DNA of 64,000 nucleotides, taken from NCBI GenBank assembly GCA_963748095.1, contig CAVVIO010000023.1:42518-106517 (forward strand), in the 5' to 3' direction. Below, in pieces: positions 1 to 64,000 of this stretch. Position 1 is the first letter of the stretch; each line of letters opens with the position of its first letter. This DNA comes from an uncultured Bacteroidales bacterium. GTDB taxonomy: Bacteria; Bacteroidota; Bacteroidia; Bacteroidales; UBA10428. The position numbers and the translations under genes were made by a program. The notes below the pieces were generated by a model. The model did not search any database, was not told where the DNA came from, and worked only from the letters and a program-made list of their open reading frames with translations.

Positions 1-434
1 GTATTGAGATATTTTCCAATAAAAAAGAAATGTCAGCACAAAACCGAATAGTTGCTTTAAGACCAAATCAGCAGGTAACTTTTGTAACGAATAGTGCTGG
101 CGAAATAAATGTGGTAAAAGAAGCTGAGAAACAAAATCTTAAACCAGTATTAGCTTTAAAACCCATCAAGCTTGACAAACATATAGACGTTACTCCGGTT
201 ATTGCATGGAAAGATAACCGGCTGGTATTCAGGGATGAAAATTTTAATGTTTTGGCAAGGCGACTGGAACGTTGGTATAATGTCGAAATTGAAATAAAAG
301 ATGACAATTTAAAAACCGCTTTATTCTCAGGTATATTTGTAAATGAAACCGTCGAACAGGCACTTAATGCTTTAAAATTAGCGACCCCTTTCAAATACGA
401 AATGAAGAAAAATCATATTACAATATATAAATAA
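1..434 (+). CDS. FecR-family anti-sigma factor, C-terminal part (gene begins upstream of the window)
   Basis: The frame is open from base 3 with no stop, so the listed Met at 30 is internal. The block 'RLVFRDENFNVLARRLERWYNVEIEI' is typical of FecR C-terminal domains that precede STN-domain SusC genes. Confidence 0.75.
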   Translation, partial: IEIFSNKKEMSAQNRIVALRPNQQVTFVTNSAGEINVVKEAEKQNLKPVLALKPIKLDKHIDVTPVIAWKDNRLVFRDENFNVLARRLERWYNVEIEIKDDNLKTALFSGIFVNETVEQALNALKLATPFKYEMKKNHITIYK

Positions 435-584
435 CGACTCTTAACCTACTACTAACCTAAAATTTATTAATGCCTATGGGATAAACTTAAAAAAGTAACA
501 AAAAACGAAATGGGAAATACTGCTAATATTCCCCATCTCAAAAAAATGCAATTAACTTATTTATTTTACATAAAACCCAAAATT

Positions 585-3500
585 ATGAAAAAACTTCAAA
601 CTAAACCTAGAGGTAAGCAATATTATTGCCTCAAAAAATCATTATTAACTATGAAACTAACCTTGCTTATACTACTGATTAATCTGATTCAGGTTAATGC
701 ATCGGTATTTTCACAAAACGAGCGGTTTTCTTTCAAATTAGATAAAGTAAATGTTCGGGATTTGCTTGACATAATCGAAACGGAAAGTAATTATAAATTT
801 CTGTATCGTAGTGATAACTTATCGAATGATATTGTTAAGCTTCATGTGAAAGATGCAAATTTACAGGAATTACTGAATAAAGCATTTGAAAACACAGATA
901 TAACATATAAAATACTGGAGGATAAACTCGTAGTTGTTGCCCCCAGGAATTTTACTGAATCAATTCAACAACAGAAGATTTCAGGTACTGTCACAGATGC
1001 AAATACGAATGAACCCCTTATAGGTGTTAATGTTCTTATTGAAGGTACTACAATTGGAACAACCACTGATATTAATGGGAAATATACACTTGACGTACCT
1101 GATGCCAGTGCCACCTTAACATTTTCATTTATCGGGTATGTTTCCGAAAAAGTTCAGTTAAGCGGACAAACAACTTTGAATATTAATCTGGTTCCTGATA
1201 TTAAGGAGCTTGACCAGGTTGTTGTTATTGGTTATGGTACTGCTAAGAAGAGTGATATTTCCGGAGCTGTTGTTTCTGTTAACACAGAAGAAATGTTGAA
1301 AAGAAATCCTACGAACGTTTTAGACGGTTTAAAAGGACAGGCCGCGGGTGTAATGATTTCATCACAAGACGGAGCCCCGGATGCAAACGCAGCCATCCGT
1401 ATTCGAGGGGTTGGTACTATTAACGGTGTCGCCGATCCGTTGTATGTTATAGATGGCGTACCATTACGTCAAAGCGCCGTAATAAATAATTCAACAGTAA
1501 ATGGTGTATCGACACTGAAAGGTTTAAACGCCAATTTTCTTAACCCCAATGACATAGAGAGTATTGAAGTATTGAAAGATGCTTCTGCTACTGCTATATA
1601 CGGTGCAGCCGGGGCTAATGGTGTTATCCTGATTACTACGAAACATGGTAAGGCAGGTGCTACACAAATTACTTTTTCAGCAGACTATGGAGTCCAGACT
1701 TTAGCAAGGACATTAGATGTTGGAGATGTAGATCAATATGCAAAAAATATACGTGCAGCACGCGCAAGCGATGGTGGAGTTTTAGCTAATCAAATTTGGG
1801 CTGAACAATATGACGGACAAAGAAAGAACATTGACTGGCAAAAGGAAATGACACGCGTTACTCTTAAACAGCAATATAATCTTTCTGCTTCAGGAGGTAC
1901 GGAAAAGACCCAGGCCAGCCTTTCATTCGGTTATTTGAATAATGACGGTATTGTTATCAATACGAATATGAATCGTTTAACCGGTCGTGCTAATATAACT
2001 AGCAAAGTAACTGACTTCCTTGAGGTCGGTAGTGATCTCAATTTTATCCATACAGAATCATACGGTAGTAATGGAACTGTCGGTAATAACGGTAATCTTT
2101 CTTCTGTCCGTGATTGGGCGTTCACAGCTCCCACTATGGATTATGTAGACCCGTTGACTAATCAAATAGTAAGTCCTAACGTTGTAAACCCGGACGGGAC
2201 TTATGGCGCTCCTGAACAAGGTGATGTAGGTTCAAACGATGCAAATTTGGGAAATAACATTTATGCTACACAAATGGAAAATACTGGTAAAACCAAAAAT
2301 AACGAGGTACTTTTCAGTGCTCATGCCAATATTAAATTGTTTAAGGGTTTAACTTTCAGATCAATAGCATCTTATAATTTTACCGCAAACAATTGGTATA
2401 ACTTTTGGGGCAACAAAAAACGTTACTTTCCTGATGGGACAGAAGTTAAATTGTTTAATTACGATTCCAAATATTATTTAGGAATCAACAATAGCAATTA
2501 TAACAATCTTGCTCTTGAAAATTATTTGACTTACAATTGGGCGAATGATATTCATAATTTGACTTTAATGGCCGGTAATTCTGTAACCAAAGGCTTCGGA
2601 AACTGGAGTTATGTTGCTGGAAATGATTTCCCCGGGGATAACATCCGTGATGTTAGTCTGACTAATAATCCTGTTACAAGAACCGGTCTTGGTGCTTATA
2701 ACCTTCAATCTCATGGATTATCTTATTTTGGTCGTCTTCAATATATTTTGAAGGATCGTTATATCTTAACAGGTACTATGCGTCGTGATGGTTCTTCTAA
2801 CTTCGGTGCCGATAACCGTTGGGGTAATTTCCCGTCAGTAGCTGCTGCATGGCGTATTTCAGAAGAGGGTTTTATGAAAAACATTTCAGCTATCAGTAAT
2901 TTGAAACTTCGGCTTGGCTGGGGTCAGACAGGTAACTCCGGAGGTCCAACAAATCTATCTGTTACAGCATTGACTACAGCTCAAATTCAATATTTTTATT
3001 ATGGACAGAATGGACAAGCAGGTTTGAATACTACAAGACTATTAGCTACCGGTTATGCTCCTACATTAACTGATCCCAGGTTGAAATGGGAGACCAATGA
3101 ACAAAGTAACGTCGGTATTGACCTGGGGCTATTATCTAATAGTTTGAGTATAACCGTGGATTATTTCTTAAGGTCATCTAAAGATCTGTTGTTGTTCATG
3201 AATATACGCCCTTCTTCCGGTTATGACAAGGTATACACCAACTACGGTGAAATTCAGAATAAAGGTATTGAATTCAGCGTAAACTATAAGAAGCAAATTA
3301 ATAGTGATTGGAATGTTAGTGCCACATTAACAGGTTCTTCTTTAAAAAACAAAATTATAAAAATCGGTACTGATCAGTTCTTTGAAAACTCATCATGGAA
3401 TAATAATCTTAGTCCTGACGGTTCCAATGTAGCTGCAGTAGGTGCTACTTCAGGCACGTACTGGAACGGTCACTCTATAATGCGCGAAGGTTACGCCGTA

Positions 3501-4220
3501 GGTTCTTTCTGGGGTTACGAGGTAGAGGGTATATACCAAACTCAGGCCGAAATAGATGCTGCCAACGCTGCTGCTATAGCTGCAGGTCACCCTGGAGGAT
3601 ACAATAATGGGTCAGCGACTGTTCCTGGTGATTTTAAGTATAAAGACCTTAATGGTGATGGATTTATTGATGATATGGATAGGACTGTCTTAGGTAATGG
3701 TTTTCCTAAATTAAACTACGGTTTGAACTTAAACACTTCTTATAAGAATTGGGATATCTCAATTTACACTTATGGAGTAGCTGGAGCAAAAATCTATTCT
3801 TACTCGGCAATGACATTATCTAACATGTTCGCGAGTGATAATGGCACTACTCCTAACGTCTTAACAGAGGTTGCAAATTCTGCCTGGACTCCAGAAAATC
3901 ATAGCACTACAATGTCCAGATTGTCAATACTGGATTTGAATTACAACATGCGTGGTTCTGACAAATGGGTTAAAAAAGGTGATTATCTGAAAATCGGTAA
4001 TGTTCAGGTTGGTTATACTTTCAACAAAAACCTGTTGAATCCATTACGCATTGAAAGTGCACGTCTTTACGTTTCTGTTCAAAACGTAGCCTGCTTCTCC
4101 AGTTACAACAAATATGGCGATCCTGAAGCAGGACAGGGAAGTGTGCTCTTTACCGGTTTGGATACAGGCCGTTACCCTTACCCACGTATTTATTCAGTGG
4201 GTTTGAACGTTCAATTTTAA
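585..4220 (+). CDS. SusC/RagA-family TonB-linked outer membrane protein with N-terminal STN signalling domain
   Basis: Signal peptide 'MKLTLLILLINLIQVNASVFSQ'. STN-like block 'VRDLLDIIETESNYKFLY'. CarboxypepD_reg block 'ISGTVTDANTNEPLIGVNVLIEGT'. Plug block 'IESIEVLKDASATAIYGAAGANGVILITTK'. C-terminal 'YSVGLNVQF'. The ATG at 585 (MKKLQTKPRGK...) is preferred over the listed 510 start. Confidence 0.93.
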   Translation: MKKLQTKPRGKQYYCLKKSLLTMKLTLLILLINLIQVNASVFSQNERFSFKLDKVNVRDLLDIIETESNYKFLYRSDNLSNDIVKLHVKDANLQELLNKAFENTDITYKILEDKLVVVAPRNFTESIQQQKISGTVTDANTNEPLIGVNVLIEGTTIGTTTDINGKYTLDVPDASATLTFSFIGYVSEKVQLSGQTTLNINLVPDIKELDQVVVIGYGTAKKSDISGAVVSVNTEEMLKRNPTNVLDGLKGQAAGVMISSQDGAPDANAAIRIRGVGTINGVADPLYVIDGVPLRQSAVINNSTVNGVSTLKGLNANFLNPNDIESIEVLKDASATAIYGAAGANGVILITTKHGKAGATQITFSADYGVQTLARTLDVGDVDQYAKNIRAARASDGGVLANQIWAEQYDGQRKNIDWQKEMTRVTLKQQYNLSASGGTEKTQASLSFGYLNNDGIVINTNMNRLTGRANITSKVTDFLEVGSDLNFIHTESYGSNGTVGNNGNLSSVRDWAFTAPTMDYVDPLTNQIVSPNVVNPDGTYGAPEQGDVGSNDANLGNNIYATQMENTGKTKNNEVLFSAHANIKLFKGLTFRSIASYNFTANNWYNFWGNKKRYFPDGTEVKLFNYDSKYYLGINNSNYNNLALENYLTYNWANDIHNLTLMAGNSVTKGFGNWSYVAGNDFPGDNIRDVSLTNNPVTRTGLGAYNLQSHGLSYFGRLQYILKDRYILTGTMRRDGSSNFGADNRWGNFPSVAAAWRISEEGFMKNISAISNLKLRLGWGQTGNSGGPTNLSVTALTTAQIQYFYYGQNGQAGLNTTRLLATGYAPTLTDPRLKWETNEQSNVGIDLGLLSNSLSITVDYFLRSSKDLLLFMNIRPSSGYDKVYTNYGEIQNKGIEFSVNYKKQINSDWNVSATLTGSSLKNKIIKIGTDQFFENSSWNNNLSPDGSNVAAVGATSGTYWNGHSIMREGYAVGSFWGYEVEGIYQTQAEIDAANAAAIAAGHPGGYNNGSATVPGDFKYKDLNGDGFIDDMDRTVLGNGFPKLNYGLNLNTSYKNWDISIYTYGVAGAKIYSYSAMTLSNMFASDNGTTPNVLTEVANSAWTPENHSTTMSRLSILDLNYNMRGSDKWVKKGDYLKIGNVQVGYTFNKNLLNPLRIESARLYVSVQNVACFSSYNKYGDPEAGQGSVLFTGLDTGRYPYPRIYSVGLNVQF

Positions 4221-4246
4221 TTGTTACACTTTAAAACATTAATGTT

Positions 4247-6076
4247 ATGAAAAAAATATCAAAAATATTATATACGCTTACCGGTGTGTTATTCCTGTTA
4301 GGAATAAACTCCTGCAAAAAGGACTATTTGTCGGTGGATCACTATTCCATTTTAGCTGCCGATCAAATGTTTAAGTCAGACGCTGATGCTAAAGCTGGTC
4401 TTGTTGGTTGTTACACTATGATGCTTCCGACAAATACCGACGGAGACTGGGGTATCAAACCGAACCTGTTTATAGGTGGCCACCCAACAATGGATACCCA
4501 GGCAACAGGATGGGACAAAAACTGGAACCAGCAAAAATGGAATCCAGGAACCCCGGAACTATTAAGCGGTTGGAAACAAGCCTATATAGCAATTTCCCGT
4601 TGTAACGATTTCCTGGCCGGTCTTGCTACTGCAGAGAATATTACACCTTCTGTAAAAACTTCACTTGATGGCCAGGCCAGGGGTATTCGTGCTTTTTTCT
4701 ATATGTGGCTGGCAAAAGCTTTCGGTCGTGTACCTATGCTGGCAACAGGCGAAACTTATATTAACACACCGGCAAAGGCCCGTGCGAAAGATTTTGCAGA
4801 AATGTGGGATTTCATCATTGATGATTTGAAAGCAGCAGTTGACGAACTTGGCTGGGATCCAATGGATGGACAGTATGGACGTATTACCAAAGGTTTTGCC
4901 CTTTCATACCTGGGAGAAGCTTACATGTGGAAAGCATATCGTGTTCCTGCAGAAGCTGATGCAAACTACACTTTAGCAGCAGCTGCCTTATTACAGGTTA
5001 TTCAGAGCGGTAAATACGAATTAAATCCTTCTTTTACCACATTGTGGGATCCGGGAGCTGTATGGACAAAAGAATGTATTTGGGAAGAAGTTCTTGACGA
5101 AGGTTCACAATGGGACCAATGGTCCAATCTATCCCAGGCTCACAACTGGATGATCCATTTTGTAGCCCCTCCGTCTATCGGTGGATGGGGTACCTTGTAC
5201 CTCTCATGGGAATGGTGGAGTTCATATGAACCAGGAGATAAACGTCGTGAAGCTTCTGCAGCTACCGGTGCTGTCAAAGATATCAACCCTGCGTGGAAAT
5301 CTGCCACAAACTATGGGTACAATCCTTATCTGCAGCAGAGCTATACAGTTGGCGATTCATTAAATACCCATTATCACTTTTTAATGGGTGGTGAAGCTGC
5401 TCCTTCTATCTGGACTTTGAAATATTACCGTACAACCCTTGCAAACTATACGGCACCATGGGGACCTCAACAGATTTATTACAAACGTTATTCAAATGTT
5501 TTGTTAGACTACGCAGAATGCCTGTTCCATTTGAATGGTGGCAATGATGCAACTGCCTGGGGCTATATTAAGCAAATTCGTGATCGTGCCTGGGGTAATC
5601 TGGAAGTTGGTAAAGAAGCTGCTTTAACTGCTACTTACCTTCCTTATTATCAAAACATAACTCAATTCTTTACAGATAAAGGCGTTACAACGAGTATGGT
5701 AAAGCCTACTACTTATCCTCTTCCATTTAATACAGCCACAGTGACTGTTCCTGATGCGCAGACTTATTATACCGCGTTAAAAGCTACTAAAGGTTTTACT
5801 TCTCCGGTATGGTTGGTAGCTTTGGGTATGGAACGTCGTAAAGAATTCAATGCCGAATGGTGTCTTGCACAGGATTTGGTACGTTCTGGCTTTATAGAAG
5901 ATCACATTACACACAATTATCCAAAAGGGGTAGGTAGTGCGGATCCTAATGCTATACAAGATGATTGGCATACTTACCGTAATTTTGATTTCGATCTTCA
6001 AAGGATGGATATGCCTATTCCAACAGACGAGATATTGAAAAATCCTTTGTGCGATCAAAATGATGCTTACAAATAA
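4247..6076 (+). CDS. SusD/RagB-family nutrient-binding outer membrane lipoprotein
   Basis: Lies immediately downstream of SusC. Lipobox 'LLGINSCKKDY'. SusD-like 'ALGMERRKEFNAEW' block. Length is typical of the family. Confidence 0.9.
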   Translation: MKKISKILYTLTGVLFLLGINSCKKDYLSVDHYSILAADQMFKSDADAKAGLVGCYTMMLPTNTDGDWGIKPNLFIGGHPTMDTQATGWDKNWNQQKWNPGTPELLSGWKQAYIAISRCNDFLAGLATAENITPSVKTSLDGQARGIRAFFYMWLAKAFGRVPMLATGETYINTPAKARAKDFAEMWDFIIDDLKAAVDELGWDPMDGQYGRITKGFALSYLGEAYMWKAYRVPAEADANYTLAAAALLQVIQSGKYELNPSFTTLWDPGAVWTKECIWEEVLDEGSQWDQWSNLSQAHNWMIHFVAPPSIGGWGTLYLSWEWWSSYEPGDKRREASAATGAVKDINPAWKSATNYGYNPYLQQSYTVGDSLNTHYHFLMGGEAAPSIWTLKYYRTTLANYTAPWGPQQIYYKRYSNVLLDYAECLFHLNGGNDATAWGYIKQIRDRAWGNLEVGKEAALTATYLPYYQNITQFFTDKGVTTSMVKPTTYPLPFNTATVTVPDAQTYYTALKATKGFTSPVWLVALGMERRKEFNAEWCLAQDLVRSGFIEDHITHNYPKGVGSADPNAIQDDWHTYRNFDFDLQRMDMPIPTDEILKNPLCDQNDAYK

Positions 6077-6120
6077 TAATAGGTTACATTTTTAGTAATA
6101 GTTACTTGATATTGTAAGGG

Positions 6121-6154
6121 GAAGGGAATACTCAATTGTATTCCCTTCTTTCTT
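6121..6154 (+). terminator. Intrinsic terminator after susD
   Basis: Perfect 11-bp stem gaagggaatac / gtattcccttc with loop tcaatt, followed by tttctt. Confidence 0.6.
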
Positions 6155-6311
6155 ATTATACACTACTACCTGTCTTCTTTTAATTCTTTATAAACAACAT
6201 TAAATATGGAGTGTATACGTTCAGTGATTGAGTTTTTTGTAACTTTTTGTATAGGTTGTCAAAAAGTTTGTTAAATTTCAGATTCTTGACTTTTATAAAT
6301 AATTGTATTTC

Positions 6312-7617
6312 ATGAAAAAATTAATTCTTTTATCTGCATTATTTTTTATAGGCGCAATTGGCTTTAATAATGGATGGCTCAAAGCTCAGGATGATTGTGC
6401 TACGGAACCTCGTGGCAAAATGATTCCCTGGGAGAAAGGAGCCTGGGTTACGGGGAAATATCGGAATGTATTTCTCGATGCCGGCTATAGCCAGAAAGAT
6501 ATAGATGCAAAACTCGCTAAGGCATATTACGATGTTTTTGAGGGACCCAACAGGGTGTATTTTGAAGTTGGGGATTCAATGGGTTACGTATCCGATTTGA
6601 AAAACCATGATGCCCGGACAGAGGGGCTTTCTTACGGTATGATGGTAGCTGTTCAGCTTAATAAAAAGGAAGTGTTTGACCGCTTATGGCGCTGGACCAA
6701 AAAGAATATGCAACACCAGGGTGGCCCGAGAGATGCTTATTTTGCCTGGAGCGTTAATCCAAAAACATTAAAACATAATTCTGAAGGGTCTGCATCCGAT
6801 GGTGAATTGTATTTTGTTACCGATTTACTGTTTGCCTCCAACCGCTGGGGAAACAATACGGGGATTAATTATTACGCCGAAGCAAGAAGAATTTTGGATG
6901 CCATGTGGTCAAAGAATGGTACCGACGGTGTAATGAATGTGATTAACGTGGAACATAAAATAATTACTTTCACACCAGATAAATTTGGTTATAAATGGAC
7001 TGATCCGTCATACAATTTGGCAGCCTTTTTCGAAATATGGGCAGCGTATGCCAAAGATGGTCAACGAACAATTCTACAGGGATTGTGCTGATTCTGCAAG
7101 AGCCTTGCTTCACAGGGCATGTAATCCTGTTACAGGTTTAAATGCTGATCTTACCGAGTTTAGCGGTGTGCCTCGTTCTTCGCCCTGGATGCCGGCAGCA
7201 TTCCGTTACGATTCATGGAGAGTGCCTATGAATATTGCCATGGATTATTCCTGGTTTGCCAAAGATAAAAAATGGCAACAAACTTATGCAGAACATCTTC
7301 AGGATTTTCTTTACAGTAAAGGAATTGATGATTTTGAAGATCAGTTTAATTTGGATGGTTCAAAACCTGATTTTATTCTTCAGGCTGGAGGCTATAAAAA
7401 ATTGCGTCATTCACTCGGATTGGTTGCAACTTCTGCAGCTGCTTCAATTATGGGAACACAATGCATAAGCTGGAAATTTGTGGATGCTTTGTGGAATGCA
7501 AAACTGGAACCATATTCCGATGGATATTTCGATCCCTATTACGATGGGCTGTTGTATCTTTTCAGTATAATGCACTTAAGTGGGAATTACAGAATAATAA
7601 CTCCGGATTTAAAATAA
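6312..7617 (+). pseudogene. Glycoside hydrolase family 8 (Rex-like exo-oligoxylanase type), interrupted by a +1 frameshift
   Basis: ORFs 6303-7091 and 6985-7617 are the N- and C-terminal halves of one GH8 protein. 'ARTEGLSYGMMVAV' is present, 'ASDGELYFVTDLLFASNRW' is a near match to the GH8 signature, and 'YDSWRVPMNIAMDY' is present. The reading frame changes between '...EIWAAYAKDG' and 'NEQFYRDCADSARALL', at about 7040-7062. Removing 1 nt gives a protein of about 434 aa. Confidence 0.85.
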
Positions 7618-7672
7618 CCTGTATAGATATTAACTTGTTCTGTTATTCAGTGTGAGTTTGAGTCTGAGGAAA

Positions 7673-7740
7673 AAAACAGTTTGGAGTGTGAATTTATCGC
7701 TCTTGCGCTCTTGCTCAAAACTCACACTCCAAACTGTTTT
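7673..7740 (-). terminator. Array hairpin 1 (terminator-like on the minus strand)
   Basis: Perfect 19-nt arms aaaacagtttggagtgtga (7673-7691) and tcacactccaaactgtttt (7722-7740) with a loop of about 30 nt containing gctcttgc twice. On the minus-strand RNA the stem is followed by U7. The right arm overlaps the stop codon of copy 1. Confidence 0.6.
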
Positions 7741-8083
7741 ATATTAATGACTTTATTAATGCATATAGCATTTTAGAAATTTCTTCCAGCATTGAGTAAA
7801 ACTTCTTGAACATTTCTTGATCTATAACTTTCTGATCAGATAAGAAATCGAAAATAGCAACACATTCGAAAGCGGATCCTCTGGCAATAATGTAGAAGTT
7901 TTTTTTATCCGGCTTAGTAAATCTACCTGATCCTTCTGCAATATTCAGCATGATACTGAAAGCAGCTCTTTCAAGCTGATCCTTTTTGTTTTTACTGATA
8001 TTAGTATGCTCTAAGAAAAATGAAACATCTCTGTTAAATAACTTTGCTTTAGAATAAACTTCTAACTTTTCAAAATCGAACAT
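7739..8083 (-). CDS. Four-helix-bundle protein (23S rRNA intervening-sequence protein / Avd-like family), copy 1, intact
   Basis: 'MFDFEKLEVYSKAKLF...[19 protein letters not shown]...[15 protein letters not shown]' matches the family pattern (EKL.VY, NIAEG, A.GS..E). The ATG at 8083 is the start shared with copy 3. An in-frame ATG at 8095 exists only in this copy. Confidence 0.85.
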   Translation of the reverse strand: MFDFEKLEVYSKAKLFNRDVSFFLEHTNISKNKKDQLERAAFSIMLNIAEGSGRFTKPDKKNFYIIARGSAFECVAIFDFLSDQKVIDQEMFKKFYSMLEEISKMLYALIKSLI

Positions 8084-8121
8084 ACTTTTCAGCATGAGTT
8101 AGAGTTTGAGTCTTGAGGAAA

Positions 8122-8183
8122 AAAACAGCTGGAGTTTGAATTTATTCTGGCTCTTGCTCAAAACTCACACTCCAAACTGTTTT
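8122..8183 (-). terminator. Array hairpin 2
   Basis: Same arms as hairpin 1. The left arm is imperfect (aaaacagctggagtttga, 1-nt deletion plus a mismatch) and the loop lacks one gctcttgc copy. Confidence 0.5.
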
Positions 8184-8529
8184 ATATTAATGACTTTATT
8201 AATGCATATAGCATTTTAGAAATTTCTTCCAGCATTGAGTAAAACTTCTTGAACATTTCTTGATCTATAACTTTCTGATCAGATAAGAAATCGAAATATA
8301 GCAACACATTCGAAAGCGGATCCTCTTGCAATAATATAGAAGTTTTTCTTATCCGGCTTGGTAAATCTTCCTGAACCTTCAGCTATATTCAGCATGATAC
8401 TGAAAGCAGCTCTTTCAAGCTGATCCTTTTTATTTTTACTGATATTCAGCATGCTCTAAGAACAAATGAAACATCTCTGTTAAATAATTTTGCTTTAGAA
8501 TAAACTTCTAACTTTTCAAAATCGAACAT
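8182..8529 (-). pseudogene. Four-helix-bundle gene, copy 2, degraded
   Basis: Aligns along its full length with copies 1 and 3 but has several indels (cgaaatatagc, gatattcagcatgctc, aagaacaaatg) and substitutions. No long ORF remains. Confidence 0.8.
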
Positions 8530-8565
8530 ATTTTAGCATGAGTTAGAGTGTGAGTCTTGAGGAAA

Positions 8566-8633
8566 AAAACAGCTTGGAGTTTGAATTTATCGCTCTTGCG
8601 CTCTTGCTCAAAACTCACACTCCAAACTGTTTT
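8566..8633 (-). terminator. Array hairpin 3
   Basis: Arms at 8566-8584 and 8615-8633, with 17 of 19 positions complementary. U-tract follows on the minus strand. Confidence 0.55.
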
Positions 8634-8976
8634 ATATTAATGACTTTATTAATGCATATAGCATTTTAGAAATTTCTTCCAGCATTGAGTAAAACTTCTT
8701 GAACATTTCTTGATCTATAACTTTCTGATCAGATAAGAAATCGAAAATAGCAACACATTCGAAAGCGGATCCTCTGGCAATAATGTAGAAGTTTTTTTTA
8801 TCCGGCTTAGTAAATCTACCTGATCCTTCTGCAATATTCAGCATGATACTGAAAGCAGCTCTTTCAAGCTGATCGTTTTTGTTTTTACTGATATTAGTAT
8901 GCTCTAAGAAAAATGAAACATCTCTGTTAAATAACTTTGCTTTAGAATAAACTTCTAACTTTTCAAAATCGAACAT
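8632..8976 (-). CDS. Four-helix-bundle protein, copy 3, intact
   Basis: 114-aa ORF. It is identical to copy 1 from MFDF onward except for one residue (SKNKK vs SKNKN). Confidence 0.85.
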   Translation of the reverse strand: MFDFEKLEVYSKAKLFNRDVSFFLEHTNISKNKNDQLERAAFSIMLNIAEGSGRFTKPDKKNFYIIARGSAFECVAIFDFLSDQKVIDQEMFKKFYSMLEEISKMLYALIKSLI

Positions 8977-9012
8977 ATTTTAGCATGAGTTAGAGTGTGA
9001 GTCTTGAGGAAA

Positions 9013-9080
9013 AAAACAGCTTGGAGTTTGAATTTATCGCTCTTGCGCTCTTGCTCAAAACTCACACTCCAAACTGTTTT
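9013..9080 (-). terminator. Array hairpin 4
   Basis: Arms at 9013-9031 and 9062-9080, with 17 of 19 positions complementary. U-tract follows on the minus strand. Confidence 0.55.
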
Positions 9081-9424
9081 ATATTAATGACTTTATTAAT
9101 GCATATAGCATTTTAGAAATTTCTTCCAGCATTGAGTAAAACTTCTTGAACATTTCTTGATCTATAACTTTCTGATCAGATAAGAAATCGAAATATAGCA
9201 ACACATTCGAAAGCGGATCCTCTGGCAATAATGTAGAAGTTTTTTTTATCCGGCTTGGTAAATCTACCTGATCCTTCTGCAATATTCAGCATGATACTGA
9301 AAGCAGCTCTTTCAAGCTGATCGTTTTTGTTTTTACTGATATTAGTATGCTCTAAGAAAAATGAAACATCTCTGTTAAATAACTTTGCTTTAGAATAAAC
9401 TTCTAACTTTTCAAAATCGAACAT
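9079..9424 (-). pseudogene. Four-helix-bundle gene, copy 4, single +1 frameshift
   Basis: Split into ORFs 9176-9424 and 9079-9282. It shares the 'cgaaaatagc' to 'cgaaatatagc' change with copy 2. Confidence 0.85.
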
Positions 9425-9460
9425 ATTTTAGCATGAGTTAGAGTGTGAGTCTTGAGGAAA

Positions 9461-9528
9461 AAAACAGCTTGGAGTTTGAATTTATCGCTCTTGCGCTCTT
9501 GCTCAAAACTCACACTCCAAACTGTTTT
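9461..9528 (-). terminator. Array hairpin 5, directly downstream of tRNA-Arg
   Basis: Arms at 9461-9479 and 9510-9528. The hairpin begins 2 nt after the tRNA discriminator base. Confidence 0.55.
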
Positions 9529-9530
9529 TG

Positions 9531-9603
9531 TGACCCCGGCGGGACTCGAACCCACAACCTTCAGAACCGGAATCTGACATTCTATCCATTGAACTACGGG
9601 GCC
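9531..9603 (-). tRNA. tRNA-Arg (anticodon CCG)
   Basis: The 73-nt reverse complement folds as a cloverleaf. Acceptor stem GGCCCCG/CGGGGUC, D-stem GUUC/GAAU, anticodon stem UCAGA/UCUGA with loop UUCCGGU, T-stem GUGGG/CCCGC with loop UUCGAGU, discriminator A. CCA is not encoded. Confidence 0.9.
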
Positions 9604-9700
9604 GGAAACGGCGTAAAATTAATAAAATTTGTTACGTAACTGCCAATAATTTAAAATTCTTACTATTGCAGTTTGAACTTTATTATTAAACAACTTTTTT

Positions 9701-9708
9701 TACTTTTG
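9701..9708 (+). promoter_or_regulatory. Candidate Bacteroidota -7 promoter element upstream of leuS
   Basis: tacttttg matches TAnnTTTG, about 39 nt upstream of the leuS ATG. Confidence 0.3.
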
Positions 9709-9746
9709 TTGTTTCATTAAAGCAAAGCATTTTAACGGGTTAAAGA

Positions 9747-12404
9747 ATGGAATACAATTTCAGGAAAATTGAGAAGAAGTGGCAGAAGTACTGGGAGGAG
9801 AATAAAACCTTTAAAGCTGAGACAGATACCTCGAAACCAAAGTTTTATGCACTCGATATGTTTCCTTATCCGTCGGGAAGCGGTTTACACGTAGGACATC
9901 CCGAAGGATATACGGCAACGGATATTGTCAGCAGATATAAACGTATGAAGGGTTTCAATGTATTACATCCCATGGGATGGGATGCGTTTGGATTACCTGC
10001 CGAACAATATGCTATACAAACCGGGACACATCCATCAATAATTACTAATAAAAATTGTGATAATTTTCGCCGGCAGATAAAATCGCTGGGGTTAGGCTAC
10101 GACTGGGACCGGGAGATTAACACCACCGATCCGAAATATTTCAAATGGACACAGTGGATCTTTACCCGTCTTTACAACACATGGTTCGATAACAACCTTC
10201 AGAAAGGAAGGCCTATCAGTGAATTACCTCTACCCGAAGAAATAAAAGTAAAGGGTGGAGAAGAAGTCAGAAAGTACATCGATAAAAATCGGCTTGCTTA
10301 TTACGATAATGCCCAGGTATGGTGGTGCGATCATTGTAAAATTGTATGTGCCAACGAAGAAGTACTTAATGACGGTACCCATGAGAAATGCGGGAATCCT
10401 GTAGTACGCAAAAACCTGAAGCAATGGATGCTGCGAATACCTTTATATGCAGAAAGATTGCTGAAAGGGTTGGAAGGTCTTGATTGGCCTACAGGAGTAA
10501 AAGACATGCAGAAGAACTGGATAGGCCGTTCGACAGGTGCAGAGGTAGACTTTAAGTTAGATGGATTGGATAAAAAAATAAGGGTATTTACCACCCGTCC
10601 CGACACCTTATTTGGTGCCACCTATATGGTTATTGCCCCTGAACACGAATGGGTCGGTGAAATTTCAACTGATAAAAACAGAAAAAATGTAGAAGCCTAT
10701 ATTAAAGCAGCTTCATTAAAATCAGATCTTGACAGGACGGATTTGGCCAAAGAAAAATCTGGAGTTTTTACCGGGAGATATGCCATTAATCCGGTAAATG
10801 GTAAAAAAATTCCCGTTTGGGTGGCCGATTATGTATTGCTTGGATATGGTACCGGGGCCATAATGGCCGTTCCAGCACATGATACACGTGACTTTGAATT
10901 TGCAGAAAAGTTTGATATTCCAATTGAATGCATACTCGATCCGGGGAAAGCAGCAGGGGATAATCGTGAAAAAATACTTGCCGGTAAGATGTGCTGGATA
11001 GAGGATGGCATTTATATCAATTCATCAGATAAGGAAAGAGGAATTGATATTAACGGTCTGAACAAGGAAAAAGGAATAAAAAATATAATTTTCTGGCTCG
11101 AAAAAGAAGGGTTGGGTACAGCCAAGGTGAATTATAAAATACGCGACTGGTTATTCAGTCGTCAACGTTACTGGGGAGAACCCTTTCCAGTTATACATTG
11201 GGAAGATGGTGAAATAACCATCCTTGACAAAAATGAATTGCCACTTGAACTACCCAAACTGGAAAAATACCAACCCGGAGAAAACGGGGAGTCTCCTTTG
11301 GCAAATGCAAGTGACTGGTTGGTGGTTACAGATAAGAACGGTAGAAAAGGGCGGCGTGAAACCAATACCATGCCACAATGGGCAGGATCGTGCTGGTATT
11401 ATCTTCGTTACATTGATCCTAACAATGAAAAGGAACCTTTTTCCAGCGAAAAAGAAAATTACTGGATGCCGGTTGACTTATATGTAGGAGGCGCGGAACA
11501 TGCTGTATTACATCTTCTGTACAGCCGATTCTGGCATAAAGTATTATTCGATCTGGGCATTGTTTCAACAGACGAACCCTATAAGAAATTATTCAATCAG
11601 GGTATGATACTGGCTTTTGCTTATGAAACTGCTGCCGGAGCAAAAATTCCTACCGACCTTGTTGAAGAAAGAGATGGAAAATATTTTCATAAGGAAACAG
11701 GAGAAGAGCTGAAGCAGATCGTTGCTAAAATGTCAAAGTCACTCAAAAACGTGGTTAACCCGGACGATGTCGTGCAACAAAATGGTGCCGATTCCCTGCG
11801 TTTGTACGAAATGTTCATAGGGCCGCTCGATGCTACCAAACCATGGACAGAAAAAGGGGTAAAAGGAGTGTTCGGTTTCCTGGGAAGAGTATTTAAGTTT
11901 TTTTCCGATCAGGGAAATTTCTTTGAAGGACAGGAGGATCCGCTGACATTAAAGATATTACACCAGACAATTAAAAAAGTGGCAGATGATATTGAAGATT
12001 TAAAATTCAATACGGCGATTTCCCAGATGATGATCTTTACCAACCATTGTATAAAAAAAGGTAAAGTAGCGAAAAATACTGCCGAAACTTTCATGAAAGT
12101 ACTTTCCCCATTTGCCCCGCACCTTTCAGAAGAACTGTGGGAATCATACGGCCATAATAAAAGCATTGGAAGAGAATCATTTCCGGATTACAAACCGGAG
12201 TTTCTTGAAGAAGATACATTTGAATACCCTGTTTCCATAAATGGGAAGTTACGGTTCAAACTTGAATTACCCGTAGATATTTCAAAAGACGAGGTGGAAA
12301 AGATAGTGTTAAATCATTCCAACGCTCAAAAATGGATAGAAGATAAACAAATTGTAAAAATTATCTTTGTACCAAAAAAAATTATCAATATTGTAGTAAA
12401 GTAA
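9747..12404 (+). CDS. leuS: Leucine--tRNA ligase
   Basis: Class I motifs 'HVGHPEGY' and 'KMSKSLKN'. LeuRS-type N-terminus '[12 protein letters not shown]'. Confidence 0.95.
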
Positions 12405-12408
12405 AATC

Positions 12409-13671
12409 ATGAAAACACGGACGATTCTGTTTATAATACTTGCATTGATTGTAGGTGGACTGATTATTTATACTTATTTCCCCGATATTGTAAAACCTTC
12501 AAACAAAGAAATTCTGATACAGGCAGAAAAAGATTCGGTAACAGTGGAACCTGTCGAAAAACTATTTGGTATTCCTGTTGATTCATTTGATATTGATACC
12601 GGAAAAATTGCCAGGCGCCAGAATCTTTCCGGATTATTACAAAAATTTAATTTACCTGAGGGAACTTACCAACAAGCAATTGTAAGCCTGAATACCAATA
12701 AAATTTTCAATTCCAGAAAGGTGAAAGCAGGGAATGAGTATGTTGTTTTTTTTACAAAGGACACACTGCACCTCCTACAATATCTTGTATACGAGGATAC
12801 ACCCGTGAATTATTATATACTTGATTTTACTGATAGTGTGAAAATTTCTGCCGGAGTAAAGAAAGTACACTTAGTAGAAAAGAAATTTGCCGGTAAGATT
12901 AAGACATCGCTCTGGGATGCTATAACCAGCAAAAATGCTGACCCAATGCTTGCCATAGATCTCTCGGAAATATATGCGTGGACAATTGATTTTTTCGATC
13001 TTCAGCCGGATGACAGTTTTTCGGTGATATATAATGTGAACTATATTGACACCAATTCCATAGGAATAAGCAATATCACAACTGCTTTTTTCAGACATTC
13101 CGGACAGGATTTTTATGCCATTCCTTTTATTCAGGATAGTACAAAAAGTTATTTCGACAGTGTTGGCAACAGTTTACGAAAAGCATTTCTTAAGGCACCA
13201 CTCCGGTTTTCAAGGATAAGCTCCCGTTTCTCGTACAGCCGATTTCATCCGATATTGAAAATCCGCCGTCCGCATTTAGGAGTGGATTATGCAGCTCCGG
13301 TTGGAACGCCGGTTCATGCCATCGGCGATGGAAAGATAATCGGGGTCAGTCATACCCGTGGGGCGGGAAATATGGTAAAAATAAGGCATAACAGCATTTA
13401 TACTACTTCTTACATGCATTTGTCGCATTTCGGAAAGGGTATAAGAACCGGGGCTTATGTAAAGCAGGGGGATATTATCGGCTATGTAGGCAGTACAGGA
13501 TTATCCACCGGACCGCATCTCGATTTCAGATTTTATAAAAACGGAAAACCTATTGATCCACTTAAAGTCGAAGCTCCCCCGGTAGAACCTGTTTATGAAG
13601 CAAACAGAGCTGCTTTCGATTCAGTGAGGACATTGATGATCAGCCGGCTCGACAGTTTGAAATTCCAATAA
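12409..13671 (+). CDS. M23-family metallopeptidase with N-terminal membrane anchor
   Basis: 'HLGVDYAAPVGTPVHAIGDG' and 'GSTGLSTGPHLDFRF' are LytM/M23 motifs. N-terminal TM helix. Confidence 0.85.
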   Translation: MKTRTILFIILALIVGGLIIYTYFPDIVKPSNKEILIQAEKDSVTVEPVEKLFGIPVDSFDIDTGKIARRQNLSGLLQKFNLPEGTYQQAIVSLNTNKIFNSRKVKAGNEYVVFFTKDTLHLLQYLVYEDTPVNYYILDFTDSVKISAGVKKVHLVEKKFAGKIKTSLWDAITSKNADPMLAIDLSEIYAWTIDFFDLQPDDSFSVIYNVNYIDTNSIGISNITTAFFRHSGQDFYAIPFIQDSTKSYFDSVGNSLRKAFLKAPLRFSRISSRFSYSRFHPILKIRRPHLGVDYAAPVGTPVHAIGDGKIIGVSHTRGAGNMVKIRHNSIYTTSYMHLSHFGKGIRTGAYVKQGDIIGYVGSTGLSTGPHLDFRFYKNGKPIDPLKVEAPPVEPVYEANRAAFDSVRTLMISRLDSLKFQ

Positions 13672-13702
13672 TTTTAAAATAGTTTTACATTAAAATTTCA
13701 GG

Positions 13703-14596
13703 CTAATCCATAAAATGACCACCGGGATAGGTATATCGTTTTACCCTGTAAGTGTTATTGTATTTATCCCAGATTACATTTCCAGTTCCTGATTTTTTCA
13801 CAAATTCAAGTGTCTTTTTATATTCAGGTGTTCCTTTTCTAAGCCATGCTGGAAGTTCTTTATCATCTTTTAAATTAAATTTTTCACGGGTTGAATCAAT
13901 GAGTTCTTCCAGTTCTTCCATGGGAGTTTTGATGCCAAAAAATTCCTTGGTTCTTATAGCAACTGTAACGGATAACGTCATTTCTTTCAACGATTTGGAA
14001 ATTGCCTGCCCGACAAGATCCATTTTGGCTAACCGTTCGATCCTTTCTTTATATTTTTCCTGTTCATCCTTTGTAAAGATAAGGTCGAACATCTCTCCGT
14101 TGTATACCAGGCTTATGATTATAATATCGCGAAAATCGGGAATTTCATCACTGAATATTATCTGCCGTATCCGTTGACGCACTTCGATAATTTCCGTATT
14201 ATCAATAATTGGGTATTTTCTTGTATGAAAGAACCATAGTACTTGTTGATTTTCTATTTTTAAGACACTTTTTCTTATTAGCGAAGTAATAAGGGCATCT
14301 TTTATAATATCGGCTTTGTTACGGATTTCTTTTAACCAATACGAGATTTTATGCTTTTCCCTGCTGTAATTGATATCGTTCAACACCACATCGAGAATAT
14401 AATCATTTGTTAGTTCAGGATTGTCAGGTATTACATTATCCAGATCGGTATCGATCCTGCGATGAAGAGCGAGATCCATCAGGATGGCTCCGGCAAGTAC
14501 CACATCCCATCTTCTGTCAACAAATGACAGTTGTTCTCCTTCTTCATCAAGTGTGAGCAGGTAAATTTCTTCCGGTATTGTTAAAAAGTGTTTCAT
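13703..14596 (-). CDS. GPP34/GOLPH3-family protein with a C-terminal extension of about 75 aa
   Basis: 'IPEEIYLLTLDEEGE...DVVLAGAILMDLALHRRI' and later 'RKYPIIDNTEIIEVRQRIRQ', 'DFRDIIIISLV' follow the GPP34 family pattern. It is the last gene of the partner-switching operon. Confidence 0.65.
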   Translation of the reverse strand: MKHFLTIPEEIYLLTLDEEGEQLSFVDRRWDVVLAGAILMDLALHRRIDTDLDNVIPDNPELTNDYILDVVLNDINYSREKHKISYWLKEIRNKADIIKDALITSLIRKSVLKIENQQVLWFFHTRKYPIIDNTEIIEVRQRIRQIIFSDEIPDFRDIIIISLVYNGEMFDLIFTKDEQEKYKERIERLAKMDLVGQAISKSLKEMTLSVTVAIRTKEFFGIKTPMEELEELIDSTREKFNLKDDKELPAWLRKGTPEYKKTLEFVKKSGTGNVIWDKYNNTYRVKRYTYPGGHFMD

Positions 14597-14621
14597 AACA
14601 GATATTGTAACTTTTTATGGA

Positions 14622-14951
14622 TTAAAAAAATCGAATAGCTTCTTCGGCAGTGTTATAAATATCGAAAAAAGAAGCAAAACCAGCTATATCAAATATTTGT
14701 TTGGTATCTTCAGTTAATCCGGATAATCTTAATTGTCCGTCATTATTTTTCAAGTGCTTCAAGGCCATAAGAAAAACCCTCATGCCTGCACTGCTGATAT
14801 AATTCATTTCACGGCAATCGATAATGATCTTTTTTTCCTTTTCCATCAGATTGATCATACGATCTTCCAGTTCCCTGTAGTTGGTCGTATCGAGCCGGCC
14901 ATGAATTTCCAGGAGCATTACATCATCCTGTTTCTTTTCAACTATATTCAT
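14622..14951 (-). CDS. STAS-domain anti-sigma-factor antagonist (RsbV/SpoIIAA-like)
   Basis: About 110 aa, with 'LLEIHGRLDTTN' and 'MNYISSAGMRVFL' (conserved Ser context). Confidence 0.85.
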   Translation of the reverse strand: MNIVEKKQDDVMLLEIHGRLDTTNYRELEDRMINLMEKEKKIIIDCREMNYISSAGMRVFLMALKHLKNNDGQLRLSGLTEDTKQIFDIAGFASFFDIYNTAEEAIRFF

Positions 14952-14967
14952 ATGAATAGATTTGGTG

Positions 14968-15384
14968 TTAATGAATAGATTTTTTTAAAATTAATATATT
15001 TTTATCATTTTTTCGCTGGTAGTAGATTTCATTCATTACTGATTTTACAATATGAATTCCTATACCCCCCAGATCCCTTTCTTCAAATGGCTTATTTAAT
15101 TTGTTGTTTGTATCTGCGATAAGAGGATTAAAAGCCTTTCCCGGATCAGAAAATTCAATGGTTAATATATTTTTGTCATAAGAAAATAAAATATCAATAA
15201 AATAGTCCTGATCATCTTCGAATGCATAGTTAACAATATTTGAGAAAATCTCTTCCACCGAAAGTAATATTTTATACTGGTGTTGTTGTGGTATCTTCCA
15301 CAACAGGAATAGATTTTCAATTTCTTCGTTCAAATTGAACAATTCCTCAATACTGTTTACTATTTTAACTTGTTTCTTTGTCAT
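14968..15384 (-). CDS. RsbW/SpoIIAB-like serine kinase (HATPase_c_2)
   Basis: N-box-like 'EEIFSNIVNYAF', 'DPGKAFNP' and 'LGGIGIHIV'. About 138 aa. The 5' end overlaps the upstream phosphatase gene by 20 nt. Confidence 0.8.
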   Translation of the reverse strand: MTKKQVKIVNSIEELFNLNEEIENLFLLWKIPQQHQYKILLSVEEIFSNIVNYAFEDDQDYFIDILFSYDKNILTIEFSDPGKAFNPLIADTNNKLNKPFEERDLGGIGIHIVKSVMNEIYYQRKNDKNILILKKSIH

Positions 15385-17296
15385 ATAAACCGCCTGTAAA
15401 TCGTAACATTAAAAATGTAATATCATCTGATTGTTTGGCTTCCTGAACAAAATCTTCCAGGTTAATTTTCAATATATGAACAATTTCATTAAGTTTTAAA
15501 TGATTTTTATTTTTTATAGCCTTTAGCAGGCGTGTCTGGGTGAATTGCTCTTCATTCAGATTTCGTGCTTCGGTAACCCCGTCGGTATATAATAATAACG
15601 TATCATTTTTTTTCAGAAAGACTTTTTCTATCTGATAAATAGTGTCCGTCTTAATTCCAAAAGGCATATTTTTTGGCAACTTGTGAAATTCGAATGATTT
15701 TCCTCCGGTTGAAAATACGGGAGGATTATGACCCGCATCGGATATGTTCAATTCACCGGTAATTATATCAAGTGTGCCGCAAATTGCTGTAACGAACATT
15801 GATTCTTCGTTGTTCAGAGCCAGGTGATTATTAATATTGAACATGATCTGGTCAAGAGGAATTTCCGTTAAGGCTTCTATTTTTAACAGAGTAATTGCAC
15901 GAACCATGAACAGGGAAGCGGGCACCCCTTTACCCGAAACATCACCTATTATAAAAAACAACCGTTCTTTATCGAGGAAATAGTAATCGTAAAAATCTCC
16001 GGCCACTCCATTGGCTGCAGTCAGATTGGAGTATAGTTCAAACTCCTTGTGATCGGGGAAAGGCGGATTTTCATGAGGCAGCATGTTAGCCTGTATATGA
16101 TTGGCAATTTTCAATTCGTTATCCAAGCTGCGTTTATCTTCAAGTGTTTCCTTGAAATTCTTTATATATCTTTTCATGCGTATCTGCATGGCCTGAAAAG
16201 ATTTGGTAATCTGTGCCACTTCGTCTGTTGAGTGGGTAACCGGGAGAGGTGCATTATAATTACCTTTACGGATCAGCCGGCTGGCAGTTGAAAGTTCCAC
16301 TAACGGGCGGGTTATTTTTCTTGATATCATCATAATGATAAACCAGATAATGGTAAATCCTAATAATCCGGAAAACAGGGTAATAAAAAAGATGGTACGT
16401 AATTCTCTTATTGATTGTCTGATTGGAAAAGCTCTGGCCAGATACCACTGATTATTAAATACAGGTGCTATATAAATGCCTTCTTTTTTATTGTATGAGG
16501 TTGGCGGAAAATATTTTTCGTTAGCGGTAATTGCCGGTTTACAATTTATCGTGAGTTTTGGTTTCAGTGAATCCGTTAAATGAAAAACTGCCCGATCGAT
16601 TATTGCATTGCTGTCCGGACTGACCAGTAAATTCCCTTTATCCGAAAGGATAAAACTATATCCTGATGATTGACTTTTTTGCCGTTTTATCAATTTATAA
16701 AGCCAGTCGAGTTCTATGTCTACAGAGACGACACCATTGAAGGTTTTGTGACCATTGTCTATTTTATAAATTGGAACAATATAGGTGCAGGTAATTATTT
16801 TTTTTACTGCATCGGGATGAGGCTCTGTTAAAAACGGTTTCCCGGTTTCCCGGCTTGAATTATACCATTTCTGATGAAAGTAATCTGAATTGCCGGCAAA
16901 TACAAATTTATTCCTGCTGTTCCCATTGAAATATATGTATGAGGAATAAAATAATGAATCTTTGGAATTGGAGTAAGGTTCATAATAAACGCCGCATCCG
17001 GTAATATGAACATTACTGTTCATAAGTGTTTGCTGAATTTTTTGCAGTTCGGATAAATTACAGTTGGATTTTATTAATAAAGCCGAATTTTCCGTAGCAA
17101 TAAAAACTGGTTTGAGTACAGAACGTATCTGCCAGACTGTATTTTCGACATCGAGTCGGATATTACTTTTTGTTTGTTCAAGTAAAACTCTTTTTGATAC
17201 CTGGTAGTAATAAAAGGAAACCACCAAATAAATAACAGACACTCCAGCGAGTAATGAAAAAGTTAACCTGTATGATATTCTGTTCAGTTTTGTCAT
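15365..17296 (-). CDS. Membrane sensor PP2C/SpoIIE phosphatase (extracytoplasmic Cache-like domain, HAMP, PP2C), RsbU-like
   Basis: Two TM helices flank a domain of about 270 aa. HAMP region 'RKITRPLVELSTASRLIRKG...EVAQITKSFQAM'. PP2C motifs 'GDVSGKGVPASLFM' and 'LLLYTDGVTEA'. Confidence 0.85.
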   Translation of the reverse strand: MTKLNRISYRLTFSLLAGVSVIYLVVSFYYYQVSKRVLLEQTKSNIRLDVENTVWQIRSVLKPVFIATENSALLIKSNCNLSELQKIQQTLMNSNVHITGCGVYYEPYSNSKDSLFYSSYIYFNGNSRNKFVFAGNSDYFHQKWYNSSRETGKPFLTEPHPDAVKKIITCTYIVPIYKIDNGHKTFNGVVSVDIELDWLYKLIKRQKSQSSGYSFILSDKGNLLVSPDSNAIIDRAVFHLTDSLKPKLTINCKPAITANEKYFPPTSYNKKEGIYIAPVFNNQWYLARAFPIRQSIRELRTIFFITLFSGLLGFTIIWFIIMMISRKITRPLVELSTASRLIRKGNYNAPLPVTHSTDEVAQITKSFQAMQIRMKRYIKNFKETLEDKRSLDNELKIANHIQANMLPHENPPFPDHKEFELYSNLTAANGVAGDFYDYYFLDKERLFFIIGDVSGKGVPASLFMVRAITLLKIEALTEIPLDQIMFNINNHLALNNEESMFVTAICGTLDIITGELNISDAGHNPPVFSTGGKSFEFHKLPKNMPFGIKTDTIYQIEKVFLKKNDTLLLYTDGVTEARNLNEEQFTQTRLLKAIKNKNHLKLNEIVHILKINLEDFVQEAKQSDDITFLMLRFTGGLYDKETS

Positions 17297-17562
17297 TTTA
17301 TCAGAATCATACCTTAAATATACTAATTATGAATACGAATTTCAATGCAATCATAATATATTACCTTATGATATTAAACCGTTAAAAGTCCAACTGATTA
17401 CCGGATAAAATTTGATTTTGTTAAAATCCTAATAATAAGATTATTGTTAATTAACAGATGACTTTTTATTCGGATTTTCGTCATAATTATAATAATAATG
17501 TATAGTTTTAACTTTTAATCCCAGTTTATTTACCAGAGTGTTTTAATATTAATGTTATACTT

Positions 17563-18192
17563 ATGTCGATCGAAAAAGTTAATGTAGCCAGTAGAAATTT
17601 TCAGGATCTGACTACCATGTTGATAAACTGGCTGGTTGGAATCGGTTGTCTGGGTTTCTACAACAAATTAAATCAACTGGATCATATTTCATTGCAAAAG
17701 TGGGATTGGGCTGTGTTTTTTCTTTTACTCGGAATATCTTTCTTTTCAGGAGGGATAGCTCATTATATATCAGAGAAATGGGATACTTTATTTCATATGG
17801 TAACCTGGGTAATTACAAATACTGCCATTCTTTTTGCCGAATTGGGCTCGATTATTATCGTTAAGTCAGTATTCCTGAAGAATTTTTTTATTGTAAGCGT
17901 AATTATTCAGTTTCTTTTAGTGACCTATCTGGTTTTCAGGCAGAAGAAATTTTCCATTGTTTTGATCAATTCATTGATAGGTTTTCTTTTTCTTTCTTTT
18001 TCCATACATTTTTCTTATTACCTGCATAGTGGATTCGCCGCTAACGGGCTAATAGCAGGAGGGATTATTTTATTGGTGGTTCCTTTTGGTATTTTTCTGA
18101 AAAAAGTCTCTTTTGTCAGGTGGCTTAATTACGTCGATTTTAGTCACTTGCTAATGCTTGGATGTCTGTACCTCATATATCTGGGATGCTAA
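17563..18192 (+). CDS. Polytopic membrane protein, function unknown
   Basis: 209-aa ORF with about 6-7 hydrophobic helices. Divergent from the partner-switching operon. No motif recognised. Confidence 0.5.
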   Translation: MSIEKVNVASRNFQDLTTMLINWLVGIGCLGFYNKLNQLDHISLQKWDWAVFFLLLGISFFSGGIAHYISEKWDTLFHMVTWVITNTAILFAELGSIIIVKSVFLKNFFIVSVIIQFLLVTYLVFRQKKFSIVLINSLIGFLFLSFSIHFSYYLHSGFAANGLIAGGIILLVVPFGIFLKKVSFVRWLNYVDFSHLLMLGCLYLIYLGC

Positions 18193-18364
18193 TGCTGGTA
18201 AATTAAATTTCAATCAGCTTTAAAATTTCCTTTTGATAAAATACACTTATATTATTTTGTGACCTTGGGTCAATTATTAATGGAATGTTGGAATATTGGA
18301 GTAGCCGGTAAATATTCAAGTCCACCATCACATTTCCATAATCTTCAGCCTTAGATCGAATAAT

Positions 18365-18940
18365 TTATAATGCCGATACCAGTTGTTCAATTATCTTCGG
18401 GTAATGTTTATACTCCAGCTTATGAATTTTTGATGCAAGCGTTTCAGGCGTGTCTGTAGGATCAATTGTACATTTTGCCTGGAAGATTATATTTCCTTCA
18501 TCGTAACGTTCATTAACATAATGGATAGTAATACCCGATTCTTTTTCTCCGTTTGCAATTACAGCTTCATGTACTTTCATTCCATACATTCCTTTTCCCC
18601 CGTAATCTGGCAACAATGCAGGATGAATATTTATAATCCTATTAGGGTACTGCCGGATTAAATTATTAGGCACCAACCATAAAAATCCTGCCAGTACCAA
18701 GAAATTGACTTCACTCCTCTTCAAATATTCCACTACCCGGTTCGAATTATAAAATTCCTCACGGGTGAATGTAAAATACCTGATATTGAACTCCTTCGCT
18801 CTTTCCAACACATACGCATCTTTCCGGTTCGAAAGAATGCATTCAATATTAATAAATGTATTTTTTTTGAAATATTCAATAATGTTTTGGACATTTGTAC
18901 CCGAACCCGAGGCAAAAAGGGCTAAATTATTCATCATCAA
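18365..18940 (-). CDS. purN: Phosphoribosylglycinamide formyltransferase
   Basis: 'ALFASGSGTN', 'LAGFLWLVP' and 'IINIHPALLPDYGG' are PurN motifs. Confidence 0.9.
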   Translation of the reverse strand: MMMNNLALFASGSGTNVQNIIEYFKKNTFINIECILSNRKDAYVLERAKEFNIRYFTFTREEFYNSNRVVEYLKRSEVNFLVLAGFLWLVPNNLIRQYPNRIINIHPALLPDYGGKGMYGMKVHEAVIANGEKESGITIHYVNERYDEGNIIFQAKCTIDPTDTPETLASKIHKLEYKHYPKIIEQLVSAL

Positions 18941-19115
18941 AAAAATGAGGTATTATATTAAGAAAAAAATGTTTAATTTTAATCAAAGAAAAGTATAAAA
19001 AAGTTTATATTTAGCATAAAGAAATAAAAATTTTTATTTGATTTTATTTTAGAATTGCATTTCTTTGCACAGTTATTTTTTTAACCATTTTATTTATTCA
19101 TTAAAACTTTTAATT

Positions 19116-19352
19116 ATGTCTGATATTGCATCTAGAGTAAAAGCTATTATCGTTGATAAGCTAGGAGTAGATGAAAATGAAGTAACACCTGAAGCTAGTT
19201 TTACTAACGATTTAGGTGCAGATTCACTGGATACAGTTGAATTAATCATGGAATTTGAAAAAGAATTCAATATTGGAATTCCTGATGATCAAGCAGAGAA
19301 CATTTCAACAGTAGGCGACGCTATCAAGTACATTGAGGAAAACGTAAAGTAA
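19116..19352 (+). CDS. acpP: Acyl carrier protein
   Basis: '[17 protein letters not shown]' contains the phosphopantetheine Ser. The ATG at 19116 gives a typical 78-aa ACP; the listed 19065 start is too long. Confidence 0.95.
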
Positions 19353-19380
19353 GAATCACTTTTCAGAAATTTCGGAATTT

Positions 19381-20631
19381 ATGGAGTTAAAACGAGTTGT
19401 AGTCACAGGCATTGGGGCTCTGACCCCGATTGGGAAAAATGTTACCGAATTTTGGGAAAACCTGATCAATGGTGTCAGTGGTTCCGATATGATCACTCGT
19501 TTTGATACCACAAATTTCAAAACAAAGTTCGCTTGCGAAATAAAAAACTATGATCCCAATGATTACTTCGACCGGAAAGAGATCAGAAAAATAGATATAT
19601 ATGCCCAGTTTGCTTTGATTGCGGCCGATGAGGCAGTAAAAGATGCAGAATTTGACATGGAATCTATTGATCACGATCGGGCCGGGGTGATCTTTGGTTC
19701 GGGAATTGGTGGGATAACCACCTTTATGGACGAGTTGAGGGGATTTTATGAGGGGAATCGTATTCCCCGATTTAGCCCGTTTTTTATACCAAAAATGATA
19801 TCGGATATTGCCGCTGGTCGTATTTCGATGCGGTATAATTTCAGAGGCCCGAACTATGCAACTGTGGCAGCCTGCGCCACTTCCACCAATGCAATTATTG
19901 ATGCGTACAATTATATCCGACTTGGGAAAGCAGATATATTTATTTCCGGAGGATCTGAGGCTACTATTAATGAAGCCGGGATGGGAGGATTTAATGCATT
20001 GCAGGCTTTATCAACCAATAATGAAGAATATAAATCTGCTTCGCGGCCGTTCGATAAAACACGCGATGGTTTTGTAATGGGCGAAGGAGCCGGTGTGCTT
20101 ATTCTCGAAGAATTGGAGCATGCCCTAAAAAGAGGAGCTAAGATTTATGCCGAATTGATTGGTGGGGGTATGTCGGCAGATGCTTATCATCTAACTGCTC
20201 CGCATCCGGAAGGATTGGGGGCCGTGAATGTTATGAAAAATGTGCTGGATGATGCTCATTTAAAACCCGAAGATATAGATTATGTGAATGTGCATGGTAC
20301 AGCTACTCCTTTGGGTGATGTTTCCGAATCATTAGCCATTAAAAAAGTTTTTGGCGATCATGTATATAAAATGAACATAAGTTCGACCAAATCTATGACA
20401 GGACACCTTTTGGGCGCAGCAGGGGCTGTTGAGGCAATTGCTTGTATCTTGTCAACTAAATACGATATTGTTCCTCCGACAATCAATTTTTCAGTTCCGG
20501 ATCCTGATATTGATCCTAACCTGAATTTAACTTTGAATAAATCGCAAAAGCGTACGGTAAATGCTGCTTTAAGCAATACATTCGGCTTTGGCGGCCATAA
20601 CAGTTCTGTTATTTTTGTCAAGTATTCATAA
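19381..20631 (+). CDS. fabF: Beta-ketoacyl-ACP synthase II
   Basis: 'VAACATSTNAI' (active-site Cys), 'VHGTATPLGD' and 'KSMTGHLLGAAG'. Confidence 0.95.
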   Translation: MELKRVVVTGIGALTPIGKNVTEFWENLINGVSGSDMITRFDTTNFKTKFACEIKNYDPNDYFDRKEIRKIDIYAQFALIAADEAVKDAEFDMESIDHDRAGVIFGSGIGGITTFMDELRGFYEGNRIPRFSPFFIPKMISDIAAGRISMRYNFRGPNYATVAACATSTNAIIDAYNYIRLGKADIFISGGSEATINEAGMGGFNALQALSTNNEEYKSASRPFDKTRDGFVMGEGAGVLILEELEHALKRGAKIYAELIGGGMSADAYHLTAPHPEGLGAVNVMKNVLDDAHLKPEDIDYVNVHGTATPLGDVSESLAIKKVFGDHVYKMNISSTKSMTGHLLGAAGAVEAIACILSTKYDIVPPTINFSVPDPDIDPNLNLTLNKSQKRTVNAALSNTFGFGGHNSSVIFVKYS

Positions 20632-21364
20632 AATTGTGCCAAAACCAACAAGGTATTTAACAACTAAAAATTCGTTATTACCTGATAAAAAATTTCTCAG
20701 GCTTCTAAAAAATATTATTGGGTACAAACCGATGAAAAAGGAAATCTATCGATTGGCCTTTATTCATAAATCGGGATCATACCTTGTCTCCAAAAAAATT
20801 CCCATCAACAATGAACGGCTCGAATTTCTGGGAGATTCTATTCTGGATGCTATCATTGCCGAACATCTTTTTCATAATTACCCGCTTGAGGATGAGGGAT
20901 TTCTTACCCAGATGAGATCAAAAATTGTTAACAGGGATAACCTGAATTTTCTTGCTATCAAACTGGGAATTAGTAACCTTGTGGTTGCCAGGATAACTAA
21001 TGATAACCATAAATCGATATATGGAGACGCGCTCGAAGCACTGATAGGTGCAATTTACCTAGATAAGGGATTTAAGAAGACCAGGAAGATTGTTATTGAA
21101 AGGATTATAAATAATCATGTAAATCTGACCAAATTACAGGAAACGGAAGTAGATTTTAAAAGCAGGATTATTGAGTGGGGACAAAAAAACCGGAAAGAAG
21201 TAAACTTTTCTTCTTTTGAAGAACCTAACGAGGAAGATAAAACACCTTTATTTGTTTCCCATTTATTGATTGTCGACGAAATAGCAGGCAGGGGAATTGG
21301 CAGTTCGAAAAAGGAAGCGGAGCAAAATGCAGCTCGTCAGGCAATTGATAAGTTAGTGTTATAA
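20588..21364 (+). CDS. rnc: Ribonuclease III (start uncertain: an in-frame GTG at 20636 just after the fabF stop, or the ATG at 20732)
   Basis: Signature 'NERLEFLGDSILD', 'GDALEALIGAIYLD', and a C-terminal dsRBD 'GSSKKEAEQNAARQAI'. Confidence 0.9.
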   Translation: MAAITVLLFLSSIHKIVPKPTRYLTTKNSLLPDKKFLRLLKNIIGYKPMKKEIYRLAFIHKSGSYLVSKKIPINNERLEFLGDSILDAIIAEHLFHNYPLEDEGFLTQMRSKIVNRDNLNFLAIKLGISNLVVARITNDNHKSIYGDALEALIGAIYLDKGFKKTRKIVIERIINNHVNLTKLQETEVDFKSRIIEWGQKNRKEVNFSSFEEPNEEDKTPLFVSHLLIVDEIAGRGIGSSKKEAEQNAARQAIDKLVL

Positions 21365-21432
21365 CTGGAATTAAAAATATAATTATTACATTGCCATTAT
21401 TAACAATTCCCGATAGATATTGATATAATTGA

Positions 21433-21864
21433 TTGCTTGTGAAAAAGAAAGCCCATAAATTATCCTTTTCTCCTGATTTTGATTTTACATTGTTCGGAAT
21501 TTCTTCACATCAGAATGATTACAGGTTGATTTGGTCGATTAATACGGAACTTTCAATGAATTTTTCAAGAAAAGAGGACCTGACAATAAAAGATGAAAGA
21601 CTGGGAGAAAATCTCGAATTTGCCATGTATTCCTATTATGATGAAAACCGGGAGATGAAATACGGGATAATTGCTAACCGGGCAGAAAACGGTTATCTTG
21701 TACCCGAGCTTAAAAATATTGATTATTTATTACACCTGACAGGAGAAGCAGATGAACCGTTTCAAAAACAATTATTAACGGATTTGCGAAATATCAAAAG
21801 TATTACTGCTGTTTTTCTGCTAAATGTAGACGACCTGAAATCGAAAAAGAGACTGGTTTTTTAA
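21433..21864 (+). CDS. IPExxxVDY-family protein (function unknown)
   Basis: 'YLVPELKNIDYLLHL' fits the family-defining motif. Location downstream of rnc is as I recall for Bacteroidota. TTG start in the ORF track. Confidence 0.6.
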   Translation: MLVKKKAHKLSFSPDFDFTLFGISSHQNDYRLIWSINTELSMNFSRKEDLTIKDERLGENLEFAMYSYYDENREMKYGIIANRAENGYLVPELKNIDYLLHLTGEADEPFQKQLLTDLRNIKSITAVFLLNVDDLKSKKRLVF

Positions 21865-22108
21865 AAAAAAGTAAGGGATGAGATTCCGTCTCACCCCTTA
21901 TTAACCCTAACCTAAACTAAACCTATGAAAAAAATCTGCCAACTTTACTAACACCTATCTAAAACCTTAATTTTTATTTTTATTAATATTTTCTGTTGTA
22001 ATAACTGATGTAAAGATACAACAGATTATAGTTAACGAAATCTAACTTATGTTAAAGAAAGTTAAAAGGTTAAGAAGTAACTAAATCTACGATTATATTT
22101 GTATCGGA

Positions 22109-23695
22109 ATGAGTAAAAAGTGGATTTGGATATTAGCATTTTTCATGGGTTTTGCCATGGTCGGTCTTATTATAGTACAGACCTACTGGATAAAAAATGC
22201 TTTTCAGGTAAAGGAAAAACAATTTAATCAGCTCATCAGAAAAAGTATGAGTGAAGTATCATGGGAACTTCAACGTCAGGAAACATATAATTACCTGATG
22301 AAAGAAATAGATAGTGATGGTATTGACTCTATTGCCTCAGGGATCCATGATAGCTACTCCTTTGATACAATCATTAATTATGAATCAGAGAACAGTAACA
22401 TTCCACTTAATATAAAGCAAAACTTTACCTATTCTCAGAATGAACGGGAACAAAAGTTCAGTACTAAAATATCTGTTTCGCGAAATGATACTTCCATGAT
22501 TTCCGGGGAAAACGAAAATTTTTCTCCTGAATACCAGCGTCCCGAAAAAATTAGGGGAAATAAATCCGTTCATCAGAAGGAAATGTTGCAACGTTATAAT
22601 GAACGTCGACAATACCTTGATAAAATGATATCTAACTATATTTTACGGCTTACTCCGGATATTGAAGTGCGTGTTAGCCCCGATACAATGCAAAAGGTTA
22701 TTAAAAGTAAACTGGAAGAAAACGGCATTAATATTAATTTTGAATATGCTGTTACAAAATGGGGTAATGTAATTGCATATCACTCGAAAAATTTTAATGT
22801 AAACAGCGATAATCCATATTATCAGGTACAACTATTTCCCGATGACTATTTTTCAGATAATAATTATCTGACTCTCTATTTCCCTTTTCGTAGGAATTTC
22901 ATAATGAAATCTTTAGGCATTATGGGATTTTCATCAGTTTTATTAACTTTGGTTATTGTACTGGCATTTACGCTTACCATCTTTATCATTTTCAGACAAA
23001 AGAAACTGTCGGAAATAAAGAATGATTTTATTAATAATATGACCCACGAACTGAAAACACCTATCTCGACAATTTCACTGGCTTCCCAGATGCTTGGTGA
23101 TCGTTCCATTCCGGAAACAAGTAAAAATATTCAGCATATTTCGGGGGTTATTTCAGATGAAAGTAAACGATTGGGTTATCAGGTGGAAAAAGTACTGCAA
23201 ATGGCCATTTTCGATAAGGGGAAGCTCAATCTCAAACTGAAAAAAACTGATATACACGAATTACTTGAAAGTGTTATAAATAATTTTTCTATTCCTGTAA
23301 AAGCAAAAGGCGGTTTGATCATCCCTTCGTTACATGCTGAAAACACAATGATTGAAGTGGATGTGGTACATTTTACAAATGTACTGTCGAACCTTATTGA
23401 TAATGCTATAAAATATTGTGCTTCTACACCCGAAATTTATATCGAAACACAGGATGAGGGAAACAGCTTGTGCATTGCCGTGAAGGATAATGGGATTGGT
23501 ATCAGCAAAGAAGATCAAAAACGTATTTTCGAGAAATTTTATCGGGTATCAACCGGCAATTTGCATAATGTGAAAGGATTCGGACTTGGATTGAGTTATG
23601 TAAAGATGATAGTGGAAGATCATAAAGGTTACATAAAACTGGAAAGTGAATTAAACCATGGCACAACATTCAGAATATATTTGCCTAGAATTTAA
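22109..23695 (+). CDS. Two-component sensor histidine kinase
   Basis: N-terminal TM, second TM at about residue 270, H-box 'MTHELKTPISTI', 'DNGIGIS' and 'GFGLGLSYV'. Confidence 0.9.
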   Translation: MSKKWIWILAFFMGFAMVGLIIVQTYWIKNAFQVKEKQFNQLIRKSMSEVSWELQRQETYNYLMKEIDSDGIDSIASGIHDSYSFDTIINYESENSNIPLNIKQNFTYSQNEREQKFSTKISVSRNDTSMISGENENFSPEYQRPEKIRGNKSVHQKEMLQRYNERRQYLDKMISNYILRLTPDIEVRVSPDTMQKVIKSKLEENGININFEYAVTKWGNVIAYHSKNFNVNSDNPYYQVQLFPDDYFSDNNYLTLYFPFRRNFIMKSLGIMGFSSVLLTLVIVLAFTLTIFIIFRQKKLSEIKNDFINNMTHELKTPISTISLASQMLGDRSIPETSKNIQHISGVISDESKRLGYQVEKVLQMAIFDKGKLNLKLKKTDIHELLESVINNFSIPVKAKGGLIIPSLHAENTMIEVDVVHFTNVLSNLIDNAIKYCASTPEIYIETQDEGNSLCIAVKDNGIGISKEDQKRIFEKFYRVSTGNLHNVKGFGLGLSYVKMIVEDHKGYIKLESELNHGTTFRIYLPRI

Positions 23696-23706
23696 AAGCA
23701 TACCTC

Positions 23707-24396
23707 ATGAATAAAAAAATACGTATTTTACTGGCAGAAGATGATGAAAATCTTGGGTCGTTGCTCAAGGAGTATTTAATTGCAAAATCGTATGATACCG
23801 AATGGTTGGTTGATGGAGATAAAGCTTATAAAAGCTTTATCAAAGATCATTATGACCTGTGTATTTTGGATGTGATGATGCCTTTAAAGGACGGATTTAC
23901 GCTGGCACGGGAAATAAGGATGACCAATGCCGAAATACCCATAATTTTCCTTACGGCTAAATCAATGAAAGAAGATGTAATCGAAGGCTTTAAGATGGGG
24001 GCGGATGATTATATTTCAAAACCATTCAGTATGGAGGAGTTATTGTTCCGGATCGAAGCTATATTGAGGCGAACTCAGAAGGACGGGGTTGGTGGCAATC
24101 AGGCTGAGTTTAATATAGGAAAATATAAATTCGATGCTACTAAACAAACATTGTTTCTGGATGATGACTCACAAAAACTGACAACAAAAGAATCGGAATT
24201 ATTACAACTGCTGTGTAATAATAAGAATATAGTTCTCGAACGTAATTTCGCCCTGAAAACAATCTGGATCGATGACAACTACTTTAATGCACGAAGCATG
24301 GATGTTTACATTGCCAAACTTCGTAAATACCTTAAAGACGATCCCTCGGTACAGATAATAAATGTTCATGGGAAAGGTTTTAAACTGATCGGTTAG
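23707..24396 (+). CDS. OmpR-family response regulator
   Basis: Receiver domain 'ILLAEDDENL...DLCILDVMMP...LTAK' plus a winged-helix C-terminus 'MDVYIAKLRKYL'. Confidence 0.9.
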   Translation: MNKKIRILLAEDDENLGSLLKEYLIAKSYDTEWLVDGDKAYKSFIKDHYDLCILDVMMPLKDGFTLAREIRMTNAEIPIIFLTAKSMKEDVIEGFKMGADDYISKPFSMEELLFRIEAILRRTQKDGVGGNQAEFNIGKYKFDATKQTLFLDDDSQKLTTKESELLQLLCNNKNIVLERNFALKTIWIDDNYFNARSMDVYIAKLRKYLKDDPSVQIINVHGKGFKLIG

Positions 24397-24713
24397 GAAA
24401 ACCTTCAATAGATACATGTGATTTTATATGAAATCAATATCAGGCAATTATTGTCGTTAATGAAAATCAAATCCTTCAGCAATGGTGAGGAATTTTTTCT
24501 TAAATGTAATCTGATCCGGATTTAGTTGATGAAAATAAATTTACTTGAATTCGTATTCATTATAAAAGAGATTTATACTTTAAAATACATTTTGTAATAG
24601 GTACGTGAATAAGTAATTGAAAATTGTTAATAACTCAGCTGATTTCGACCGCTAAAAATCCTGCATTCCTTTTATTTTCAACCTTTTTATTATAATAATT
24701 AATATTAACTTTT

Positions 24714-25073
24714 ATGTTTCATCTTGTAAAAGCCAATAATTCATCTATGATTATTTCAGTGGCAGAAACAAGCCGGTTAAATTTTCTGAATGTTGATGAA
24801 TTAATTAATGATGTAAATTCTCTGATTAACAGTTCCTGCAGAAAAATTTACCTGGATTTAAAGGGAGTATCTTTTATTGATAGTAAAGCATTTGAAAGCC
24901 TGATAAAAATTAATGAACAGTGCTCTCAGTATGCAATAGAGTTCAGGTGCTGCAATGTATCCGATGAATTGCATGAGTTGTTTACATTGGTCAATAATGA
25001 CAATAAAATTAAAACATGTACCCTTGCTGAAATGGATGTACCTACATTAATAGAGGTACAACTTGCTAATTGA
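24714..25073 (+). CDS. Orphan STAS-domain protein
   Basis: 'IYLDLKGVSFIDSKAFESLIKI' is an STAS-like core. No adjacent kinase or phosphatase. Confidence 0.55.
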   Translation: MFHLVKANNSSMIISVAETSRLNFLNVDELINDVNSLINSSCRKIYLDLKGVSFIDSKAFESLIKINEQCSQYAIEFRCCNVSDELHELFTLVNNDNKIKTCTLAEMDVPTLIEVQLAN

Positions 25074-27486
25074 TTTTGGTAACAAAATTTTTGCTTGCAA
25101 TTTTTCCATCACTGGAAATTCCTTCTACAATAATCCTGAAATTGTTAATCCCGTGAGGTTTGGCAAATATTACAGTTGCTTTTCCATTTTCATTGGATTT
25201 AATATCTGGAGCCCAGTATACAGTTGAATAGGATAATTTATTTTTTTCATTTTCAGGCATATGTGAATACCTTGGTTGGTAAAACTCCCGTGGCGTATGA
25301 AATCCGAGCATTTGAAATTCTATCTGTCCTTTGATCATATATCTTCCTCTTTTGGTATAAATAGCGATTACTCCATTGGCACCTCTTATTCCATAAATGG
25401 CAGCACTTGGACCTTTTAAAAATTCAATTCGTTCAACATCTTGGGGGGGAATAGTAAACAATGCATCTGTCCCGAACGTTGGCACCCCATCTACTAATAC
25501 CAGCGGGTCGTTACTGCCTAACAGAGTGCTCGGTCCTCTTATAACAACCCTGTTCCCTGTTACAAGAACCCCGGGAACCCTGCCCTTAATTGCTTCCAGA
25601 ATATTCGGAGTGCCATCTGGAATATCTTTTCCGTAAATTACATTGTCCGGTTTACCATGTATGGAAGGAAGGTCATCCTCATGTTCTTTTTTATCCTCTT
25701 CTTCCTTGATTGCCTCTTCTTTTTTAAATTCTATATATTTTTCATGACGGTATTCTTTTTTGTCTCTTTCCGATACAGTTGTTAAAAATAAATTACCCTG
25801 GTACTTGGTTATTTTTTCATAAGGGGATTCTGCCAGAAGAATTAAAAGATTTTTTTTATTATTTGGCTTTCTAACAGTGATTTTTACTGAAATAGTATCC
25901 TGATAATCCAGCCCGTCAAATTTAAAATGTCCTTTGTCGCCCGATTTCTGAGAAAATACATCATTGTACTTATCTAATATTGAAAGAGTAACATCTGCGT
26001 TTTTAAAAGGGATGCCCAATAATTCACGCGTAATCTGGCCTTCGACAGTAATTTTATTCTCAGGTAAATACCTGATTCCCGGAAAGTCAGAATTCACAAT
26101 CTTGTCCCAGTCAAACCTTCTCCATCCCTGGGTAAGAAGTAAATCATCAAGTGCTTTTGCAGCCCGGGGAGAATCCTGAAAATAATATTCCGGATTATTT
26201 ATATAACCTTTCAAATCAGAAGTTAAAAGCAGATTAACCAGCATGGATGGTTCCTGAAAGAGATTCTTTGTAGTATCTTCCGGCAAAACAGACAATGAAA
26301 TGTTGGATTTTACCGGGTTATCATTTTTGTCAGTTATCTTAAGTGAAAGGTGTACCTTTCCACTATCAATTGTGGTAGCTGCAGCTAAATTAAGTTGATC
26401 TTCATGATTTATGAATACGAGTCTTTCGGAAAGTGGTATTCCGCGGCTGTTAAAAACCGTTAATTGTAAAATACCCGTAGGAAATATTGACTTATTCAAC
26501 AATTTCACTACTCTGTTATTTGACAAGTCTTCAATGGAAGTATAATACATTTTATCACGAACTTGTCCTGTTAAAACCACCTCATTTGCCATTCTGTCAT
26601 TCGTAGATGGACGATTGGAACTCAAAGTCAGAAATATATTTTCAGGATCTGAATTATCAATTTTCATTACTATTCCTGTAGGTAATATTTCCGGCAGATC
26701 GACTTTTATTTTCTTGTGTTTCTTGTAATTGACTACAGCATAATATTTTTTATTTTTTTCGGGAGTAAAAGCTACAGTTCCCATTCCATCATAATAACTT
26801 AGAAATGATGTTATTTCATTACCTTTGGTATCATAGATGTTACCGGATACATCAAGGCTAATTCCGGTTTCATTAATAGCCTTAAATGCCAGTACGGATG
26901 ATAGTCCGGCAATCAGGTTTCCCCCTTCAGGGAAAAAAGTGAATTCAATGTCGTTCGCCTTTTCAGCTGTTTTTCTCAGGTTTTTACGATTGCGTTTAGC
27001 TTCTTTGTTAGAGATTAATTTTATTTCATGGGGATTTATCACTGAAAGATTTTGTGAAAAATAATAATCAGTGTCAAAATTTTTCATCCAGTTTGTATAA
27101 GCCCTTATCTGGTATAGTCCTTCAGGAACAGTATCTGTAAGCAGGAATTCGCCATGACCAAAACCGAAGGTCATCCTTAAACGAATAATTTGCACTACAA
27201 TCTTTTTCGGATTAATAAGTTCAACATACAGGTTTGTGCTTATCGAGTCTGGATGATGATTCATCCCATTCAGCAGGTATGCTTTGAACCAAATTGTTTC
27301 ATTTGCATGATAAAGTGTCTTGTCTAAATGCAGGTAAACCTTTTGCTGGGGATAATACCTGTCAAATTTATTCAGTGAATTTTCAATTTTTTCAATTCTT
27401 CTGTCAATATCAGGCTCTTTCTCGTAATACAATGATAGTAGCAGGAAAGAGAATAGTATTAAAATTGTTAGTTTGTTTTTTTTCAT
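25066..27486 (-). CDS. Secreted MG2-like / CarboxypepD_reg / Plug-domain protein without a beta-barrel
   Basis: Signal peptide. 'QQKVYLHLDKTLYHANETIWFKAYLL' resembles an MG2 domain. 'ITVEGQITRELLGIPFKNADVTLSI' is also present. Plug-like 'DVERIEFLKGPSAAIYGIRGANGVIAIYTKRG'. Only about 100 aa follow the Plug block. Confidence 0.65.
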   Translation of the reverse strand: MKKNKLTILILFSFLLLSLYYEKEPDIDRRIEKIENSLNKFDRYYPQQKVYLHLDKTLYHANETIWFKAYLLNGMNHHPDSISTNLYVELINPKKIVVQIIRLRMTFGFGHGEFLLTDTVPEGLYQIRAYTNWMKNFDTDYYFSQNLSVINPHEIKLISNKEAKRNRKNLRKTAEKANDIEFTFFPEGGNLIAGLSSVLAFKAINETGISLDVSGNIYDTKGNEITSFLSYYDGMGTVAFTPEKNKKYYAVVNYKKHKKIKVDLPEILPTGIVMKIDNSDPENIFLTLSSNRPSTNDRMANEVVLTGQVRDKMYYTSIEDLSNNRVVKLLNKSIFPTGILQLTVFNSRGIPLSERLVFINHEDQLNLAAATTIDSGKVHLSLKITDKNDNPVKSNISLSVLPEDTTKNLFQEPSMLVNLLLTSDLKGYINNPEYYFQDSPRAAKALDDLLLTQGWRRFDWDKIVNSDFPGIRYLPENKITVEGQITRELLGIPFKNADVTLSILDKYNDVFSQKSGDKGHFKFDGLDYQDTISVKITVRKPNNKKNLLILLAESPYEKITKYQGNLFLTTVSERDKKEYRHEKYIEFKKEEAIKEEEDKKEHEDDLPSIHGKPDNVIYGKDIPDGTPNILEAIKGRVPGVLVTGNRVVIRGPSTLLGSNDPLVLVDGVPTFGTDALFTIPPQDVERIEFLKGPSAAIYGIRGANGVIAIYTKRGRYMIKGQIEFQMLGFHTPREFYQPRYSHMPENEKNKLSYSTVYWAPDIKSNENGKATVIFAKPHGINNFRIIVEGISSDGKIASKNFVTKIN

Positions 27487-27816
27487 GGCAACAAGTGTTA
27501 AATCAGGTAAAATAATCTTTCCGGAATCACCTCTCTGCTGTTAATTTCGGCGTTGCTGTTAATAAACAGTTGATTATCAATCATGTTTATTAAATTTATT
27601 TCCTTTATCGGAGGATATTATTTTATGTGTATAATTTCGTAAATTTCATACAGAAATTCAAAAAACAGGACTACTTATTTATAATCAACCGGTAAAATAA
27701 TTTTCAATAATTTATTTTTAGAATTTCTTTTTGGTTATTGTTGTAACTCATTTCAAATTCTCAAGCAAATTTGTATTTTTACGACCCTGTTTGTAAAACA
27801 TTAAAACACATGAAGT

Positions 27817-28554
27817 ATGTCAGGACATAATAAATGGTCAACTATAAAAAGAAAAAAGGGAGCGCTGGACGCGAAAAAAGGAAAAGTTTTTTCGAGAATT
27901 GTAAAAGAAATACAAATTGCTGTCAGGGAAGGCGGCCCTGATGCAGATGCAAATCCTAAACTTCGACTGGCAATTCAAAATTCTAAAGGTGTAAATATGC
28001 CAAAGGAAAATGTGGAAAGGGCAATAAATAAAGCCAGTTCCGAAGGGGCAAATTTGCAGGAAGTTACTTTCGAAGGTTATGCTCCCCATGGTATTGCGGT
28101 ATTTATCGAATGTCTTACCGATAATAATCAGCGAACGGTTAGCAATGTACGGGCAGTATTTAATAAAAGGGGAGGTAATCTTGGTACCAATGGTTCATTA
28201 AGCTTTCTTTTCGATAGAAAAGGTGTTTTTACAATACAGAAAGAAGGTCGGGATCCGGAAGAATTTGAGCTGGAGATCATTGATGCAGGAGCAGAAGATT
28301 TCGAAGTTGAAGATGATGTATTTGTTATCACCACAGCATTGGAAGATTTCGGAAGTATGCAGAAGAAACTGGATGAAATGAATATTACGGTTGAAAATGC
28401 CCAGTTGCAGAGAATTCCGAATGACATGAAACAATTGGACATCGATTCGGCTAAGAAAGTTTTAAGAGCCATAGATGAGTTTGAGGACATTGATGATGTT
28501 CAGAATGTATACCATAATCTGGAAGTAACTGATGAGATTAATGGAGGCACTTGA
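27817..28554 (+). CDS. YebC/PmpR-family transcriptional regulator
   Basis: 'MSGHNKWSTIKRKKGALDAKKGKVFS' is the canonical N-terminus. Confidence 0.9.
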   Translation: MSGHNKWSTIKRKKGALDAKKGKVFSRIVKEIQIAVREGGPDADANPKLRLAIQNSKGVNMPKENVERAINKASSEGANLQEVTFEGYAPHGIAVFIECLTDNNQRTVSNVRAVFNKRGGNLGTNGSLSFLFDRKGVFTIQKEGRDPEEFELEIIDAGAEDFEVEDDVFVITTALEDFGSMQKKLDEMNITVENAQLQRIPNDMKQLDIDSAKKVLRAIDEFEDIDDVQNVYHNLEVTDEINGGT

Positions 28555-28685
28555 AGATTAATGCTTAATTAAATACATTTCATTAAGTCGCTTGTATACA
28601 GAATGATATTCATGTCGTTTTTTAGATGAAATGCATATTCAGATTAATTTTCAAAAAAATTCTTTTAAAATATGATTTTTATCAG

Positions 28686-28693
28686 TAAATTTG
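28686..28693 (+). promoter_or_regulatory. Candidate -7 promoter element for the leu leader transcript
   Basis: taaatttg matches TAnnTTTG, 22 nt upstream of the leader ATG. Confidence 0.3.
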
Positions 28694-28714
28694 TGCCTCA
28701 ATATTGAAGACAAT

Positions 28715-28780
28715 ATGAATAGATTATATTCCATACTCACTATTATTATTCTTCTTGGTATTCTAAAGATTCCAAAGTGA
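28715..28780 (+). CDS. Candidate leu-operon leader peptide (21 aa, MNRLYSILTIIILLGILKIPK)
   Basis: Short ORF between the promoter-like motif and a terminator. 11 of its 21 codons are Ile or Leu, including the run IIILLGIL. Confidence 0.5.
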   Translation: MNRLYSILTIIILLGILKIPK

Positions 28781-28813
28781 GGATGGTATGTTAATATATT
28801 AAAAAACGCATAG

Positions 28814-28847
28814 AAGCCATTCTCACTTGGGAGAATGGCTTTTTTTA
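28814..28847 (+). terminator. Attenuator terminator upstream of leuA
   Basis: Stem aagccattctc / gagaatggctt with loop acttgg and a T-tract of 8, ending 34 nt before the leuA ATG. Confidence 0.7.
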
Positions 28848-28880
28848 TATAGAGTAGCTAACATTTAAATTAACTTAATC

Positions 28881-30377
28881 ATGAGCGAGAAAGTTTATGT
28901 ATTTGACACAACCCTTAGAGACGGAGAGCAGGTACCTGGCTGTCAGTTAAACACAGTTGAAAAAATTGAAGTTGCCAAGGCTCTCGAGTTACTAGGAGTT
29001 GATATAATTGAAGCAGGATTTCCTATTTCCAGCCCTGGCGATTTCAAATCGGTGGAAGAAATATCCAAAGCAGTAAAAAACCCGGTAATATGTGCACTAA
29101 CCAGGGCAGTGCAAAAAGACATTGATGTTGCTTCTGACTCGCTCAAATATGCAAAGCGAAAAAGGATTCACACAGGTATAGGGACTTCCTATTATCATAT
29201 TCATTATAAATTGAATTCTAATCCCGATGAAATACTTGAACGTGCGGTAGAAGCAGTAAAATATGCAAAAAAATACGTGGAAGATGTGGAGTTTTATGCT
29301 GAAGATGCGGGAAGGTCCGAGAATGAATACCTTGCACGTGTGATAGAGGCAGTAATAGCTGCCGGGGCAACAGTTGTAAATATTCCCGACACAACAGGAT
29401 ACTGCTTACCGGAAGAATTCGGTACAAAAATCAGATTTTTGAAAGAAAATGTTAAAAATATCGACAAAGCTGTTATCTCTACTCACTGTCATAATGATCT
29501 GGGAATGGCTACTGCCAATACAATTTCCGGGGTTATTAACGGAGCACGACAGGTTGAAGTTACCATAAACGGTATTGGAGAAAGGGCAGGTAATACATCG
29601 CTGGAAGAGGTAGTGATGATATTAAAAAGCAGGCAGCATCTTGAATTGGATACAGGAATAAATACTAAAAATATTTATAAAACCAGTCGTTTGATTTCAT
29701 CTTTGATGAATATGCCGGTGCAGCCCAATAAAGCTATTGTGGGACGTAATGCATTTGCCCATTCTTCTGGAATCCACCAGGATGGAGTGTTGAAAAACCG
29801 GGAGAATTATGAAATAATCGATCCGGTAGAAGTCGGCGTTAACGAATCGAGCATTGCTCTTACAGCCCGCAGCGGGCGTGCAGCTTTAAAACACCGGTTA
29901 AAAATGTTGGGCTATTCTCTTGATAGCACCAAACTTGATAAGGTTTACCAGCGTTTTCTCGAGCTGGCAGACCGGAAGAAGGATATTCGCGACGAAGACC
30001 TTGATTTACTGATAGGTAACGGTCAGGAAAAACAGGAAAGAAACATTAAACTGGAACATCTCCAGGTGCTTGCAGGTAAATCTACAATACCTATGGCTAC
30101 AGTTACACTGAACATCAACGGAGAATCTTTTACTGCTACTTCTTCCGGTAACGGCCCGGTAGATGCAGCCTTTAGTGCTGTGAAAAGCCTGGTACGTCAC
30201 CAGGTAAAACTCGAGGAATTTCTGGTACAAGCCATCACCCGCGGAAGCGATGATCAGGGAAAAGTACACATCCAGGTTGAGAATAAAGGGAAACTTTTTT
30301 ATGGGTTTTCAGGAAATACAGATATTATCACAGCTTCAGTAGAAGCATTTATTGACGCAATAAATCGTATTGTTTAA
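28881..30377 (+). CDS. leuA: 2-isopropylmalate synthase
   Basis: 'DTTLRDGEQ', '[12 protein letters not shown]', and a C-terminal LeuA dimerisation/regulatory domain. Confidence 0.92.
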
Positions 30378-30396
30378 TTTTTAAAATTATATAACC

Positions 30397-31797
30397 TTGG
30401 GAAAAACATTATTTGATAAAATTTGGGATGCTCATGTAGTATCCGAAATAGAAGGTGGTCCGAGTGTTTTTTATATCGACAGGCATTTGATACACGAAGT
30501 TACCAGCCCGCAAGCATTTGCAGGCCTGGATAAAAGGGGGATAAAAGTTTTCCGCCCGCAAAATACAGTTGCCACACCCGACCATAATGTGCCAACGATT
30601 ATGCAACATTTACCAATTAAGGATATGTTGTCGCGCACACAGGTTAACAAGCTTTCGGAAAACACCAAAAACCATGGAATCCAATTATATGGACTGAATC
30701 ACCCGTTTCAGGGCATTGTACATGTTATCGGGCCTGAGTTGGGACTAACACAGCCGGGGATGACCATTGTCTGTGGCGACAGCCATACTTCCACACATGG
30801 GGCATTTGGAAGCGTTGCTTTCGGTATTGGCACCAGTGAAGTGGAAATGGTACTGGCCACGCAATGTATCATGCAGCCAAAGCCAAAGCGAATGCGGATT
30901 AACATTGATGGTGTACTCGGGAAAGGTGTAACGGCAAAAGACATCATCCTATTTATAATTTCAAAAATTTCGACCAGCGGTGGCACGGGATATTTCATAG
31001 AATATGCGGGGTCGGCCATACGCAGTCTGAGTATGGAAGGTCGTATGACCATCTGTAATATGAGTATTGAAATGGGCGCCAGGGGTGGTTTAATAGCCCC
31101 CGATGAAACAACCTTTGCATATGTAAAAGGAAGGGAATTTGCTCCAAAAGGTGAAGAATGGGATAAAAAGCTTGCTTATTGGCAAACTCTTTATTCGGAT
31201 GAGGATGCGGTATTCGATCGTGAGCTGACATATAGCGCTGCCGATATAGAACCAATGATAACTTACGGAACAAATCCGGGAATGGGTGTTGGAATAACCG
31301 GTAAAATACCAGAAGTGAGTAATTTACCTGAAAGTGAAAAACCAAGTTTTGAAAAGTCGCTCCGGTATATGGACTTTGAGGCCGGTTCAGCAATGAAAGA
31401 CAAAAAAGTGGATTACGTATTTGTAGGTAGTTGCACAAACGGCAGGATCGAAGACCTCAGGGCTTTTACATCTTTTGTGAAAGGGAAAAAGAAAGCAGAT
31501 AATATTACTGTCTGGATTGTTCCCGGGTCAAAACAGGTGGAAAAGCAGGCGATAGCTGAAGGCCTTGATAAAATTCTGTCAGAAGCCGGATTTGAATTAC
31601 GCCAGCCGGGATGTTCTGCTTGTCTTGCTATGAACGATGATAAGATCCCGGAAGGAAAATATGCCGTTTCTACATCGAACCGTAATTTTGAAGGCCGACA
31701 GGGGCCCGGAGCACGAACGATGCTGGCAAGTCCTTTAACAGCAGCAGCAGCAGCGCTTACCGGAAGAGTTACCGATCCCAGGGAGTTGATAGGATGA
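30397..31797 (+). CDS. leuC: 3-isopropylmalate dehydratase large subunit
   Basis: Aconitase-type Cys motifs 'VCGDSHT', 'VGSCTNGR' and 'GCSACLAMN'. TTG start in the ORF track. Confidence 0.95.
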
Positions 31798-31851
31798 TTA
31801 CAGGACGGTTTGTAGAATTATATTAACGAACAATTAAAAAATATTCAAAAC

Positions 31852-32445
31852 ATGGCAATAGATAAATTTTCAACATTGCGTTCGACATGTGTTCCCGTGC
31901 CGGTAGAAAATGTGGATACCGATCAGATTATTCCGGCAAGGTTTTTAAAAGCAACCACACGGGATGGTTTTGGTGATAACCTTTTCAGGGATTGGCGTTA
32001 CGACAAGAATGATAAACCCAAAGAGGATTTTGTATTGAATCAATCGAACTATTCGGGTAAAATACTTGTTGGTGGTAAAAATTTCGGGAGCGGTTCAAGT
32101 CGCGAACATGCAGCCTGGGCAATATACGATTATGGATTTAAAGTAGTTGTGTCCAGTTTTTTTGCAGATATATTTAAAAACAATGCACTGAATAACGGAC
32201 TTTTACCGGTGCAGGTAACAGAAGATTTTCTGGCACATTTGTTCCGTGAAGTAGAAAAGGATCCGAAAACAGAGGTGGAAGTTAACCTTGAAAAACAGGA
32301 GATTGTCATCTTATCCACCGGAGAAAAACAAACATTCGATATCAATTCTTATAAAAAAGAGTGCCTGTTGAATGGCTACGATGATATCGACTATTTATTA
32401 AATATAAAAGATAAGATTAAAGAGTTCGAAAAGAGCCGGCTATAA
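31852..32445 (+). CDS. leuD: 3-isopropylmalate dehydratase small subunit
   Basis: '[16 protein letters not shown]' swivel-domain motif. Confidence 0.95.
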
Positions 32446-32458
32446 AAATCAGTAACAG

Positions 32459-33976
32459 ATGAAAATCACAATCATGGATACCACCCTCAGGGATGGTGAA
32501 CAAACCTCTGGCGTATCTTTTTCCGAAGAAGAGAAACTTAGCATCTCAAGACTTCTGCTTGAGGAACTTAAAGTGGACCGGATAGAAGTGGCATCGGCAA
32601 GGGTATCAAAAGGGGAATATGAAGCTGTAAGAAAAATTTCGGAATGGGCCGACCGGCATAATATGCTGGATAGAATTGAGGTTTTGGGATTCGTTGATGA
32701 GAATACGTCTGTTGATTGGATTACAGAGGCGGGTTGCAAAGTAATGAACCTGCTTACTAAAGGGTCATTGAAACATGTTTGCAAACAGTTGCGAAAAACT
32801 CCCGAAGAGCACATTGCTGATATCAGGAAGGTTGTAAATTATGCCACAGAAAAGGGAGTAAGGGTGAATATATATCTGGAAGATTGGTCGAACGGTATGC
32901 GCAATTCAAAAGAATATGTATTTCAGATGATCGATGCTTTGCAACATGAAAATATCGACCGGTTTATGCTCCCCGATACACTCGGTATATTAAACCCGGA
33001 TGAGACATTTACATTTTGTGACGAAATGCTGAAAAAGTACCCGGAGGTGAATTTCGACTTTCATTCACATAATGATTATGATCTTGCTTCGGCAAATGTT
33101 TATGCTGCCCTTAAAGCGGGAATATCCTGTTTTCATACTACAGTTAACGGACTGGGTGAAAGAGCGGGGAATGTTCCTTTATCAAGTGTTATTGCCATTG
33201 TGAAAGATCATTTCAATCACAGCATGTCTGTTGATGAATCAAGACTGACGCTTATAAGTAAGATGGTGGAATCTTTTTCAGGGATCCGGATACCCCCCAA
33301 CAAACCATTAATAGGGGATAATGTTTTTACCCAGACAAGTGGTGTTCATGCCGATGGGGATAACAAAAATAATTTATATTTTAACGACCTGTTACCCGAA
33401 CGTTTCGGCCGAAAACGGTCATATGCTCTGGGCAAAACATCTGGGAAAGCCAATATTAAAAAGAACCTGGAAGAGATGGGAATTGAACTGGATACGGAAT
33501 CCATGAAAAAGGTTACCCAACGGATCATTGAACTGGGGGATAAGAAGGAAACTGTTACCAAGGAAGATCTTCCATTTATCATTTCCGATGTACTGAAAAG
33601 TAAATCGATCAATGAAAAAATTCAGATCATGAATTATTCCCTGTCAATGGCAAACGGATTAAAACCGGTGGCAACATTAAAAATTAAAATTGATAAAAAG
33701 GAATACGAAGAATCTTCAGTAGGTGACGGGCAATACGATGCTTTCATGAAAGCCTTGCGTAAAATTTATAAAAAGTTGAATAGAAGCCTTCCAAGGTTGC
33801 TCGATTACTCTGTTACCATCCCTCCGGGTGGAAAAACCGATGCATTGGTACAGACCCATATTACCTGGAAAGCGGACAGGGAATTTAAAACCAGGGGGCT
33901 CGATCCCGACCAGACATCCGCTGCTATCAAAGCAACACTGAAAATGCTGAACATCATTGAAAATAACCATTTATAA
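32459..33976 (+). CDS. LeuA paralogue, citramalate-synthase-like (substrate not determinable from sequence)
   Basis: '[11 protein letters not shown]' and 'HSHNDYDLASAN', with a C-terminal LeuA_dimer-like region. Sits between leuD and leuB. Confidence 0.6.
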   Translation: MKITIMDTTLRDGEQTSGVSFSEEEKLSISRLLLEELKVDRIEVASARVSKGEYEAVRKISEWADRHNMLDRIEVLGFVDENTSVDWITEAGCKVMNLLTKGSLKHVCKQLRKTPEEHIADIRKVVNYATEKGVRVNIYLEDWSNGMRNSKEYVFQMIDALQHENIDRFMLPDTLGILNPDETFTFCDEMLKKYPEVNFDFHSHNDYDLASANVYAALKAGISCFHTTVNGLGERAGNVPLSSVIAIVKDHFNHSMSVDESRLTLISKMVESFSGIRIPPNKPLIGDNVFTQTSGVHADGDNKNNLYFNDLLPERFGRKRSYALGKTSGKANIKKNLEEMGIELDTESMKKVTQRIIELGDKKETVTKEDLPFIISDVLKSKSINEKIQIMNYSLSMANGLKPVATLKIKIDKKEYEESSVGDGQYDAFMKALRKIYKKLNRSLPRLLDYSVTIPPGGKTDALVQTHITWKADREFKTRGLDPDQTSAAIKATLKMLNIIENNHL

Positions 33977-33988
33977 TAATACATATTT

Positions 33989-35056
33989 ATGAATTTTAAC
34001 ATTGCAACACTTCCGGGCGACGGTATCGGACCGGAAATAGTAGATCAGGCTGTAAAAGTTTTAAAAGCAATCAGCGAAAGGTTCAATCACCAGTTTATAT
34101 TTAAAAATGCTTTAGTAGGTGCAGTAGCGATCGACAAAACCGGGAACCCATTTCCAGACGAAACTTTTGAAATTTGCATGAATTCCGATGCTGTACTATT
34201 TGGGGCTATTGGTGATCCGAAATACGATAATGACCCGAAAGCAAAAGTAAGACCCGAGCAGGGATTGCTGGCCATGCGCAAAAAACTGGGGCTATATGCC
34301 AATATACGTCCGGTAACAACTTTCAAATCTTTAATTCATAAATCACCCCTCAAAACCGAGCTGGTCGATGGAGTAGATTTTATGTGTATCCGCGAACTTA
34401 CAGGGGGAATTTACTTCGGAGAACCCAGGGGAAGGTCGGAAGATGGGAATACAGCTTATGATACAAATATTTATACAAAAGAAGAAATTGTAAGGGTAAC
34501 CAAACTGGCTTTCGAATATGCCGGGAAAAGAAATAAAAAACTAACCGCCGTCGACAAGGCAAATGTATTGGCAACATCACGTTTATGGCGCGAGACTATT
34601 CAGGATATGGCTGCGGATTACCCGGATATTGAACTTGAATTCATGTTTGTGGACAATGCTGCCATGCAGATCATTCAGTGGCCAAAACGTTTTGATGTGA
34701 TGGTAACCGAGAATATGTTCGGAGATATCCTTACCGATGAAGCAAGTGTGATTACTGGCTCATTGGGAATGTTGCCTTCCGCATCCGTTGGTATCCATAC
34801 CTCTGTATTTGAACCTATTCATGGTTCTTATCCGCAGGCTGCAGGAAAAAATATTGCCAATCCGCTGGCTACAGTGCTTTCGGCGGCTATGTTACTGGAA
34901 TATGCTTTGAACCTTCCAAAAGAAGCAAATGCCATTCGTGCTGCAGTTGATGCTTCGTTGGCAGCCGAAGTGGTTACTGAAGATATTACAACAGGTAAGG
35001 CTTATAAAACCACTGAAGTGGGTGACTGGCTTGCAAATTATATATTGAAAGCTTAA
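33989..35056 (+). CDS. leuB: 3-isopropylmalate dehydrogenase
   Basis: 'LPGDGIGPE' and '[26 protein letters not shown]'. Confidence 0.95.
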
Positions 35057-35096
35057 AAATTTCCCAAAATAAGTTTGGCAAAAGCTAAGAAAATTT

Positions 35097-35130
35097 ACCT
35101 GACGAGTTTTAATGCTTGTCAGGTTTTTAT
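35097..35130. terminator. Terminator between convergent leuB and the CoA-binding gene
   Basis: Stem acctgac / gtcaggt followed by tttttattttt. aaaattt lies on the other side. Confidence 0.55.
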
Positions 35131-35148
35131 TTTTCATAAGGGACACAA

Positions 35149-35601
35149 TTATTTGGGTAACATCCCAAATATTTTCAGAAGAGTACGGTGAAAATTATGA
35201 AATCCTGCTACAGGTTCGGCAAACATGAAAATACATTTTTTCATAATTGGCTCAACCTGGAATTCTTCTGCAATTTTTATAGTATCTTCTGTTTCTGACA
35301 TTTGTTGTACCCAGATTTGTGTAATTCCTTTGTTAATGGCCTCTCGTAGTGTCTTGTCTGTCTGTGATTTCGGGGTTAAGATAAGCAGATGTTTTACATG
35401 AGAAGGGAGTGAAGAGACATCATTATAACACTTGTTCCCGTTTATAGAATCGATATTCGGATTTATAGGATACAACTCGTAGCCTTTATTATTTAATTCT
35501 TCATAAACTTTATAACCGAATTTATCAGGATTCCTTGAAACTCCTGCAATAGCCATCTTTTTTTGGGCTAAAAAATTCTGAATAACCTCTTTGGTAACCA
35601 T
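35149..35601 (-). CDS. CoA-binding domain protein (YccU/YneT-like)
   Basis: 'MAIAGVSRNPDKFGYKVY...GYELYPINP' is the CoA_binding_2 pattern. Confidence 0.75.
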   Translation of the reverse strand: MVTKEVIQNFLAQKKMAIAGVSRNPDKFGYKVYEELNNKGYELYPINPNIDSINGNKCYNDVSSLPSHVKHLLILTPKSQTDKTLREAINKGITQIWVQQMSETEDTIKIAEEFQVEPIMKKCIFMFAEPVAGFHNFHRTLLKIFGMLPK

Positions 35602-35717
35602 CTCTTGTTTTTTTAGTAAAATTAAAATAAATAATTTGACAAATAAATACTAACTCGTTTATTAATATTTCCATGAAAGATTCGTTTATTTGTTATCTTA
35701 TCAATTAAGATTTTTAT

Positions 35718-36182
35718 ATGAAGTTGACGAAAATATACGGATTATTTCTAATAGCCATTGTTCCACTATTATTAACAGGATGTGGTGAATTTGAGGATAT
35801 ACAGATAGGTGATATCACCAGTGCTAAATTTGCCGGTTTTATTGATAACAGTCTTGCTTTCAATGTGGATATTCCGGTAACGAATCCTACCGGACTTACA
35901 TTTAAAATAAAGGAAGTTAATTTAAAGACTACGGTTAACGGGGATTACCTGGGGAAAATTTTAAGTGATGAAGTGGTTAGGATACCAGCCAGGTCGGATG
36001 AAACGCAGCATTTTCTGGTAAAAGTGCATTTGGCAAATATTTTCAGAGGGGCAACAGCGTTTAATCAGTTTTCAAAACATCAACGGCTTACTGTTGAAGT
36101 CGAAGGATATGTTAAGGTTCATTCATTGATTATGACCCGGAAAATTGTAATCCATGAAACAAGAGAGATTAATGGAATGTGA
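35718..36182 (+). CDS. LEA type-2 (LEA14-like) lipoprotein
   Basis: Lipobox 'LLLTGCGE'. 'LAFNVDIPVTNPTGLTFKIKEVNLKTTVNG' resembles the LEA_2 fold pattern. Confidence 0.5.
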   Translation: MKLTKIYGLFLIAIVPLLLTGCGEFEDIQIGDITSAKFAGFIDNSLAFNVDIPVTNPTGLTFKIKEVNLKTTVNGDYLGKILSDEVVRIPARSDETQHFLVKVHLANIFRGATAFNQFSKHQRLTVEVEGYVKVHSLIMTRKIVIHETREINGM

Positions 36183-36245
36183 AAACTATTGGAAATTTGG
36201 AAAAGATTTTTTAAAAATGTTTAATTTTGCGACCTAAGTAACATC

Positions 36246-36671
36246 ATGAAAAACAGACATATTTTCTCACGAATTTTCTTGCTGGTTTTTCTTTTGTTTG
36301 GAATGTTAAATACTTTTGGACAAAATCAGCAGGATATTTTTTCGAAGCTTCAGGCAAATCAGCCGGGTTCTGGTCAGGTAAGGATTATTCAAAACGCGAA
36401 CATTACTTCACTGGTTAAGAAACACCTTGAGTTTGAAAGTAAGCAACACGGAATCCCTGGCTACCGGATACTGATTTATTTTGGTTCCGGACTTGAAGGT
36501 CGTGAAAAAGCTTTCAAAATACGTTCAGAGATGGAAGCCAAATTCAATGGCATGAAATGCAAGATTATACACGATGGCGTATTTTACCGGGTATATTTTG
36601 GCAGTTTCCGCACGCAGAGCGAAGCCATTCCTTTCAGGAAAAAGGTGGAAAAAGAATACCGATGCTTATAA
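36246..36671 (+). CDS. SPOR-domain protein
   Basis: Signal peptide. C-terminal 'GYRILIYFGSG...FYRVYFGSFRTQSEA' is a SPOR-like repeat pattern. Confidence 0.65.
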   Translation: MKNRHIFSRIFLLVFLLFGMLNTFGQNQQDIFSKLQANQPGSGQVRIIQNANITSLVKKHLEFESKQHGIPGYRILIYFGSGLEGREKAFKIRSEMEAKFNGMKCKIIHDGVFYRVYFGSFRTQSEAIPFRKKVEKEYRCL

Positions 36672-36730
36672 TGTGCCTGATTTAATCGATTTTTCGGAGT
36701 TAAAGTGAGATTCTATAACAGATTTGAAGA

Positions 36731-38632
36731 ATGAGTGACGAAATAAAGCACGAATGCGGGATAGCCATGGTAAGGCTGTTAAAACCCCTTGTGCACTACC
36801 AGGTTAATTATGGAGATTGGGAATATGGTTTGAAAAAACTATATCTCCTGATGGAGAAACAGCATAACCGTGGCCAGGATGGTGCTGGAATAGTCAGTGT
36901 TAAATTTGATCTGCCTCCGGGTAATGAATATCTGCATCGGGTGCGTTCCGTAAAAGCATCGGCCATAAATGATATTTTCAAAAAAATAAATTCCACTTAT
37001 AAGAAAGTGGAAAGCAAATCGACTTCCCTGATCAAGGATGCGGCATGGGCCAAAAAAAACTTGCCTTTTGCTGGCGAACTGCTCCTGGGACATTTAAGGT
37101 ATGGCACTTACGGTAAGAATAATATTGAAAACGTTCATCCTGTAATGCGCCAAAACAACTGGAGATCGAGAAACCTGGTACTGGCCGGAAACTTTAACAT
37201 GACCAATGTAGAAGAATTATTTCAAATACTGGTGGATCTCGGACAACATCCCCGTGATTTTTCTGATACAGTAACAGTCCTCGAAAATGTAGGCCATTTT
37301 CTCGATACTGAAAATCAACGGGAATTCGATAAGTATAAAAAAATGGGATATTCCAACATGGAGATATCAAATCTGATTTCCGATAATATTTCCGTTGAGA
37401 ATATCCTGCGTGAATCGAGTAAAAAATGGGACGGAGGTTATGTGATTGCCGGAATGATCGGCCATGGCGATGCTTTTGTTCTTCGCGATCCATGGGGGAT
37501 CCGTCCGGCTTATTATTATACGAATGATGAGGTGGCAATAGTAACATCGGAGCGACCTGTAATTCAGACAGTAATGAATGTCAAAGGAGAGGAAGTACAT
37601 GAAATTCCCCCTGGACATGCTATTATCATCAAAAAGAACGGGAATGTTTCCATTAGTAAAATAAGGGAGCCTTATGAACGCCGGTCCTGCTCCTTCGAAC
37701 ATATTTATTTTTCAAGAGGTAGCGATAAAGATATTTACCGTGAAAGGAAAAAACTGGGTGAATTACTTACCCCGCAGATTGTGAAGGCAATCGATAATGA
37801 AATGGAAAATACGGTATTTTCTTTCATTCCAAATACTGCCGAGACAGCTTTTTACGGGATGGTGTCGGGTATGGAATTCCATATGCAGACTGAGGGAAAA
37901 CAAAAAATATTGCAGTTAGGAAAAAACATTACGGAACAGGAAATTGACCAGATTATTTCCTTGAAACCAAGAATTGAAAAAGTAGCAATTAAGGATATTA
38001 AGCTGCGTACATTCATTTCGCAGGATGAAGGAAGGGACGATCTGGTTGGCCATATATACGATGTTTCATATGGTACCATCCAACGGGGTATAGACAACCT
38101 GGTAGTTATAGACGACTCAATTGTTCGTGGGACAACACTTAAATATAGCATTATAAAAATTCTCGATCGGCTGGGCCCCAAGCGAATAGTGATTGTATCT
38201 TCATCACCACAGATCCGTTATCCCGATTGTTATGGCATTGATATGGCCAAACTGGGCGATTTTATTGCCTTCCGGGCGACAATCGAATTGTTGAAGGAAC
38301 GGGGAAAGGAAAACGTTATAAATGAAGTGTACCGTAAATGTAAGGGACAGGAAAAATTACCCAAAGAACAGATCATCAATTTTGTGAAAGAAATATATGC
38401 TCCTTTTACGCCTGAAGAAGTTTCCGATAAAATTGCCCAAATGTTAAAAACAAACGAGGTAAAAGCAGAGGTGAAAATTGTTTACTTATCAATTGATAAC
38501 CTGCATAAAGCCATACCGAATGACCTGGGCGACTGGTATTTTACAGGAGACTATCCTACTCCTGGCGGCAATATGGTAGTGAATCGTTCTTTTATTAATT
38601 TTATTGAAGGCAAAAATAAAAGGGCTTACTAA
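36731..38632 (+). CDS. purF: Amidophosphoribosyltransferase (long Bacteroidota form)
   Basis: Ntn-type 'HECGIAMV' N-terminus, 'HLRYGTYG', and a PRPP loop 'LVVIDDSIVRGTT'. Confidence 0.85.
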   Translation: MSDEIKHECGIAMVRLLKPLVHYQVNYGDWEYGLKKLYLLMEKQHNRGQDGAGIVSVKFDLPPGNEYLHRVRSVKASAINDIFKKINSTYKKVESKSTSLIKDAAWAKKNLPFAGELLLGHLRYGTYGKNNIENVHPVMRQNNWRSRNLVLAGNFNMTNVEELFQILVDLGQHPRDFSDTVTVLENVGHFLDTENQREFDKYKKMGYSNMEISNLISDNISVENILRESSKKWDGGYVIAGMIGHGDAFVLRDPWGIRPAYYYTNDEVAIVTSERPVIQTVMNVKGEEVHEIPPGHAIIIKKNGNVSISKIREPYERRSCSFEHIYFSRGSDKDIYRERKKLGELLTPQIVKAIDNEMENTVFSFIPNTAETAFYGMVSGMEFHMQTEGKQKILQLGKNITEQEIDQIISLKPRIEKVAIKDIKLRTFISQDEGRDDLVGHIYDVSYGTIQRGIDNLVVIDDSIVRGTTLKYSIIKILDRLGPKRIVIVSSSPQIRYPDCYGIDMAKLGDFIAFRATIELLKERGKENVINEVYRKCKGQEKLPKEQIINFVKEIYAPFTPEEVSDKIAQMLKTNEVKAEVKIVYLSIDNLHKAIPNDLGDWYFTGDYPTPGGNMVVNRSFINFIEGKNKRAY

Positions 38633-39573
38633 TTTCTGAATTTTGAGTTGGGTTTATAGGATTTGAAATGCCGTTCCACTTTCGATTCGTACATGTCTTT
38701 AATAGTGATCATGATAGCTGTCTCTTCCACTCCTCCGAAATGGTTATTTAAAACAGTTCCAAAAGTCTTTAAAGTAGCCGACAAATTTATATAGGCATTG
38801 ATAAGGGGCGGAATTACCTCACCATTATCGCGTACTTTATGCGACAGTATTTTATAATCATCCTGGTAAGTCTTTCCGTTCAATATTTTTTTTAGTTTTT
38901 CCTTGTCCATGCCGGTCTTTAAAGGTTCTACCGGAATTACAAGTTTGCTGTCGTCGGCAAAGTGTTTTTCGAGAAAGTAAAGGATAAGATTACGGGCATC
39001 GGTGTTATAGTCGGTATACATGGTTACTTTACCGAAAAAATATTTCATTTGCTGGTTATTCATCCAAATGGCCCCAAGACCGTCCCATAAATTATCAAGA
39101 GCATATAAGCCTTTACTGTTCCTGTTAGTATTCTGATAAGCTGGCTGTACAAACGAACGACCTAATTCAATAATATAAGGCAGGTAATCTTTTTTAAATT
39201 TTTCGGTAAATTGAAATAATCGGGATGTGGCCATATTCAGATGTTCATCATCAACTTCGGTTCCCTGACTGCACATATAGTAACGATATCCACCAAGGAT
39301 CTCTTTACGAGACGGATCCCATACGATAAGTTGTTTGTAAGGATCATCACTGGTGTCGAAACTGTCAATATCTATTTCTTTACCTGTACCACCTCCGGCA
39401 GCCCTGAAAGACAATTCCCTTAATCGGCCAATTTCCAGCAACACATTTGGTGCATTCTGATGGGTGATCACATAAAGTTCATTATTGCCGTTATTGGTAT
39501 ACCGGAGAAATTTATCTTCCGTTAATTCCTTTTCAATTAAATCTCTGTCAATAGGTGGAATTATAGCTTTCAT
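38629..39573 (-). CDS. GNAT-type N-acyltransferase (OlsB/GlsB-like, 'hemolysin' family)
   Basis: 'LRELSFRAAGGGTGKEIDIDSFD' resembles the OlsB-like N-acyltransferase core. Paired with the PlsC-like gene upstream. Confidence 0.65.
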   Translation of the reverse strand: MKAIIPPIDRDLIEKELTEDKFLRYTNNGNNELYVITHQNAPNVLLEIGRLRELSFRAAGGGTGKEIDIDSFDTSDDPYKQLIVWDPSRKEILGGYRYYMCSQGTEVDDEHLNMATSRLFQFTEKFKKDYLPYIIELGRSFVQPAYQNTNRNSKGLYALDNLWDGLGAIWMNNQQMKYFFGKVTMYTDYNTDARNLILYFLEKHFADDSKLVIPVEPLKTGMDKEKLKKILNGKTYQDDYKILSHKVRDNGEVIPPLINAYINLSATLKTFGTVLNNHFGGVEETAIMITIKDMYESKVERHFKSYKPNSKFRN

Positions 39574-39636
39574 ACGCTTTTTTAAAATAGGAAAACAAAT
39601 TTAGAAAATTATTTAGTATTAATAAGCTTTTTCAAA

Positions 39637-40488
39637 TCAAAGGGGAATATTTTTAATCCCTGCCATTGCATATGCTTTTTCTTTAACAAATTTAGCCCAT
39701 GATCTGTAATCTTTCGATTTATCAAAGGTTTGCCAGGGGATGGGTTTACCAAAGGAAACTTCAATGGTTTTATTCTGGTGTTTATATGTTTCATCAACAA
39801 GATATAGCATTTCAATGTTCGATTTAATACCTAAAAACTTTCGGAGATTAGCCAGTCTGTAAAAGAAATTGGTGTTCCGTCCACTCATATGAACAGGTAT
39901 CACATCACGTTTATACTGGATGGCTTTGGCAATAAAACTCTTTTTCCATTCCAGGTCAATGATCTGCCCTTTGATTCTACGGGATACCAGGCCGGCTGGA
40001 CAGGTAATGATCTGCATGTCTGACTGAAATGCCTCCTCCATCATCACGGCAGCATCTGCAGCTTGTTTGCCGTGTTTGTTTATGGGAATAAATAATCCTT
40101 TAATTGTACTGATATTCATCAAAAGATCATTTACAAGATACCTGAAATTCTTATAATATTTACCAACTATATGCATCAGTACAATGCCGTCGAGACCTCC
40201 CCAGGGATGATTGGCAGCAAATATGTACCTTCCTGTTCGCGGAATATTTTCTTCTCCTTTGAGTACAACTTTTATATTAAAATACTTAACGGAGGCATCA
40301 ATGAATTCGATATCAAGCTTATCTCCGTAATTTTTCAGAATTTCATTCAGAAAATCCTGGTGTACAATTCTTTTCAGGTAAGCAAATATGAAACCCGGTA
40401 TCATTCTTGCCAGTCTGGGATTTTTACTCTTAAAAATCGTTTTGATATCAATAGGCTTTATGCTTTCGGAAGATGTAACCCGCCCCAT
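39637..40488 (-). CDS. Lysophospholipid/PlsC-family O-acyltransferase (OlsA/GlsA-like)
   Basis: HX4D motif 'NHPWGGLD', 'CPAGLVSR'. Confidence 0.7.
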   Translation of the reverse strand: MGRVTSSESIKPIDIKTIFKSKNPRLARMIPGFIFAYLKRIVHQDFLNEILKNYGDKLDIEFIDASVKYFNIKVVLKGEENIPRTGRYIFAANHPWGGLDGIVLMHIVGKYYKNFRYLVNDLLMNISTIKGLFIPINKHGKQAADAAVMMEEAFQSDMQIITCPAGLVSRRIKGQIIDLEWKKSFIAKAIQYKRDVIPVHMSGRNTNFFYRLANLRKFLGIKSNIEMLYLVDETYKHQNKTIEVSFGKPIPWQTFDKSKDYRSWAKFVKEKAYAMAGIKNIPL

Positions 40489-40622
40489 TTAATTAAAATT
40501 TTAGATACATTTTTCTATCACAAAAGTATCAAATTTTTGATGTTTGTATGTCAATGCAAATTCATTTCCTTGATTTTTCGGAAACATAATTGAAATTAAC
40601 TCCGTAAAAAGTTATCAACAAA

Positions 40623-40657
40623 GTGGGAAAAAATGGGGGAAAGTGGTGAGATGTGGT
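40623..40657 (+). promoter_or_regulatory. Four phased [G/A]TGG[G/T] direct repeats: candidate MraZ operator
   Basis: TGG occurs at 40624, 40634, 40644 and 40654, exactly 10 bp apart (GTGGG, ATGGG, GTGGT, GTGGT). The last box is 39 nt upstream of the mraZ ATG. Confidence 0.55.
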
Positions 40658-40695
40658 AATTTTTTCTTTATTTTTACGAATTATTGATTAAACCT

Positions 40696-41166
40696 ATGAC
40701 AACTTTTATAGGAGACTATACATGCAAGCCCGATTCAAAAGGGCGCGTACTGGTTCCTTCTGCCTTTCTGAAACAGATGGCTCAAGAAGCCCAGGAAAGG
40801 TTTGTCATAAAGAAAGATATTTTTGAAAATTGCCTGGTGCTTTACCCTATGGATGAATGGGAAAGTCAGGGTAAAATTATCCGGGAAAAGACCAATCCAT
40901 ATAACAGGGAACACAGTCATTTTCTGCGGCAGTTTTTCAAAGGAACAGCCGAGGTACTTCTCGATTCGAATAATCGGATACTGATACCCAAACGGTTGCT
41001 CGACGAAATTGATGCCGGCAAAGAACTAATACTGGCAGGTCAGTTTGGAAAAATTGAGATATGGCCTAAGAAAGCTTACGATGAATTAGGAAGCAGGGAG
41101 GATGAATTTACCTCTCTGGCTGAAAAAATTTTAGGTGGTAAAATATATGAAACCGATGAGAAATGA
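40696..41166 (+). CDS. mraZ: Transcriptional regulator MraZ
   Basis: Duplicated 'DSKGRVLVP' / 'DSNNRILIP' motifs. The ATG at 40696 is preferred over the listed TTG at 40684. Confidence 0.92.
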   Translation: MTTFIGDYTCKPDSKGRVLVPSAFLKQMAQEAQERFVIKKDIFENCLVLYPMDEWESQGKIIREKTNPYNREHSHFLRQFFKGTAEVLLDSNNRILIPKRLLDEIDAGKELILAGQFGKIEIWPKKAYDELGSREDEFTSLAEKILGGKIYETDEK

Positions 41167-42059
41167 ATTATCACCAGCCGGTTTTATTAAAGGAAAGTAT
41201 TGAAGGGCTAAATATACGGCCCGATGGAATATATGTTGATGCCACATTTGGTGGCGGTGGTCATTCTTTGGAAATCCTCAGCCATTTGAAAAAGGGAAGA
41301 TTATTTGGTTTCGATCAGGATGAGGACACAATTGGCAATATTCCCAAAGATGAGCGCTTCACTTTTGTCAATCATAATTTCAGGTTCTTACACAATTTTT
41401 TAAAATACTACGGTGTTCATTCAATTGATGGTTTGATTGCCGATTTGGGCGTTTCATCCCATCATTTTGAAAGTGTTGAAAGGGGATTTTCTTTTCGTGG
41501 AGAAACCGGTCTGGATATGCGGATGAACCGGAAATCAGATTTTTCGGCCAAAGATGTAATCAATACTTATTCCGGGGAAAAGCTTCAGACTGTCTTTTCG
41601 GCATACGGAGAAGTGCATAACGCCCGTAAATTAGCTTCTGTAATTGTCAGTGAAAGGGAAAAATCACCTATTGTACAAACAGGAGAGTTTCTGAAAGCTA
41701 TTTCGGGTTGTATCCCTCCCCGGAAAGAAAATCAATACCTGGCAAAAGTATTTCAGGCTATCCGGATTGAAGTAAATCACGAGATATTCAATCTGAAACA
41801 ATTACTGGAGCAATGTTTGGAAACTCTGAATACTGATGGACGACTGGTGGTAATCAGTTATCATTCGCTGGAAGACAGGCTGGTAAAAAATTTTATTCGA
41901 TGGGGAAATTTCGAGAAGGAAGCACCAAAGGATTTGTACGGGAATTCCAACACCCCTTTAAGGGCGGTCAATAAAAAAGTAATTATACCGGGTGAAGAAG
42001 AAATTGAAATGAATAACAGGGCCAGGAGCGCTAAACTCAGAATTGCTGAAAAAGTATAA
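41163..42059 (+). CDS. rsmH: 16S rRNA (cytosine1402-N4)-methyltransferase
   Basis: 'HQPVLLKE' and 'DATFGGGGHS'. Overlaps the mraZ stop (ATGA). Confidence 0.95.
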   Translation: MNYHQPVLLKESIEGLNIRPDGIYVDATFGGGGHSLEILSHLKKGRLFGFDQDEDTIGNIPKDERFTFVNHNFRFLHNFLKYYGVHSIDGLIADLGVSSHHFESVERGFSFRGETGLDMRMNRKSDFSAKDVINTYSGEKLQTVFSAYGEVHNARKLASVIVSEREKSPIVQTGEFLKAISGCIPPRKENQYLAKVFQAIRIEVNHEIFNLKQLLEQCLETLNTDGRLVVISYHSLEDRLVKNFIRWGNFEKEAPKDLYGNSNTPLRAVNKKVIIPGEEEIEMNNRARSAKLRIAEKV

Positions 42060-42061
42060 AA

Positions 42062-42442
42062 ATGAGTACTAAAAGAGAAAATATCGAATTCATTGATCAG
42101 GAACAGGAACGAAAAGAAATAAAATCTTTTTCGCTGAAAGGAATCCTTGATGGCAGTGTTCTGGCAAAAACAGCCATAACCAACCAGTTGCCCTTTATTT
42201 TTTTCCTGGTTTTATTGGGACTTTTATATATAGGAAACAGGTACAGGGCCGAGCGCCTGGTACGTCAGATGGATCACATTCAAACGGAAGTGGGCAATTT
42301 GCGGGCAGAACAGATTACTACTGCTTCGGAATTAATGAAAATAAGCACTCCATCGGAGGTTGCAAAACTAATACAAGAAAAAAACCTTGGACTGGAGGAA
42401 GCTACAAAGCCTCCTGTTAAGATAGTTAAAAAGGATGATTGA
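42062..42442 (+). CDS. FtsL-like cell division protein
   Basis: 126 aa with a single TM followed by a coiled-coil-like segment. Position between rsmH and ftsI. Confidence 0.6.
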   Translation: MSTKRENIEFIDQEQERKEIKSFSLKGILDGSVLAKTAITNQLPFIFFLVLLGLLYIGNRYRAERLVRQMDHIQTEVGNLRAEQITTASELMKISTPSEVAKLIQEKNLGLEEATKPPVKIVKKDD

Positions 42443-42445
42443 AAC

Positions 42446-44572
42446 ATGTCACTAAAAAGAGACATAGTATGGCGTGTAGCCCTGGTGTATTTCACGATCC
42501 TGGCATTGTCGATCTGGATATTCGGTAAAGTGCTTTATCTGCAGTTTATCGAAAAAGACAAGTGGGAAGCCAAAGTGGAAAATGCTACTGTTAGGGATGT
42601 AAAATTACCTCCCAACAGAGGGGATATTTATGCCGACGATATGCGGTTACTGGCCAGCTCTATCCCCTATTACGAAATAAGAATGGATCTGAAATCTACG
42701 GCACTTACCAATAGTATTTTTAATAAGAAGATCGACTCGCTTTCATTGTGTCTGTCCCATCTGTTTCGTGATAAAAGCAAGGAGGGATATAAGAATGAAT
42801 TAATTCAGGCCAGGAAGAATGGAGAACGTTTTTACCTGATCAAACGAAAAGTTAATTACATCCAGCTAAAGAAACTAAAGCAATTTCCCATTTTCCGTTT
42901 AGGAAGATACAAAGGAGGATTTATTTATGTGCAGGAAAATGAACGGATAAGACCGAATGGCAACCTGGCTTCGCGCACGATCGGTCGTACTACAAAAGAC
43001 AGAGGCGGTAACATTGTCGGTATCGAAGGAGCTTATGATCCTGAGTTAACCGGGGTGGAAGGAGTAAGGCTCGAACAAAAATTATCCGGCAATGTATGGA
43101 TGCCTATTAACGAACGAAACGAAATAGAGCCGAAAGACGGGAAAAGTGTTGTGACCACAATTGATATCGATCTGCAGGATGTTGCCGAAAACGCACTATT
43201 GAAACAATTAAGGTTGCATAAAGCGCATCATGGTTCGGCTGTACTTATGGAAGTAGCCACCGGGGAGATCAAAGCCATAGTAAATCTCACCGACACTTTC
43301 GGAACATATATGGAATATTATAATTATGCAATTGGTGAAAGTACCGAACCTGGCTCCACTTTTAAATTACCTGTACTGATTGCTGCCATGGAAGACGGCT
43401 ACATCGATCTGAATGATACGGTTCATACCGGGAATGGAATAATGCAGATCTACGATAAAAAGATAAAGGATGACAGCTATGTAAATGGTGGGTGGGGCAC
43501 ACTTACTGTTAAACAGGTATTGGAACATTCTTCAAATGTGGGGATGGCCAAACTTATAATGAAATATTATAAAAACCAGCCTCAGCGACTCATCGACCGA
43601 TTGTGCAGTATGGACCTGAATCAAAAAATTGGCCTGGAAATTAAGGGAGAAGGCAATCCGGTGATCCGCTTTCCGGGCGACAAACTTTGGTCGGGCATCT
43701 CACTGGCAATGATGGCACATGGATATGAAGTGCGGCTTACCCCATTGCAAATACTTACCTTCTATAATGCAATTGCCAACAATGGCAGGATGGTGAAGCC
43801 CAGATTTGTTAAAGAGCTTATGTATCACGGAAAGATAGTGAAAACGTATGGTACCGAAGTTATAAATCCTTCAATTTGTTCCAGATCCACCTTGCGCAAA
43901 GCAAGGAATATGCTCGAAGGAGTGGTGGAAGAAGGTACCGCCAGTAATTTAAGAAATCCCTACCTGAAAATTGCCGGGAAAACTGGTACAACACAGATAT
44001 ATAATAAAAAATACGGGTATAAATTGGGAACACAAGTAAATTACCAGGCTTCGTTTGTAGGATACTTTCCGGCCGATCATCCAAAATATTCCTGCATTGT
44101 GGTTATCAATTCACCATCGAAAGATGTGTATTACGGAAACCAGGTTGCCGGACCCGTATTTCAGGAAATAGCAAATAAGGTGTATGCCACGGATCTTAAA
44201 ATGCAAAAATCGATAAACAGTGAAGAAAAAAATATGATTGTTGATCTGCCTTATTCCAAGAATAGTTATAAACCAGATCTGGAAGAAGTGTTAAACGCAT
44301 TGAAAATTCAAACGAAAGATTCGGTTAATAATTCAGAATGGGTGGCTACTGTAAAACAGAATAAATACATCGAGCTGGAAGATAAACCGATAATTAAAAA
44401 TCTGGTACCTAATGTAGTCTCTATGGGAGCAAAAGATGCAATATACCTGCTCGAAAATGCAGGGCTAAAAGTGAAAATTCTTGGCAGGGGAAGTGTTCAA
44501 AGCCAGTCGGTTCCTCCAGGTTCAAGGATTAAAAAAGGAGAAGTAGTAACGTTGGAAATGAGTTTTATTTAA
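42446..44572 (+). CDS. ftsI: Penicillin-binding protein 3-type transpeptidase with C-terminal PASTA domain
   Basis: 'GSTFK', 'HSSNVG' and 'AGKTGTTQ'. Confidence 0.9.
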   Translation: MSLKRDIVWRVALVYFTILALSIWIFGKVLYLQFIEKDKWEAKVENATVRDVKLPPNRGDIYADDMRLLASSIPYYEIRMDLKSTALTNSIFNKKIDSLSLCLSHLFRDKSKEGYKNELIQARKNGERFYLIKRKVNYIQLKKLKQFPIFRLGRYKGGFIYVQENERIRPNGNLASRTIGRTTKDRGGNIVGIEGAYDPELTGVEGVRLEQKLSGNVWMPINERNEIEPKDGKSVVTTIDIDLQDVAENALLKQLRLHKAHHGSAVLMEVATGEIKAIVNLTDTFGTYMEYYNYAIGESTEPGSTFKLPVLIAAMEDGYIDLNDTVHTGNGIMQIYDKKIKDDSYVNGGWGTLTVKQVLEHSSNVGMAKLIMKYYKNQPQRLIDRLCSMDLNQKIGLEIKGEGNPVIRFPGDKLWSGISLAMMAHGYEVRLTPLQILTFYNAIANNGRMVKPRFVKELMYHGKIVKTYGTEVINPSICSRSTLRKARNMLEGVVEEGTASNLRNPYLKIAGKTGTTQIYNKKYGYKLGTQVNYQASFVGYFPADHPKYSCIVVINSPSKDVYYGNQVAGPVFQEIANKVYATDLKMQKSINSEEKNMIVDLPYSKNSYKPDLEEVLNALKIQTKDSVNNSEWVATVKQNKYIELEDKPIIKNLVPNVVSMGAKDAIYLLENAGLKVKILGRGSVQSQSVPPGSRIKKGEVVTLEMSFI

Positions 44573-46047
44573 TGCCAAAATACATCGATGACATATTAAC
44601 AGGAATCAGCGATTACCGGATATCTGGTGACAGGAAGAAGGTGATTGGAAACATTCAGTTCGATTCGAGACTGGTGAAAAAGGGAGATGTGTTTGTTGCT
44701 GTAAAAGGCACCCAGGTCGACGGACATCAGTTTATCCAACTGGCTGTAGAGAAAGGTGCCGGCGTTATAGTTTGTGAAAAATTACCATCTGAACTTAACA
44801 ATGAGTTAACTTATGTGCTGGTAAACGATTCGGCAAAATCACTGGGTATTTTAGCTTCCAATTATTTCGACCGTCCGTCATCAAAATTAAAACTTTTGGG
44901 TGTTACCGGGACAAACGGAAAAACTACGATTGCTACTTTATTATATCAGCTGTTCGGACACATGGGATACAAACCGGGGTTGATCTCTACAGTTGCCAAT
45001 TACATAGGTAATAAAAAGGAAGCATCAACGCATACAACACCGGATGCTGTAAGTATAAACCGGTTACTGGCAGATATGGTGGAAGCGGGATGCGATTATG
45101 CCTTTATGGAAGTGAGTTCACATGCCATTGTGCAGGAACGTATTTCCGGATTAACATTTTCAGGGGGTATTTTTACAAATATCACACACGATCACCTGGA
45201 TTATCACGAAACTTTTCGCGATTATCTCAACGCGAAAAAATTGTTTTTCGACAAGTTGCCCGATAATTCGTTTGCTGTTTTCAATTCAGACGATAAGAAC
45301 GGGAAAGTGATGGCCCAGAATACAAAGGCAACAAAATATTTCTACGGGCTGAAAACAATGGCAGATTTTAAAGCACGGATCATAGAAAGTCATTTCGATG
45401 GCATGCTTATTCATATTGACGGAAAAGAATTATGGACAACCCTGATTGGTGAATTCAATGTTTACAACTTGCTTGCTATCTATGCAGGTGCAGTTCTGCT
45501 TGGTCAGGATAAGGATAAGGTTCTTCAGAAAATAAGCATTTTAAAAACCGTGGACGGTCGGTTCGAATACCTTCGATCAAACGACGGGATTACCGCCATT
45601 GTCGATTATGCCCACACCCCCGATGCATTGCTGAATGTTCTTACCACTATCAATAAAATTCGTTCAGGGAACGAAAAACTCATTACTGTGGTGGGTGCTG
45701 GTGGAAACCGTGATAAAACCAAACGTCCCATAATGGCCCGGGTAGCGGTAGAAAACAGTACACAGCTGATCCTTACTTCCGATAATCCCAGGAATGAAGA
45801 TCCGGTGACTATTTTAGAGGATATGAAAAAAGGTATTGAAGCCGATCAGAAAAAAAAGGTACTTGTTATTACCGACCGGAAAGAGGCGATAAAAACAGCC
45901 TGTATGCTGGCTCAAAATGGAGATATTATCCTGGTTGCCGGCAAGGGGCATGAAACCTACCAGGAAATCAAGGGGGTAAAACACCATTTCAGTGATAAAG
46001 AGATAATTGCCGAACATTTTATGCTCAACCATATGAATTTGCAATAG
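44572..46047 (+). CDS. murE: UDP-N-acetylmuramoyl-L-alanyl-D-glutamate--2,6-diaminopimelate ligase
   Basis: 'GVTGTNGKTT' and 'TSDNPRNEDP'. Confidence 0.92.
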   Translation: MPKYIDDILTGISDYRISGDRKKVIGNIQFDSRLVKKGDVFVAVKGTQVDGHQFIQLAVEKGAGVIVCEKLPSELNNELTYVLVNDSAKSLGILASNYFDRPSSKLKLLGVTGTNGKTTIATLLYQLFGHMGYKPGLISTVANYIGNKKEASTHTTPDAVSINRLLADMVEAGCDYAFMEVSSHAIVQERISGLTFSGGIFTNITHDHLDYHETFRDYLNAKKLFFDKLPDNSFAVFNSDDKNGKVMAQNTKATKYFYGLKTMADFKARIIESHFDGMLIHIDGKELWTTLIGEFNVYNLLAIYAGAVLLGQDKDKVLQKISILKTVDGRFEYLRSNDGITAIVDYAHTPDALLNVLTTINKIRSGNEKLITVVGAGGNRDKTKRPIMARVAVENSTQLILTSDNPRNEDPVTILEDMKKGIEADQKKKVLVITDRKEAIKTACMLAQNGDIILVAGKGHETYQEIKGVKHHFSDKEIIAEHFMLNHMNLQ

Positions 46048-46056
46048 GAGGTTATT

Positions 46057-47310
46057 ATGTTGTATTATTTATTCAGTTATCTAAATAAATTCGATATACC
46101 GGGAGCGGGAATGTTCCAATACATTTCCTTCCGTTCGGGTATGGCCATAATTACTTCTCTCATTATTTCCATGGTATTTGGGAAAAAGATTATCATGCTG
46201 TTGCAGAAGAAACAAATTGGAGAATCTATCCGCAACCTGGGACTGGAAGGACAGATGCAGAAAAAGGGTACCCCTACCATGGGTGGGATAATTATCCTGG
46301 CATCTGTATTTATTCCTGTGCTTTTATTTGGTGATATACGCAATGTGTATGTAATACTTATGTTGATAACCACCCTCTGGCTGGGATTTGTCGGATTTCT
46401 GGATGATTATATTAAAGTATATAAAAAGAACAAGGAAGGACTTCGGGGAAAATTTAAAATCCTCGGTCAAATAGTTTTGGGACTTGTTGTAGGCCTGACA
46501 ATGTATCTGAATAAAGACATTGTAGTAAGGCAAAAAGTGTTGACAGATAAAGGAACTCCTGTTGTGCGTGTTGTTCAGGAGACCGATGATGTGAAAACAC
46601 ATGAAGAATTTGTTACCCGAGAGGTAAAATCAACGAAGGTTAACGTTCCGTTTTTCAAAAATAATGAGTTCGACTATGCCGTGTTGATCAGTTTTCTGGG
46701 AAAAGAAACAAGGGAGAAATGGGCATGGGTAGTAGTTATCCTGGCAATAATTTTTATTGTCATTGCAGTTTCGAATGGGGCGAACCTTACAGATGGTCTG
46801 GATGGCCTGGCATCGGGAATATCAGCGATAATAGGTATTACGCTCGGTATACTGGCATACCTGTCGGGTAACATTATCTATGCCGATTACCTGAATATTA
46901 TGTATATACCTCACACCGGAGAGCTGGTGGTGTACATGAGTGCATTTATCGGGGCACTGATCGGGTTTATGTGGTACAACTCCTATCCGGCGCAGGTATT
47001 TATGGGAGATACGGGAAGCCTTGCTATCGGGGGAATAATAGCTGTATTTGCGATTCTTATCCGCAAAGAATTACTCATCCCTATCCTATGCGGGATCTTC
47101 TTTGTAGAAAGCTTGTCGGTAGTGATGCAGGTAAGCTATTTCAAATACACAAAGAAAAAATTTGGTGAAGGGAAAAGAATATTTCTGATGGCGCCATTGC
47201 ATCATCATTATCAAAAAAAGGGCTATCCGGAACCTAAGATTGTAACAAGGTTTTTGATAGTTGCCATATTACTGGCAGTAATTACAATTGTAACACTAAA
47301 GATCAGATAA
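46057..47310 (+). CDS. mraY: Phospho-N-acetylmuramoyl-pentapeptide transferase
   Basis: '[10 protein letters not shown]' and '[13 protein letters not shown]'. Confidence 0.95.
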
Positions 47311-47313
47311 GTA

Positions 47314-48651
47314 ATGGAAGAAAGAATCGTAATTTTAGGAGCCGGTGAGAGTGGGACCGGAGCGGCAGTCCTCGCAAAACAACAGGGATATGATGTGTTT
47401 GTATCCGACTCGGGAAAAATTAAAAGCCATTACAAAGAGATTTTGTTCACATACGAAATCGAATGGGAAGAAGACCAGCACACAGAGAAGCTCATACTCA
47501 ATGCCGATGAAGTGATCAAGAGCCCCGGAATATCCGAGAAATCCGAAATTGTACTGGCTATACGTAAAAAGGAAATACCGGTCATTTCCGAGATTGAATT
47601 TGCCAGCCGGTTCACCAGCGCAAAGCTTATCTGTGTTACAGGGAGCAATGGTAAAACAACAACTACTTCCCTGTTACACCACATGCTGAAAAAAGCAGGG
47701 TTAAACTGTGGTATGGCCGGAAATATAGGGAAAAGCTTTGCCATGTCGGTCGCCCAGAATAATTACGATTACTATGTGCTTGAACTGAGCAGCTTTCAGT
47801 TGGAGGGTATTTATCACTTCAAACCCAGTATTGCCATATTGTTAAATATCACCGCCGATCATCTCGACCGGTATGGCTACGACCTGCAAAATTATGTGGA
47901 TGCCAAATTCCGGATAACACAGAATCTTTCGGAAGATGAATATTTTGTTTATTGTTCGGATGATGAGATCACAATAAGAGAACTGGAGAAGATCGTATTA
48001 AAGGCTAAACAGTTAGGCTTCACCCTTGCTACTAACAGGAGGCAGGGAGCTTATATCGAAAATTCCATGATGAAAGTTGAAGTAGGTGATGATGTTTTTA
48101 CCATGAGCGTAAATGACTTGTCTCTTAAAGGAAAACACAATATTTACAACTCTATGGCTGCCGGAATAACAGGAAGAGTGTTGCAGTTACGAAAAGAAAT
48201 TATTCGTGAAAGCCTGATGGATTTCAAGGGAGTGGAACACCGGCTCGAACGATTTATTAAAGTACATGGCATTGAATTTATCAACGATTCGAAAGCCACA
48301 AATGTAAACTCCACCTGGTATGCATTGGAAAGTATGACAGATTCGGTGATTTGGATAGCCGGGGGTATTGATAAAGGGAACGATTACATGGAGCTGGAAG
48401 AATTGGTTCGTCAAAAGGTGAAAGCACTCATCTGCCTGGGAACCGATAATAAAAAATTACACGAAGCATTTGATAATAAAATAGAAACTATAGTTGATGC
48501 ATCATCGATGAAAGATGCCGTGAAAGCTGCTTATCATCTCGGAACCAATGGTGATGTTGTTCTGTTATCGCCGGCATGTGCCAGTTTTGATCTGTTTGAA
48601 AACTATGAAGACAGGGGCCGGCAATTTAAAGAATGTGTGAGGGAATTATAA
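47314..48651 (+). CDS. murD: UDP-N-acetylmuramoylalanine--D-glutamate ligase
   Basis: 'ILGAGESGTGAA' and 'VTGSNGKTTT'. Confidence 0.93.
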   Translation: MEERIVILGAGESGTGAAVLAKQQGYDVFVSDSGKIKSHYKEILFTYEIEWEEDQHTEKLILNADEVIKSPGISEKSEIVLAIRKKEIPVISEIEFASRFTSAKLICVTGSNGKTTTTSLLHHMLKKAGLNCGMAGNIGKSFAMSVAQNNYDYYVLELSSFQLEGIYHFKPSIAILLNITADHLDRYGYDLQNYVDAKFRITQNLSEDEYFVYCSDDEITIRELEKIVLKAKQLGFTLATNRRQGAYIENSMMKVEVGDDVFTMSVNDLSLKGKHNIYNSMAAGITGRVLQLRKEIIRESLMDFKGVEHRLERFIKVHGIEFINDSKATNVNSTWYALESMTDSVIWIAGGIDKGNDYMELEELVRQKVKALICLGTDNKKLHEAFDNKIETIVDASSMKDAVKAAYHLGTNGDVVLLSPACASFDLFENYEDRGRQFKECVREL

Positions 48652-48652
48652 T

Positions 48653-49816
48653 ATGAGTGAAATAGTTCAGAAATATTTTAAAGGCGACCGGATCATCTGG
48701 GGGGTGATCCTGGGGCTTTCTATTTTTTCTGTTCTGGCAGTTTACAGTTCTACCGGAACTCTTGCCTATAAATACCAGGGAGGAAATACCGGCTATTATA
48801 TTATGAAACATGCCACCTTCCTGTTTATAGGATTAATAATTGTTTATATCACTCATTTAATACCCTATAAATTTTTTTCCAGGTTGTCGCAGTTATTTGT
48901 TCTTATTGCCATACCCTTACTATTAATCACTTTGTTTATGGGTGCACGTATCAATGAAGCATCGCGATGGCTTACCCTGCCGGGTCTGGGTTTTACCGTT
49001 CAGACTTCCGATTTTGCCAAGTTGGCGCTGATCATGTATGTAGCGCGCTTTTTATCCATCAAACAGGATAAGGTCAAGGATTTCAAAACAACATTTGTTC
49101 CCTTAATAATACCGGTATTGCTGATTTGCGGATTAATTCTGCCGGCTAATCTTTCCACTTCGGTAATTCTTTTCGGCACTTCTATCGTTCTTATGTTTAT
49201 CGGAAGGATAGATTTCAGGTATATCCTGCTATTATTCATTATTCTTATAGGTTTGCTGGCAGCATTCATTTTTATAGCAAAATTTATTGGTTACGAAGGC
49301 AGGATAAAGACATGGGAAAACCGTGTAGAGAATTTCAGGAGCGGTAGCGGGGAAGAGGACGGAAACTACCAGTCGGATCAGTCGAAGATTGCAATTTCTA
49401 CCGGGGGGATATTTGGGAAAGGCCCAGGTAACAGCGTACAGCGTAATTTTCTTCCGCATCCTTATTCCGATTTTATTTATGCCATTATAGTAGAAGAATA
49501 CGGATCGTTCGGGGGACTTATCATATTACTGTTTTACCTGATTTTATTTTTCAGGGCGGGAGTAATTGTGCGAAAAAGCAGCAGAACATTTCCTGCTTTT
49601 CTTGCCGTAGGACTTACCCTGATGCTTGTATTTCAGGCGATAGTAAATATGGCGGTAGCAGTTGGCATCATGCCGGTTACCGGGCAGCCACTTCCTTTGG
49701 TGAGTATGGGAGGCTCTTCTATGTTATTCAGTTGCACGGCGCTGGGGGTTGTTCTGAGTGTAAGCCGGAGTACCCGTGATCCGGAAGTAATTACGGAGGG
49801 TGTTGAAAATGACTGA
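48653..49816 (+). CDS. ftsW: SEDS-family peptidoglycan polymerase FtsW
   Basis: Polytopic membrane protein, with 'QTSDFAKLALIMY' and 'PLPLVSMGGSS'. Confidence 0.88.
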   Translation: MSEIVQKYFKGDRIIWGVILGLSIFSVLAVYSSTGTLAYKYQGGNTGYYIMKHATFLFIGLIIVYITHLIPYKFFSRLSQLFVLIAIPLLLITLFMGARINEASRWLTLPGLGFTVQTSDFAKLALIMYVARFLSIKQDKVKDFKTTFVPLIIPVLLICGLILPANLSTSVILFGTSIVLMFIGRIDFRYILLLFIILIGLLAAFIFIAKFIGYEGRIKTWENRVENFRSGSGEEDGNYQSDQSKIAISTGGIFGKGPGNSVQRNFLPHPYSDFIYAIIVEEYGSFGGLIILLFYLILFFRAGVIVRKSSRTFPAFLAVGLTLMLVFQAIVNMAVAVGIMPVTGQPLPLVSMGGSSMLFSCTALGVVLSVSRSTRDPEVITEGVEND

Positions 49817-49823
49817 GCGTAAA

Positions 49824-50916
49824 ATGAAAATAATAATCAGCGGAGGAGGTACGGGGGGACATATTTTCCCGGCACTGGCTATTGCCGAAGAAATTAAAAA
49901 ACGGCATAAGTCTGCCGATATATTATTTGTAGGTGCCAAAGACAGGATGGAGATGGAAAAAATCCCGGCTGCGGGTTACAGGATTATCGGACTGCCGGTG
50001 GCTGGATTCAGCAGAAAACAACTGGCGAAGAATTTCTCAGTAATCTTCCGGCTTATAGTAAGTTTAAAAAAAGCGAAAGGAATTATTAAAGAATTTAAAC
50101 CGGATATAGTGGTTGGAGTCGGCGGATATGCCAGCGGCCCGATGTTGCGCACTGCTGCCCGACAAGGAATCCCGACACTGATACAGGAACAGAATTCATA
50201 TGCCGGAATGACCAATCGCCTGCTTGGCAAAAAAAACACAAAAAATTTGTGTGGCTTATCCCGGCATGGATAACTATTTTCCGGCGGATAAAATTGTTCT
50301 TACAGGAAATCCGGTTCGTACAGGTCTTTCCGATATCGGAAAAAAAATATCGGAAGCAAGGACATATTTTGATCTTGAAAAAAATAAACCTGTACTTCTT
50401 ATCTTAGGTGGAAGTCTTGGAGCCCGTACCATTAACAGGAGTGTGATGGAAAATCTCGACTTACTGGCTGAATCGGGAGTTTCAGTGATCTGGCAAACCG
50501 GAGCACTTTATCATTCAGAAGCACTGGAAGCCGTGAAAGGTTTTTCTGTAGAAAACATAAAAATTCACGATTTCATTTCACGCATGGATCTGGCGTATGC
50601 CATTGCAGATGTAATTATCAGCCGGGCAGGGGCAGGAACAATTTCCGAAATTTGCCTGGTTGAGAAACCGCTTATCCTGGTGCCTTCTCCCAATGTGGCA
50701 GAAGACCATCAGACAAAAAATGCCATGGCTCTGGTTGATCGTGAAGCCGCAGAAATAGTAAAAGATGACGAAGCCGTTGAAAGGCTTTTACCACGGGCTC
50801 TGATATTGTTAAAAGATGAGGAACGACAAAAACTATTGAGTAAAAATATTTCAAAACTGGCATTGCCTGATTCGGCAAAACTAATTGTGAACGAAATTGA
50901 AAAATTAATACAATAA
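49824..50916 (+). pseudogene. murG: murG (lipid II GlcNAc transferase) interrupted by a +1 frameshift in an A8 run; possibly a sequence error
   Basis: ORFs 49800-50273 ('GGGTGGHIFPALA') and 50224-50916 are the two halves of MurG. Deleting one A from the run at 50229-50236 yields the continuous sequence '...[22 protein letters not shown]...' and a protein of about 363 aa. Confidence 0.9.
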
Positions 50917-50919
50917 ACA

Positions 50920-52317
50920 TTGGATCTTAATTTTTTACATAGGGTATATTTTCTTGGGGCAGGTGGTATAGGAATGAGCGCCCTGGCAAGGTATTTTAAG
51001 ATTATTGGTCTGGAAGTAGCCGGTTATGACCGTACACCTACCGACCTTACTCGAAGACTTATTACATCGGGAATCGACCTTCATTTTGAAGATGATGTGG
51101 ACAAAATACCTTCCTCGTTTCTCGATAAAATGGGGACCCTGGTCGTTTATACCCCGGCAATTCCTTCTGATCATACCGAATTGAATTATTTTAAAGAAAA
51201 TGGATTTGAAATTCATAAGCGATCAGAAATATTGGGAGAACTGACAAATTCACGTAAGGGAATTGCTGTTTCCGGCACACATGGAAAAACAACAGTCTCT
51301 ACCATGATCGCCTATTTACTGGATAACTCATGCCTCGGATGCAATGCATTTTTAGGGGGGATATCAAAAAATTTCAACAGTAACCTGGTTCTCTCGGCTG
51401 AAAGCGATTATGTGGTAGTGGAAGCCGATGAATTCGACCGGTCGTTTCTGCAGCTATTCCCCTTTATTACCGTGGTAACAGCTATGGATGCAGATCATCT
51501 GGACGTATACGGGAACAAGGAAGAGCTGGAAACTTCCTTTAATCAGTTCGTAAATCAAACCAAACAAGGGGGCACCATTCTTTACAAAAAAGGATTACCG
51601 GTAAAGACAGATGCACAAAAAAAATACCGTGTATTAACTTATTCACTGAACGAAAAAGCCGATTACTATGCCGGCAATATAAATATTCAGCAGGGCAGGT
51701 ATCATTTCGACCTGATAACACCCGGCAGGAAAATCACCGATCTGGAACTGAAACACCCGGGTCTGACAAATGTTGAGAATGCCGTGGTAGCTGCGGCAGT
51801 AGCCTATCAGCTTGAAGTAGATGAGGAACATATCCGTAAAGCATTAAGTACTTTCGAGGGAAATAATCGCAGATTCGATATTCATATCAACACCCCCAAC
51901 CTGGTGTACATGGATGATTATGCACATCATCCCCTGGAACTGGATGCTGTAATCGGATCGGTTCGTGATATGTACCCGGATAAGAAGATCACAGGTATTT
52001 TTCAGCCACACCTGTATTCCCGTACCAGGGATTTTGCCGGTGAATTTGCCCGTAGTCTTAGCCAGCTTGATGAACTGATTTTAATGGATATTTATCCGGC
52101 CCGTGAATTGCCGGTAAAAGGGGTTAGCTCTGAGTTGATATTTAATGAGGTAAACCTTGAAAATAAGGTGCTTTGTTCAAAAAACAATTTGCTTGATATT
52201 ATAAAAGGCCGGAATTTTGATGTATTGCTGACCCTTGGGGCTGGAGATATAGATCAGTTTGTTGGTCCAATAAAGAGAATGATGAACGAACGAATAAAGA
52301 CAATTAACCGATTATGA
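50920..52317 (+). CDS. murC: UDP-N-acetylmuramate--L-alanine ligase
   Basis: 'GAGGIGMSALA' and 'VSGTHGKTTVS'. TTG start in the ORF track. Confidence 0.93.
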   Translation: MDLNFLHRVYFLGAGGIGMSALARYFKIIGLEVAGYDRTPTDLTRRLITSGIDLHFEDDVDKIPSSFLDKMGTLVVYTPAIPSDHTELNYFKENGFEIHKRSEILGELTNSRKGIAVSGTHGKTTVSTMIAYLLDNSCLGCNAFLGGISKNFNSNLVLSAESDYVVVEADEFDRSFLQLFPFITVVTAMDADHLDVYGNKEELETSFNQFVNQTKQGGTILYKKGLPVKTDAQKKYRVLTYSLNEKADYYAGNINIQQGRYHFDLITPGRKITDLELKHPGLTNVENAVVAAAVAYQLEVDEEHIRKALSTFEGNNRRFDIHINTPNLVYMDDYAHHPLELDAVIGSVRDMYPDKKITGIFQPHLYSRTRDFAGEFARSLSQLDELILMDIYPARELPVKGVSSELIFNEVNLENKVLCSKNNLLDIIKGRNFDVLLTLGAGDIDQFVGPIKRMMNERIKTINRL

Positions 52318-53108
52318 GCCGTTTTAAGGTCATATTGAACTGGATGGTTGTTATCATATACCTGGTGGTGGTGTTTGGGTTTATTTCCGAAAAAAACCAT
52401 GCCAGGATTTGCCATGCTATCCGTGTCAATATCCTTGACAGTGCGCAGACCGGATTTATTCAACAGGAAGATATATTGAAATTATTGGATAAAAGCAGGA
52501 TGGAAATCAAGGGAAGGCCTATTTCCGGGATTAACCTGAAGAAGATGGAAAATTTGCTTGATAACCAGGGAACAATAAAGAATGCAGAAGTTTATTGTAC
52601 AAATTCGGGTACATTGAATATCGATATTCAGCAGCGTCAACCTCTGGTCAGGATAATTGATAAAGCCGGAAGAAGTTTTTATCTGGATGCGGAAGGTACG
52701 ATTATCCCGCTTTCAGGGAAATACAGTCCGCTTGTTCTGATAGCAAATGGTAATATTACAGAACCTTTTGATCCAAATAAAACAAACAATATCTGGAAGG
52801 TTAAAACAGATAATTTAACCGACCGGCAAAAGATAATTTATGACTTGTTTGAATTGGTCCGCTATATTACATCTAATGAATTCTGGAATGCCCAGATTGA
52901 ACAGGTTTATGTGAATGACGATTCTGAATTTGAAATTATCCCACGTGTGGGTCCGCATATCATCATTCTTGGTACTATAGAGAATTACCAGGAAAAATTC
53001 GATAAGTTGATGACCTTCTATAAAGAAGGACTAAACAAAGTAGGATGGAACGCTTATCTTACCATCAACCTGAAATATAAGAATCAAATCGTATGTACAA
53101 AAAATTAA
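52314..53108 (+). CDS. ftsQ: FtsQ/DivIB-type cell division protein
   Basis: N-terminal TM, POTRA-like region, position between murC and ftsA. Confidence 0.7.
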   Translation: MSRFKVILNWMVVIIYLVVVFGFISEKNHARICHAIRVNILDSAQTGFIQQEDILKLLDKSRMEIKGRPISGINLKKMENLLDNQGTIKNAEVYCTNSGTLNIDIQQRQPLVRIIDKAGRSFYLDAEGTIIPLSGKYSPLVLIANGNITEPFDPNKTNNIWKVKTDNLTDRQKIIYDLFELVRYITSNEFWNAQIEQVYVNDDSEFEIIPRVGPHIIILGTIENYQEKFDKLMTFYKEGLNKVGWNAYLTINLKYKNQIVCTKN

Positions 53109-53112
53109 TATC

Positions 53113-54423
53113 ATGAGGCAAAAAAGCAATTATGTTGCGGCAATCGACATTGGAACGACCAAGATAGTATCCATTGTTGGCAGGAAAAATGACAATGGGA
53201 AGCTCGAAATACTGGGTATGGGCAAAACCACCTCGAAAGGAGTGAAAAGGGGAGTGGTCCTGAATATTGAGGAAACCATGAATGCAATCCGCTATACCGT
53301 GGAAGAAGCCCAAAAGCAATCAGGCGTCATATTTTCCGATATATATGTTGGCATTGCCGGCCAGCATATAAAAAGTATCCGAAACCGCGGGTATATCAAC
53401 CGCGACTCGTATGAGAATGAGATAACCAAAAAAGATATTGATGCGTTAATAGCCGACATGTATAAAATCCCGATAGATGTAGGGGAAGAAATTATTCACG
53501 TTCTCCCTCAGAATTTTATTGTGGATAATGAAACGGGTGTAAAAAATCCGGTAGGGATGTCGGGCAGGCGGCTGGAAGCTAATTTTCATATCGTGATCGG
53601 CCAGATAGCTTCTGCAAAGAATATCGAAAAATGTGTCAACCGGGTGGGTCTGAAGGTCAATCAGTTGGTACTTGAACCGCTGGCATCCTCCGCGGCAGTG
53701 CTTACCGAAGATGAAAAAGAAGCAGGTGTGGCACTGGTAGATATCGGTGGAGGCACTACTGATGTAGCCATATATTTTGATGATATTATCAGGCATACTG
53801 CGGTTATTCCATTCGGGGGTAACGTAGTAACCAAAGATATTAAGGAAGGCTGTTCCATATTAGGCCGGCAGGCTGAAGCCCTGAAAACACAATTCGGATC
53901 GGCACTGGGTGATCTGGCAAGTGAGGATAAAGTAGTGACCATTCCGGGTATCAGCGGCAGGGAGCCAAAGGAAATATCGTTTAAGAGCCTGGCTTACATT
54001 ATTCAGTCGAGAATGGAAGAAATAATTGATGCCATCCTTTTCGAAATTGAAAATTCTGACTGCATGGATAAATTAAGTGCAGGGATCGTTTTAACAGGTG
54101 GCGGAGCTTTACTCAGGCACCTGCCACAATTGGTAAAATTCCGTACCGGAATGGATGTTAGAATAGGTTTACCCAATGAACACCTGGCCAGTGGTACAAT
54201 GGCCGAAATAAACCAACCGATGTTTTCCACCAGTGTCGGCCTGTTACTTAAAGGTTATGAAATAATGGACGCGCGCAGCCGTGAACAGGAATATGAAACA
54301 TTACAGGATGAGCCGGTTGAGGAAGAGGAAAAGGAAGAAAAACAGAAGAACCGGATGGGTATTTTCGATTCACTGAAAAAAACAATTACAGATATTTTTG
54401 AAGAAAACGATGCCAAAATGTAA
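53113..54423 (+). CDS. ftsA: Cell division protein FtsA
   Basis: Actin-fold motifs 'AIDIGTTKI', 'VDIGGGTTDVA' and 'VLTGGGALL'. Confidence 0.95.
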   Translation: MRQKSNYVAAIDIGTTKIVSIVGRKNDNGKLEILGMGKTTSKGVKRGVVLNIEETMNAIRYTVEEAQKQSGVIFSDIYVGIAGQHIKSIRNRGYINRDSYENEITKKDIDALIADMYKIPIDVGEEIIHVLPQNFIVDNETGVKNPVGMSGRRLEANFHIVIGQIASAKNIEKCVNRVGLKVNQLVLEPLASSAAVLTEDEKEAGVALVDIGGGTTDVAIYFDDIIRHTAVIPFGGNVVTKDIKEGCSILGRQAEALKTQFGSALGDLASEDKVVTIPGISGREPKEISFKSLAYIIQSRMEEIIDAILFEIENSDCMDKLSAGIVLTGGGALLRHLPQLVKFRTGMDVRIGLPNEHLASGTMAEINQPMFSTSVGLLLKGYEIMDARSREQEYETLQDEPVEEEEKEEKQKNRMGIFDSLKKTITDIFEENDAKM

Positions 54424-54476
54424 TGTTCATCTGATCATTTTTTGACTCGATTCATAACAATAAAAATACAAGCATT

Positions 54477-55934
54477 ATGAATGAAGATTTAATGAATTTC
54501 GAATTACCGGTAAACAATTCCTCCATTATAAAAGTGATCGGCGTTGGTGGAGGCGGAGGTAATGCAGTAAATCATATGTTTCACCAGGGCATCAAAGATG
54601 TTGATTTCGTTGTATGTAATACCGATTCACAGGCCCTTGCCAGTAGTCCGGTAAATGTAAAAATACAATTGGGATCTTCTCTTACCGAAGGAAGAGGAGC
54701 TGGAAATAAACCTGAAATTGGACGCCAGGCAGCAATTGAAAACCTCGACGATGTGATGAAGGCTCTGGGAACTAATACTAAAATGGTATTCGTTACCGCC
54801 GGAATGGGAGGTGGAACCGGAACAGGAGCAGCCCCGGTTATAGCCAAGGCTGCCAAAGAGATGGGAATGTTAACTGTTGCCATTGTCACAATTCCCTTCC
54901 GGAACGAGGGACAACGTAGGGTTAACCAGGCTGTGGAAGGCATAGCCGAGCTGGAAAAGAATGTTGATTCGCTACTGGTTATTAATAATGAACGGATACG
55001 CGAAATTTATGGTGACCTGAAAGTTTCAGAGGCATTTGCCAGGGCCGACGATGTGCTGGCTATTGCTGCCAAAGGTATCGCCGAAATTATTACTGTTCAC
55101 GGCTACATAAACGTTGACTTTGCCGATGTGGAAACAGTGATGACCGATAGTGGTGTGGCTATCATGGGTTCTGCGAAAGCCGAGGGTGAGGACCGTGCTA
55201 TAAGAGCTGTACAACAGGCACTGAACTCTCCTTTGCTGAATGATAACGAAATAAAGGGAGCACGTAATATACTTATTAATATTACTTCGGGAGTAGATGA
55301 GATCACTATGGATGAGATTGGTCAGGTAACCGATTTTGTACAGGATTGTGCCGGATCTGATGCCGACCTGATTTGGGGAAATGGAGTGGATGAACACCTG
55401 GGCAATATGATGAGTGTAACTGTTATAGCTACCGGATTCAATACCAATAGTATTCCTGAGTTATATGCAAGAAAACGCCAGCTTGATAAGATTCCTTTAT
55501 GGGAGAACACACTCCAAAGCAATGTGGAGCAAACTACTTTTGAGGTTAAGAACAAGTCGCATGACGATTCGGAAAAAGGCAGCAATTCGCAGCGGATCAT
55601 CGAATTTGAGATCACCAATGACCTGAACCTGAATTCTGTAAAAAAACCATTGGTTGAACCTACGGCTATAGACAGAAAGAAGGCAGCGGAAAGAGTGAAA
55701 AACATAAGGAAAACATATGAAAAACTACGTGATCTTAAATTTAATAATCCGGAGATGAAAAGTAATATCGATGAAATAGAAAACGAACCGGCTTATATCC
55801 GAAAAAAAATTGAACTTGATAAAATGAAACATTCAGATGACCGGAAAATTTCACGATATTCGCTTGACAATGATGATGATTCGGTTACTAAATTAAGTCC
55901 GAATAATCCGTATCTGCATGATAATGTAGATTAA
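54477..55934 (+). CDS. ftsZ: Cell division protein FtsZ
   Basis: 'GVGGGGGNAVN' and the tubulin signature 'GMGGGTGTGAAPV'. Confidence 0.97.
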   Translation: MNEDLMNFELPVNNSSIIKVIGVGGGGGNAVNHMFHQGIKDVDFVVCNTDSQALASSPVNVKIQLGSSLTEGRGAGNKPEIGRQAAIENLDDVMKALGTNTKMVFVTAGMGGGTGTGAAPVIAKAAKEMGMLTVAIVTIPFRNEGQRRVNQAVEGIAELEKNVDSLLVINNERIREIYGDLKVSEAFARADDVLAIAAKGIAEIITVHGYINVDFADVETVMTDSGVAIMGSAKAEGEDRAIRAVQQALNSPLLNDNEIKGARNILINITSGVDEITMDEIGQVTDFVQDCAGSDADLIWGNGVDEHLGNMMSVTVIATGFNTNSIPELYARKRQLDKIPLWENTLQSNVEQTTFEVKNKSHDDSEKGSNSQRIIEFEITNDLNLNSVKKPLVEPTAIDRKKAAERVKNIRKTYEKLRDLKFNNPEMKSNIDEIENEPAYIRKKIELDKMKHSDDRKISRYSLDNDDDSVTKLSPNNPYLHDNVD

Positions 55935-55964
55935 ACCTGCTGTATTAATTTTAAATTAGAAGAA

Positions 55965-56411
55965 ATGAGTCTATTCGATCAGGTTAGTCAGGATTTGAAA
56001 GCCGCCATGCTGGCTAAGGAAAAAGATAAACTGGAATCCCTGCGGGCCATTAAAACCGCATTTCTAAATGCAAAATCGGAAAAAGGTGCGGGTGAACTAA
56101 CTCCGGATAAGGAATTACAGATCATTCAAAAACTGGTAAAACAGAGGAAGGAATCTGCTGAAATCTATAAAGAACAAAACAGGAATGATCTTTACCAAAA
56201 GGAAATGGATGAGGCAAAAGTAATCGAAGTTTACCTGCCGAAGCAAATGAGTGAACAGGAGCTGACAGAAGTTCTGAAAGAGATTATTGCACGGGTAGGA
56301 GCTTCTTCACCTTCCGATATGGGAAAAGTAATGGGCGTAGCTTCCAAAGAATTATCAGGGAAAGCCGATGGCAAGTCAATTGCCGCAAAGGTAAGGGAGC
56401 TTTTGTCTTAG
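55965..56411 (+). CDS. GatB/YqeY-domain protein
   Basis: About 148 aa, with 'DLKAAMLAKEKDKLESLRAIK' and 'MGKVMG'. Confidence 0.8.
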   Translation: MSLFDQVSQDLKAAMLAKEKDKLESLRAIKTAFLNAKSEKGAGELTPDKELQIIQKLVKQRKESAEIYKEQNRNDLYQKEMDEAKVIEVYLPKQMSEQELTEVLKEIIARVGASSPSDMGKVMGVASKELSGKADGKSIAAKVRELLS

Positions 56412-56513
56412 GATATCGGGGAGCACAGACTTTTTAGATAGAAAACAAAGTTTGTGGCAGAATTACTTTAAATTTCAGTCTTTTGACTTCGGTCTTTAAA
56501 TCATAAATTTCCA

Positions 56514-56546
56514 TAAAAAAAGGGAGCTGAAAGGCTCCCTTTTGAT
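56514..56546. terminator. Bidirectional terminator between yqeY and ppiD
   Basis: Stem agggagc / gctccct with loop tgaaag, flanked by aaaaaaa on one side and tttt on the other. Confidence 0.6.
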
Positions 56547-56575
56547 ATTTTTAAATCGTATTTCATTTCTTACTA

Positions 56576-58684
56576 TTAATAGAATTTAGCCCGGTTATCA
56601 TCAATATCGGCCATATCCTTTAGTGCCTGGAAAGGTTCGTAATTGGCCCGGGCAGCATAATTCTTTTCAAGGATACTGGTTTCGAGCATATAATTATAGC
56701 CGGTAGGCGGAGTGGGTTTATCTAACTTTGTAACATCCAGTACAAAAATACCACTATTACCTTCAACGGGTGTCGAAAGTTTATTTGGCGACACATTCAC
56801 TGATGCGGCTGCAATATCAGGTTCAATTCCGGCATCGCCTACAGTACGTGAATCGAAGCGAACTCCCAGAGCAGTATTTACACTTGTTTGCAATTTATCT
56901 GCCAATGCATCAATAGAGGTCACACCCGACAATATGGCTTTCAGTCCATCAGTAATCTTTTGTGCTTTCTTTTCTTTTAATACAGCAACCTGAATTTCAG
57001 CTTTCTTTTCATCAAAAGAGGCAAATCCTTTTTTTCTTACATCTACAACAGTAGCCACAACATATTTTTCATCGAACTTGAATACCTTCGATACATCGTG
57101 CAGATCTGCATTAAAAGCCCATTTAACAAGCTCTCGTGGCGACTCGAGTCCATTAATGGTTTTATCCATCGGGTGAAGATTATTGGCGTCGTGAACTACA
57201 AGGTTTTCCTTTTTAACTGCATTGTTAAATTTCTCATAGGTATTATTCACGCCAGCAAATTCACTAGCCTTTGAATAGTAAACCTGGTCGGTAACATCAC
57301 TGGGTACTACATTTCTTACCAGAATTCCAACCTGAACTTTTTTTACCGGTTTCGACTGTTTGAGGATCTGAACTACGTGAATACCGTATTGTGACGGAAC
57401 AATTTTCACATCTCCAACTTTACCGTAGAAACAACTATCGCTGAATGACTTAACCATAGCTCCCTCGTGGAACCAGCCCAGGTCACCGCCATTACGTGCT
57501 GTGGCATCTACAGAATATTCCTTAGCCAACTTGGCAAAATCAGCGCCATGTTCAATCAGGTTTTTCAAACTGTCAGCCATGGCATATACCTGCCGGACAT
57601 TGTTCTGATTTGCCTGCAATAAAATATGACGGGCTTTTACAGAATCAGGCAGGTAATTTATTTCAGCCAGTTTGGCGAGTTTGTAAGCATTATTTTCAAA
57701 ATAGGGACCGTATACAAAACCTACTTTTGCATCGAACATCTCCTTGTTCAGCAATTCGGGTAATTCACCGTCCTTAAAATTCTGATCGTTGTAAGGAACA
57801 TCCGAATTCAGATTGACGAATTGTTTTACATCACTTACCTTTTCGAAATCGGGTTTAATATCATCAATCCATTTTTTCGCGGCCTGGTTATCTTTTTCAG
57901 AGGGAATGACCTCGAATGTAACATATTTTATATCCCTCGACTTTTCCTGCTTGTATTCGTTTTTATGTTCTTCATAATATTTTTTCAGGTCAGACTCGTC
58001 TACCGTAACAGCTGAATCGGATACTGAATTAAAATACTGTACGATATAGTTGAAATCAGCCTGTGTATGGGTTTCCGAAAATTTTCTTTCCTTGTCGATC
58101 TTTGTAACATACAGTCCTTTTTTAATAAGGTTGTCGTATTTGGTCATTTCACGTTCACTAAGGATTTCGTTTTCGATAAACAACCAGTATGTTTTTTGCT
58201 GGCTGTCGGCTCCTTCCTGTTCTACCTGCCTGAGAAAATTGAGCAATGCCGAACGGTTTAATACACCTGTTTCAGGATTAGTAAATAACTGCTTGATGAT
58301 GGGATGAGGATTTCTACCCTGAATCAGATCGAATAATTCATCTCCGCTTACAGCAAGTCCCAGTTTCTTGTATTGGCTTTTCATTACATAATCCTGCACC
58401 ATTCTTTGCCAAACCTGATTTCTGATATTATCCAGTGTACTCGGATCTAGTGAACTTTTCTGATACTGGATCTTTGTAATTTCTGTCAAATCTTCCACAT
58501 CTTTCTGAAATTCTTTAAAAGGAATCGATTTTCCCGCTATATTGGCAATTTCATATTGTGAATTTGTAAAAAGGGATTGTCCCGATTTAAACAAATCACC
58601 CAATACGAATGCAAGTAATGCCATTCCAATAATGATAGATACCAAGAGCCCTGCACGATTCCTGATTTTTTCTAAAGTTGCCAT
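56576..58684 (-). CDS. PpiD-like periplasmic chaperone / peptidyl-prolyl isomerase
   Basis: N-terminal anchor 'RAGLLVSIIIGMALLAFVLGD'. Parvulin domain 'KARHILL...NGGDLGWFHEGAMV'. Confidence 0.85.
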   Translation of the reverse strand: MATLEKIRNRAGLLVSIIIGMALLAFVLGDLFKSGQSLFTNSQYEIANIAGKSIPFKEFQKDVEDLTEITKIQYQKSSLDPSTLDNIRNQVWQRMVQDYVMKSQYKKLGLAVSGDELFDLIQGRNPHPIIKQLFTNPETGVLNRSALLNFLRQVEQEGADSQQKTYWLFIENEILSEREMTKYDNLIKKGLYVTKIDKERKFSETHTQADFNYIVQYFNSVSDSAVTVDESDLKKYYEEHKNEYKQEKSRDIKYVTFEVIPSEKDNQAAKKWIDDIKPDFEKVSDVKQFVNLNSDVPYNDQNFKDGELPELLNKEMFDAKVGFVYGPYFENNAYKLAKLAEINYLPDSVKARHILLQANQNNVRQVYAMADSLKNLIEHGADFAKLAKEYSVDATARNGGDLGWFHEGAMVKSFSDSCFYGKVGDVKIVPSQYGIHVVQILKQSKPVKKVQVGILVRNVVPSDVTDQVYYSKASEFAGVNNTYEKFNNAVKKENLVVHDANNLHPMDKTINGLESPRELVKWAFNADLHDVSKVFKFDEKYVVATVVDVRKKGFASFDEKKAEIQVAVLKEKKAQKITDGLKAILSGVTSIDALADKLQTSVNTALGVRFDSRTVGDAGIEPDIAAASVNVSPNKLSTPVEGNSGIFVLDVTKLDKPTPPTGYNYMLETSILEKNYAARANYEPFQALKDMADIDDNRAKFY

Positions 58685-59088
58685 TTATCCGTTAATTTAT
58701 AGTTTTTATTTTCAGGCTACGAATATAGTAATTAATACTATTTTACAAGAACATATTCTAAAAAATAAACCTTCGTTCAAACAATTTAAAGTGCCTGTAT
58801 AAATTCCTGAAAAAGAGATTGTAATGTTGGAATAATATCTGTTGGATTAGGAAACTGTAAAATGAGTACTTCAGGAAATGTGAGAAGCGGAATTTTACCT
58901 CAAAGAATTGAAGTTTAAAAATTCACAAAGGTTTTAATCACAAAGGTTTGAATTTGTATGTAAAGTAATTTGTTGATTCCTGATAAAAAGCAAAAAGAAG
59001 TATGAGCCTCAGTAAAGTAAATTAAAGGCAGATACTTTTTACTATCTTTTTACATGTAAACACGAAGTCCCTCGAATAAAAAACCAGT

Positions 59089-60354
59089 TTATGAATTCTT
59101 ATAATGTTTTTTCAATTGCACCAGTTCAATTCGGGTTTTACTTACTTTAAGAATTTTTATTTCAAAATTATCAATTATAATCTGGTCATTGGTCAACGGA
59201 ATACTTTGGTTGTGAAAGAAAATCAGGCCGGCAATTGTATCATATTCGTCCGACTCGGGTAACTGAAGTTTGTATTTTTCATTCAGGTAATCGATTTCAA
59301 GACGGCCTGAAAATAAATATTCAGTGTCGTTGATTTGTTTTTCGATGAAATCGATGGTATCATGTTCATCTTCTATTTCACCGAAAATCTCTTCAATAAT
59401 ATCTTCAATAGTAAGCATTCCGGCAATACCCCCAAATTCATCGACTACTACTGCAAGACTTTTGTGTTCCTGTATAAATCTTTTCAGCAATTTGTTCGCA
59501 GCCATGGTCTCTGGAAAATAAGAAACTGCTATTAACCGCGATTTAATATCTTTTGGATTTTTAAATAATTCTTTGGATGTAATGTAACCAACCAGATTAT
59601 CAATAGTTTCTTCGAAGATAAGAATTTTTGAAAATCCCGATTCTATAAATTTCTGCCGGAGATCTTCAATAGAACTGTTAATTTCCATAGCAACAATTTC
59701 CGGACGTGGAATCATGCAATCACGCAATTTAACACTGGAGAAATCAAGAGCATTCTGAAACAGTTTTATATCGTTTTCCGATGTTTCCGTTTCTGCTGAT
59801 TCTTCTGCTTCTGCTATGAGAAAGCTCAAATCGATTTTACCGAATGTGATATCTTTTGGATTATAGTTAGTTTTCGATTTGAATATATATTTCATGATAA
59901 CGGAAGAGAGCCAGTTAACAAACTGGGTGATGGGAAAAAACAGCACAAAGAATATAAAAACCGGAAAAGAGAAGAATTTTAAAGTGGAGTTGGGATTCAG
60001 CCTGACGAGTGTTTTTGGTAAAAATTCAGCAGTGAACAAAATAAATAAAGTGGATATGATTGTTTGTATGAGCAATATAAGGAAGGGGGAATTGGTGAAA
60101 TTTAAAATCAATGGTTGAAGCAGTTTTGCCATAAACATACCATAAACAACCAATGCTACATTATTACCTACCAACATAGTGGTAATGTATTTTCCGGGAT
60201 AGTTACTGAAAACGGTTAAAATACGCGATGAAATGAGCCCTTGTTTCTTATCCAGTTCAAGTCTGAGCTTATTGGCTGCAACAAATGCTATTTCCATTCC
60301 CGAAAAGAAAGCACTAAATAAAAGTGTCAGTATAATAACCAGTACAATATTCAT
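59089..60354 (-). CDS. CNNM/CorC-type 'hemolysin' family protein (DUF21 + CBS pair + CorC_HlyC)
   Basis: Four N-terminal TM helices, CBS-pair region, and a C-terminal transporter-associated domain. Confidence 0.85.
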   Translation of the reverse strand: MNIVLVIILTLLFSAFFSGMEIAFVAANKLRLELDKKQGLISSRILTVFSNYPGKYITTMLVGNNVALVVYGMFMAKLLQPLILNFTNSPFLILLIQTIISTLFILFTAEFLPKTLVRLNPNSTLKFFSFPVFIFFVLFFPITQFVNWLSSVIMKYIFKSKTNYNPKDITFGKIDLSFLIAEAEESAETETSENDIKLFQNALDFSSVKLRDCMIPRPEIVAMEINSSIEDLRQKFIESGFSKILIFEETIDNLVGYITSKELFKNPKDIKSRLIAVSYFPETMAANKLLKRFIQEHKSLAVVVDEFGGIAGMLTIEDIIEEIFGEIEDEHDTIDFIEKQINDTEYLFSGRLEIDYLNEKYKLQLPESDEYDTIAGLIFFHNQSIPLTNDQIIIDNFEIKILKVSKTRIELVQLKKHYKNS

Positions 60355-60367
60355 GAAACCGATAACT

Positions 60368-60571
60368 CTAAGGTTGTTGATTCTTTTTTCTTAAATTCCG
60401 CCTCAAAATATACATTAAAAAAGCCAGAAATGAAAGTATAAAAAACATATAACTGTTGGCAAAACCTTTATAGTATGTATTATAAACTCCTAAGAAAAGG
60501 CATGTGACTGCCAGTATTATCCAGACTATTTCTAGGATAGTATTAATTTTCCTGGTTTTCATCTTTAACAT
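60368..60571 (-). CDS. Small two-TM membrane protein, unknown function
   Basis: 67 aa with two hydrophobic helices and a basic tail. Its 5' end overlaps the lptC-like stop by 29 nt. Confidence 0.4.
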   Translation of the reverse strand: MLKMKTRKINTILEIVWIILAVTCLFLGVYNTYYKGFANSYMFFILSFLAFLMYILRRNLRKKNQQP

Positions 60572-61154
60572 TTACAGTACCCTTGGATCCGATCAACTTC
60601 CATTTTTCCAGATTCTGATCAGCCACGAAGCCTTCTTCCCCGTAAATTGTCCCATCATCATTCACAAACTTTGTAAAATCATGGGAATAGATTTTTTGTG
60701 TGTTTTCGTCCCAGTACATCTGATCGGTATACAGTTCTTCTTTTTTCTTCAGGTTTTTGGCAACAACATTGTTACGTGCTTCCCATAATTTTTTTTTCTG
60801 GTAGTAGATAGCGTATTTTGCATTAATGATCGATTCGAGTTTCTCCGATTTATCGTAAAAATACACTTGTATCCCTTGCGGAAATTCAGTAAATGGTTCT
60901 TCTGCCTTCGAATACTTGTGCATTTCGGGGGCGAAAAATTTGATTTTAAGTTTACCTGAATCGGTATACGCTATTTCTATATCCTTACCTGACTGATCGG
61001 GAAGTTTTAACTGGTTAGTAAGGGCATTGATCTTTTCAATATCATTTTCGCAGGATATAAAAAATAGTATCCCCAGGCTAATGGGGATAGTATTTTTTAA
61101 TAACCGTATGTAAAATTTTTTATGTTGATTATTGTTATTCATTAAATCTTGCAA
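60543..61154 (-). CDS. LptC-like periplasmic LPS export protein
   Basis: Lipoprotein-like 'LGILFFISCEND'. OstA-like beta-jellyroll pattern 'AKYAIYYQKKKLWEARNNVVAKN...LYTDQMYWDENTQKIYS'. The neighbourhood is typical. Confidence 0.6.
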   Translation of the reverse strand: MQDLMNNNNQHKKFYIRLLKNTIPISLGILFFISCENDIEKINALTNQLKLPDQSGKDIEIAYTDSGKLKIKFFAPEMHKYSKAEEPFTEFPQGIQVYFYDKSEKLESIINAKYAIYYQKKKLWEARNNVVAKNLKKKEELYTDQMYWDENTQKIYSHDFTKFVNDDGTIYGEEGFVADQNLEKWKLIGSKGTVNVKDENQEN

Positions 61155-62481
61155 TTGTATTCTCGTTTATCCAGCAACCAACTGTATATGTATCCCCTTG
61201 ATGAACGTTCTGAAAAAATGCATCTTCTTTTTTAGGATAATATTTAGAATAAGTAATGATAAGCTTATTTGCTTTTTCTTCTACAGAAGGATCTACTTTT
61301 TTAGCTTCATTAAATTTATCTACTGCTACCCAGAAAACAGATGATGGCAACTTGATATTCGAACACTGATCCTGACTTTGAGCATATATTTGTCCTATCA
61401 GGAGATAAGGTTCTCCCCAGTTTGAGTGCAACTGTTCAGCTTTAAGTGCGTTGTCCCGTGATTCAGAGTATTGATTCAATTTACTCTGTGTAAGTGCAAG
61501 ACCCAGGTAATAGTCTGCCTTTTTCATATCATCAGTTTGCAGTTGAATGGCTTGCTTATAATAGGTAGCTGCTTCTTTATAATTGCCATTGTTATATGCC
61601 ATCAACGCTATATTTGCAGCAGATTCAGCCGATGGTTTTAATGCTTGTAGTTTAGTTGATGCATTATAGAACAATTGGGAATTGGTACAACTGTTATTTT
61701 TAAGCAAGGTGGTTAACATTCCGAGAAAATCAGGATCGTCCGATCTGCTTTGATATTCTTTATTGAAGTAGGCATTTAATGTGTCACAATCGCTTGGCCC
61801 ATCGGCAGCAAAGTTGTTGTCAATACTCGATTTGATGGCTGTCAGGGTTGCATCACTCGGACGTGTCTCAAGTTTTTTGTTTATAATGTCACTTACCATC
61901 ATATAATCGGAAATTACCTGGTTCTGGGTAATTTTTTTATCCTGGAAAAGTGTTAAGGATGCGGATATGTATGTCGCCATCACTGGCTCGGAAACGTGAG
62001 CTTTGTCAGCCTGAATAGATTCATCAAGATAGTTATATGCCTGTTGAATATACTGTATGCCGTCATTTCTCCTGTATCTTAAGAGGTCTACACCCTGCCG
62101 GCCACGAACGTTGCTCAGGTCCTTATAGTATTTGATACGCTGGTCATAAACCATCATTAGCGTATCAACATAAGCTCCTTTTTTTGCTTCATCATTTTGA
62201 TTTTCTTCGATGAAGTTCTGAAACATTCTTGCACCATCGATATATATGTTTTTTGTAGCTCTTGGACAATTATGAAATACTTTTCTCCATGAGGGTAGTG
62301 CAGATTTAAAATCTCCCTGCCGTGCATATTCCCTGTATAAAGATAAATTTGTAATACATTGTATACTATCATTCCCATGTCCATATCTCGAACCGTCTTC
62401 CACGCCTTTCTGCGCCATTACATTCGTCGAAAATAATCCTATTAGTAATGTAAATAACTGGATATAAACTCCTTTTTTCAT
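61135..62481 (-). CDS. Tetratricopeptide-repeat protein with signal peptide
   Basis: TPR-like helices, for example 'GNYKEAATYYKQAIQLQ' and 'YYLGLALTQSKLNQYSESRDNALKA'. Confidence 0.7.
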   Translation of the reverse strand: MKKGVYIQLFTLLIGLFSTNVMAQKGVEDGSRYGHGNDSIQCITNLSLYREYARQGDFKSALPSWRKVFHNCPRATKNIYIDGARMFQNFIEENQNDEAKKGAYVDTLMMVYDQRIKYYKDLSNVRGRQGVDLLRYRRNDGIQYIQQAYNYLDESIQADKAHVSEPVMATYISASLTLFQDKKITQNQVISDYMMVSDIINKKLETRPSDATLTAIKSSIDNNFAADGPSDCDTLNAYFNKEYQSRSDDPDFLGMLTTLLKNNSCTNSQLFYNASTKLQALKPSAESAANIALMAYNNGNYKEAATYYKQAIQLQTDDMKKADYYLGLALTQSKLNQYSESRDNALKAEQLHSNWGEPYLLIGQIYAQSQDQCSNIKLPSSVFWVAVDKFNEAKKVDPSVEEKANKLIITYSKYYPKKEDAFFQNVHQGDTYTVGCWINENTIARFNE

Positions 62482-62501
62482 TTTTCTATTTTTTATAAGT
62501 A

Positions 62502-63785
62502 TTAATCATATTTGCGTTTTACAAACCAGAAATCATATAATGTAAGCCCAAATGATACTATATGATATTTTTCTTTTATCAGCCCGTTATTCAGTGTTCC
62601 GCGTACCCCATATTGGTATGCAATATTAAATGAAGTATTCGAAAAAAGTTTACTTGAATTCCTCCATGGTATACCAATACCAAAACTTATGCCATAATCA
62701 TTTATTTGTTGATCTTGTATCTTAACATATGTATTGGAATAATACGCTCCTAATCTGTAATGAAAGTACTTCCAGTAACTTGCATGTGTTTTTTGCTTAA
62801 TGGAAACGGGTGTAAATTCAGTTCCAAAACGCACGGAATTATATGCAGTAAGAAAATCATTCTTTCCGAATATTGAACCTTTTGTCCAGTCCTGCGTGAT
62901 ATAATCGACAGCAACGATAAGATTGTTTTTATAACCGTATGCAATTCCCAAAGCCATCCGTTCAGGTATATTTATTTTGTCAGATATATTGATATTGTTT
63001 AAGGTATCAGTTATATATGGCGCTTGACGAATCAGTATATTATCATGCCTGGCATTTAGGGCTGTTTTATTATCAAAAGTCACACCCAGTTGAAGTTTGT
63101 GATTTTCTTTTATTGTATTATAATATTGTAAACCAAAACGAAAATGAAAATCATGAGCAAATATTTTATCCTGATATTCAACAACAGCAGCTTGTGGATC
63201 GGTTGTTACGGTAACAGTTCGAGATTGGTTGAGTTCTCCGAAAAGATAGGAGGCATTTATTCCTATAGACAGGTGGTGGGCAATTTCTATTGCATTCCCG
63301 ATATAAAATTCGTTAATACCTCCATTGCCGGTATAATTGATGTTATAATCATTATAGCTTCCTGATAATGTACCTTCTTCTAAAAAATCGAAACCAACGC
63401 GACTATAAGGTACAATTCCAACACTGGTTTTCCACCAGTGCGTCAAGGGAAAACCAATAATGATATGATTAAAATTGAAATTTTTTGTTTGTTTTTTTGC
63501 TGCATTCGATTCCAGTTCATTCGACTTTCCGGAAACCCCTATATCGAAAATAAACGACATGGTATCCTGCGAAGTGTAGGAGGCCGGATTGAGGTAATTG
63601 ATCAGGTTCGGGGTTCTTAGCGCGGTAGAAGTACCACCCATGGCCCTGTTCTGTTCAAAACCATTGTCAATGAGATCTCCGACCCCAAACCTGGAATACG
63701 GCGAATTAGTGTAATTCTGAGCATACCCTTTCAACACTATAAGTATCAACAATAAAGTTAGGCTTCCCTTATAAATTCTCTGCAT
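62502..63785 (-). CDS. Predicted outer-membrane beta-barrel protein, function unknown
   Basis: Signal peptide, and alternating aromatic/hydrophilic strands throughout. No specific family recognised. Confidence 0.5.
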   Translation of the reverse strand: MQRIYKGSLTLLLILIVLKGYAQNYTNSPYSRFGVGDLIDNGFEQNRAMGGTSTALRTPNLINYLNPASYTSQDTMSFIFDIGVSGKSNELESNAAKKQTKNFNFNHIIIGFPLTHWWKTSVGIVPYSRVGFDFLEEGTLSGSYNDYNINYTGNGGINEFYIGNAIEIAHHLSIGINASYLFGELNQSRTVTVTTDPQAAVVEYQDKIFAHDFHFRFGLQYYNTIKENHKLQLGVTFDNKTALNARHDNILIRQAPYITDTLNNINISDKINIPERMALGIAYGYKNNLIVAVDYITQDWTKGSIFGKNDFLTAYNSVRFGTEFTPVSIKQKTHASYWKYFHYRLGAYYSNTYVKIQDQQINDYGISFGIGIPWRNSSKLFSNTSFNIAYQYGVRGTLNNGLIKEKYHIVSFGLTLYDFWFVKRKYD

Positions 63786-64000
63786 TATGTTCCAATATAC
63801 AATTTAATCCTATGTTTACTAAATTCAAATTCACAAAGATGGTGTTTTTTAATTTTTTATCAAAAAAATTAGCGTCTCCTCCGGTAAGAATTATTATAAT
63901 ATTATTATAGATGCTTAAATAATGAGATATGTAACCTTCAATTTCGTTAATTATTCCCGTTTGTACTCCCGAAATGATGGCGCTGTTGGTATCGGTTCCC
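63769..64000 (-). CDS. coaX: Type III pantothenate kinase, C-terminal 76 aa (gene starts beyond the window)
   Basis: Not in the ORF track. My minus-strand translation 'GTDTNSAIISGVQTGIINEIEGYISHYLSIYNNIIIILTGGDANFF...' matches the CoaX C-terminal pattern (G.DT..A..SG...G....I.G....Y......I.TGGDA). The stop at 63769 overlaps the downstream gene's start. Confidence 0.6.
   Translation of the reverse strand, partial: GTDTNSAIISGVQTGIINEIEGYISHYLSIYNNIIIILTGGDANFFDKKLKNTIFVNLNLVNIGLNCILEHNAENL

Follow-up and report, generated by a model that had tools for sequence, protein, structure and literature searches.

Proteins of the S23p family (PF05635) are encoded by ORFs within intervening sequences (IVSs) of 23S and 16S rRNA genes in Leptospira, Coxiella, Xanthomonas and CPR bacteria. 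To our knowledge no function has been assigned to these IVS-encoded proteins since their discovery around 1990, and we know of no account of how IVS elements arise and spread. The Coxiella IVS has a stem of 28 bp, and a homopentameric toroid has been reported for S23p (PMC4990558). Avd (4DWL, 8UB7), the accessory protein of diversity-generating retroelements (DGRs), is likewise a four-helix bundle; it is pentameric and forms part of a ribonucleoprotein with a structured RNA.

Two further systems are relevant. Downstream of the E. coli tRNA-Tyr gene at tyrT, a 178-bp unit is reportedly repeated 3.14 times; it includes the 3′ end of the tRNA and encodes the small protein Tpr. The tyrT repeats are co-transcribed with the tRNA and contain termination signals, and their copy number is thought to shift by unequal recombination. 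The trp RNA-binding attenuation protein, TRAP, is an 11-mer β-sheet ring that binds GAG/UAG triplet repeats.

Here a tandem array of S23p-type genes from an uncultured Bacteroidales bacterium is described. It is probably the product of one cassette, amplified in place behind tRNA-Arg(CCG) by way of flanking repeats, here termed H, and belonging to a widespread class that rides stable-RNA genes.

Organisation of the array

The window, as the whole 64-kb stretch of DNA that was analysed is called here, holds one tandem array at 7654–9528 (Tandem Repeats Finder: period 448, 4.2 copies, 96% matches). Its units are 443, 450, 447 and 448 bp long, and the four four-helix-bundle (4HB) genes all lie on the minus strand and have their stop codons at 7739, 8182, 8632 and 9079, in agreement with a preliminary description that had reported four tandem units of this size from the sequence and its ORFs. 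Each unit is exactly one gene plus one copy of H, an element of ~88 nt found before and after every gene; H is present at both array ends, giving the structure H-(gene-H)4. The H scores listed below are those of covariance model R1, which was built without any window sequence and whose only matches in the window are the five H sites (E = 4e-20 to 3e-13).

6303–7617, plus strand: GH8 glycoside hydrolase gene, convergent with the array, at the end of a SusC/SusD locus
7654–7740, minus strand: H element 1, distal; 73.4 bits, E=4e-20 (minus strand), 45.4 bits (plus strand)
7739–8083, minus strand: gene copy 1, intact, 114 aa (P0002, K34 variant)
8097–8183, minus strand: H element 2; 51.8 bits, E=3e-13
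8182–8529, minus strand: gene copy 2, pseudogene with three 1-bp insertions and 10 private substitutions
8546–8633, minus strand: H element 3; 63.1 bits, fold −36.2 kcal/mol, z = −5.3
8632–8976, minus strand: gene copy 3, intact, 114 aa (P0001), PF05635/TIGR02436
8993–9080, minus strand: H element 4; 63.1 bits, E=7e-17
9079–9424, minus strand: gene copy 4, +1 frameshift, truncated product of 82 aa (P0061)
9441–9529, minus strand: H element 5, tRNA-proximal; 63.1 bits, E=7e-17, also found by pattern search and alignment
9530–9603, minus strand: tRNA-Arg(CCG), directly upstream of the array and co-oriented with it (ARAGORN; Rfam tRNA, 64.2 bits)
9747–12404, plus strand: leuS, divergent from tRNA-Arg(CCG)

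H element 5 begins 1 nt past the 3′ end of tRNA-Arg(CCG). Its core (9456–9528), a long hairpin with a U-tract, is followed by a CTC-periodic block that reaches the ATG of copy 4. The tRNA gene is presumed to be the transcription source of the array; on the coding strand no TAnnTTTG box (the Bacteroidetes −7 motif) was found anywhere in the array. At the other end, H element 1 carries the most perfect hairpin of the array, of a type that folds at −28 kcal/mol, and sits between the last gene copy (copy 1) and the convergent GH8 gene, where it may be a bidirectional terminator. The GH8 gene is split in the window by a 1-bp frameshift and is intact (424 aa) in L001, a metagenome contig that is 99.5% identical over 10.4 kb on the leuS side. 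As first noticed, there are no recognisable mobile-element genes nearby, which here means within ~10 kb and by the Pfam list of the syntenic contig. The window contains no rRNA and the tRNA is its sole Rfam match; thus the cassette does not lie inside a 23S or 16S rRNA helix.

Differences among the four copies

The alternation of live and dead copies described earlier holds. Copies 1 and 3 are intact and differ at one residue (K34 against N34), while copies 2 and 4 share an extra base ('GCTATATTTCGA' against 'GCTATTTTCGA') and a T-to-C change. Upstream of copy 1 a 2-bp insertion extends the ORF to an ATG at 8095 (118 aa); homologues all start at MFDF. Apart from the +1 frameshift and the T-to-C change copy 4 equals copy 3 and has no private changes. 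Copy 2 has 12, namely 10 substitutions and two further 1-bp insertions, in line with the additional indels ascribed to it.

The preliminary description proposed that the array had grown by duplication of a two-unit block. Two sites do group copies 2 and 4 against 1 and 3, but the K/N site groups 1 and 2 against 3 and 4, and these conflicting groupings, together with the private changes of copy 2 and a private deletion in the hairpin between copies 2 and 1, do not fit a single clean block duplication. The deletion removes 5 nt from the loop of H element 2, a variant with other changes besides, which is contiguous with the diverged copy 2. A clean duplication history was sought in the shared sites, and the substitution pattern of the four copies gives none.

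The near-identical strain L001 reads 'GCTATATTCGA' at the frameshift site, an in-frame, synonymous allele from which copies 2 and 4 differ by one T in a TT/TTT run. This difference may reflect either a true mutation or a homopolymer error of long-read sequencing. Copy 2 and its downstream H (8097–8529) are ~4–5% diverged from the other units, which argues against a pure assembly artefact.

The encoded protein

The 114-aa protein matches PF05635 (E=7e-25, 87.7 bits, cut-off 33.8) and TIGR02436 (E=5e-23, 81.5 bits, cut-off 24), confirming its initial assignment to the S23p/23S-rRNA-IVS/Avd-like family. Its AlphaFold2 model (pLDDT 95.1) has four helices, at residues 4–26, 31–51, 57–83 and 89–112. 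The best PDB matches of the model are 2RLD and 2GSC (TM 0.82–0.89, rmsd 1.2–2.4; Foldseek), both of which are entries with five chains, and Avd comes next; S23p structures are matched with E=9e-5 and Avd with E=0.1 (TM 0.7–0.8). The protein is near neutral (pI 7.8), unlike the basic Avd. It is under strong purifying selection, with dN/dS at 0.03–0.07 and dS saturated. PADLOC and PHROGs gave no match, and plasmid, phage and IMG/VR collections hold no close relatives.

Element H

H is laid out as an A-tract, a covarying hairpin of ~24 bp with a conserved GAGCAAGAGCGA loop, a U-tract and a block of CTC-N3 periodicity extending to the ATG. Pairing was counted explicitly on gap-free, hand-trimmed alignments (A3, A5), in which 86% of the cells are paired against 34–57% in slid controls; 17 cells are compensatory, and the observed score was reached in 0 of 500 shuffles. 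These alignments replaced a raw MAFFT alignment of whole leaders, in which misalignment of the variable middle of the leaders left RNAalifold with hardly any structure. Fold energies lie between −22 and −37 kcal/mol (z = −4 to −9). The hairpin is followed by UUUUUUU or UUUUGU, a sequence pattern by which H would count as an intrinsic (rho-independent) terminator. A simple terminator and promoter scan of the array flagged neither H nor any promoter; H was missed since it exceeds the loop and stem limits of the scanner. Its stem is, in principle, long enough for RNase III.

The GAG/CTC periodicity shows in 157 spacings of 6–7 nt across 38 leaders, where shuffles give 3.3. Each ORF is also flanked by the arms of a 22-nt inverted repeat, 86% complementary, whose pairing, unlike the local hairpin, is without covariation across homologues. 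An antiterminator formed by pairing of the GAG block with the CTC block further downstream (from the minimum free energy fold of the full spacer) was rejected as a selected structure, since manual comparison of leaders revealed no covariation at the central variable positions and the partner lies beyond the U-tract.

Rfam 15 has no family for H at the gathering threshold, and in E-value mode it returned only chance matches to miRNA hairpins (E at least 0.2). Among the plus-strand matches of R1 in the 80 genome loci described below, 76 of 79 adjoin a 4HB gene (87 sources searched, 875 kb in total). A pattern scan of metagenomes for H yielded 7 loci only, too few for statistics, and revealed solo H sites. 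The preliminary description had overlooked H, which flanks every copy and would be the source of homology for amplification.

The cassette in related Bacteroidota

For comparison, 80 Bacteroidota loci were taken whose proteins are the closest relatives of the window's 4HB protein. A co-oriented tRNA or tmRNA gene lies within 832 bp upstream in 60 of 80–81 loci (mode 94–106 bp), an association which, given that the loci were chosen as closest relatives, holds for this subfamily only and not for the whole of PF05635. Fragments of the tmRNA 3′ end occur at 3 further loci. A stable-RNA gene upstream is the characteristic context of this 4HB subfamily, and the co-oriented tRNA directly upstream of the array is not an incidental neighbour, a point that the preliminary description missed. 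H was found behind 0 of 8 other tRNA/tmRNA genes in the loci.

Stable-RNA genes of at least 15 kinds have the cassette behind them, and in 39 of 57 cases the closest relative of the protein is at a locus with a different RNA gene. For example, identity is 91% for Arg-TCG against Arg-CCG loci, and 94% for two Leu loci in a single genome. Solo H sites lie behind tRNAs in L085 and L088. The order leuS/tRNA-Arg(CCG)/H/4HB recurs in L001, L006 and L026. The hairpin-plus-gene cassette is widespread in Bacteroidota; in the searchable full-text literature no description of its tRNA/tmRNA-trailer location, of the tandem arrays or of H was found.

Copy number varies at this locus, with four genes in the window and a single one in L001 (tRNA-H-gene-H), figures that rest on two metagenome assemblies, both with indel differences. 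The two H copies of L001 form a direct repeat that is exact over 83 bp. In L006, by amplification of H alone, the orthologous leuS/tRNA-Arg(CCG) locus has 9 repeats of 92 bp. Elsewhere, a second full or partial tandem copy is present just downstream in 9 of the 80 genome loci; most of these copies are 96–100% identical to their neighbour, which points to recent, independent duplications, and several are truncated or frameshifted. Some of the tandem copies are in isolate genomes, those of Putridiphycobacter roseus, Crocinitomix catalasitica and Fluviicola chungangensis. The flanking direct repeat takes in the last 11–16 nt of the tRNA in L005, L026 and L040, and its ends vary from locus to locus.

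Origin of the array

Ordinary recombination of a widespread cassette is the best explanation of the array itself. The expected traces of such an amplification are in place: a single-copy H-gene-H allele, H at the array ends and a copy number of 1 in one strain and 4 in another. Given the H-gene-H allele of L001, unequal recombination between H repeats explains the array better than dosage does. The cassette consists of an H leader and the 114-aa S23p/four-helix-bundle gene; it occupies the 3′ trailer of tRNA-Arg(CCG), with a second H after the gene. From this anatomy, unequal homologous recombination or replication slippage between the H direct repeats would have produced H-(gene-H)4, and the redundant gene copies would then have decayed through frameshifts.

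Selection for a higher dosage of the 4HB protein, which the preliminary description had suggested, is quite improbable. The near-identity of three units out of the four marks the expansion as recent, and the protein is strongly constrained; yet half of the copies are frameshifted, a terminator-like hairpin separates every unit from the next, the 99.5%-identical strain is single-copy, and other genomes have truncated second copies or an amplification of H alone. An artefact of assembly or polishing, meaning either a spurious expansion of the array or sequencing errors that mimic frameshifts in four intact copies, is given an equally low probability. The metagenome source, the 1-bp GH8 frameshift confined to the window, the many frameshifts that the sister contig has of its own and the one homopolymer T that separates copies 2 and 4 from the in-frame L001 allele all speak for it. 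However, the divergence of copy 2 and its adjacent H, with three separate indels, implies at least two distinct units, comparable tandem copies exist in isolate genomes, and a context-dependent error should strike all four identical contexts rather than two.

It had also been suggested that the cassette propagates itself; H plus gene would then target H, or the 3′ ends of tRNA/tmRNA genes, for site-specific insertion, and repeated self-insertion beside an existing copy would have built the array. In a loose evolutionary sense 'self-propagating' is right, because the cassette is found behind so many kinds of stable-RNA gene and the nearest relative is so often at a different one; the solo H sites behind tRNAs and the att-like direct repeats that include the tRNA end also count in its favour. 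As an explanation of the array it is superfluous, and unlikely, if somewhat less so than the two preceding readings. Neither the cassette nor its surroundings contain a recombinase, transposase or reverse transcriptase, the variable ends of the direct repeats are a signature of duplication and not of site-specific insertion, H amplifies alone in L006, and close relatives are absent from the plasmid, phage and IMG/VR collections. Relocation can be accounted for by ectopic gene conversion with H copies as homology arms. The least probable reading, to which hardly any weight is given, is that of a DGR remnant whose accessory gene is Avd, or of an array of integron-like cassettes in which H serves as attC. 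The fold is related to that of Avd (TM 0.7–0.8), and a gene with an imperfect palindrome superficially resembles an integron cassette, but no reverse transcriptase, integrase or template/variable repeat is found within ~10 kb, all cassettes carry the same gene, H has a U-tract and is anchored to tRNA/tmRNA 3′ ends, S23p structures match far better than Avd, and the PADLOC and PHROGs searches were empty.

A model for the cassette class

Under the preferred reading, in-place amplification of a stable-RNA-linked cassette between its H repeats, the 4HB gene would have no promoter of its own; transcription from the tRNA promoter would read through H into it. H would then be a leaky terminator, and it might also be where RNase III processes the transcript. 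This would recall the founding members of the family, which lie inside rRNA precursors. The class is marked by a strongly constrained protein, by repeated changes of host RNA gene and by repeated local tandem copies. More speculatively, a ring-shaped pentameric protein might recognise the GAG/CTC triplets spaced 6–7 nt apart in H, allowing TRAP-like autoregulation. Taken as a class, and with a function that we infer, the cassettes are a variant of the rRNA-IVS/S23p theme.

A bolder and rather doubtful extension is that S23p-type proteins with GAG/CTC hairpin leaders form a single 'stable-RNA hitch-hiker' class in the primary transcripts of rRNA (as IVSs), tRNA and tmRNA, in which the pentameric ring binds its own leader as TRAP does, controlling read-through, processing or its own maintenance, and which spreads by H-mediated gene conversion. 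If true, this would be an undescribed pair of cis-element and protein and an undescribed mode of mobility.

The findings tie a well-conserved S23p subfamily to a second and a third kind of stable-RNA gene, tRNA and tmRNA. The covarying H with its periodic triplets, together with purifying selection on the protein, leads to a concrete and testable model in which the gene is co-transcribed with the stable RNA, the transcript is processed or terminated at H, and the ring binds the leader. Some of the carriers can be cultivated, among them Crocinitomix catalasitica ATCC 23190, Labilibacter sediminis, Putridiphycobacter roseus, Saccharicrinis and Fluviicola. The order is tmRNA-H-4HB in the first of these (L017) and tRNA-Arg-H-4HB-H in L. 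sediminis CG51 (L026). For annotation, the cassette explains tandem live and dead copies of these genes and may explain their frequent occurrence on tiny short-read metagenome contigs, and H is an RNA element that Rfam lacks. The four-copy array, a routine by-product, is not to be mistaken for adaptive amplification.

Comparison with known systems

The rRNA IVS is among the closest described counterparts of the cassette. Both have a PF05635 ORF, embedded in the primary transcript of a stable RNA (as we infer for the cassette), and both have short periodic repeats just upstream of the ORF, heptamers in Coxiella and GAG/CTC at 6–7 nt here. Inverted repeats bracket the ORF of the IVS and form a long stem; those of the cassette might do likewise, although their pairing does not covary across homologues. 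Decay of the ORF in some lineages and a suspected selfish origin are also common to the two. The IVS, however, lies within an rRNA helix, whereas the cassette lies in the 3′ trailer of a tRNA or, elsewhere, a tmRNA, a position which means that no RNA is fragmented. Unlike the IVS, the cassette is flanked by a U-tract hairpin whose loop is conserved and forms tandem arrays, and its protein is under strong purifying selection where the IVS shows reductive evolution.

With Avd the 4HB protein shares the four-helix bundle and presumably the pentameric assembly, but identity is 5–11%, no reverse transcriptase, template or variable repeat lies nearby, and the gene context is a stable-RNA trailer. 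TRAP may offer a functional analogy, as a ring homo-oligomer acting on a leader in which four or five regularly spaced GAG triplets overlap a terminator or alternative structure; the analogy is hypothetical and one of function only, given a β-sheet 11-mer on one side and a presumed helical pentamer on the other. In layout, a parallel is E. coli tyrT, where tandem repeats directly behind a tRNA gene also encode a small protein. Protein and repeat are unrelated to those described here, and tyrT is a curiosity of a single species, whereas the cassette is phylum-wide and has a conserved, structured leader.

Organisation of the array

A single tandem array occupies positions 7654-9528 (Tandem Repeats Finder: period 448, 4.2 copies, 96% matches). 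It holds four copies, numbered by rising coordinate, of a small four-helix-bundle (4HB) gene of the S23p (23S-rRNA-IVS protein) family; all lie on the minus strand and, according to the ORF list and the unit alignment, stop at 7739, 8182, 8632 and 9079, as given in a preliminary description. Because a hairpin element, H, precedes and follows each gene, in five copies, the layout is H-(gene-H)4; H and one gene together form the cassette.

Features of the array and its upstream neighbour
7654-7740, minus: H, ~88 nt
7739-8083, minus: copy 1, intact, 114 aa
8097-8183, minus: H, ~88 nt
8182-8529, minus: copy 2, with the extra base of copy 4, two more 1-bp insertions and 10 private substitutions
8546-8633, minus: H, ~88 nt
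8632-8976, minus: copy 3, intact, 114 aa
8993-9080, minus: H, ~88 nt
9079-9424, minus: copy 4, one extra base
9441-9529, minus: H, ~88 nt
9530-9603, minus (the genes' strand): tRNA-Arg(CCG), immediately upstream of the array

The only difference between the two intact proteins is at position 34, K or N. The intact 114-aa protein scores well above the cut-off for PF05635 (87.7 bits; cut-off 33.8) and 81.5 bits for TIGR02436. An AlphaFold2 model made with 46 homologues (pLDDT 95) has four helices and superposes on the solved S23p-family structures 2RLD and 2GSC at TM 0.82-0.89; Avd, the accessory protein of diversity-generating retroelements (DGRs), is more distant. The 114-aa protein is a true member of PF05635, and the agreement of array mapping, profile scores and fold bears out both the description of the locus and its family assignment. 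Judged from sequence comparison, it is under strong purifying selection, with dN/dS of 0.03-0.07 against the closest homologues (dS saturated) and 33 invariant columns across 46 4HB sequences.

At 32%, the G+C content of the array (7800-9400) is below that of the GH8 and leuS genes on either side (~41%). On the antisense (+) strand, a TAAYTTTG match to the Bacteroidetes -7 motif lies near the 5' end of each copy (8039-8046, 8485-8492, 8932-8939 and 9380-9387); such motifs are not enriched window-wide (75 found, 82 expected), and these matches may be due to chance.

Element H

The tRNA-proximal H begins 1 nt past the 3' end of tRNA-Arg(CCG). The element reads AAAACAGUUUGGAGUGUGAGUnnn-GAGCAAGAGCGA-nnnACUCACAC..CUGUUUU, then CCUCAAGACUCACACUCUAACUCA...AUG, and folds into a long hairpin between a 5' A-tract and a 3' U-tract; the folding energy is -28 kcal/mol for the window and ranges from -22 to -37 kcal/mol among homologues (z = -4 to -9). 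In gap-free alignments of ten loci behind different RNAs, which included no window sequence, the 24-bp stem is 86% paired, compared to 34-57% in slid controls, and shows 17 compensatory cells in 6 pairs, a covariation reached in 0 of 500 shuffles; almost no variation is seen in the 12-nt loop GAGCAAGAGCGA or in the 5' arm. The covariance model built from these ten loci matches the window at the five H sites only (E = 4e-20 to 3e-13). In a search of 87 sources (875 kb in total), 76 of the 79 plus-strand matches from 80 related genome loci adjoin a 4HB gene, with H upstream in 39 loci, downstream in 16 and on both sides in 14. H is a structured element, conserved and linked to the 4HB gene; no family in Rfam 15 matches it.

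The leaders average 4.1 GAG triplets in their 5' part and 4.8 CTC triplets in their 3' part, spaced at 6-7 nt. Across 38 leaders there are 157 such spacings, where composition-matched shuffles give 3.3, and the periodicity is kept across the sequence variants GAGUGUGAG, GAGCAAGAG and GAGAGCGAG. In addition, a pair of 22-nt arms with 86% complementarity flanks every ORF. Since neither these long-range arms nor pairing of the GAG and CTC blocks of the same H has covariation support, the local hairpin is treated as the selected structure.

Association with stable-RNA genes

Scanning GTDB with each species represented by one genome gave 496 confirmed relatives. The best 80, at 55-85% identity, were taken for analysis and come mostly from Bacteroidales, Marinilabiliales, Cytophagales, Flavobacteriales, Saprospiraceae and Chitinophagales. 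Including L001, a near-identical metagenome contig, 60 of 81 loci have a tRNA or tmRNA gene, as identified by ARAGORN, in the same orientation as the 4HB gene and at most 832 bp upstream of it, with a modal gap of 94-106 bp. Three more loci contain tmRNA 3' fragments, and upstream sequence is truncated in 8 of the 18 negatives. Counted from the RNA side, 65 of 73 stable-RNA genes in the loci have a 4HB gene ≤1 kb downstream; the remaining 8 lack H.

Partner RNAs in the 54 loci with a stable-RNA gene ≤400 bp upstream
tRNA-Arg, five anticodons: 19
tmRNA: 16
tRNA-Leu: 11
tRNAs for Met, Glu, Ala, Val, Lys and Asn: the rest

Bacteroidota-type cassettes (56-63% identity, behind tRNA-Arg, tRNA-Leu or tmRNA) also occur in MAGs assigned to other phyla: L066 and L069 (Candidatus Falkowbacteria / Patescibacteria), L073 (Akkermansia) and L049 (Comamonadaceae). 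These could reflect horizontal transfer or mis-binned contigs. A conserved block, AATCCTCCACCAAAAAGTTCGAA, lies ~100-130 nt past the gene stop in L002, L003, L004 and L006 (locus ~6440-6470), whose tRNA partners differ; it resembles a tRNA/tmRNA 3'-end fragment, and its other strand reads a start-less FELFGGGF peptide. In L004, TGGGCCCAC comes after the block and repeats 9 nt of the tRNA-like end that lies upstream.

Origin of the array

Copy number varies between close relatives. L001, a 209-kb ENA contig found by exact-protein look-up, is 99.5% identical to the window across 10.4 kb towards leuS and 97.3% identical across 8.2 kb towards the SusC/SusD locus; it has one 4HB gene where the window has four. 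That gene lies between two H copies with 83 identical bases in common, the exact substrate for unequal crossing-over or slippage to give an array that starts and ends with the repeat.

The array had been described as alternating live and dead copies. Copies 1 and 3 are indeed intact and copy 2, with three indels, is convincingly dead, but the dead state of copy 4 is probable rather than certain. At the frameshift site L001 reads GCTATATTCGA, which keeps the frame and encodes the same residues as GCTATTTTCGA in copies 1 and 3, while copies 2 and 4 read GCTATATTTCGA, one T in a short homopolymer apart from L001; other gene-breaking 1-bp differences exist in both assemblies, in GH8 (window) and in leuS and susD (L001). 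A 1-bp difference near 7050-7091 splits the GH8 glycoside hydrolase gene (6303-7617, plus strand), which ends the SusC/SusD locus, into ORFs of 262 and 210 aa; in the 99%-identical contig L001 the gene is intact, at 424 aa. The split marks either a genuine pseudogene or an indel of the assembly, and it bears on how far the array frameshifts can be trusted.

Duplication of a two-unit block had been proposed, and two sites do group copies 2 and 4 against 1 and 3. However, the K/N site groups 1 and 2 against 3 and 4, and copy 2 has 12 private differences where copy 4 has 0. All private differences are confined to contiguous positions 8097-8529, comprising copy 2 and the H downstream of it; elsewhere in the array divergence is ≤0.3%. 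These data do not match a single live-dead block duplication with clock-like decay. What is required is recurrent unequal exchange or gene conversion between units, or else a consensus that mixes strains.

Similar rearrangements recur among relatives. A second copy lies directly downstream in 9 of the 80 fetched loci, several of them isolate genomes: L014, L029 and L067 have full second copies (96-99.7% identical; L067 also has a frameshifted fourth), and L005, L010, L017, L072, L074 and L008 have truncated ones (77-100% identity to the neighbour). In L006, a related Bacteroidales MAG with the orthologous leuS/tRNA-Arg(CCG) locus and an 83% identical protein, H alone is repeated nine times ahead of a single 4HB gene (5174-5999; 92-bp period, 97% matches). 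An H-anchored metagenome scan found tRNA-Leu(CAA) (L085, 1870-1934) and tRNA-Arg(CCT) (L088, 1160-1224) followed by H and no 4HB gene; these could be either empty (target) sites or products of H-gene-H deletion. This combination of amplification, truncation, deletion and hairpin-only expansion is expected from recombination across short direct repeats and not from dosage selection for the protein, suggested earlier. As a new instance of that known process, the four-copy array is ordinary and probably neutral. Many close homologues (P0003-P0120) lie on short-read metagenome contigs of 500-1300 bp, as expected if repeated cassettes broke assemblies, although small contigs dominate the collection anyway.

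Possible movement between loci

In 18 of 57 cases a protein and its nearest neighbour stand behind the same kind of stable-RNA gene, where 8.2 would be expected (p about 0.001); this reflects some vertical inheritance, such as the leuS/tRNA-Arg(CCG) synteny shared with Labilibacter. In the other 39 the two RNA genes differ, at times with proteins 86-94% identical and even inside a single genome. Cassettes thus either move from one stable-RNA locus to another or undergo homogenisation across loci. An autonomous insertion mechanism is the less favoured explanation: no recombinase, transposase or reverse transcriptase was found near the cassette, as already noted for the array; the protein has no close relatives in plasmids, phages or IMG/VR; and the flanking-repeat ends differ from locus to locus, some taking in 11-16 nt of the tRNA 3' end. 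Host recombination, using H and tRNA 3' ends as homology, is favoured on these grounds.

Proposed working of the cassette

Any account of how the cassette works starts from what is directly observed: its anatomy, the single-copy H-gene-H allele, the conserved hairpin with its U-tract and the constraint on the protein. No Bacteroidetes -7 box lies on the coding strand within the array. Transcription of the 4HB gene would come by read-through from the promoter of the tRNA or tmRNA, with H acting as a leaky terminator; its ~24-bp stem may also be an RNase III site that splits the mRNA from the stable RNA. The distal H would end the unit and, being palindromic, may also terminate the convergent GH8 gene. 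Taken jointly, we consider the case for this scheme evenly balanced. The proposed cleavage would parallel the excision by RNase III of S23p-bearing intervening sequences (IVSs) from 23S rRNA (PMC4990558).

It is a speculative and rather improbable further idea that a pentameric 4HB ring would bind the regularly spaced GAG/CTC triplets. The pentamer is assumed because 2GSC and 2RLD each contain five chains and a homopentameric toroid is cited (PMC4990558). In the Coxiella IVS, 3-4 heptamer repeats lie directly upstream of the S23p ORF (PMC4990558), suggesting by analogy that periodic repeats beside the ORF may be a family trait.

Comparison with known systems

The tandem units behind a tRNA resemble the 178-bp repeats of E. 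coli tyrT. An rRNA IVS was rejected as the cassette is not inside rRNA, a DGR as there is no reverse transcriptase and no template or variable repeats; an integron array was also rejected. In the full-text literature searched, the family is mentioned in three ways only. It is the ORF of an IVS, also in the 16S/23S insertions found in CPR bacteria (PMC11270868); it is called Avd-like (PMC10053308); or it is an unexplained annotation, as for a run of three neighbouring genes in an Arthrospira strain (PMC8700078) or, in Flavobacterium psychrophilum biofilm, for a gene down-regulated together with ribosomal proteins (PMC5787105), to give two examples. A full-text literature search found no description of the tRNA/tmRNA-trailer context, of H or of tandem arrays, in keeping with the earlier view that the arrangement is undescribed. 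The cassette works most like an IVS moved into a tRNA/tmRNA trailer, and its class appears to be a variant, not described so far, on the theme of S23p genes embedded in stable RNA.

Follow-up and report, generated by a model that had tools for sequence, protein, structure and literature searches.

Four close-packed genes on the minus strand of the window (the whole 64-kb stretch of DNA that was analyzed) encode, according to ORF calls and Pfam, a dCache/HAMP-PP2C phosphatase, an RsbW-like kinase, a STAS protein and a GPP34/GOLPH3-fold protein. With moderate confidence, these genes are interpreted as one serine-phosphorylation switch that follows the logic of SiaABCD, in which the phosphorylation state of the STAS protein would control the GOLPH3-like protein as a non-transcriptional output. 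With its dCache domain, the inner-membrane phosphatase would sense a ligand in the periplasm, and the HAMP domain would relay the signal to the PP2C domain, which is predicted to dephosphorylate the STAS protein at Ser54; the RsbW-type kinase would phosphorylate Ser54 again. The cytoplasmic GOLPH3-fold protein would bind directly to the STAS protein encoded beside it, which would serve it much as a detachable regulatory subunit; the phosphorylation state of the STAS protein would decide whether that protein binds the GOLPH3-like protein or is held by the kinase. From the sequences we infer the physical binding of STAS to GPP34 and the phosphorylation state that would bind, and likewise the place of GPP34 as output rather than input and its downstream action, for which the recurrent transporter neighbors (CstA, ABC, NCS2 and MFS permeases) suggest membrane transport proteins as targets.

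The layout, coordinates, overlap and gaps of the four genes in the preliminary description proved exact when compared with the ORF calls (Table 1), and the gene junctions were confirmed by direct reading of the sequence. No terminator-like sites were found on the minus strand within the cluster; no promoter was recognized in the presumed promoter region, and the exact Bacteroidota motif TAnnTTTG was not found there. The linkage of the four genes was checked in related genomes, where the arrangement recurs with 58-59% protein identity and the same flanks.

Table 1. Features of the four-gene cluster and its upstream region (positions in the window)
Feature	Position	Strand	Details
Membrane sensor phosphatase gene	15365..17296	-	643 aa; TM1 (~aa 10-30), periplasmic dCache, TM2 (~aa 299-325), HAMP, PP2C/SpoIIE
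dCache / PDC sensor domain, aa 89-286 of phosphatase	16439..17032	-	PF22673, PF02743; predicted periplasmic
HAMP linker domain, aa 324-374 of phosphatase	16175..16327	-	PF00672, 9.8e-11
PP2C (SpoIIE-type) catalytic domain, aa 443-633 of phosphatase	15398..15970	-	PF07228, 9.8e-48
RsbW/SpoIIAB-type serine kinase gene	14968..15384	-	138 aa; HATPase_c_2 1.4e-16 (Pfam); overlaps upstream phosphatase gene by 20 nt
Single-domain STAS phosphoprotein gene	14622..14951	-	109 aa; PF01740, 8.6e-23; 16-nt gap after kinase gene
Ser54 codon, predicted phospho-acceptor in Y-I-S-S54-A-G	14790..14792	-	codon read in sequence
GPP34/GOLPH3-fold protein gene	13703..14596	-	297 aa; PF05719 8.7e-35, 121 bits vs cut-off 29.1; 25-nt gap after STAS gene
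GPP34 core domain, aa 7-206	13979..14578	-	acidic, pI 5.05
Lineage-specific C-terminal extension, aa 207-297 of GPP34-like protein	13706..13978	-	basic, pI 9.1
Intergenic region, presumed promoter region	17297..17562	.	AT-rich; separates operon from divergent DUF6962 gene

The catalytic and acceptor motifs of the switch proteins are intact. Pfam matches of the phosphatase to dCache_1 (5.6e-13) and MCP-like_PDC_1 (2.5e-14) accompany those to HAMP and SpoIIE/PP2C; two hydrophobic segments in its hydropathy profile flank the dCache domain, for which the PDB matches are the ligand-binding domains of PctA/PctB. The phosphatase domain aligns with those of RssB, Rv1364c and SpoIIE, and the motifs GDFYD, DVSGKG, TDGVTE and DDIT are visible in the translation. 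SiaA is the top NCBIfam match of this protein, but far below the cut-off. The kinase alignment is collinear with RsbW (6m36) and SpoIIAB, and residues of the N-box (E45/N49), G1 (D80) and G2 (G106/G107/G109) are invariant across 21 homologs. The STAS protein, with PDB matches to SpoIIAA, RsbV and TM1442, contains the previously noted motif YISSAGM, in which S54 aligns with Ser58 of SpoIIAA and Ser56 of RsbV.

The GPP34-like protein has no evident signal peptide or transmembrane segment (maximum hydropathy 1.29) and appears to be soluble. Its AF2 model (pLDDT 78.6) was matched by Foldseek only to GOLPH3 and Vps74 (probability 1.0, TM 0.66-0.67 on target). The C-terminal extension, predicted from the same model to consist of helices and a small beta-hairpin, carries the conserved motif LPxWLRKGTxQYxKTLEF...GT and is confined to a Bacteroidota family of ~297-aa proteins (17 representatives among 1.84 billion). 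Three of the four residues equivalent to the PI4P pocket of GOLPH3 (W81, R90 and R171) are not conserved, and the equivalent of R174 is basic in 79% of sequences. Lacking both a conserved PI4P pocket and a transmembrane segment, the protein leaves the previously suggested membrane or lipid-associated output unproven. A short single-domain form of GPP34 is widespread in bacteria, and GPP34-cytochrome P450 fusions were also found in the protein search (P0166, P0167).

The genomic setting of GPP34 was surveyed at the GPP34 loci of 80 GTDB species-level genomes, adjacency meaning that a single-domain STAS gene lies on the same strand as GPP34 and no more than 300 bp away; ORFs here and in the reverse survey below were called by a simple script on loci that are mostly MAG contigs, and a sample of the domain labels was re-verified with Pfam. 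STAS is directly adjacent to GPP34 in 36 of the 80 loci versus 0.3-1.9 expected, with a median gap of 38 bp and only 8 other single-domain STAS genes in 1.2 Mb of flanks. The binomial P lies between 2e-63 and 4e-37 but overstates independence because the surveyed loci are related to each other, and the ~5-7 independent STAS-GPP34 architectures are a safer count. The pair was found in Bacteroidota, Gammaproteobacteria and Alphaproteobacteria, in two gene orders (PP2C-KIN-STAS-GPP34, n=15; GPP34-STAS-..., n=13), and in all 36 adjacent loci, in either order, GPP34 abuts STAS and not the kinase. The sensors of the phosphatases differ between loci: some have dCache/HAMP-PP2C, others REC-PP2C that receives its signal from a dCache/HAMP/GAF histidine kinase. 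In an NJ tree of poor resolution, the STAS proteins linked to GPP34 do not form a single clade, and the acceptor motif is kept in 37 of 37 GPP34-adjacent STAS proteins. Fourteen loci, none of which has an RsbW-type kinase gene within 2.5 kb, are bare STAS-GPP34 pairs amid unrelated housekeeping genes. No STAS gene is near 23 of the 51 long-form GPP34 genes, which constitute one derived clade beside cstA; therefore, the function of GPP34 does not always depend on an adjacent STAS protein. Most short-form GPP34 genes outside Proteobacteria likewise have no adjacent STAS gene.

Natural STAS::GPP34 fusions comprise at least seven divergent protein clusters (33-45% mutual identity), one of which has 35 members. 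The SS.G acceptor motif is invariant in seven fusion proteins, with the phospho-acceptor serine intact, and in the fusions found GPP34 is joined to STAS, never to the kinase. One fusion gene shares an operon with a SpoIIE phosphatase. One fusion locus has same-strand genes for an ECF sigma factor and a Ser/Thr kinase 250 bp upstream. When 80 cassettes were retrieved via the kinase (30-46% identity) in a reverse survey, none contained GPP34. STAS, rather than the kinase, is the constant neighbor of GPP34, and the direct partner is likely to be the STAS protein, whose phosphorylation state the kinase and phosphatase would set, because of the adjacency in 36 loci, the 14 kinase-less pairs, the fusion clusters and the absence of GPP34 from the kinase-centered cassettes. 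Thus, the earlier proposal that the kinase controls the GPP34-like protein or is controlled by it retains a real functional link of GPP34 to the cassette but finds no support for the kinase as the direct element.

Cassettes with the same skeleton of a 647-648-aa dCache-HAMP-PP2C protein, kinase and STAS protein have a stand-alone class III nucleotidyl cyclase gene after STAS in at least seven loci, with cNMP-binding proteins or channels encoded beside the cyclase. As a different gene adjoins STAS in these sister cassettes, the slot behaves as an interchangeable position, and it looks like a variable output position such as that of SiaABCD. The GPP34-like protein could instead be an input, scaffold or localization factor of a switch with its true output elsewhere, which is judged unlikely; for example, it could recruit the STAS protein (or a kinase-STAS complex) to the membrane or the phosphatase, or report the state of the membrane or of transport to the switch. 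In eukaryotes, GOLPH3/Vps74 acts at the membrane as an adaptor that recognizes the short cytoplasmic tails of membrane proteins; the phosphatase of the window, itself a membrane protein, has a short, basic N-terminal tail; and the bare STAS-GPP34 pairs might consist of a sensor and its transducer. Genes for transporters and binding proteins (ABC_sub_bind, NMT1, CstA, NCS2 and MFS) also recur beside GPP34, which is compatible with an input role. However, dCache or REC domains of the phosphatase already supply a signal input in the window and in many other loci, the sister cassettes hold an obvious output enzyme in the same slot, and many of the linked phosphatases are soluble REC-PP2C proteins, so that recognition of a phosphatase tail cannot be general.

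The canonical partner switch envisaged in the preliminary description, in which the RsbW-like kinase would sequester the GPP34-like protein as a "sigma surrogate" until the dephosphorylated STAS protein frees it by stealing the kinase, is less probable still. Such a switch would work as RsbV-RsbW-sigmaB and SpoIIAA-AB-sigmaF do; 20 of the 28 long-form loci with a linked STAS contain both the kinase and GPP34, a permease::HATPase_c_2 fusion is encoded directly upstream of GPP34 in one locus (L057), and one STAS::GPP34 fusion gene overlaps the downstream HATPase_c_2 kinase gene. Against it are the invariable position of STAS rather than the kinase beside GPP34, the loci with a STAS-GPP34 pair and no nearby kinase, the fusion of GPP34 to STAS alone, and the absence of GPP34 near all 80 close kinase homologs.

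No sigma-70-family ORFs were found in the window by iterated HMM search of every ORF of 50 aa or more and Pfam search of mid-size ORFs, in agreement with the earlier observation that no sigma factor gene was recognized among the listed ORFs; the GPP34-like gene is a genuine conserved part of a partner-switch-type cassette with no sigma factor in cis. Only 8 sigma-70-family ORFs, none systematically linked, were found in ~2 Mb of surveyed loci. An ordinary anti-sigma module, its kinase controlling a sigma factor encoded elsewhere and its GPP34-like gene a co-transcribed passenger of unrelated function, is very improbable: the STAS protein scores above the cut-off for the anti-sigma-factor antagonist superfamily model (TIGR00377), the best named NCBIfam matches of the kinase are RsbW and SpoIIAB, the sigma factor search within this genome spans 64 kb, and ECF sigma genes are near the module in 3-4 of ~165 loci, but the window lacks a sigma factor gene, the ~165 cassettes show no enrichment of nearby sigma genes, a passenger would explain neither the STAS-GPP34 adjacency over several phyla and gene orders nor the STAS::GPP34 fusions, and no SigB/SigF-type group 3 sigma factors are known from Bacteroidota.

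The RsbU-RsbV-RsbW-sigmaB and SpoIIE-SpoIIAA-SpoIIAB-sigmaF systems of Bacillus have the same three protein families, acceptor serine position and kinase ATP-binding motifs, but there the sigma gene comes after that of the kinase, whereas in the window GPP34 adjoins STAS, and the phosphatase of the window, unlike theirs, is a periplasmic-sensing membrane protein. In SiaABCD of Pseudomonas aeruginosa, the order of HAMP-PP2C membrane phosphatase, small GHKL serine/threonine kinase, small phosphoprotein and effector is that of the window; unphosphorylated SiaC binds and activates SiaD, so that the effector is bound by the phosphoprotein, not the kinase, and phosphorylation blocks binding, the same logic as proposed here (PMC8457831). 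The differences are that the Sia effector is a GGDEF diguanylate cyclase instead of a GOLPH3-fold protein, that SiaC belongs to DUF1987 and is phosphorylated on Thr68 whereas the phosphoprotein of the window is a canonical STAS protein (PF01740) with a serine acceptor, that the dCache sensor is a feature of the phosphatase of the window, and that binding of phosphoprotein to effector was solved crystallographically for Sia and is inferred here (PMC8457831). The STAS proteins HsbA and BgrV control diguanylate cyclases (HsbA-HsbD of P. aeruginosa; BgrV-BgrR of S. meliloti), and in Anabaena All4160 a STAS domain regulates the glycosyltransferase fused to it, under control of the PP2C HenR and RsbW-type kinases (PMC5085249, PMC8457831, PMC13555669). 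In each of these, as proposed here, an effector other than a sigma factor responds directly to the phosphorylation state of STAS, and the STAS domain of All4160 is fused to its effector as in the STAS::GPP34 proteins; however, those effectors are enzymes of known activity, whereas GPP34 has a non-enzymatic adaptor fold without known bacterial function.

The GPP34-like protein shares its fold and Pfam family with eukaryotic GOLPH3 and Vps74 (PDB 3KN1, 9QPQ, 2ZIH) at only 16-19% identity, starts where GOLPH3 residue 57 would be and therefore lacks the N-terminal region, and differs from them in its Bacteroidota-specific basic C-terminal extension; their setting (Golgi, COPI, PI4P) has no counterpart in bacteria. 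A bacterial GPP34 of the same Pfam family from sponge symbionts was tied to cytochrome P450 and proposed to be a secreted PI4P-binding effector, with no mention of STAS proteins, kinases or phosphatases (PMC11706023), whereas the contexts described here suggest a cytoplasmic signaling role. As the preliminary description had supposed, no partner switch with a GPP34 output was found in the literature searched. Partner switches that act on something other than a sigma factor have been described before (SiaABCD, HsbA-HsbD, Bgr, Anabaena All4160), and the novelty is the output protein, not the principle; the STAS-GPP34 pairing and fusions give bacterial GOLPH3 homologs their first functional context.

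The four minus-strand genes of the operon are tightly packed, and the gene junctions, read directly, give exactly the ORF coordinates of the preliminary description (see the table). The phosphatase (PF07228, 9.8e-48) displays the PP2C motifs DVSGKG, TDGVTE and DDIT in translation, its PP2C domain aligns to those of RssB, Rv1364c and SpoIIE, and its sensor is predicted to be periplasmic because two hydrophobic segments bracket the dCache domain. The kinase (PF13581, 1.4e-16) aligns collinearly with RsbW and SpoIIAB, and none of the residues E45, N49, D80, G106, G107 and G109, which lie in its N, G1 and G2 boxes, varies among 21 homologues. The STAS protein (PF01740, 8.6e-23) scores above the cut-off of TIGR00377, which places it in the anti-sigma-factor-antagonist superfamily of NCBIfam; the NCBIfam matches of the kinase (RsbW and SpoIIAB) and of the phosphatase (SiaA, from the SiaABCD switch of Pseudomonas aeruginosa) are sub-threshold. 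Ser54 of the STAS protein, in the motif Y-I-S-S-A-G, aligns to the phospho-acceptors S58 of SpoIIAA and S56 of RsbV, and the acceptor motif is kept in 37 of 37 GPP34-adjacent STAS homologues. No RNA features were found inside the four-gene cluster. The exact motif TAnnTTTG is absent from the intergenic region upstream of the operon and is not above chance in number across the whole window, and a scan for the sigma-70 promoter consensus gives no information in a Bacteroidota-like genome; operon status is therefore based on spacing and conservation only. The window comes from a Bacteroidales-like genome, and its nearest relatives are Bacteroidales MAGs that carry the same operon, so that the four-gene linkage on which the preliminary description relied does hold in related genomes, and they have in common with it the flanking genes leuS, M23 peptidase, purN, acpP, fabF and rnc.

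Features of the window and of surveyed loci (L numbers)
Feature	Position	Strand	Length and spacing	Pfam match or description
Window, phosphatase	15365-17296	minus	643 aa	dCache/PDC, HAMP, SpoIIE (PP2C)
Window, kinase	14968-15384	minus	138 aa; 20-nt overlap with phosphatase gene	HATPase_c_2
Window, STAS protein	14622-14951	minus	109 aa; 16-nt gap	STAS
Window, GPP34-like protein	13703-14596	minus	297 aa; 25-nt gap	GPP34
Window, membrane protein	17563-18192	plus		DUF6962
Window, histidine kinase	22109-23695			
Window, response regulator	23707-24396			OmpR-type
Window, orphan STAS protein	24714-25073	plus	119 aa	single-domain STAS
Window, overlapping ORF pair	6303-7617	plus	262 and 210 aa	first ORF: partial glycosyl hydrolase family 8 match, model positions 48-151 of 341
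Window, shadow ORF	9445-9639	plus	64 aa	
Window, tRNA-Arg(CCG)	9530-9603	minus		
L003, second GPP34	6714-7373		219 aa	GPP34 core
L039, STAS-TCAD9	3780-6026			N-terminal STAS, TCAD9
L042, STAS-TCAD9	11277-13262			N-terminal STAS, TCAD9
L057, permease fusion	8130-9863			xanthine/uracil-type permease, C-terminal HATPase_c_2 (RsbW-like)
L060, permease fusion	15584-17290			xanthine/uracil-type permease, C-terminal HATPase_c_2 (RsbW-like)
L057, soluble STAS protein	5161-6396		~410 aa	N-terminal STAS, uncharacterised remainder
L026, soluble STAS protein	3588-4808		~410 aa	N-terminal STAS, uncharacterised remainder
L026, extended kinase	7750-9246		~500 aa	HATPase_c_2, GNAT acetyltransferase
L037, extended kinase	915-2414		~500 aa	HATPase_c_2
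L069, extended kinase	5890-7404		~500 aa	HATPase_c_2
L169, sigma/kinase gene pair	2559-5755		Pkinase/TPR protein 868 aa; genes overlap	ECF sigma, Pkinase/TPR

The gene of the DUF6962 membrane protein diverges from the operon and is probably unrelated to it, since its position is not conserved in the closest relative (L001). The orphan STAS gene lies just 3' of the histidine kinase and response regulator genes and is convergent with the gene for an 806-aa MG2/Plug protein; it has syntenic copies at two surveyed loci (L007, L008) and encodes the most divergent STAS of the tree. The overlapping ORF pair may be a frameshifted or degraded glycosyl hydrolase family 8 gene, and the 64-aa ORF is the shadow of the tRNA gene on the opposite strand.

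The association of STAS with GPP34 was surveyed by scanning one genome per GTDB species, outside Actinomycetota (where GPP34 is abundant) as in the reverse survey below, and the best 80 GPP34-centred loci with flanks of up to 10 kb, mostly on MAG contigs of which some are short, were annotated on ORFs called by a simple script with HMMs built iteratively from the proteins of the window, a sample being re-checked with Pfam. The labels of the MAGs suggest that relatives of Owenweeksia, Draconibacterium and Roseivirga are among the carriers. At 36 of the 80 loci a single-domain STAS gene is located within 300 bp of GPP34 on the same strand (median gap 38 bp), compared with 0.3 to 1.9 loci expected by chance, and the other 1.2 Mb contains only eight further single-domain STAS genes. 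The preliminary description had asked whether GPP34 co-occurs with STAS/HATPase_c_2/PP2C triads more often than chance; the adjacency of GPP34 to STAS is above chance, with a nominal P (<= 4e-37) that overstates the independence of the loci. The gene that touches GPP34 is STAS in all 36 cases and never the kinase alone. No fewer than five to seven separate architectures carry the pair: the PP2C-kinase-STAS-GPP34 order of the window, with a dCache/HAMP-PP2C or REC-PP2C phosphatase; GPP34-STAS-kinase followed by genes for an NMT1 binding protein, a dCache/HAMP/GAF histidine kinase and a REC-PP2C; bare GPP34-STAS pairs in Bacteroidota, and bare STAS-GPP34 pairs in Gammaproteobacteria and likewise in Alphaproteobacteria, all flanked by unrelated housekeeping genes; ABC-transporter operons in which STAS and HATPase_c_2 are within larger proteins and GPP34 is an adjacent free gene; and bins of Cloacimonadota and Armatimonadota in which kinase-STAS is found a short distance beyond GPP34-NMT1-dCache/HAMP-PP2C. 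The window's order of PP2C, kinase, phosphoprotein and effector was found at 15 surveyed loci. In a poorly resolved tree of 109 columns, drawn to test co-inheritance and made, like the other trees, by neighbour-joining on a short alignment, the GPP34-linked STAS proteins form about six to seven groups among which unlinked ones are interspersed.

The long-form GPP34 genes (the ~297-aa Bacteroidota family) without STAS, 23 in number, form a single derived clade downstream of the cstA transporter gene, and 14 of them immediately adjoin cstA (PF02554), often with a 4-bp gap (L012, L020, L021, L024, L025, L028, L031, L035, L038, L040, L043, L045, L046, L055). At six further loci of this clade cstA is within 6 kb, the hairpin motif LW..R is replaced by FLG in the cstA-linked clade, and some genomes have both paralogues (L022 with L024; L015 with L040). 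The beta-hairpin motif L120-W121...R126 was rejected as a marker of STAS-linked GPP34 despite a Fisher P of 9e-5, because the whole family inherited it from its ancestor and a single loss occurred, in the CstA clade; W121 is also missing from three STAS-linked proteins. The short second GPP34 of L003/L034, between the kinase and STAS genes, is a recent tandem duplication and not independent evidence, because it is a near-identical duplicate of the N-terminal part of its 301-aa neighbour. Directly after the GPP34-STAS pair at two loci, an N-terminal STAS is fused to the APH-like kinase domain TCAD9, and these proteins may be a non-homologous replacement of the RsbW-type kinase. Since such fusions occur close by, membership of the operon in known anti-phage defence systems was considered and rejected, with zero matches of its four proteins to PADLOC models at E <= 0.01. 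The permease::HATPase_c_2 fusions and the ~410-aa STAS proteins are encoded inside the ABC_sub_bind/BPD_transp_2/ABC_tran operon beside GPP34, and the extended HATPase_c_2 genes, each with a STAS gene of its own, are divergent from or near the GPP34 module.

The reverse survey started from the kinase, with a pattern designed from a 10-sequence alignment, and none of its best 80 metagenome loci (30-46% identity) contains GPP34; almost all have an adjacent STAS, and a PP2C is present in many, in some cases as a fusion with the kinase. Sister cassettes with the same skeleton of 647-648-aa dCache-HAMP-PP2C, kinase and STAS have a stand-alone class III nucleotidyl cyclase (PF00211, ~216 aa) directly after STAS at no fewer than seven loci (L089, L090, L092, L105, L112, L132, L149), with small cNMP-binding proteins encoded upstream of the kinase (L114, L118, L122, L130, L152) or cNMP-gated ion channels downstream (L151, L163). 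These cassettes look like a partner switch controlling cyclic-nucleotide synthesis, a description of which was not found in the literature. Because GPP34 is absent from all 80 loci and sister cassettes hold a cyclase in its place, the cassette is, as judged by gene content, of a generic kind, and what varies is the slot beside STAS, which in sister systems is taken by predicted output proteins.

A search of a 5.8-billion-protein collection with an artificial STAS+GPP34 concatenate found a natural fusion (P0165) composed of STAS (residues 9-107), a linker of ~35 aa and GPP34 (144-341), which as a query recovered at least seven clusters of the same two-domain layout with 33-45% mutual identity. 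On sequence grounds the fusion is an established family and not a sequencing artefact, because these clusters are divergent, one has 35 member sequences, and the S-S-x-G acceptor is invariant throughout. One fusion gene overlaps a downstream HATPase_c_2 kinase gene, another is in an operon with genes for a SpoIIE phosphatase, a second STAS and ABC and MFS transporters, and a third stands alone. When two proteins that have separate genes in other organisms occur as a fusion, this classically points to a direct functional, usually physical, partnership.

The STAS with its acceptor serine, the GHKL kinase with its boxes and the PP2C phosphatase with its metal-binding Asp motifs, all parts of partner switching, are present in the window; the operon has no sigma factor for the kinase to sequester, and no sigma-70-family ORF was found in the 64 kb, as the preliminary description had noted for its ORFs. 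SigB/SigF-type sigma factors are not known from Bacteroidota. Near the surveyed cassettes, sigma-70-family genes are rare and unlinked (eight in ~2 Mb), and no systematic sigma gene was found beside ~165 related cassettes; a sigma factor partner may be encoded elsewhere in the host genome, of which the window covers 64 kb. The ECF sigma and Pkinase/TPR genes of L169 lie 246 bp upstream, on the same strand, of a kinase-associated STAS::GPP34 fusion gene, the sole case in which a sigma factor might belong to a GPP34 module.

The best-supported model, which draws on the directly observed parts, motifs, packing, conserved pairing, fusions and variable slot, is a SiaABCD-like switch in which the phospho-state of STAS would control the GOLPH3-like protein. 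A periplasmic ligand would act on the dCache/HAMP-PP2C protein, the phosphatase would dephosphorylate Ser54 of STAS, the RsbW-type kinase would reverse this reaction, and STAS would bind GPP34 in a phospho-dependent manner, controlling it in trans in the window and in cis in the fusion family. Indirect support for the phosphoprotein STAS, rather than the kinase, as the probable direct partner of the effector comes from its invariant adjacency to GPP34 at the 36 loci, from the pairs that lack a kinase and from the fusions. The earlier proposal that the kinase controls, or is controlled by, the GPP34-like protein fits canonical partner-switch logic and is correct in linking GPP34 to the switch, as seen in the 36 adjacent loci and the fusions, but the kinase as partner is disfavoured: STAS is the gene beside GPP34, STAS-GPP34 pairs exist without a kinase, the fusion partner of GPP34 is STAS, and none of the best 80 loci reached from the kinase contains GPP34. 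GPP34 is presumed to be the output of the switch, and a role as its input or scaffold is considered less likely, though compatible with the genomic data. Its cross-phylum pairing and its fusions with STAS make it very unlikely that GPP34 is a mere passenger of an ordinary anti-sigma operon.

The GPP34-like protein matches the whole of PF05719 (residues 7-206, model 1-201) with 121 bits against a gathering score of 29.1, and belongs to a Bacteroidota family conserved along its full length. The only significant Foldseek matches of its AlphaFold2 model (pLDDT 78.6, built on 94 homologues) among solved structures are GOLPH3 (9qpq_B, 3kn1) and Vps74, with probability 1.0, and the family profile finds GOLPH3 in the PDB at E = 4e-15. 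The first residue of the bacterial protein corresponds to residue 57 of GOLPH3, and the protein is devoid of the N-terminal coatomer-binding region, of a eukaryotic context and of transmembrane segments. The PI4P-pocket residues of human GOLPH3 are W81, R90, R171 and R174; in the 94 homologues the equivalents of W81 (K/R/E) and R171 (D/Q/G) are variable, that of R90 is A/S, and only that of R174 is conserved as basic (R/K in 74). The lipid-associated output envisaged earlier finds no support at three of the four pocket positions, and no claim of PI4P or lipid binding is made since the pocket is not conserved. The protein belongs genuinely to the fold family without being a functional copy of GOLPH3. 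Its acidic core is followed by a C-terminal extension of ~90 aa that is basic and carries the motif LPxWLRKGTxQYxKTLEF; taken by itself this extension matches nothing in Pfam or the PDB, and it was not found in other protein contexts among 1.84 billion representatives. As for its action downstream, the recurrent transporter and binding-protein neighbours of GPP34 (CstA, ABC_sub_bind/BPD_transp_2/ABC_tran, NMT1, NCS2 permease and MFS) hint, speculatively, that it acts on membrane transport proteins. Of these neighbours, NMT1 and ABC_sub_bind also hint that the dCache ligand may be a small solute, organic or anionic. A broader reading, which we consider quite improbable, is that the ancestral role of GOLPH3-fold proteins is that of cytoplasmic adaptors which, under the control of a phospho-STAS domain, couple Ser-phosphorylation switches to transporters (CstA, ABC importers, NCS2 or MFS permeases), and that eukaryotic GOLPH3/Vps74 descends from such a module; if so, the window operon would be one such module in operation, in which a periplasmic ligand acts by way of STAS and GPP34, post-translationally, on how active transporters are or where they are located.

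Homologues of GOLPH3/GPP34 are widely distributed among bacteria, and no demonstrated function was found for them. The only paper found that treats them (2025) reports an association with cytochrome P450, proposes a secreted, host-directed effector and leaves STAS unmentioned (PMC11706023); GPP34-cytochrome P450 fusions of 668-677 aa from Acidobacteria (P0166, P0167) match the architecture that it reports for sponge symbionts. Pairing and fusion with STAS inside kinase/phosphatase cassettes places GPP34 proteins in cytoplasmic signal transduction, and gives an orphan, widely distributed family with a famous eukaryotic relative a function, a partner and a residue, Ser54, that can be put to the test, in the case of the partner directly. 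It bears on the role of RsbW/RsbV-type modules in Bacteroidota and on how an adaptor of Golgi trafficking arose from prokaryotes. The literature search found no mention of a GOLPH3-fold protein as a STAS partner, in keeping with the earlier statement, which knew of no described bacterial partner switch with this output. The operon is not categorically new, as partner switches with non-sigma outputs are already known (SiaC-SiaD, HsbA-HsbD, BgrV-BgrR and the STAS domain of Anabaena All4160; PMC5085249, PMC8457831, PMC13555669), and it would add a new, non-enzymatic output to this growing class. Like SiaABCD, in which the phosphoprotein SiaC binds the effector SiaD, it has PP2C, kinase, phosphoprotein and effector in this order and with tight spacing, and it is proposed to work in the same way; it is not a Sia orthologue, because its effector is PF05719 and its phosphoprotein PF01740, whereas those of Sia are a GGDEF diguanylate cyclase and a DUF1987 protein.
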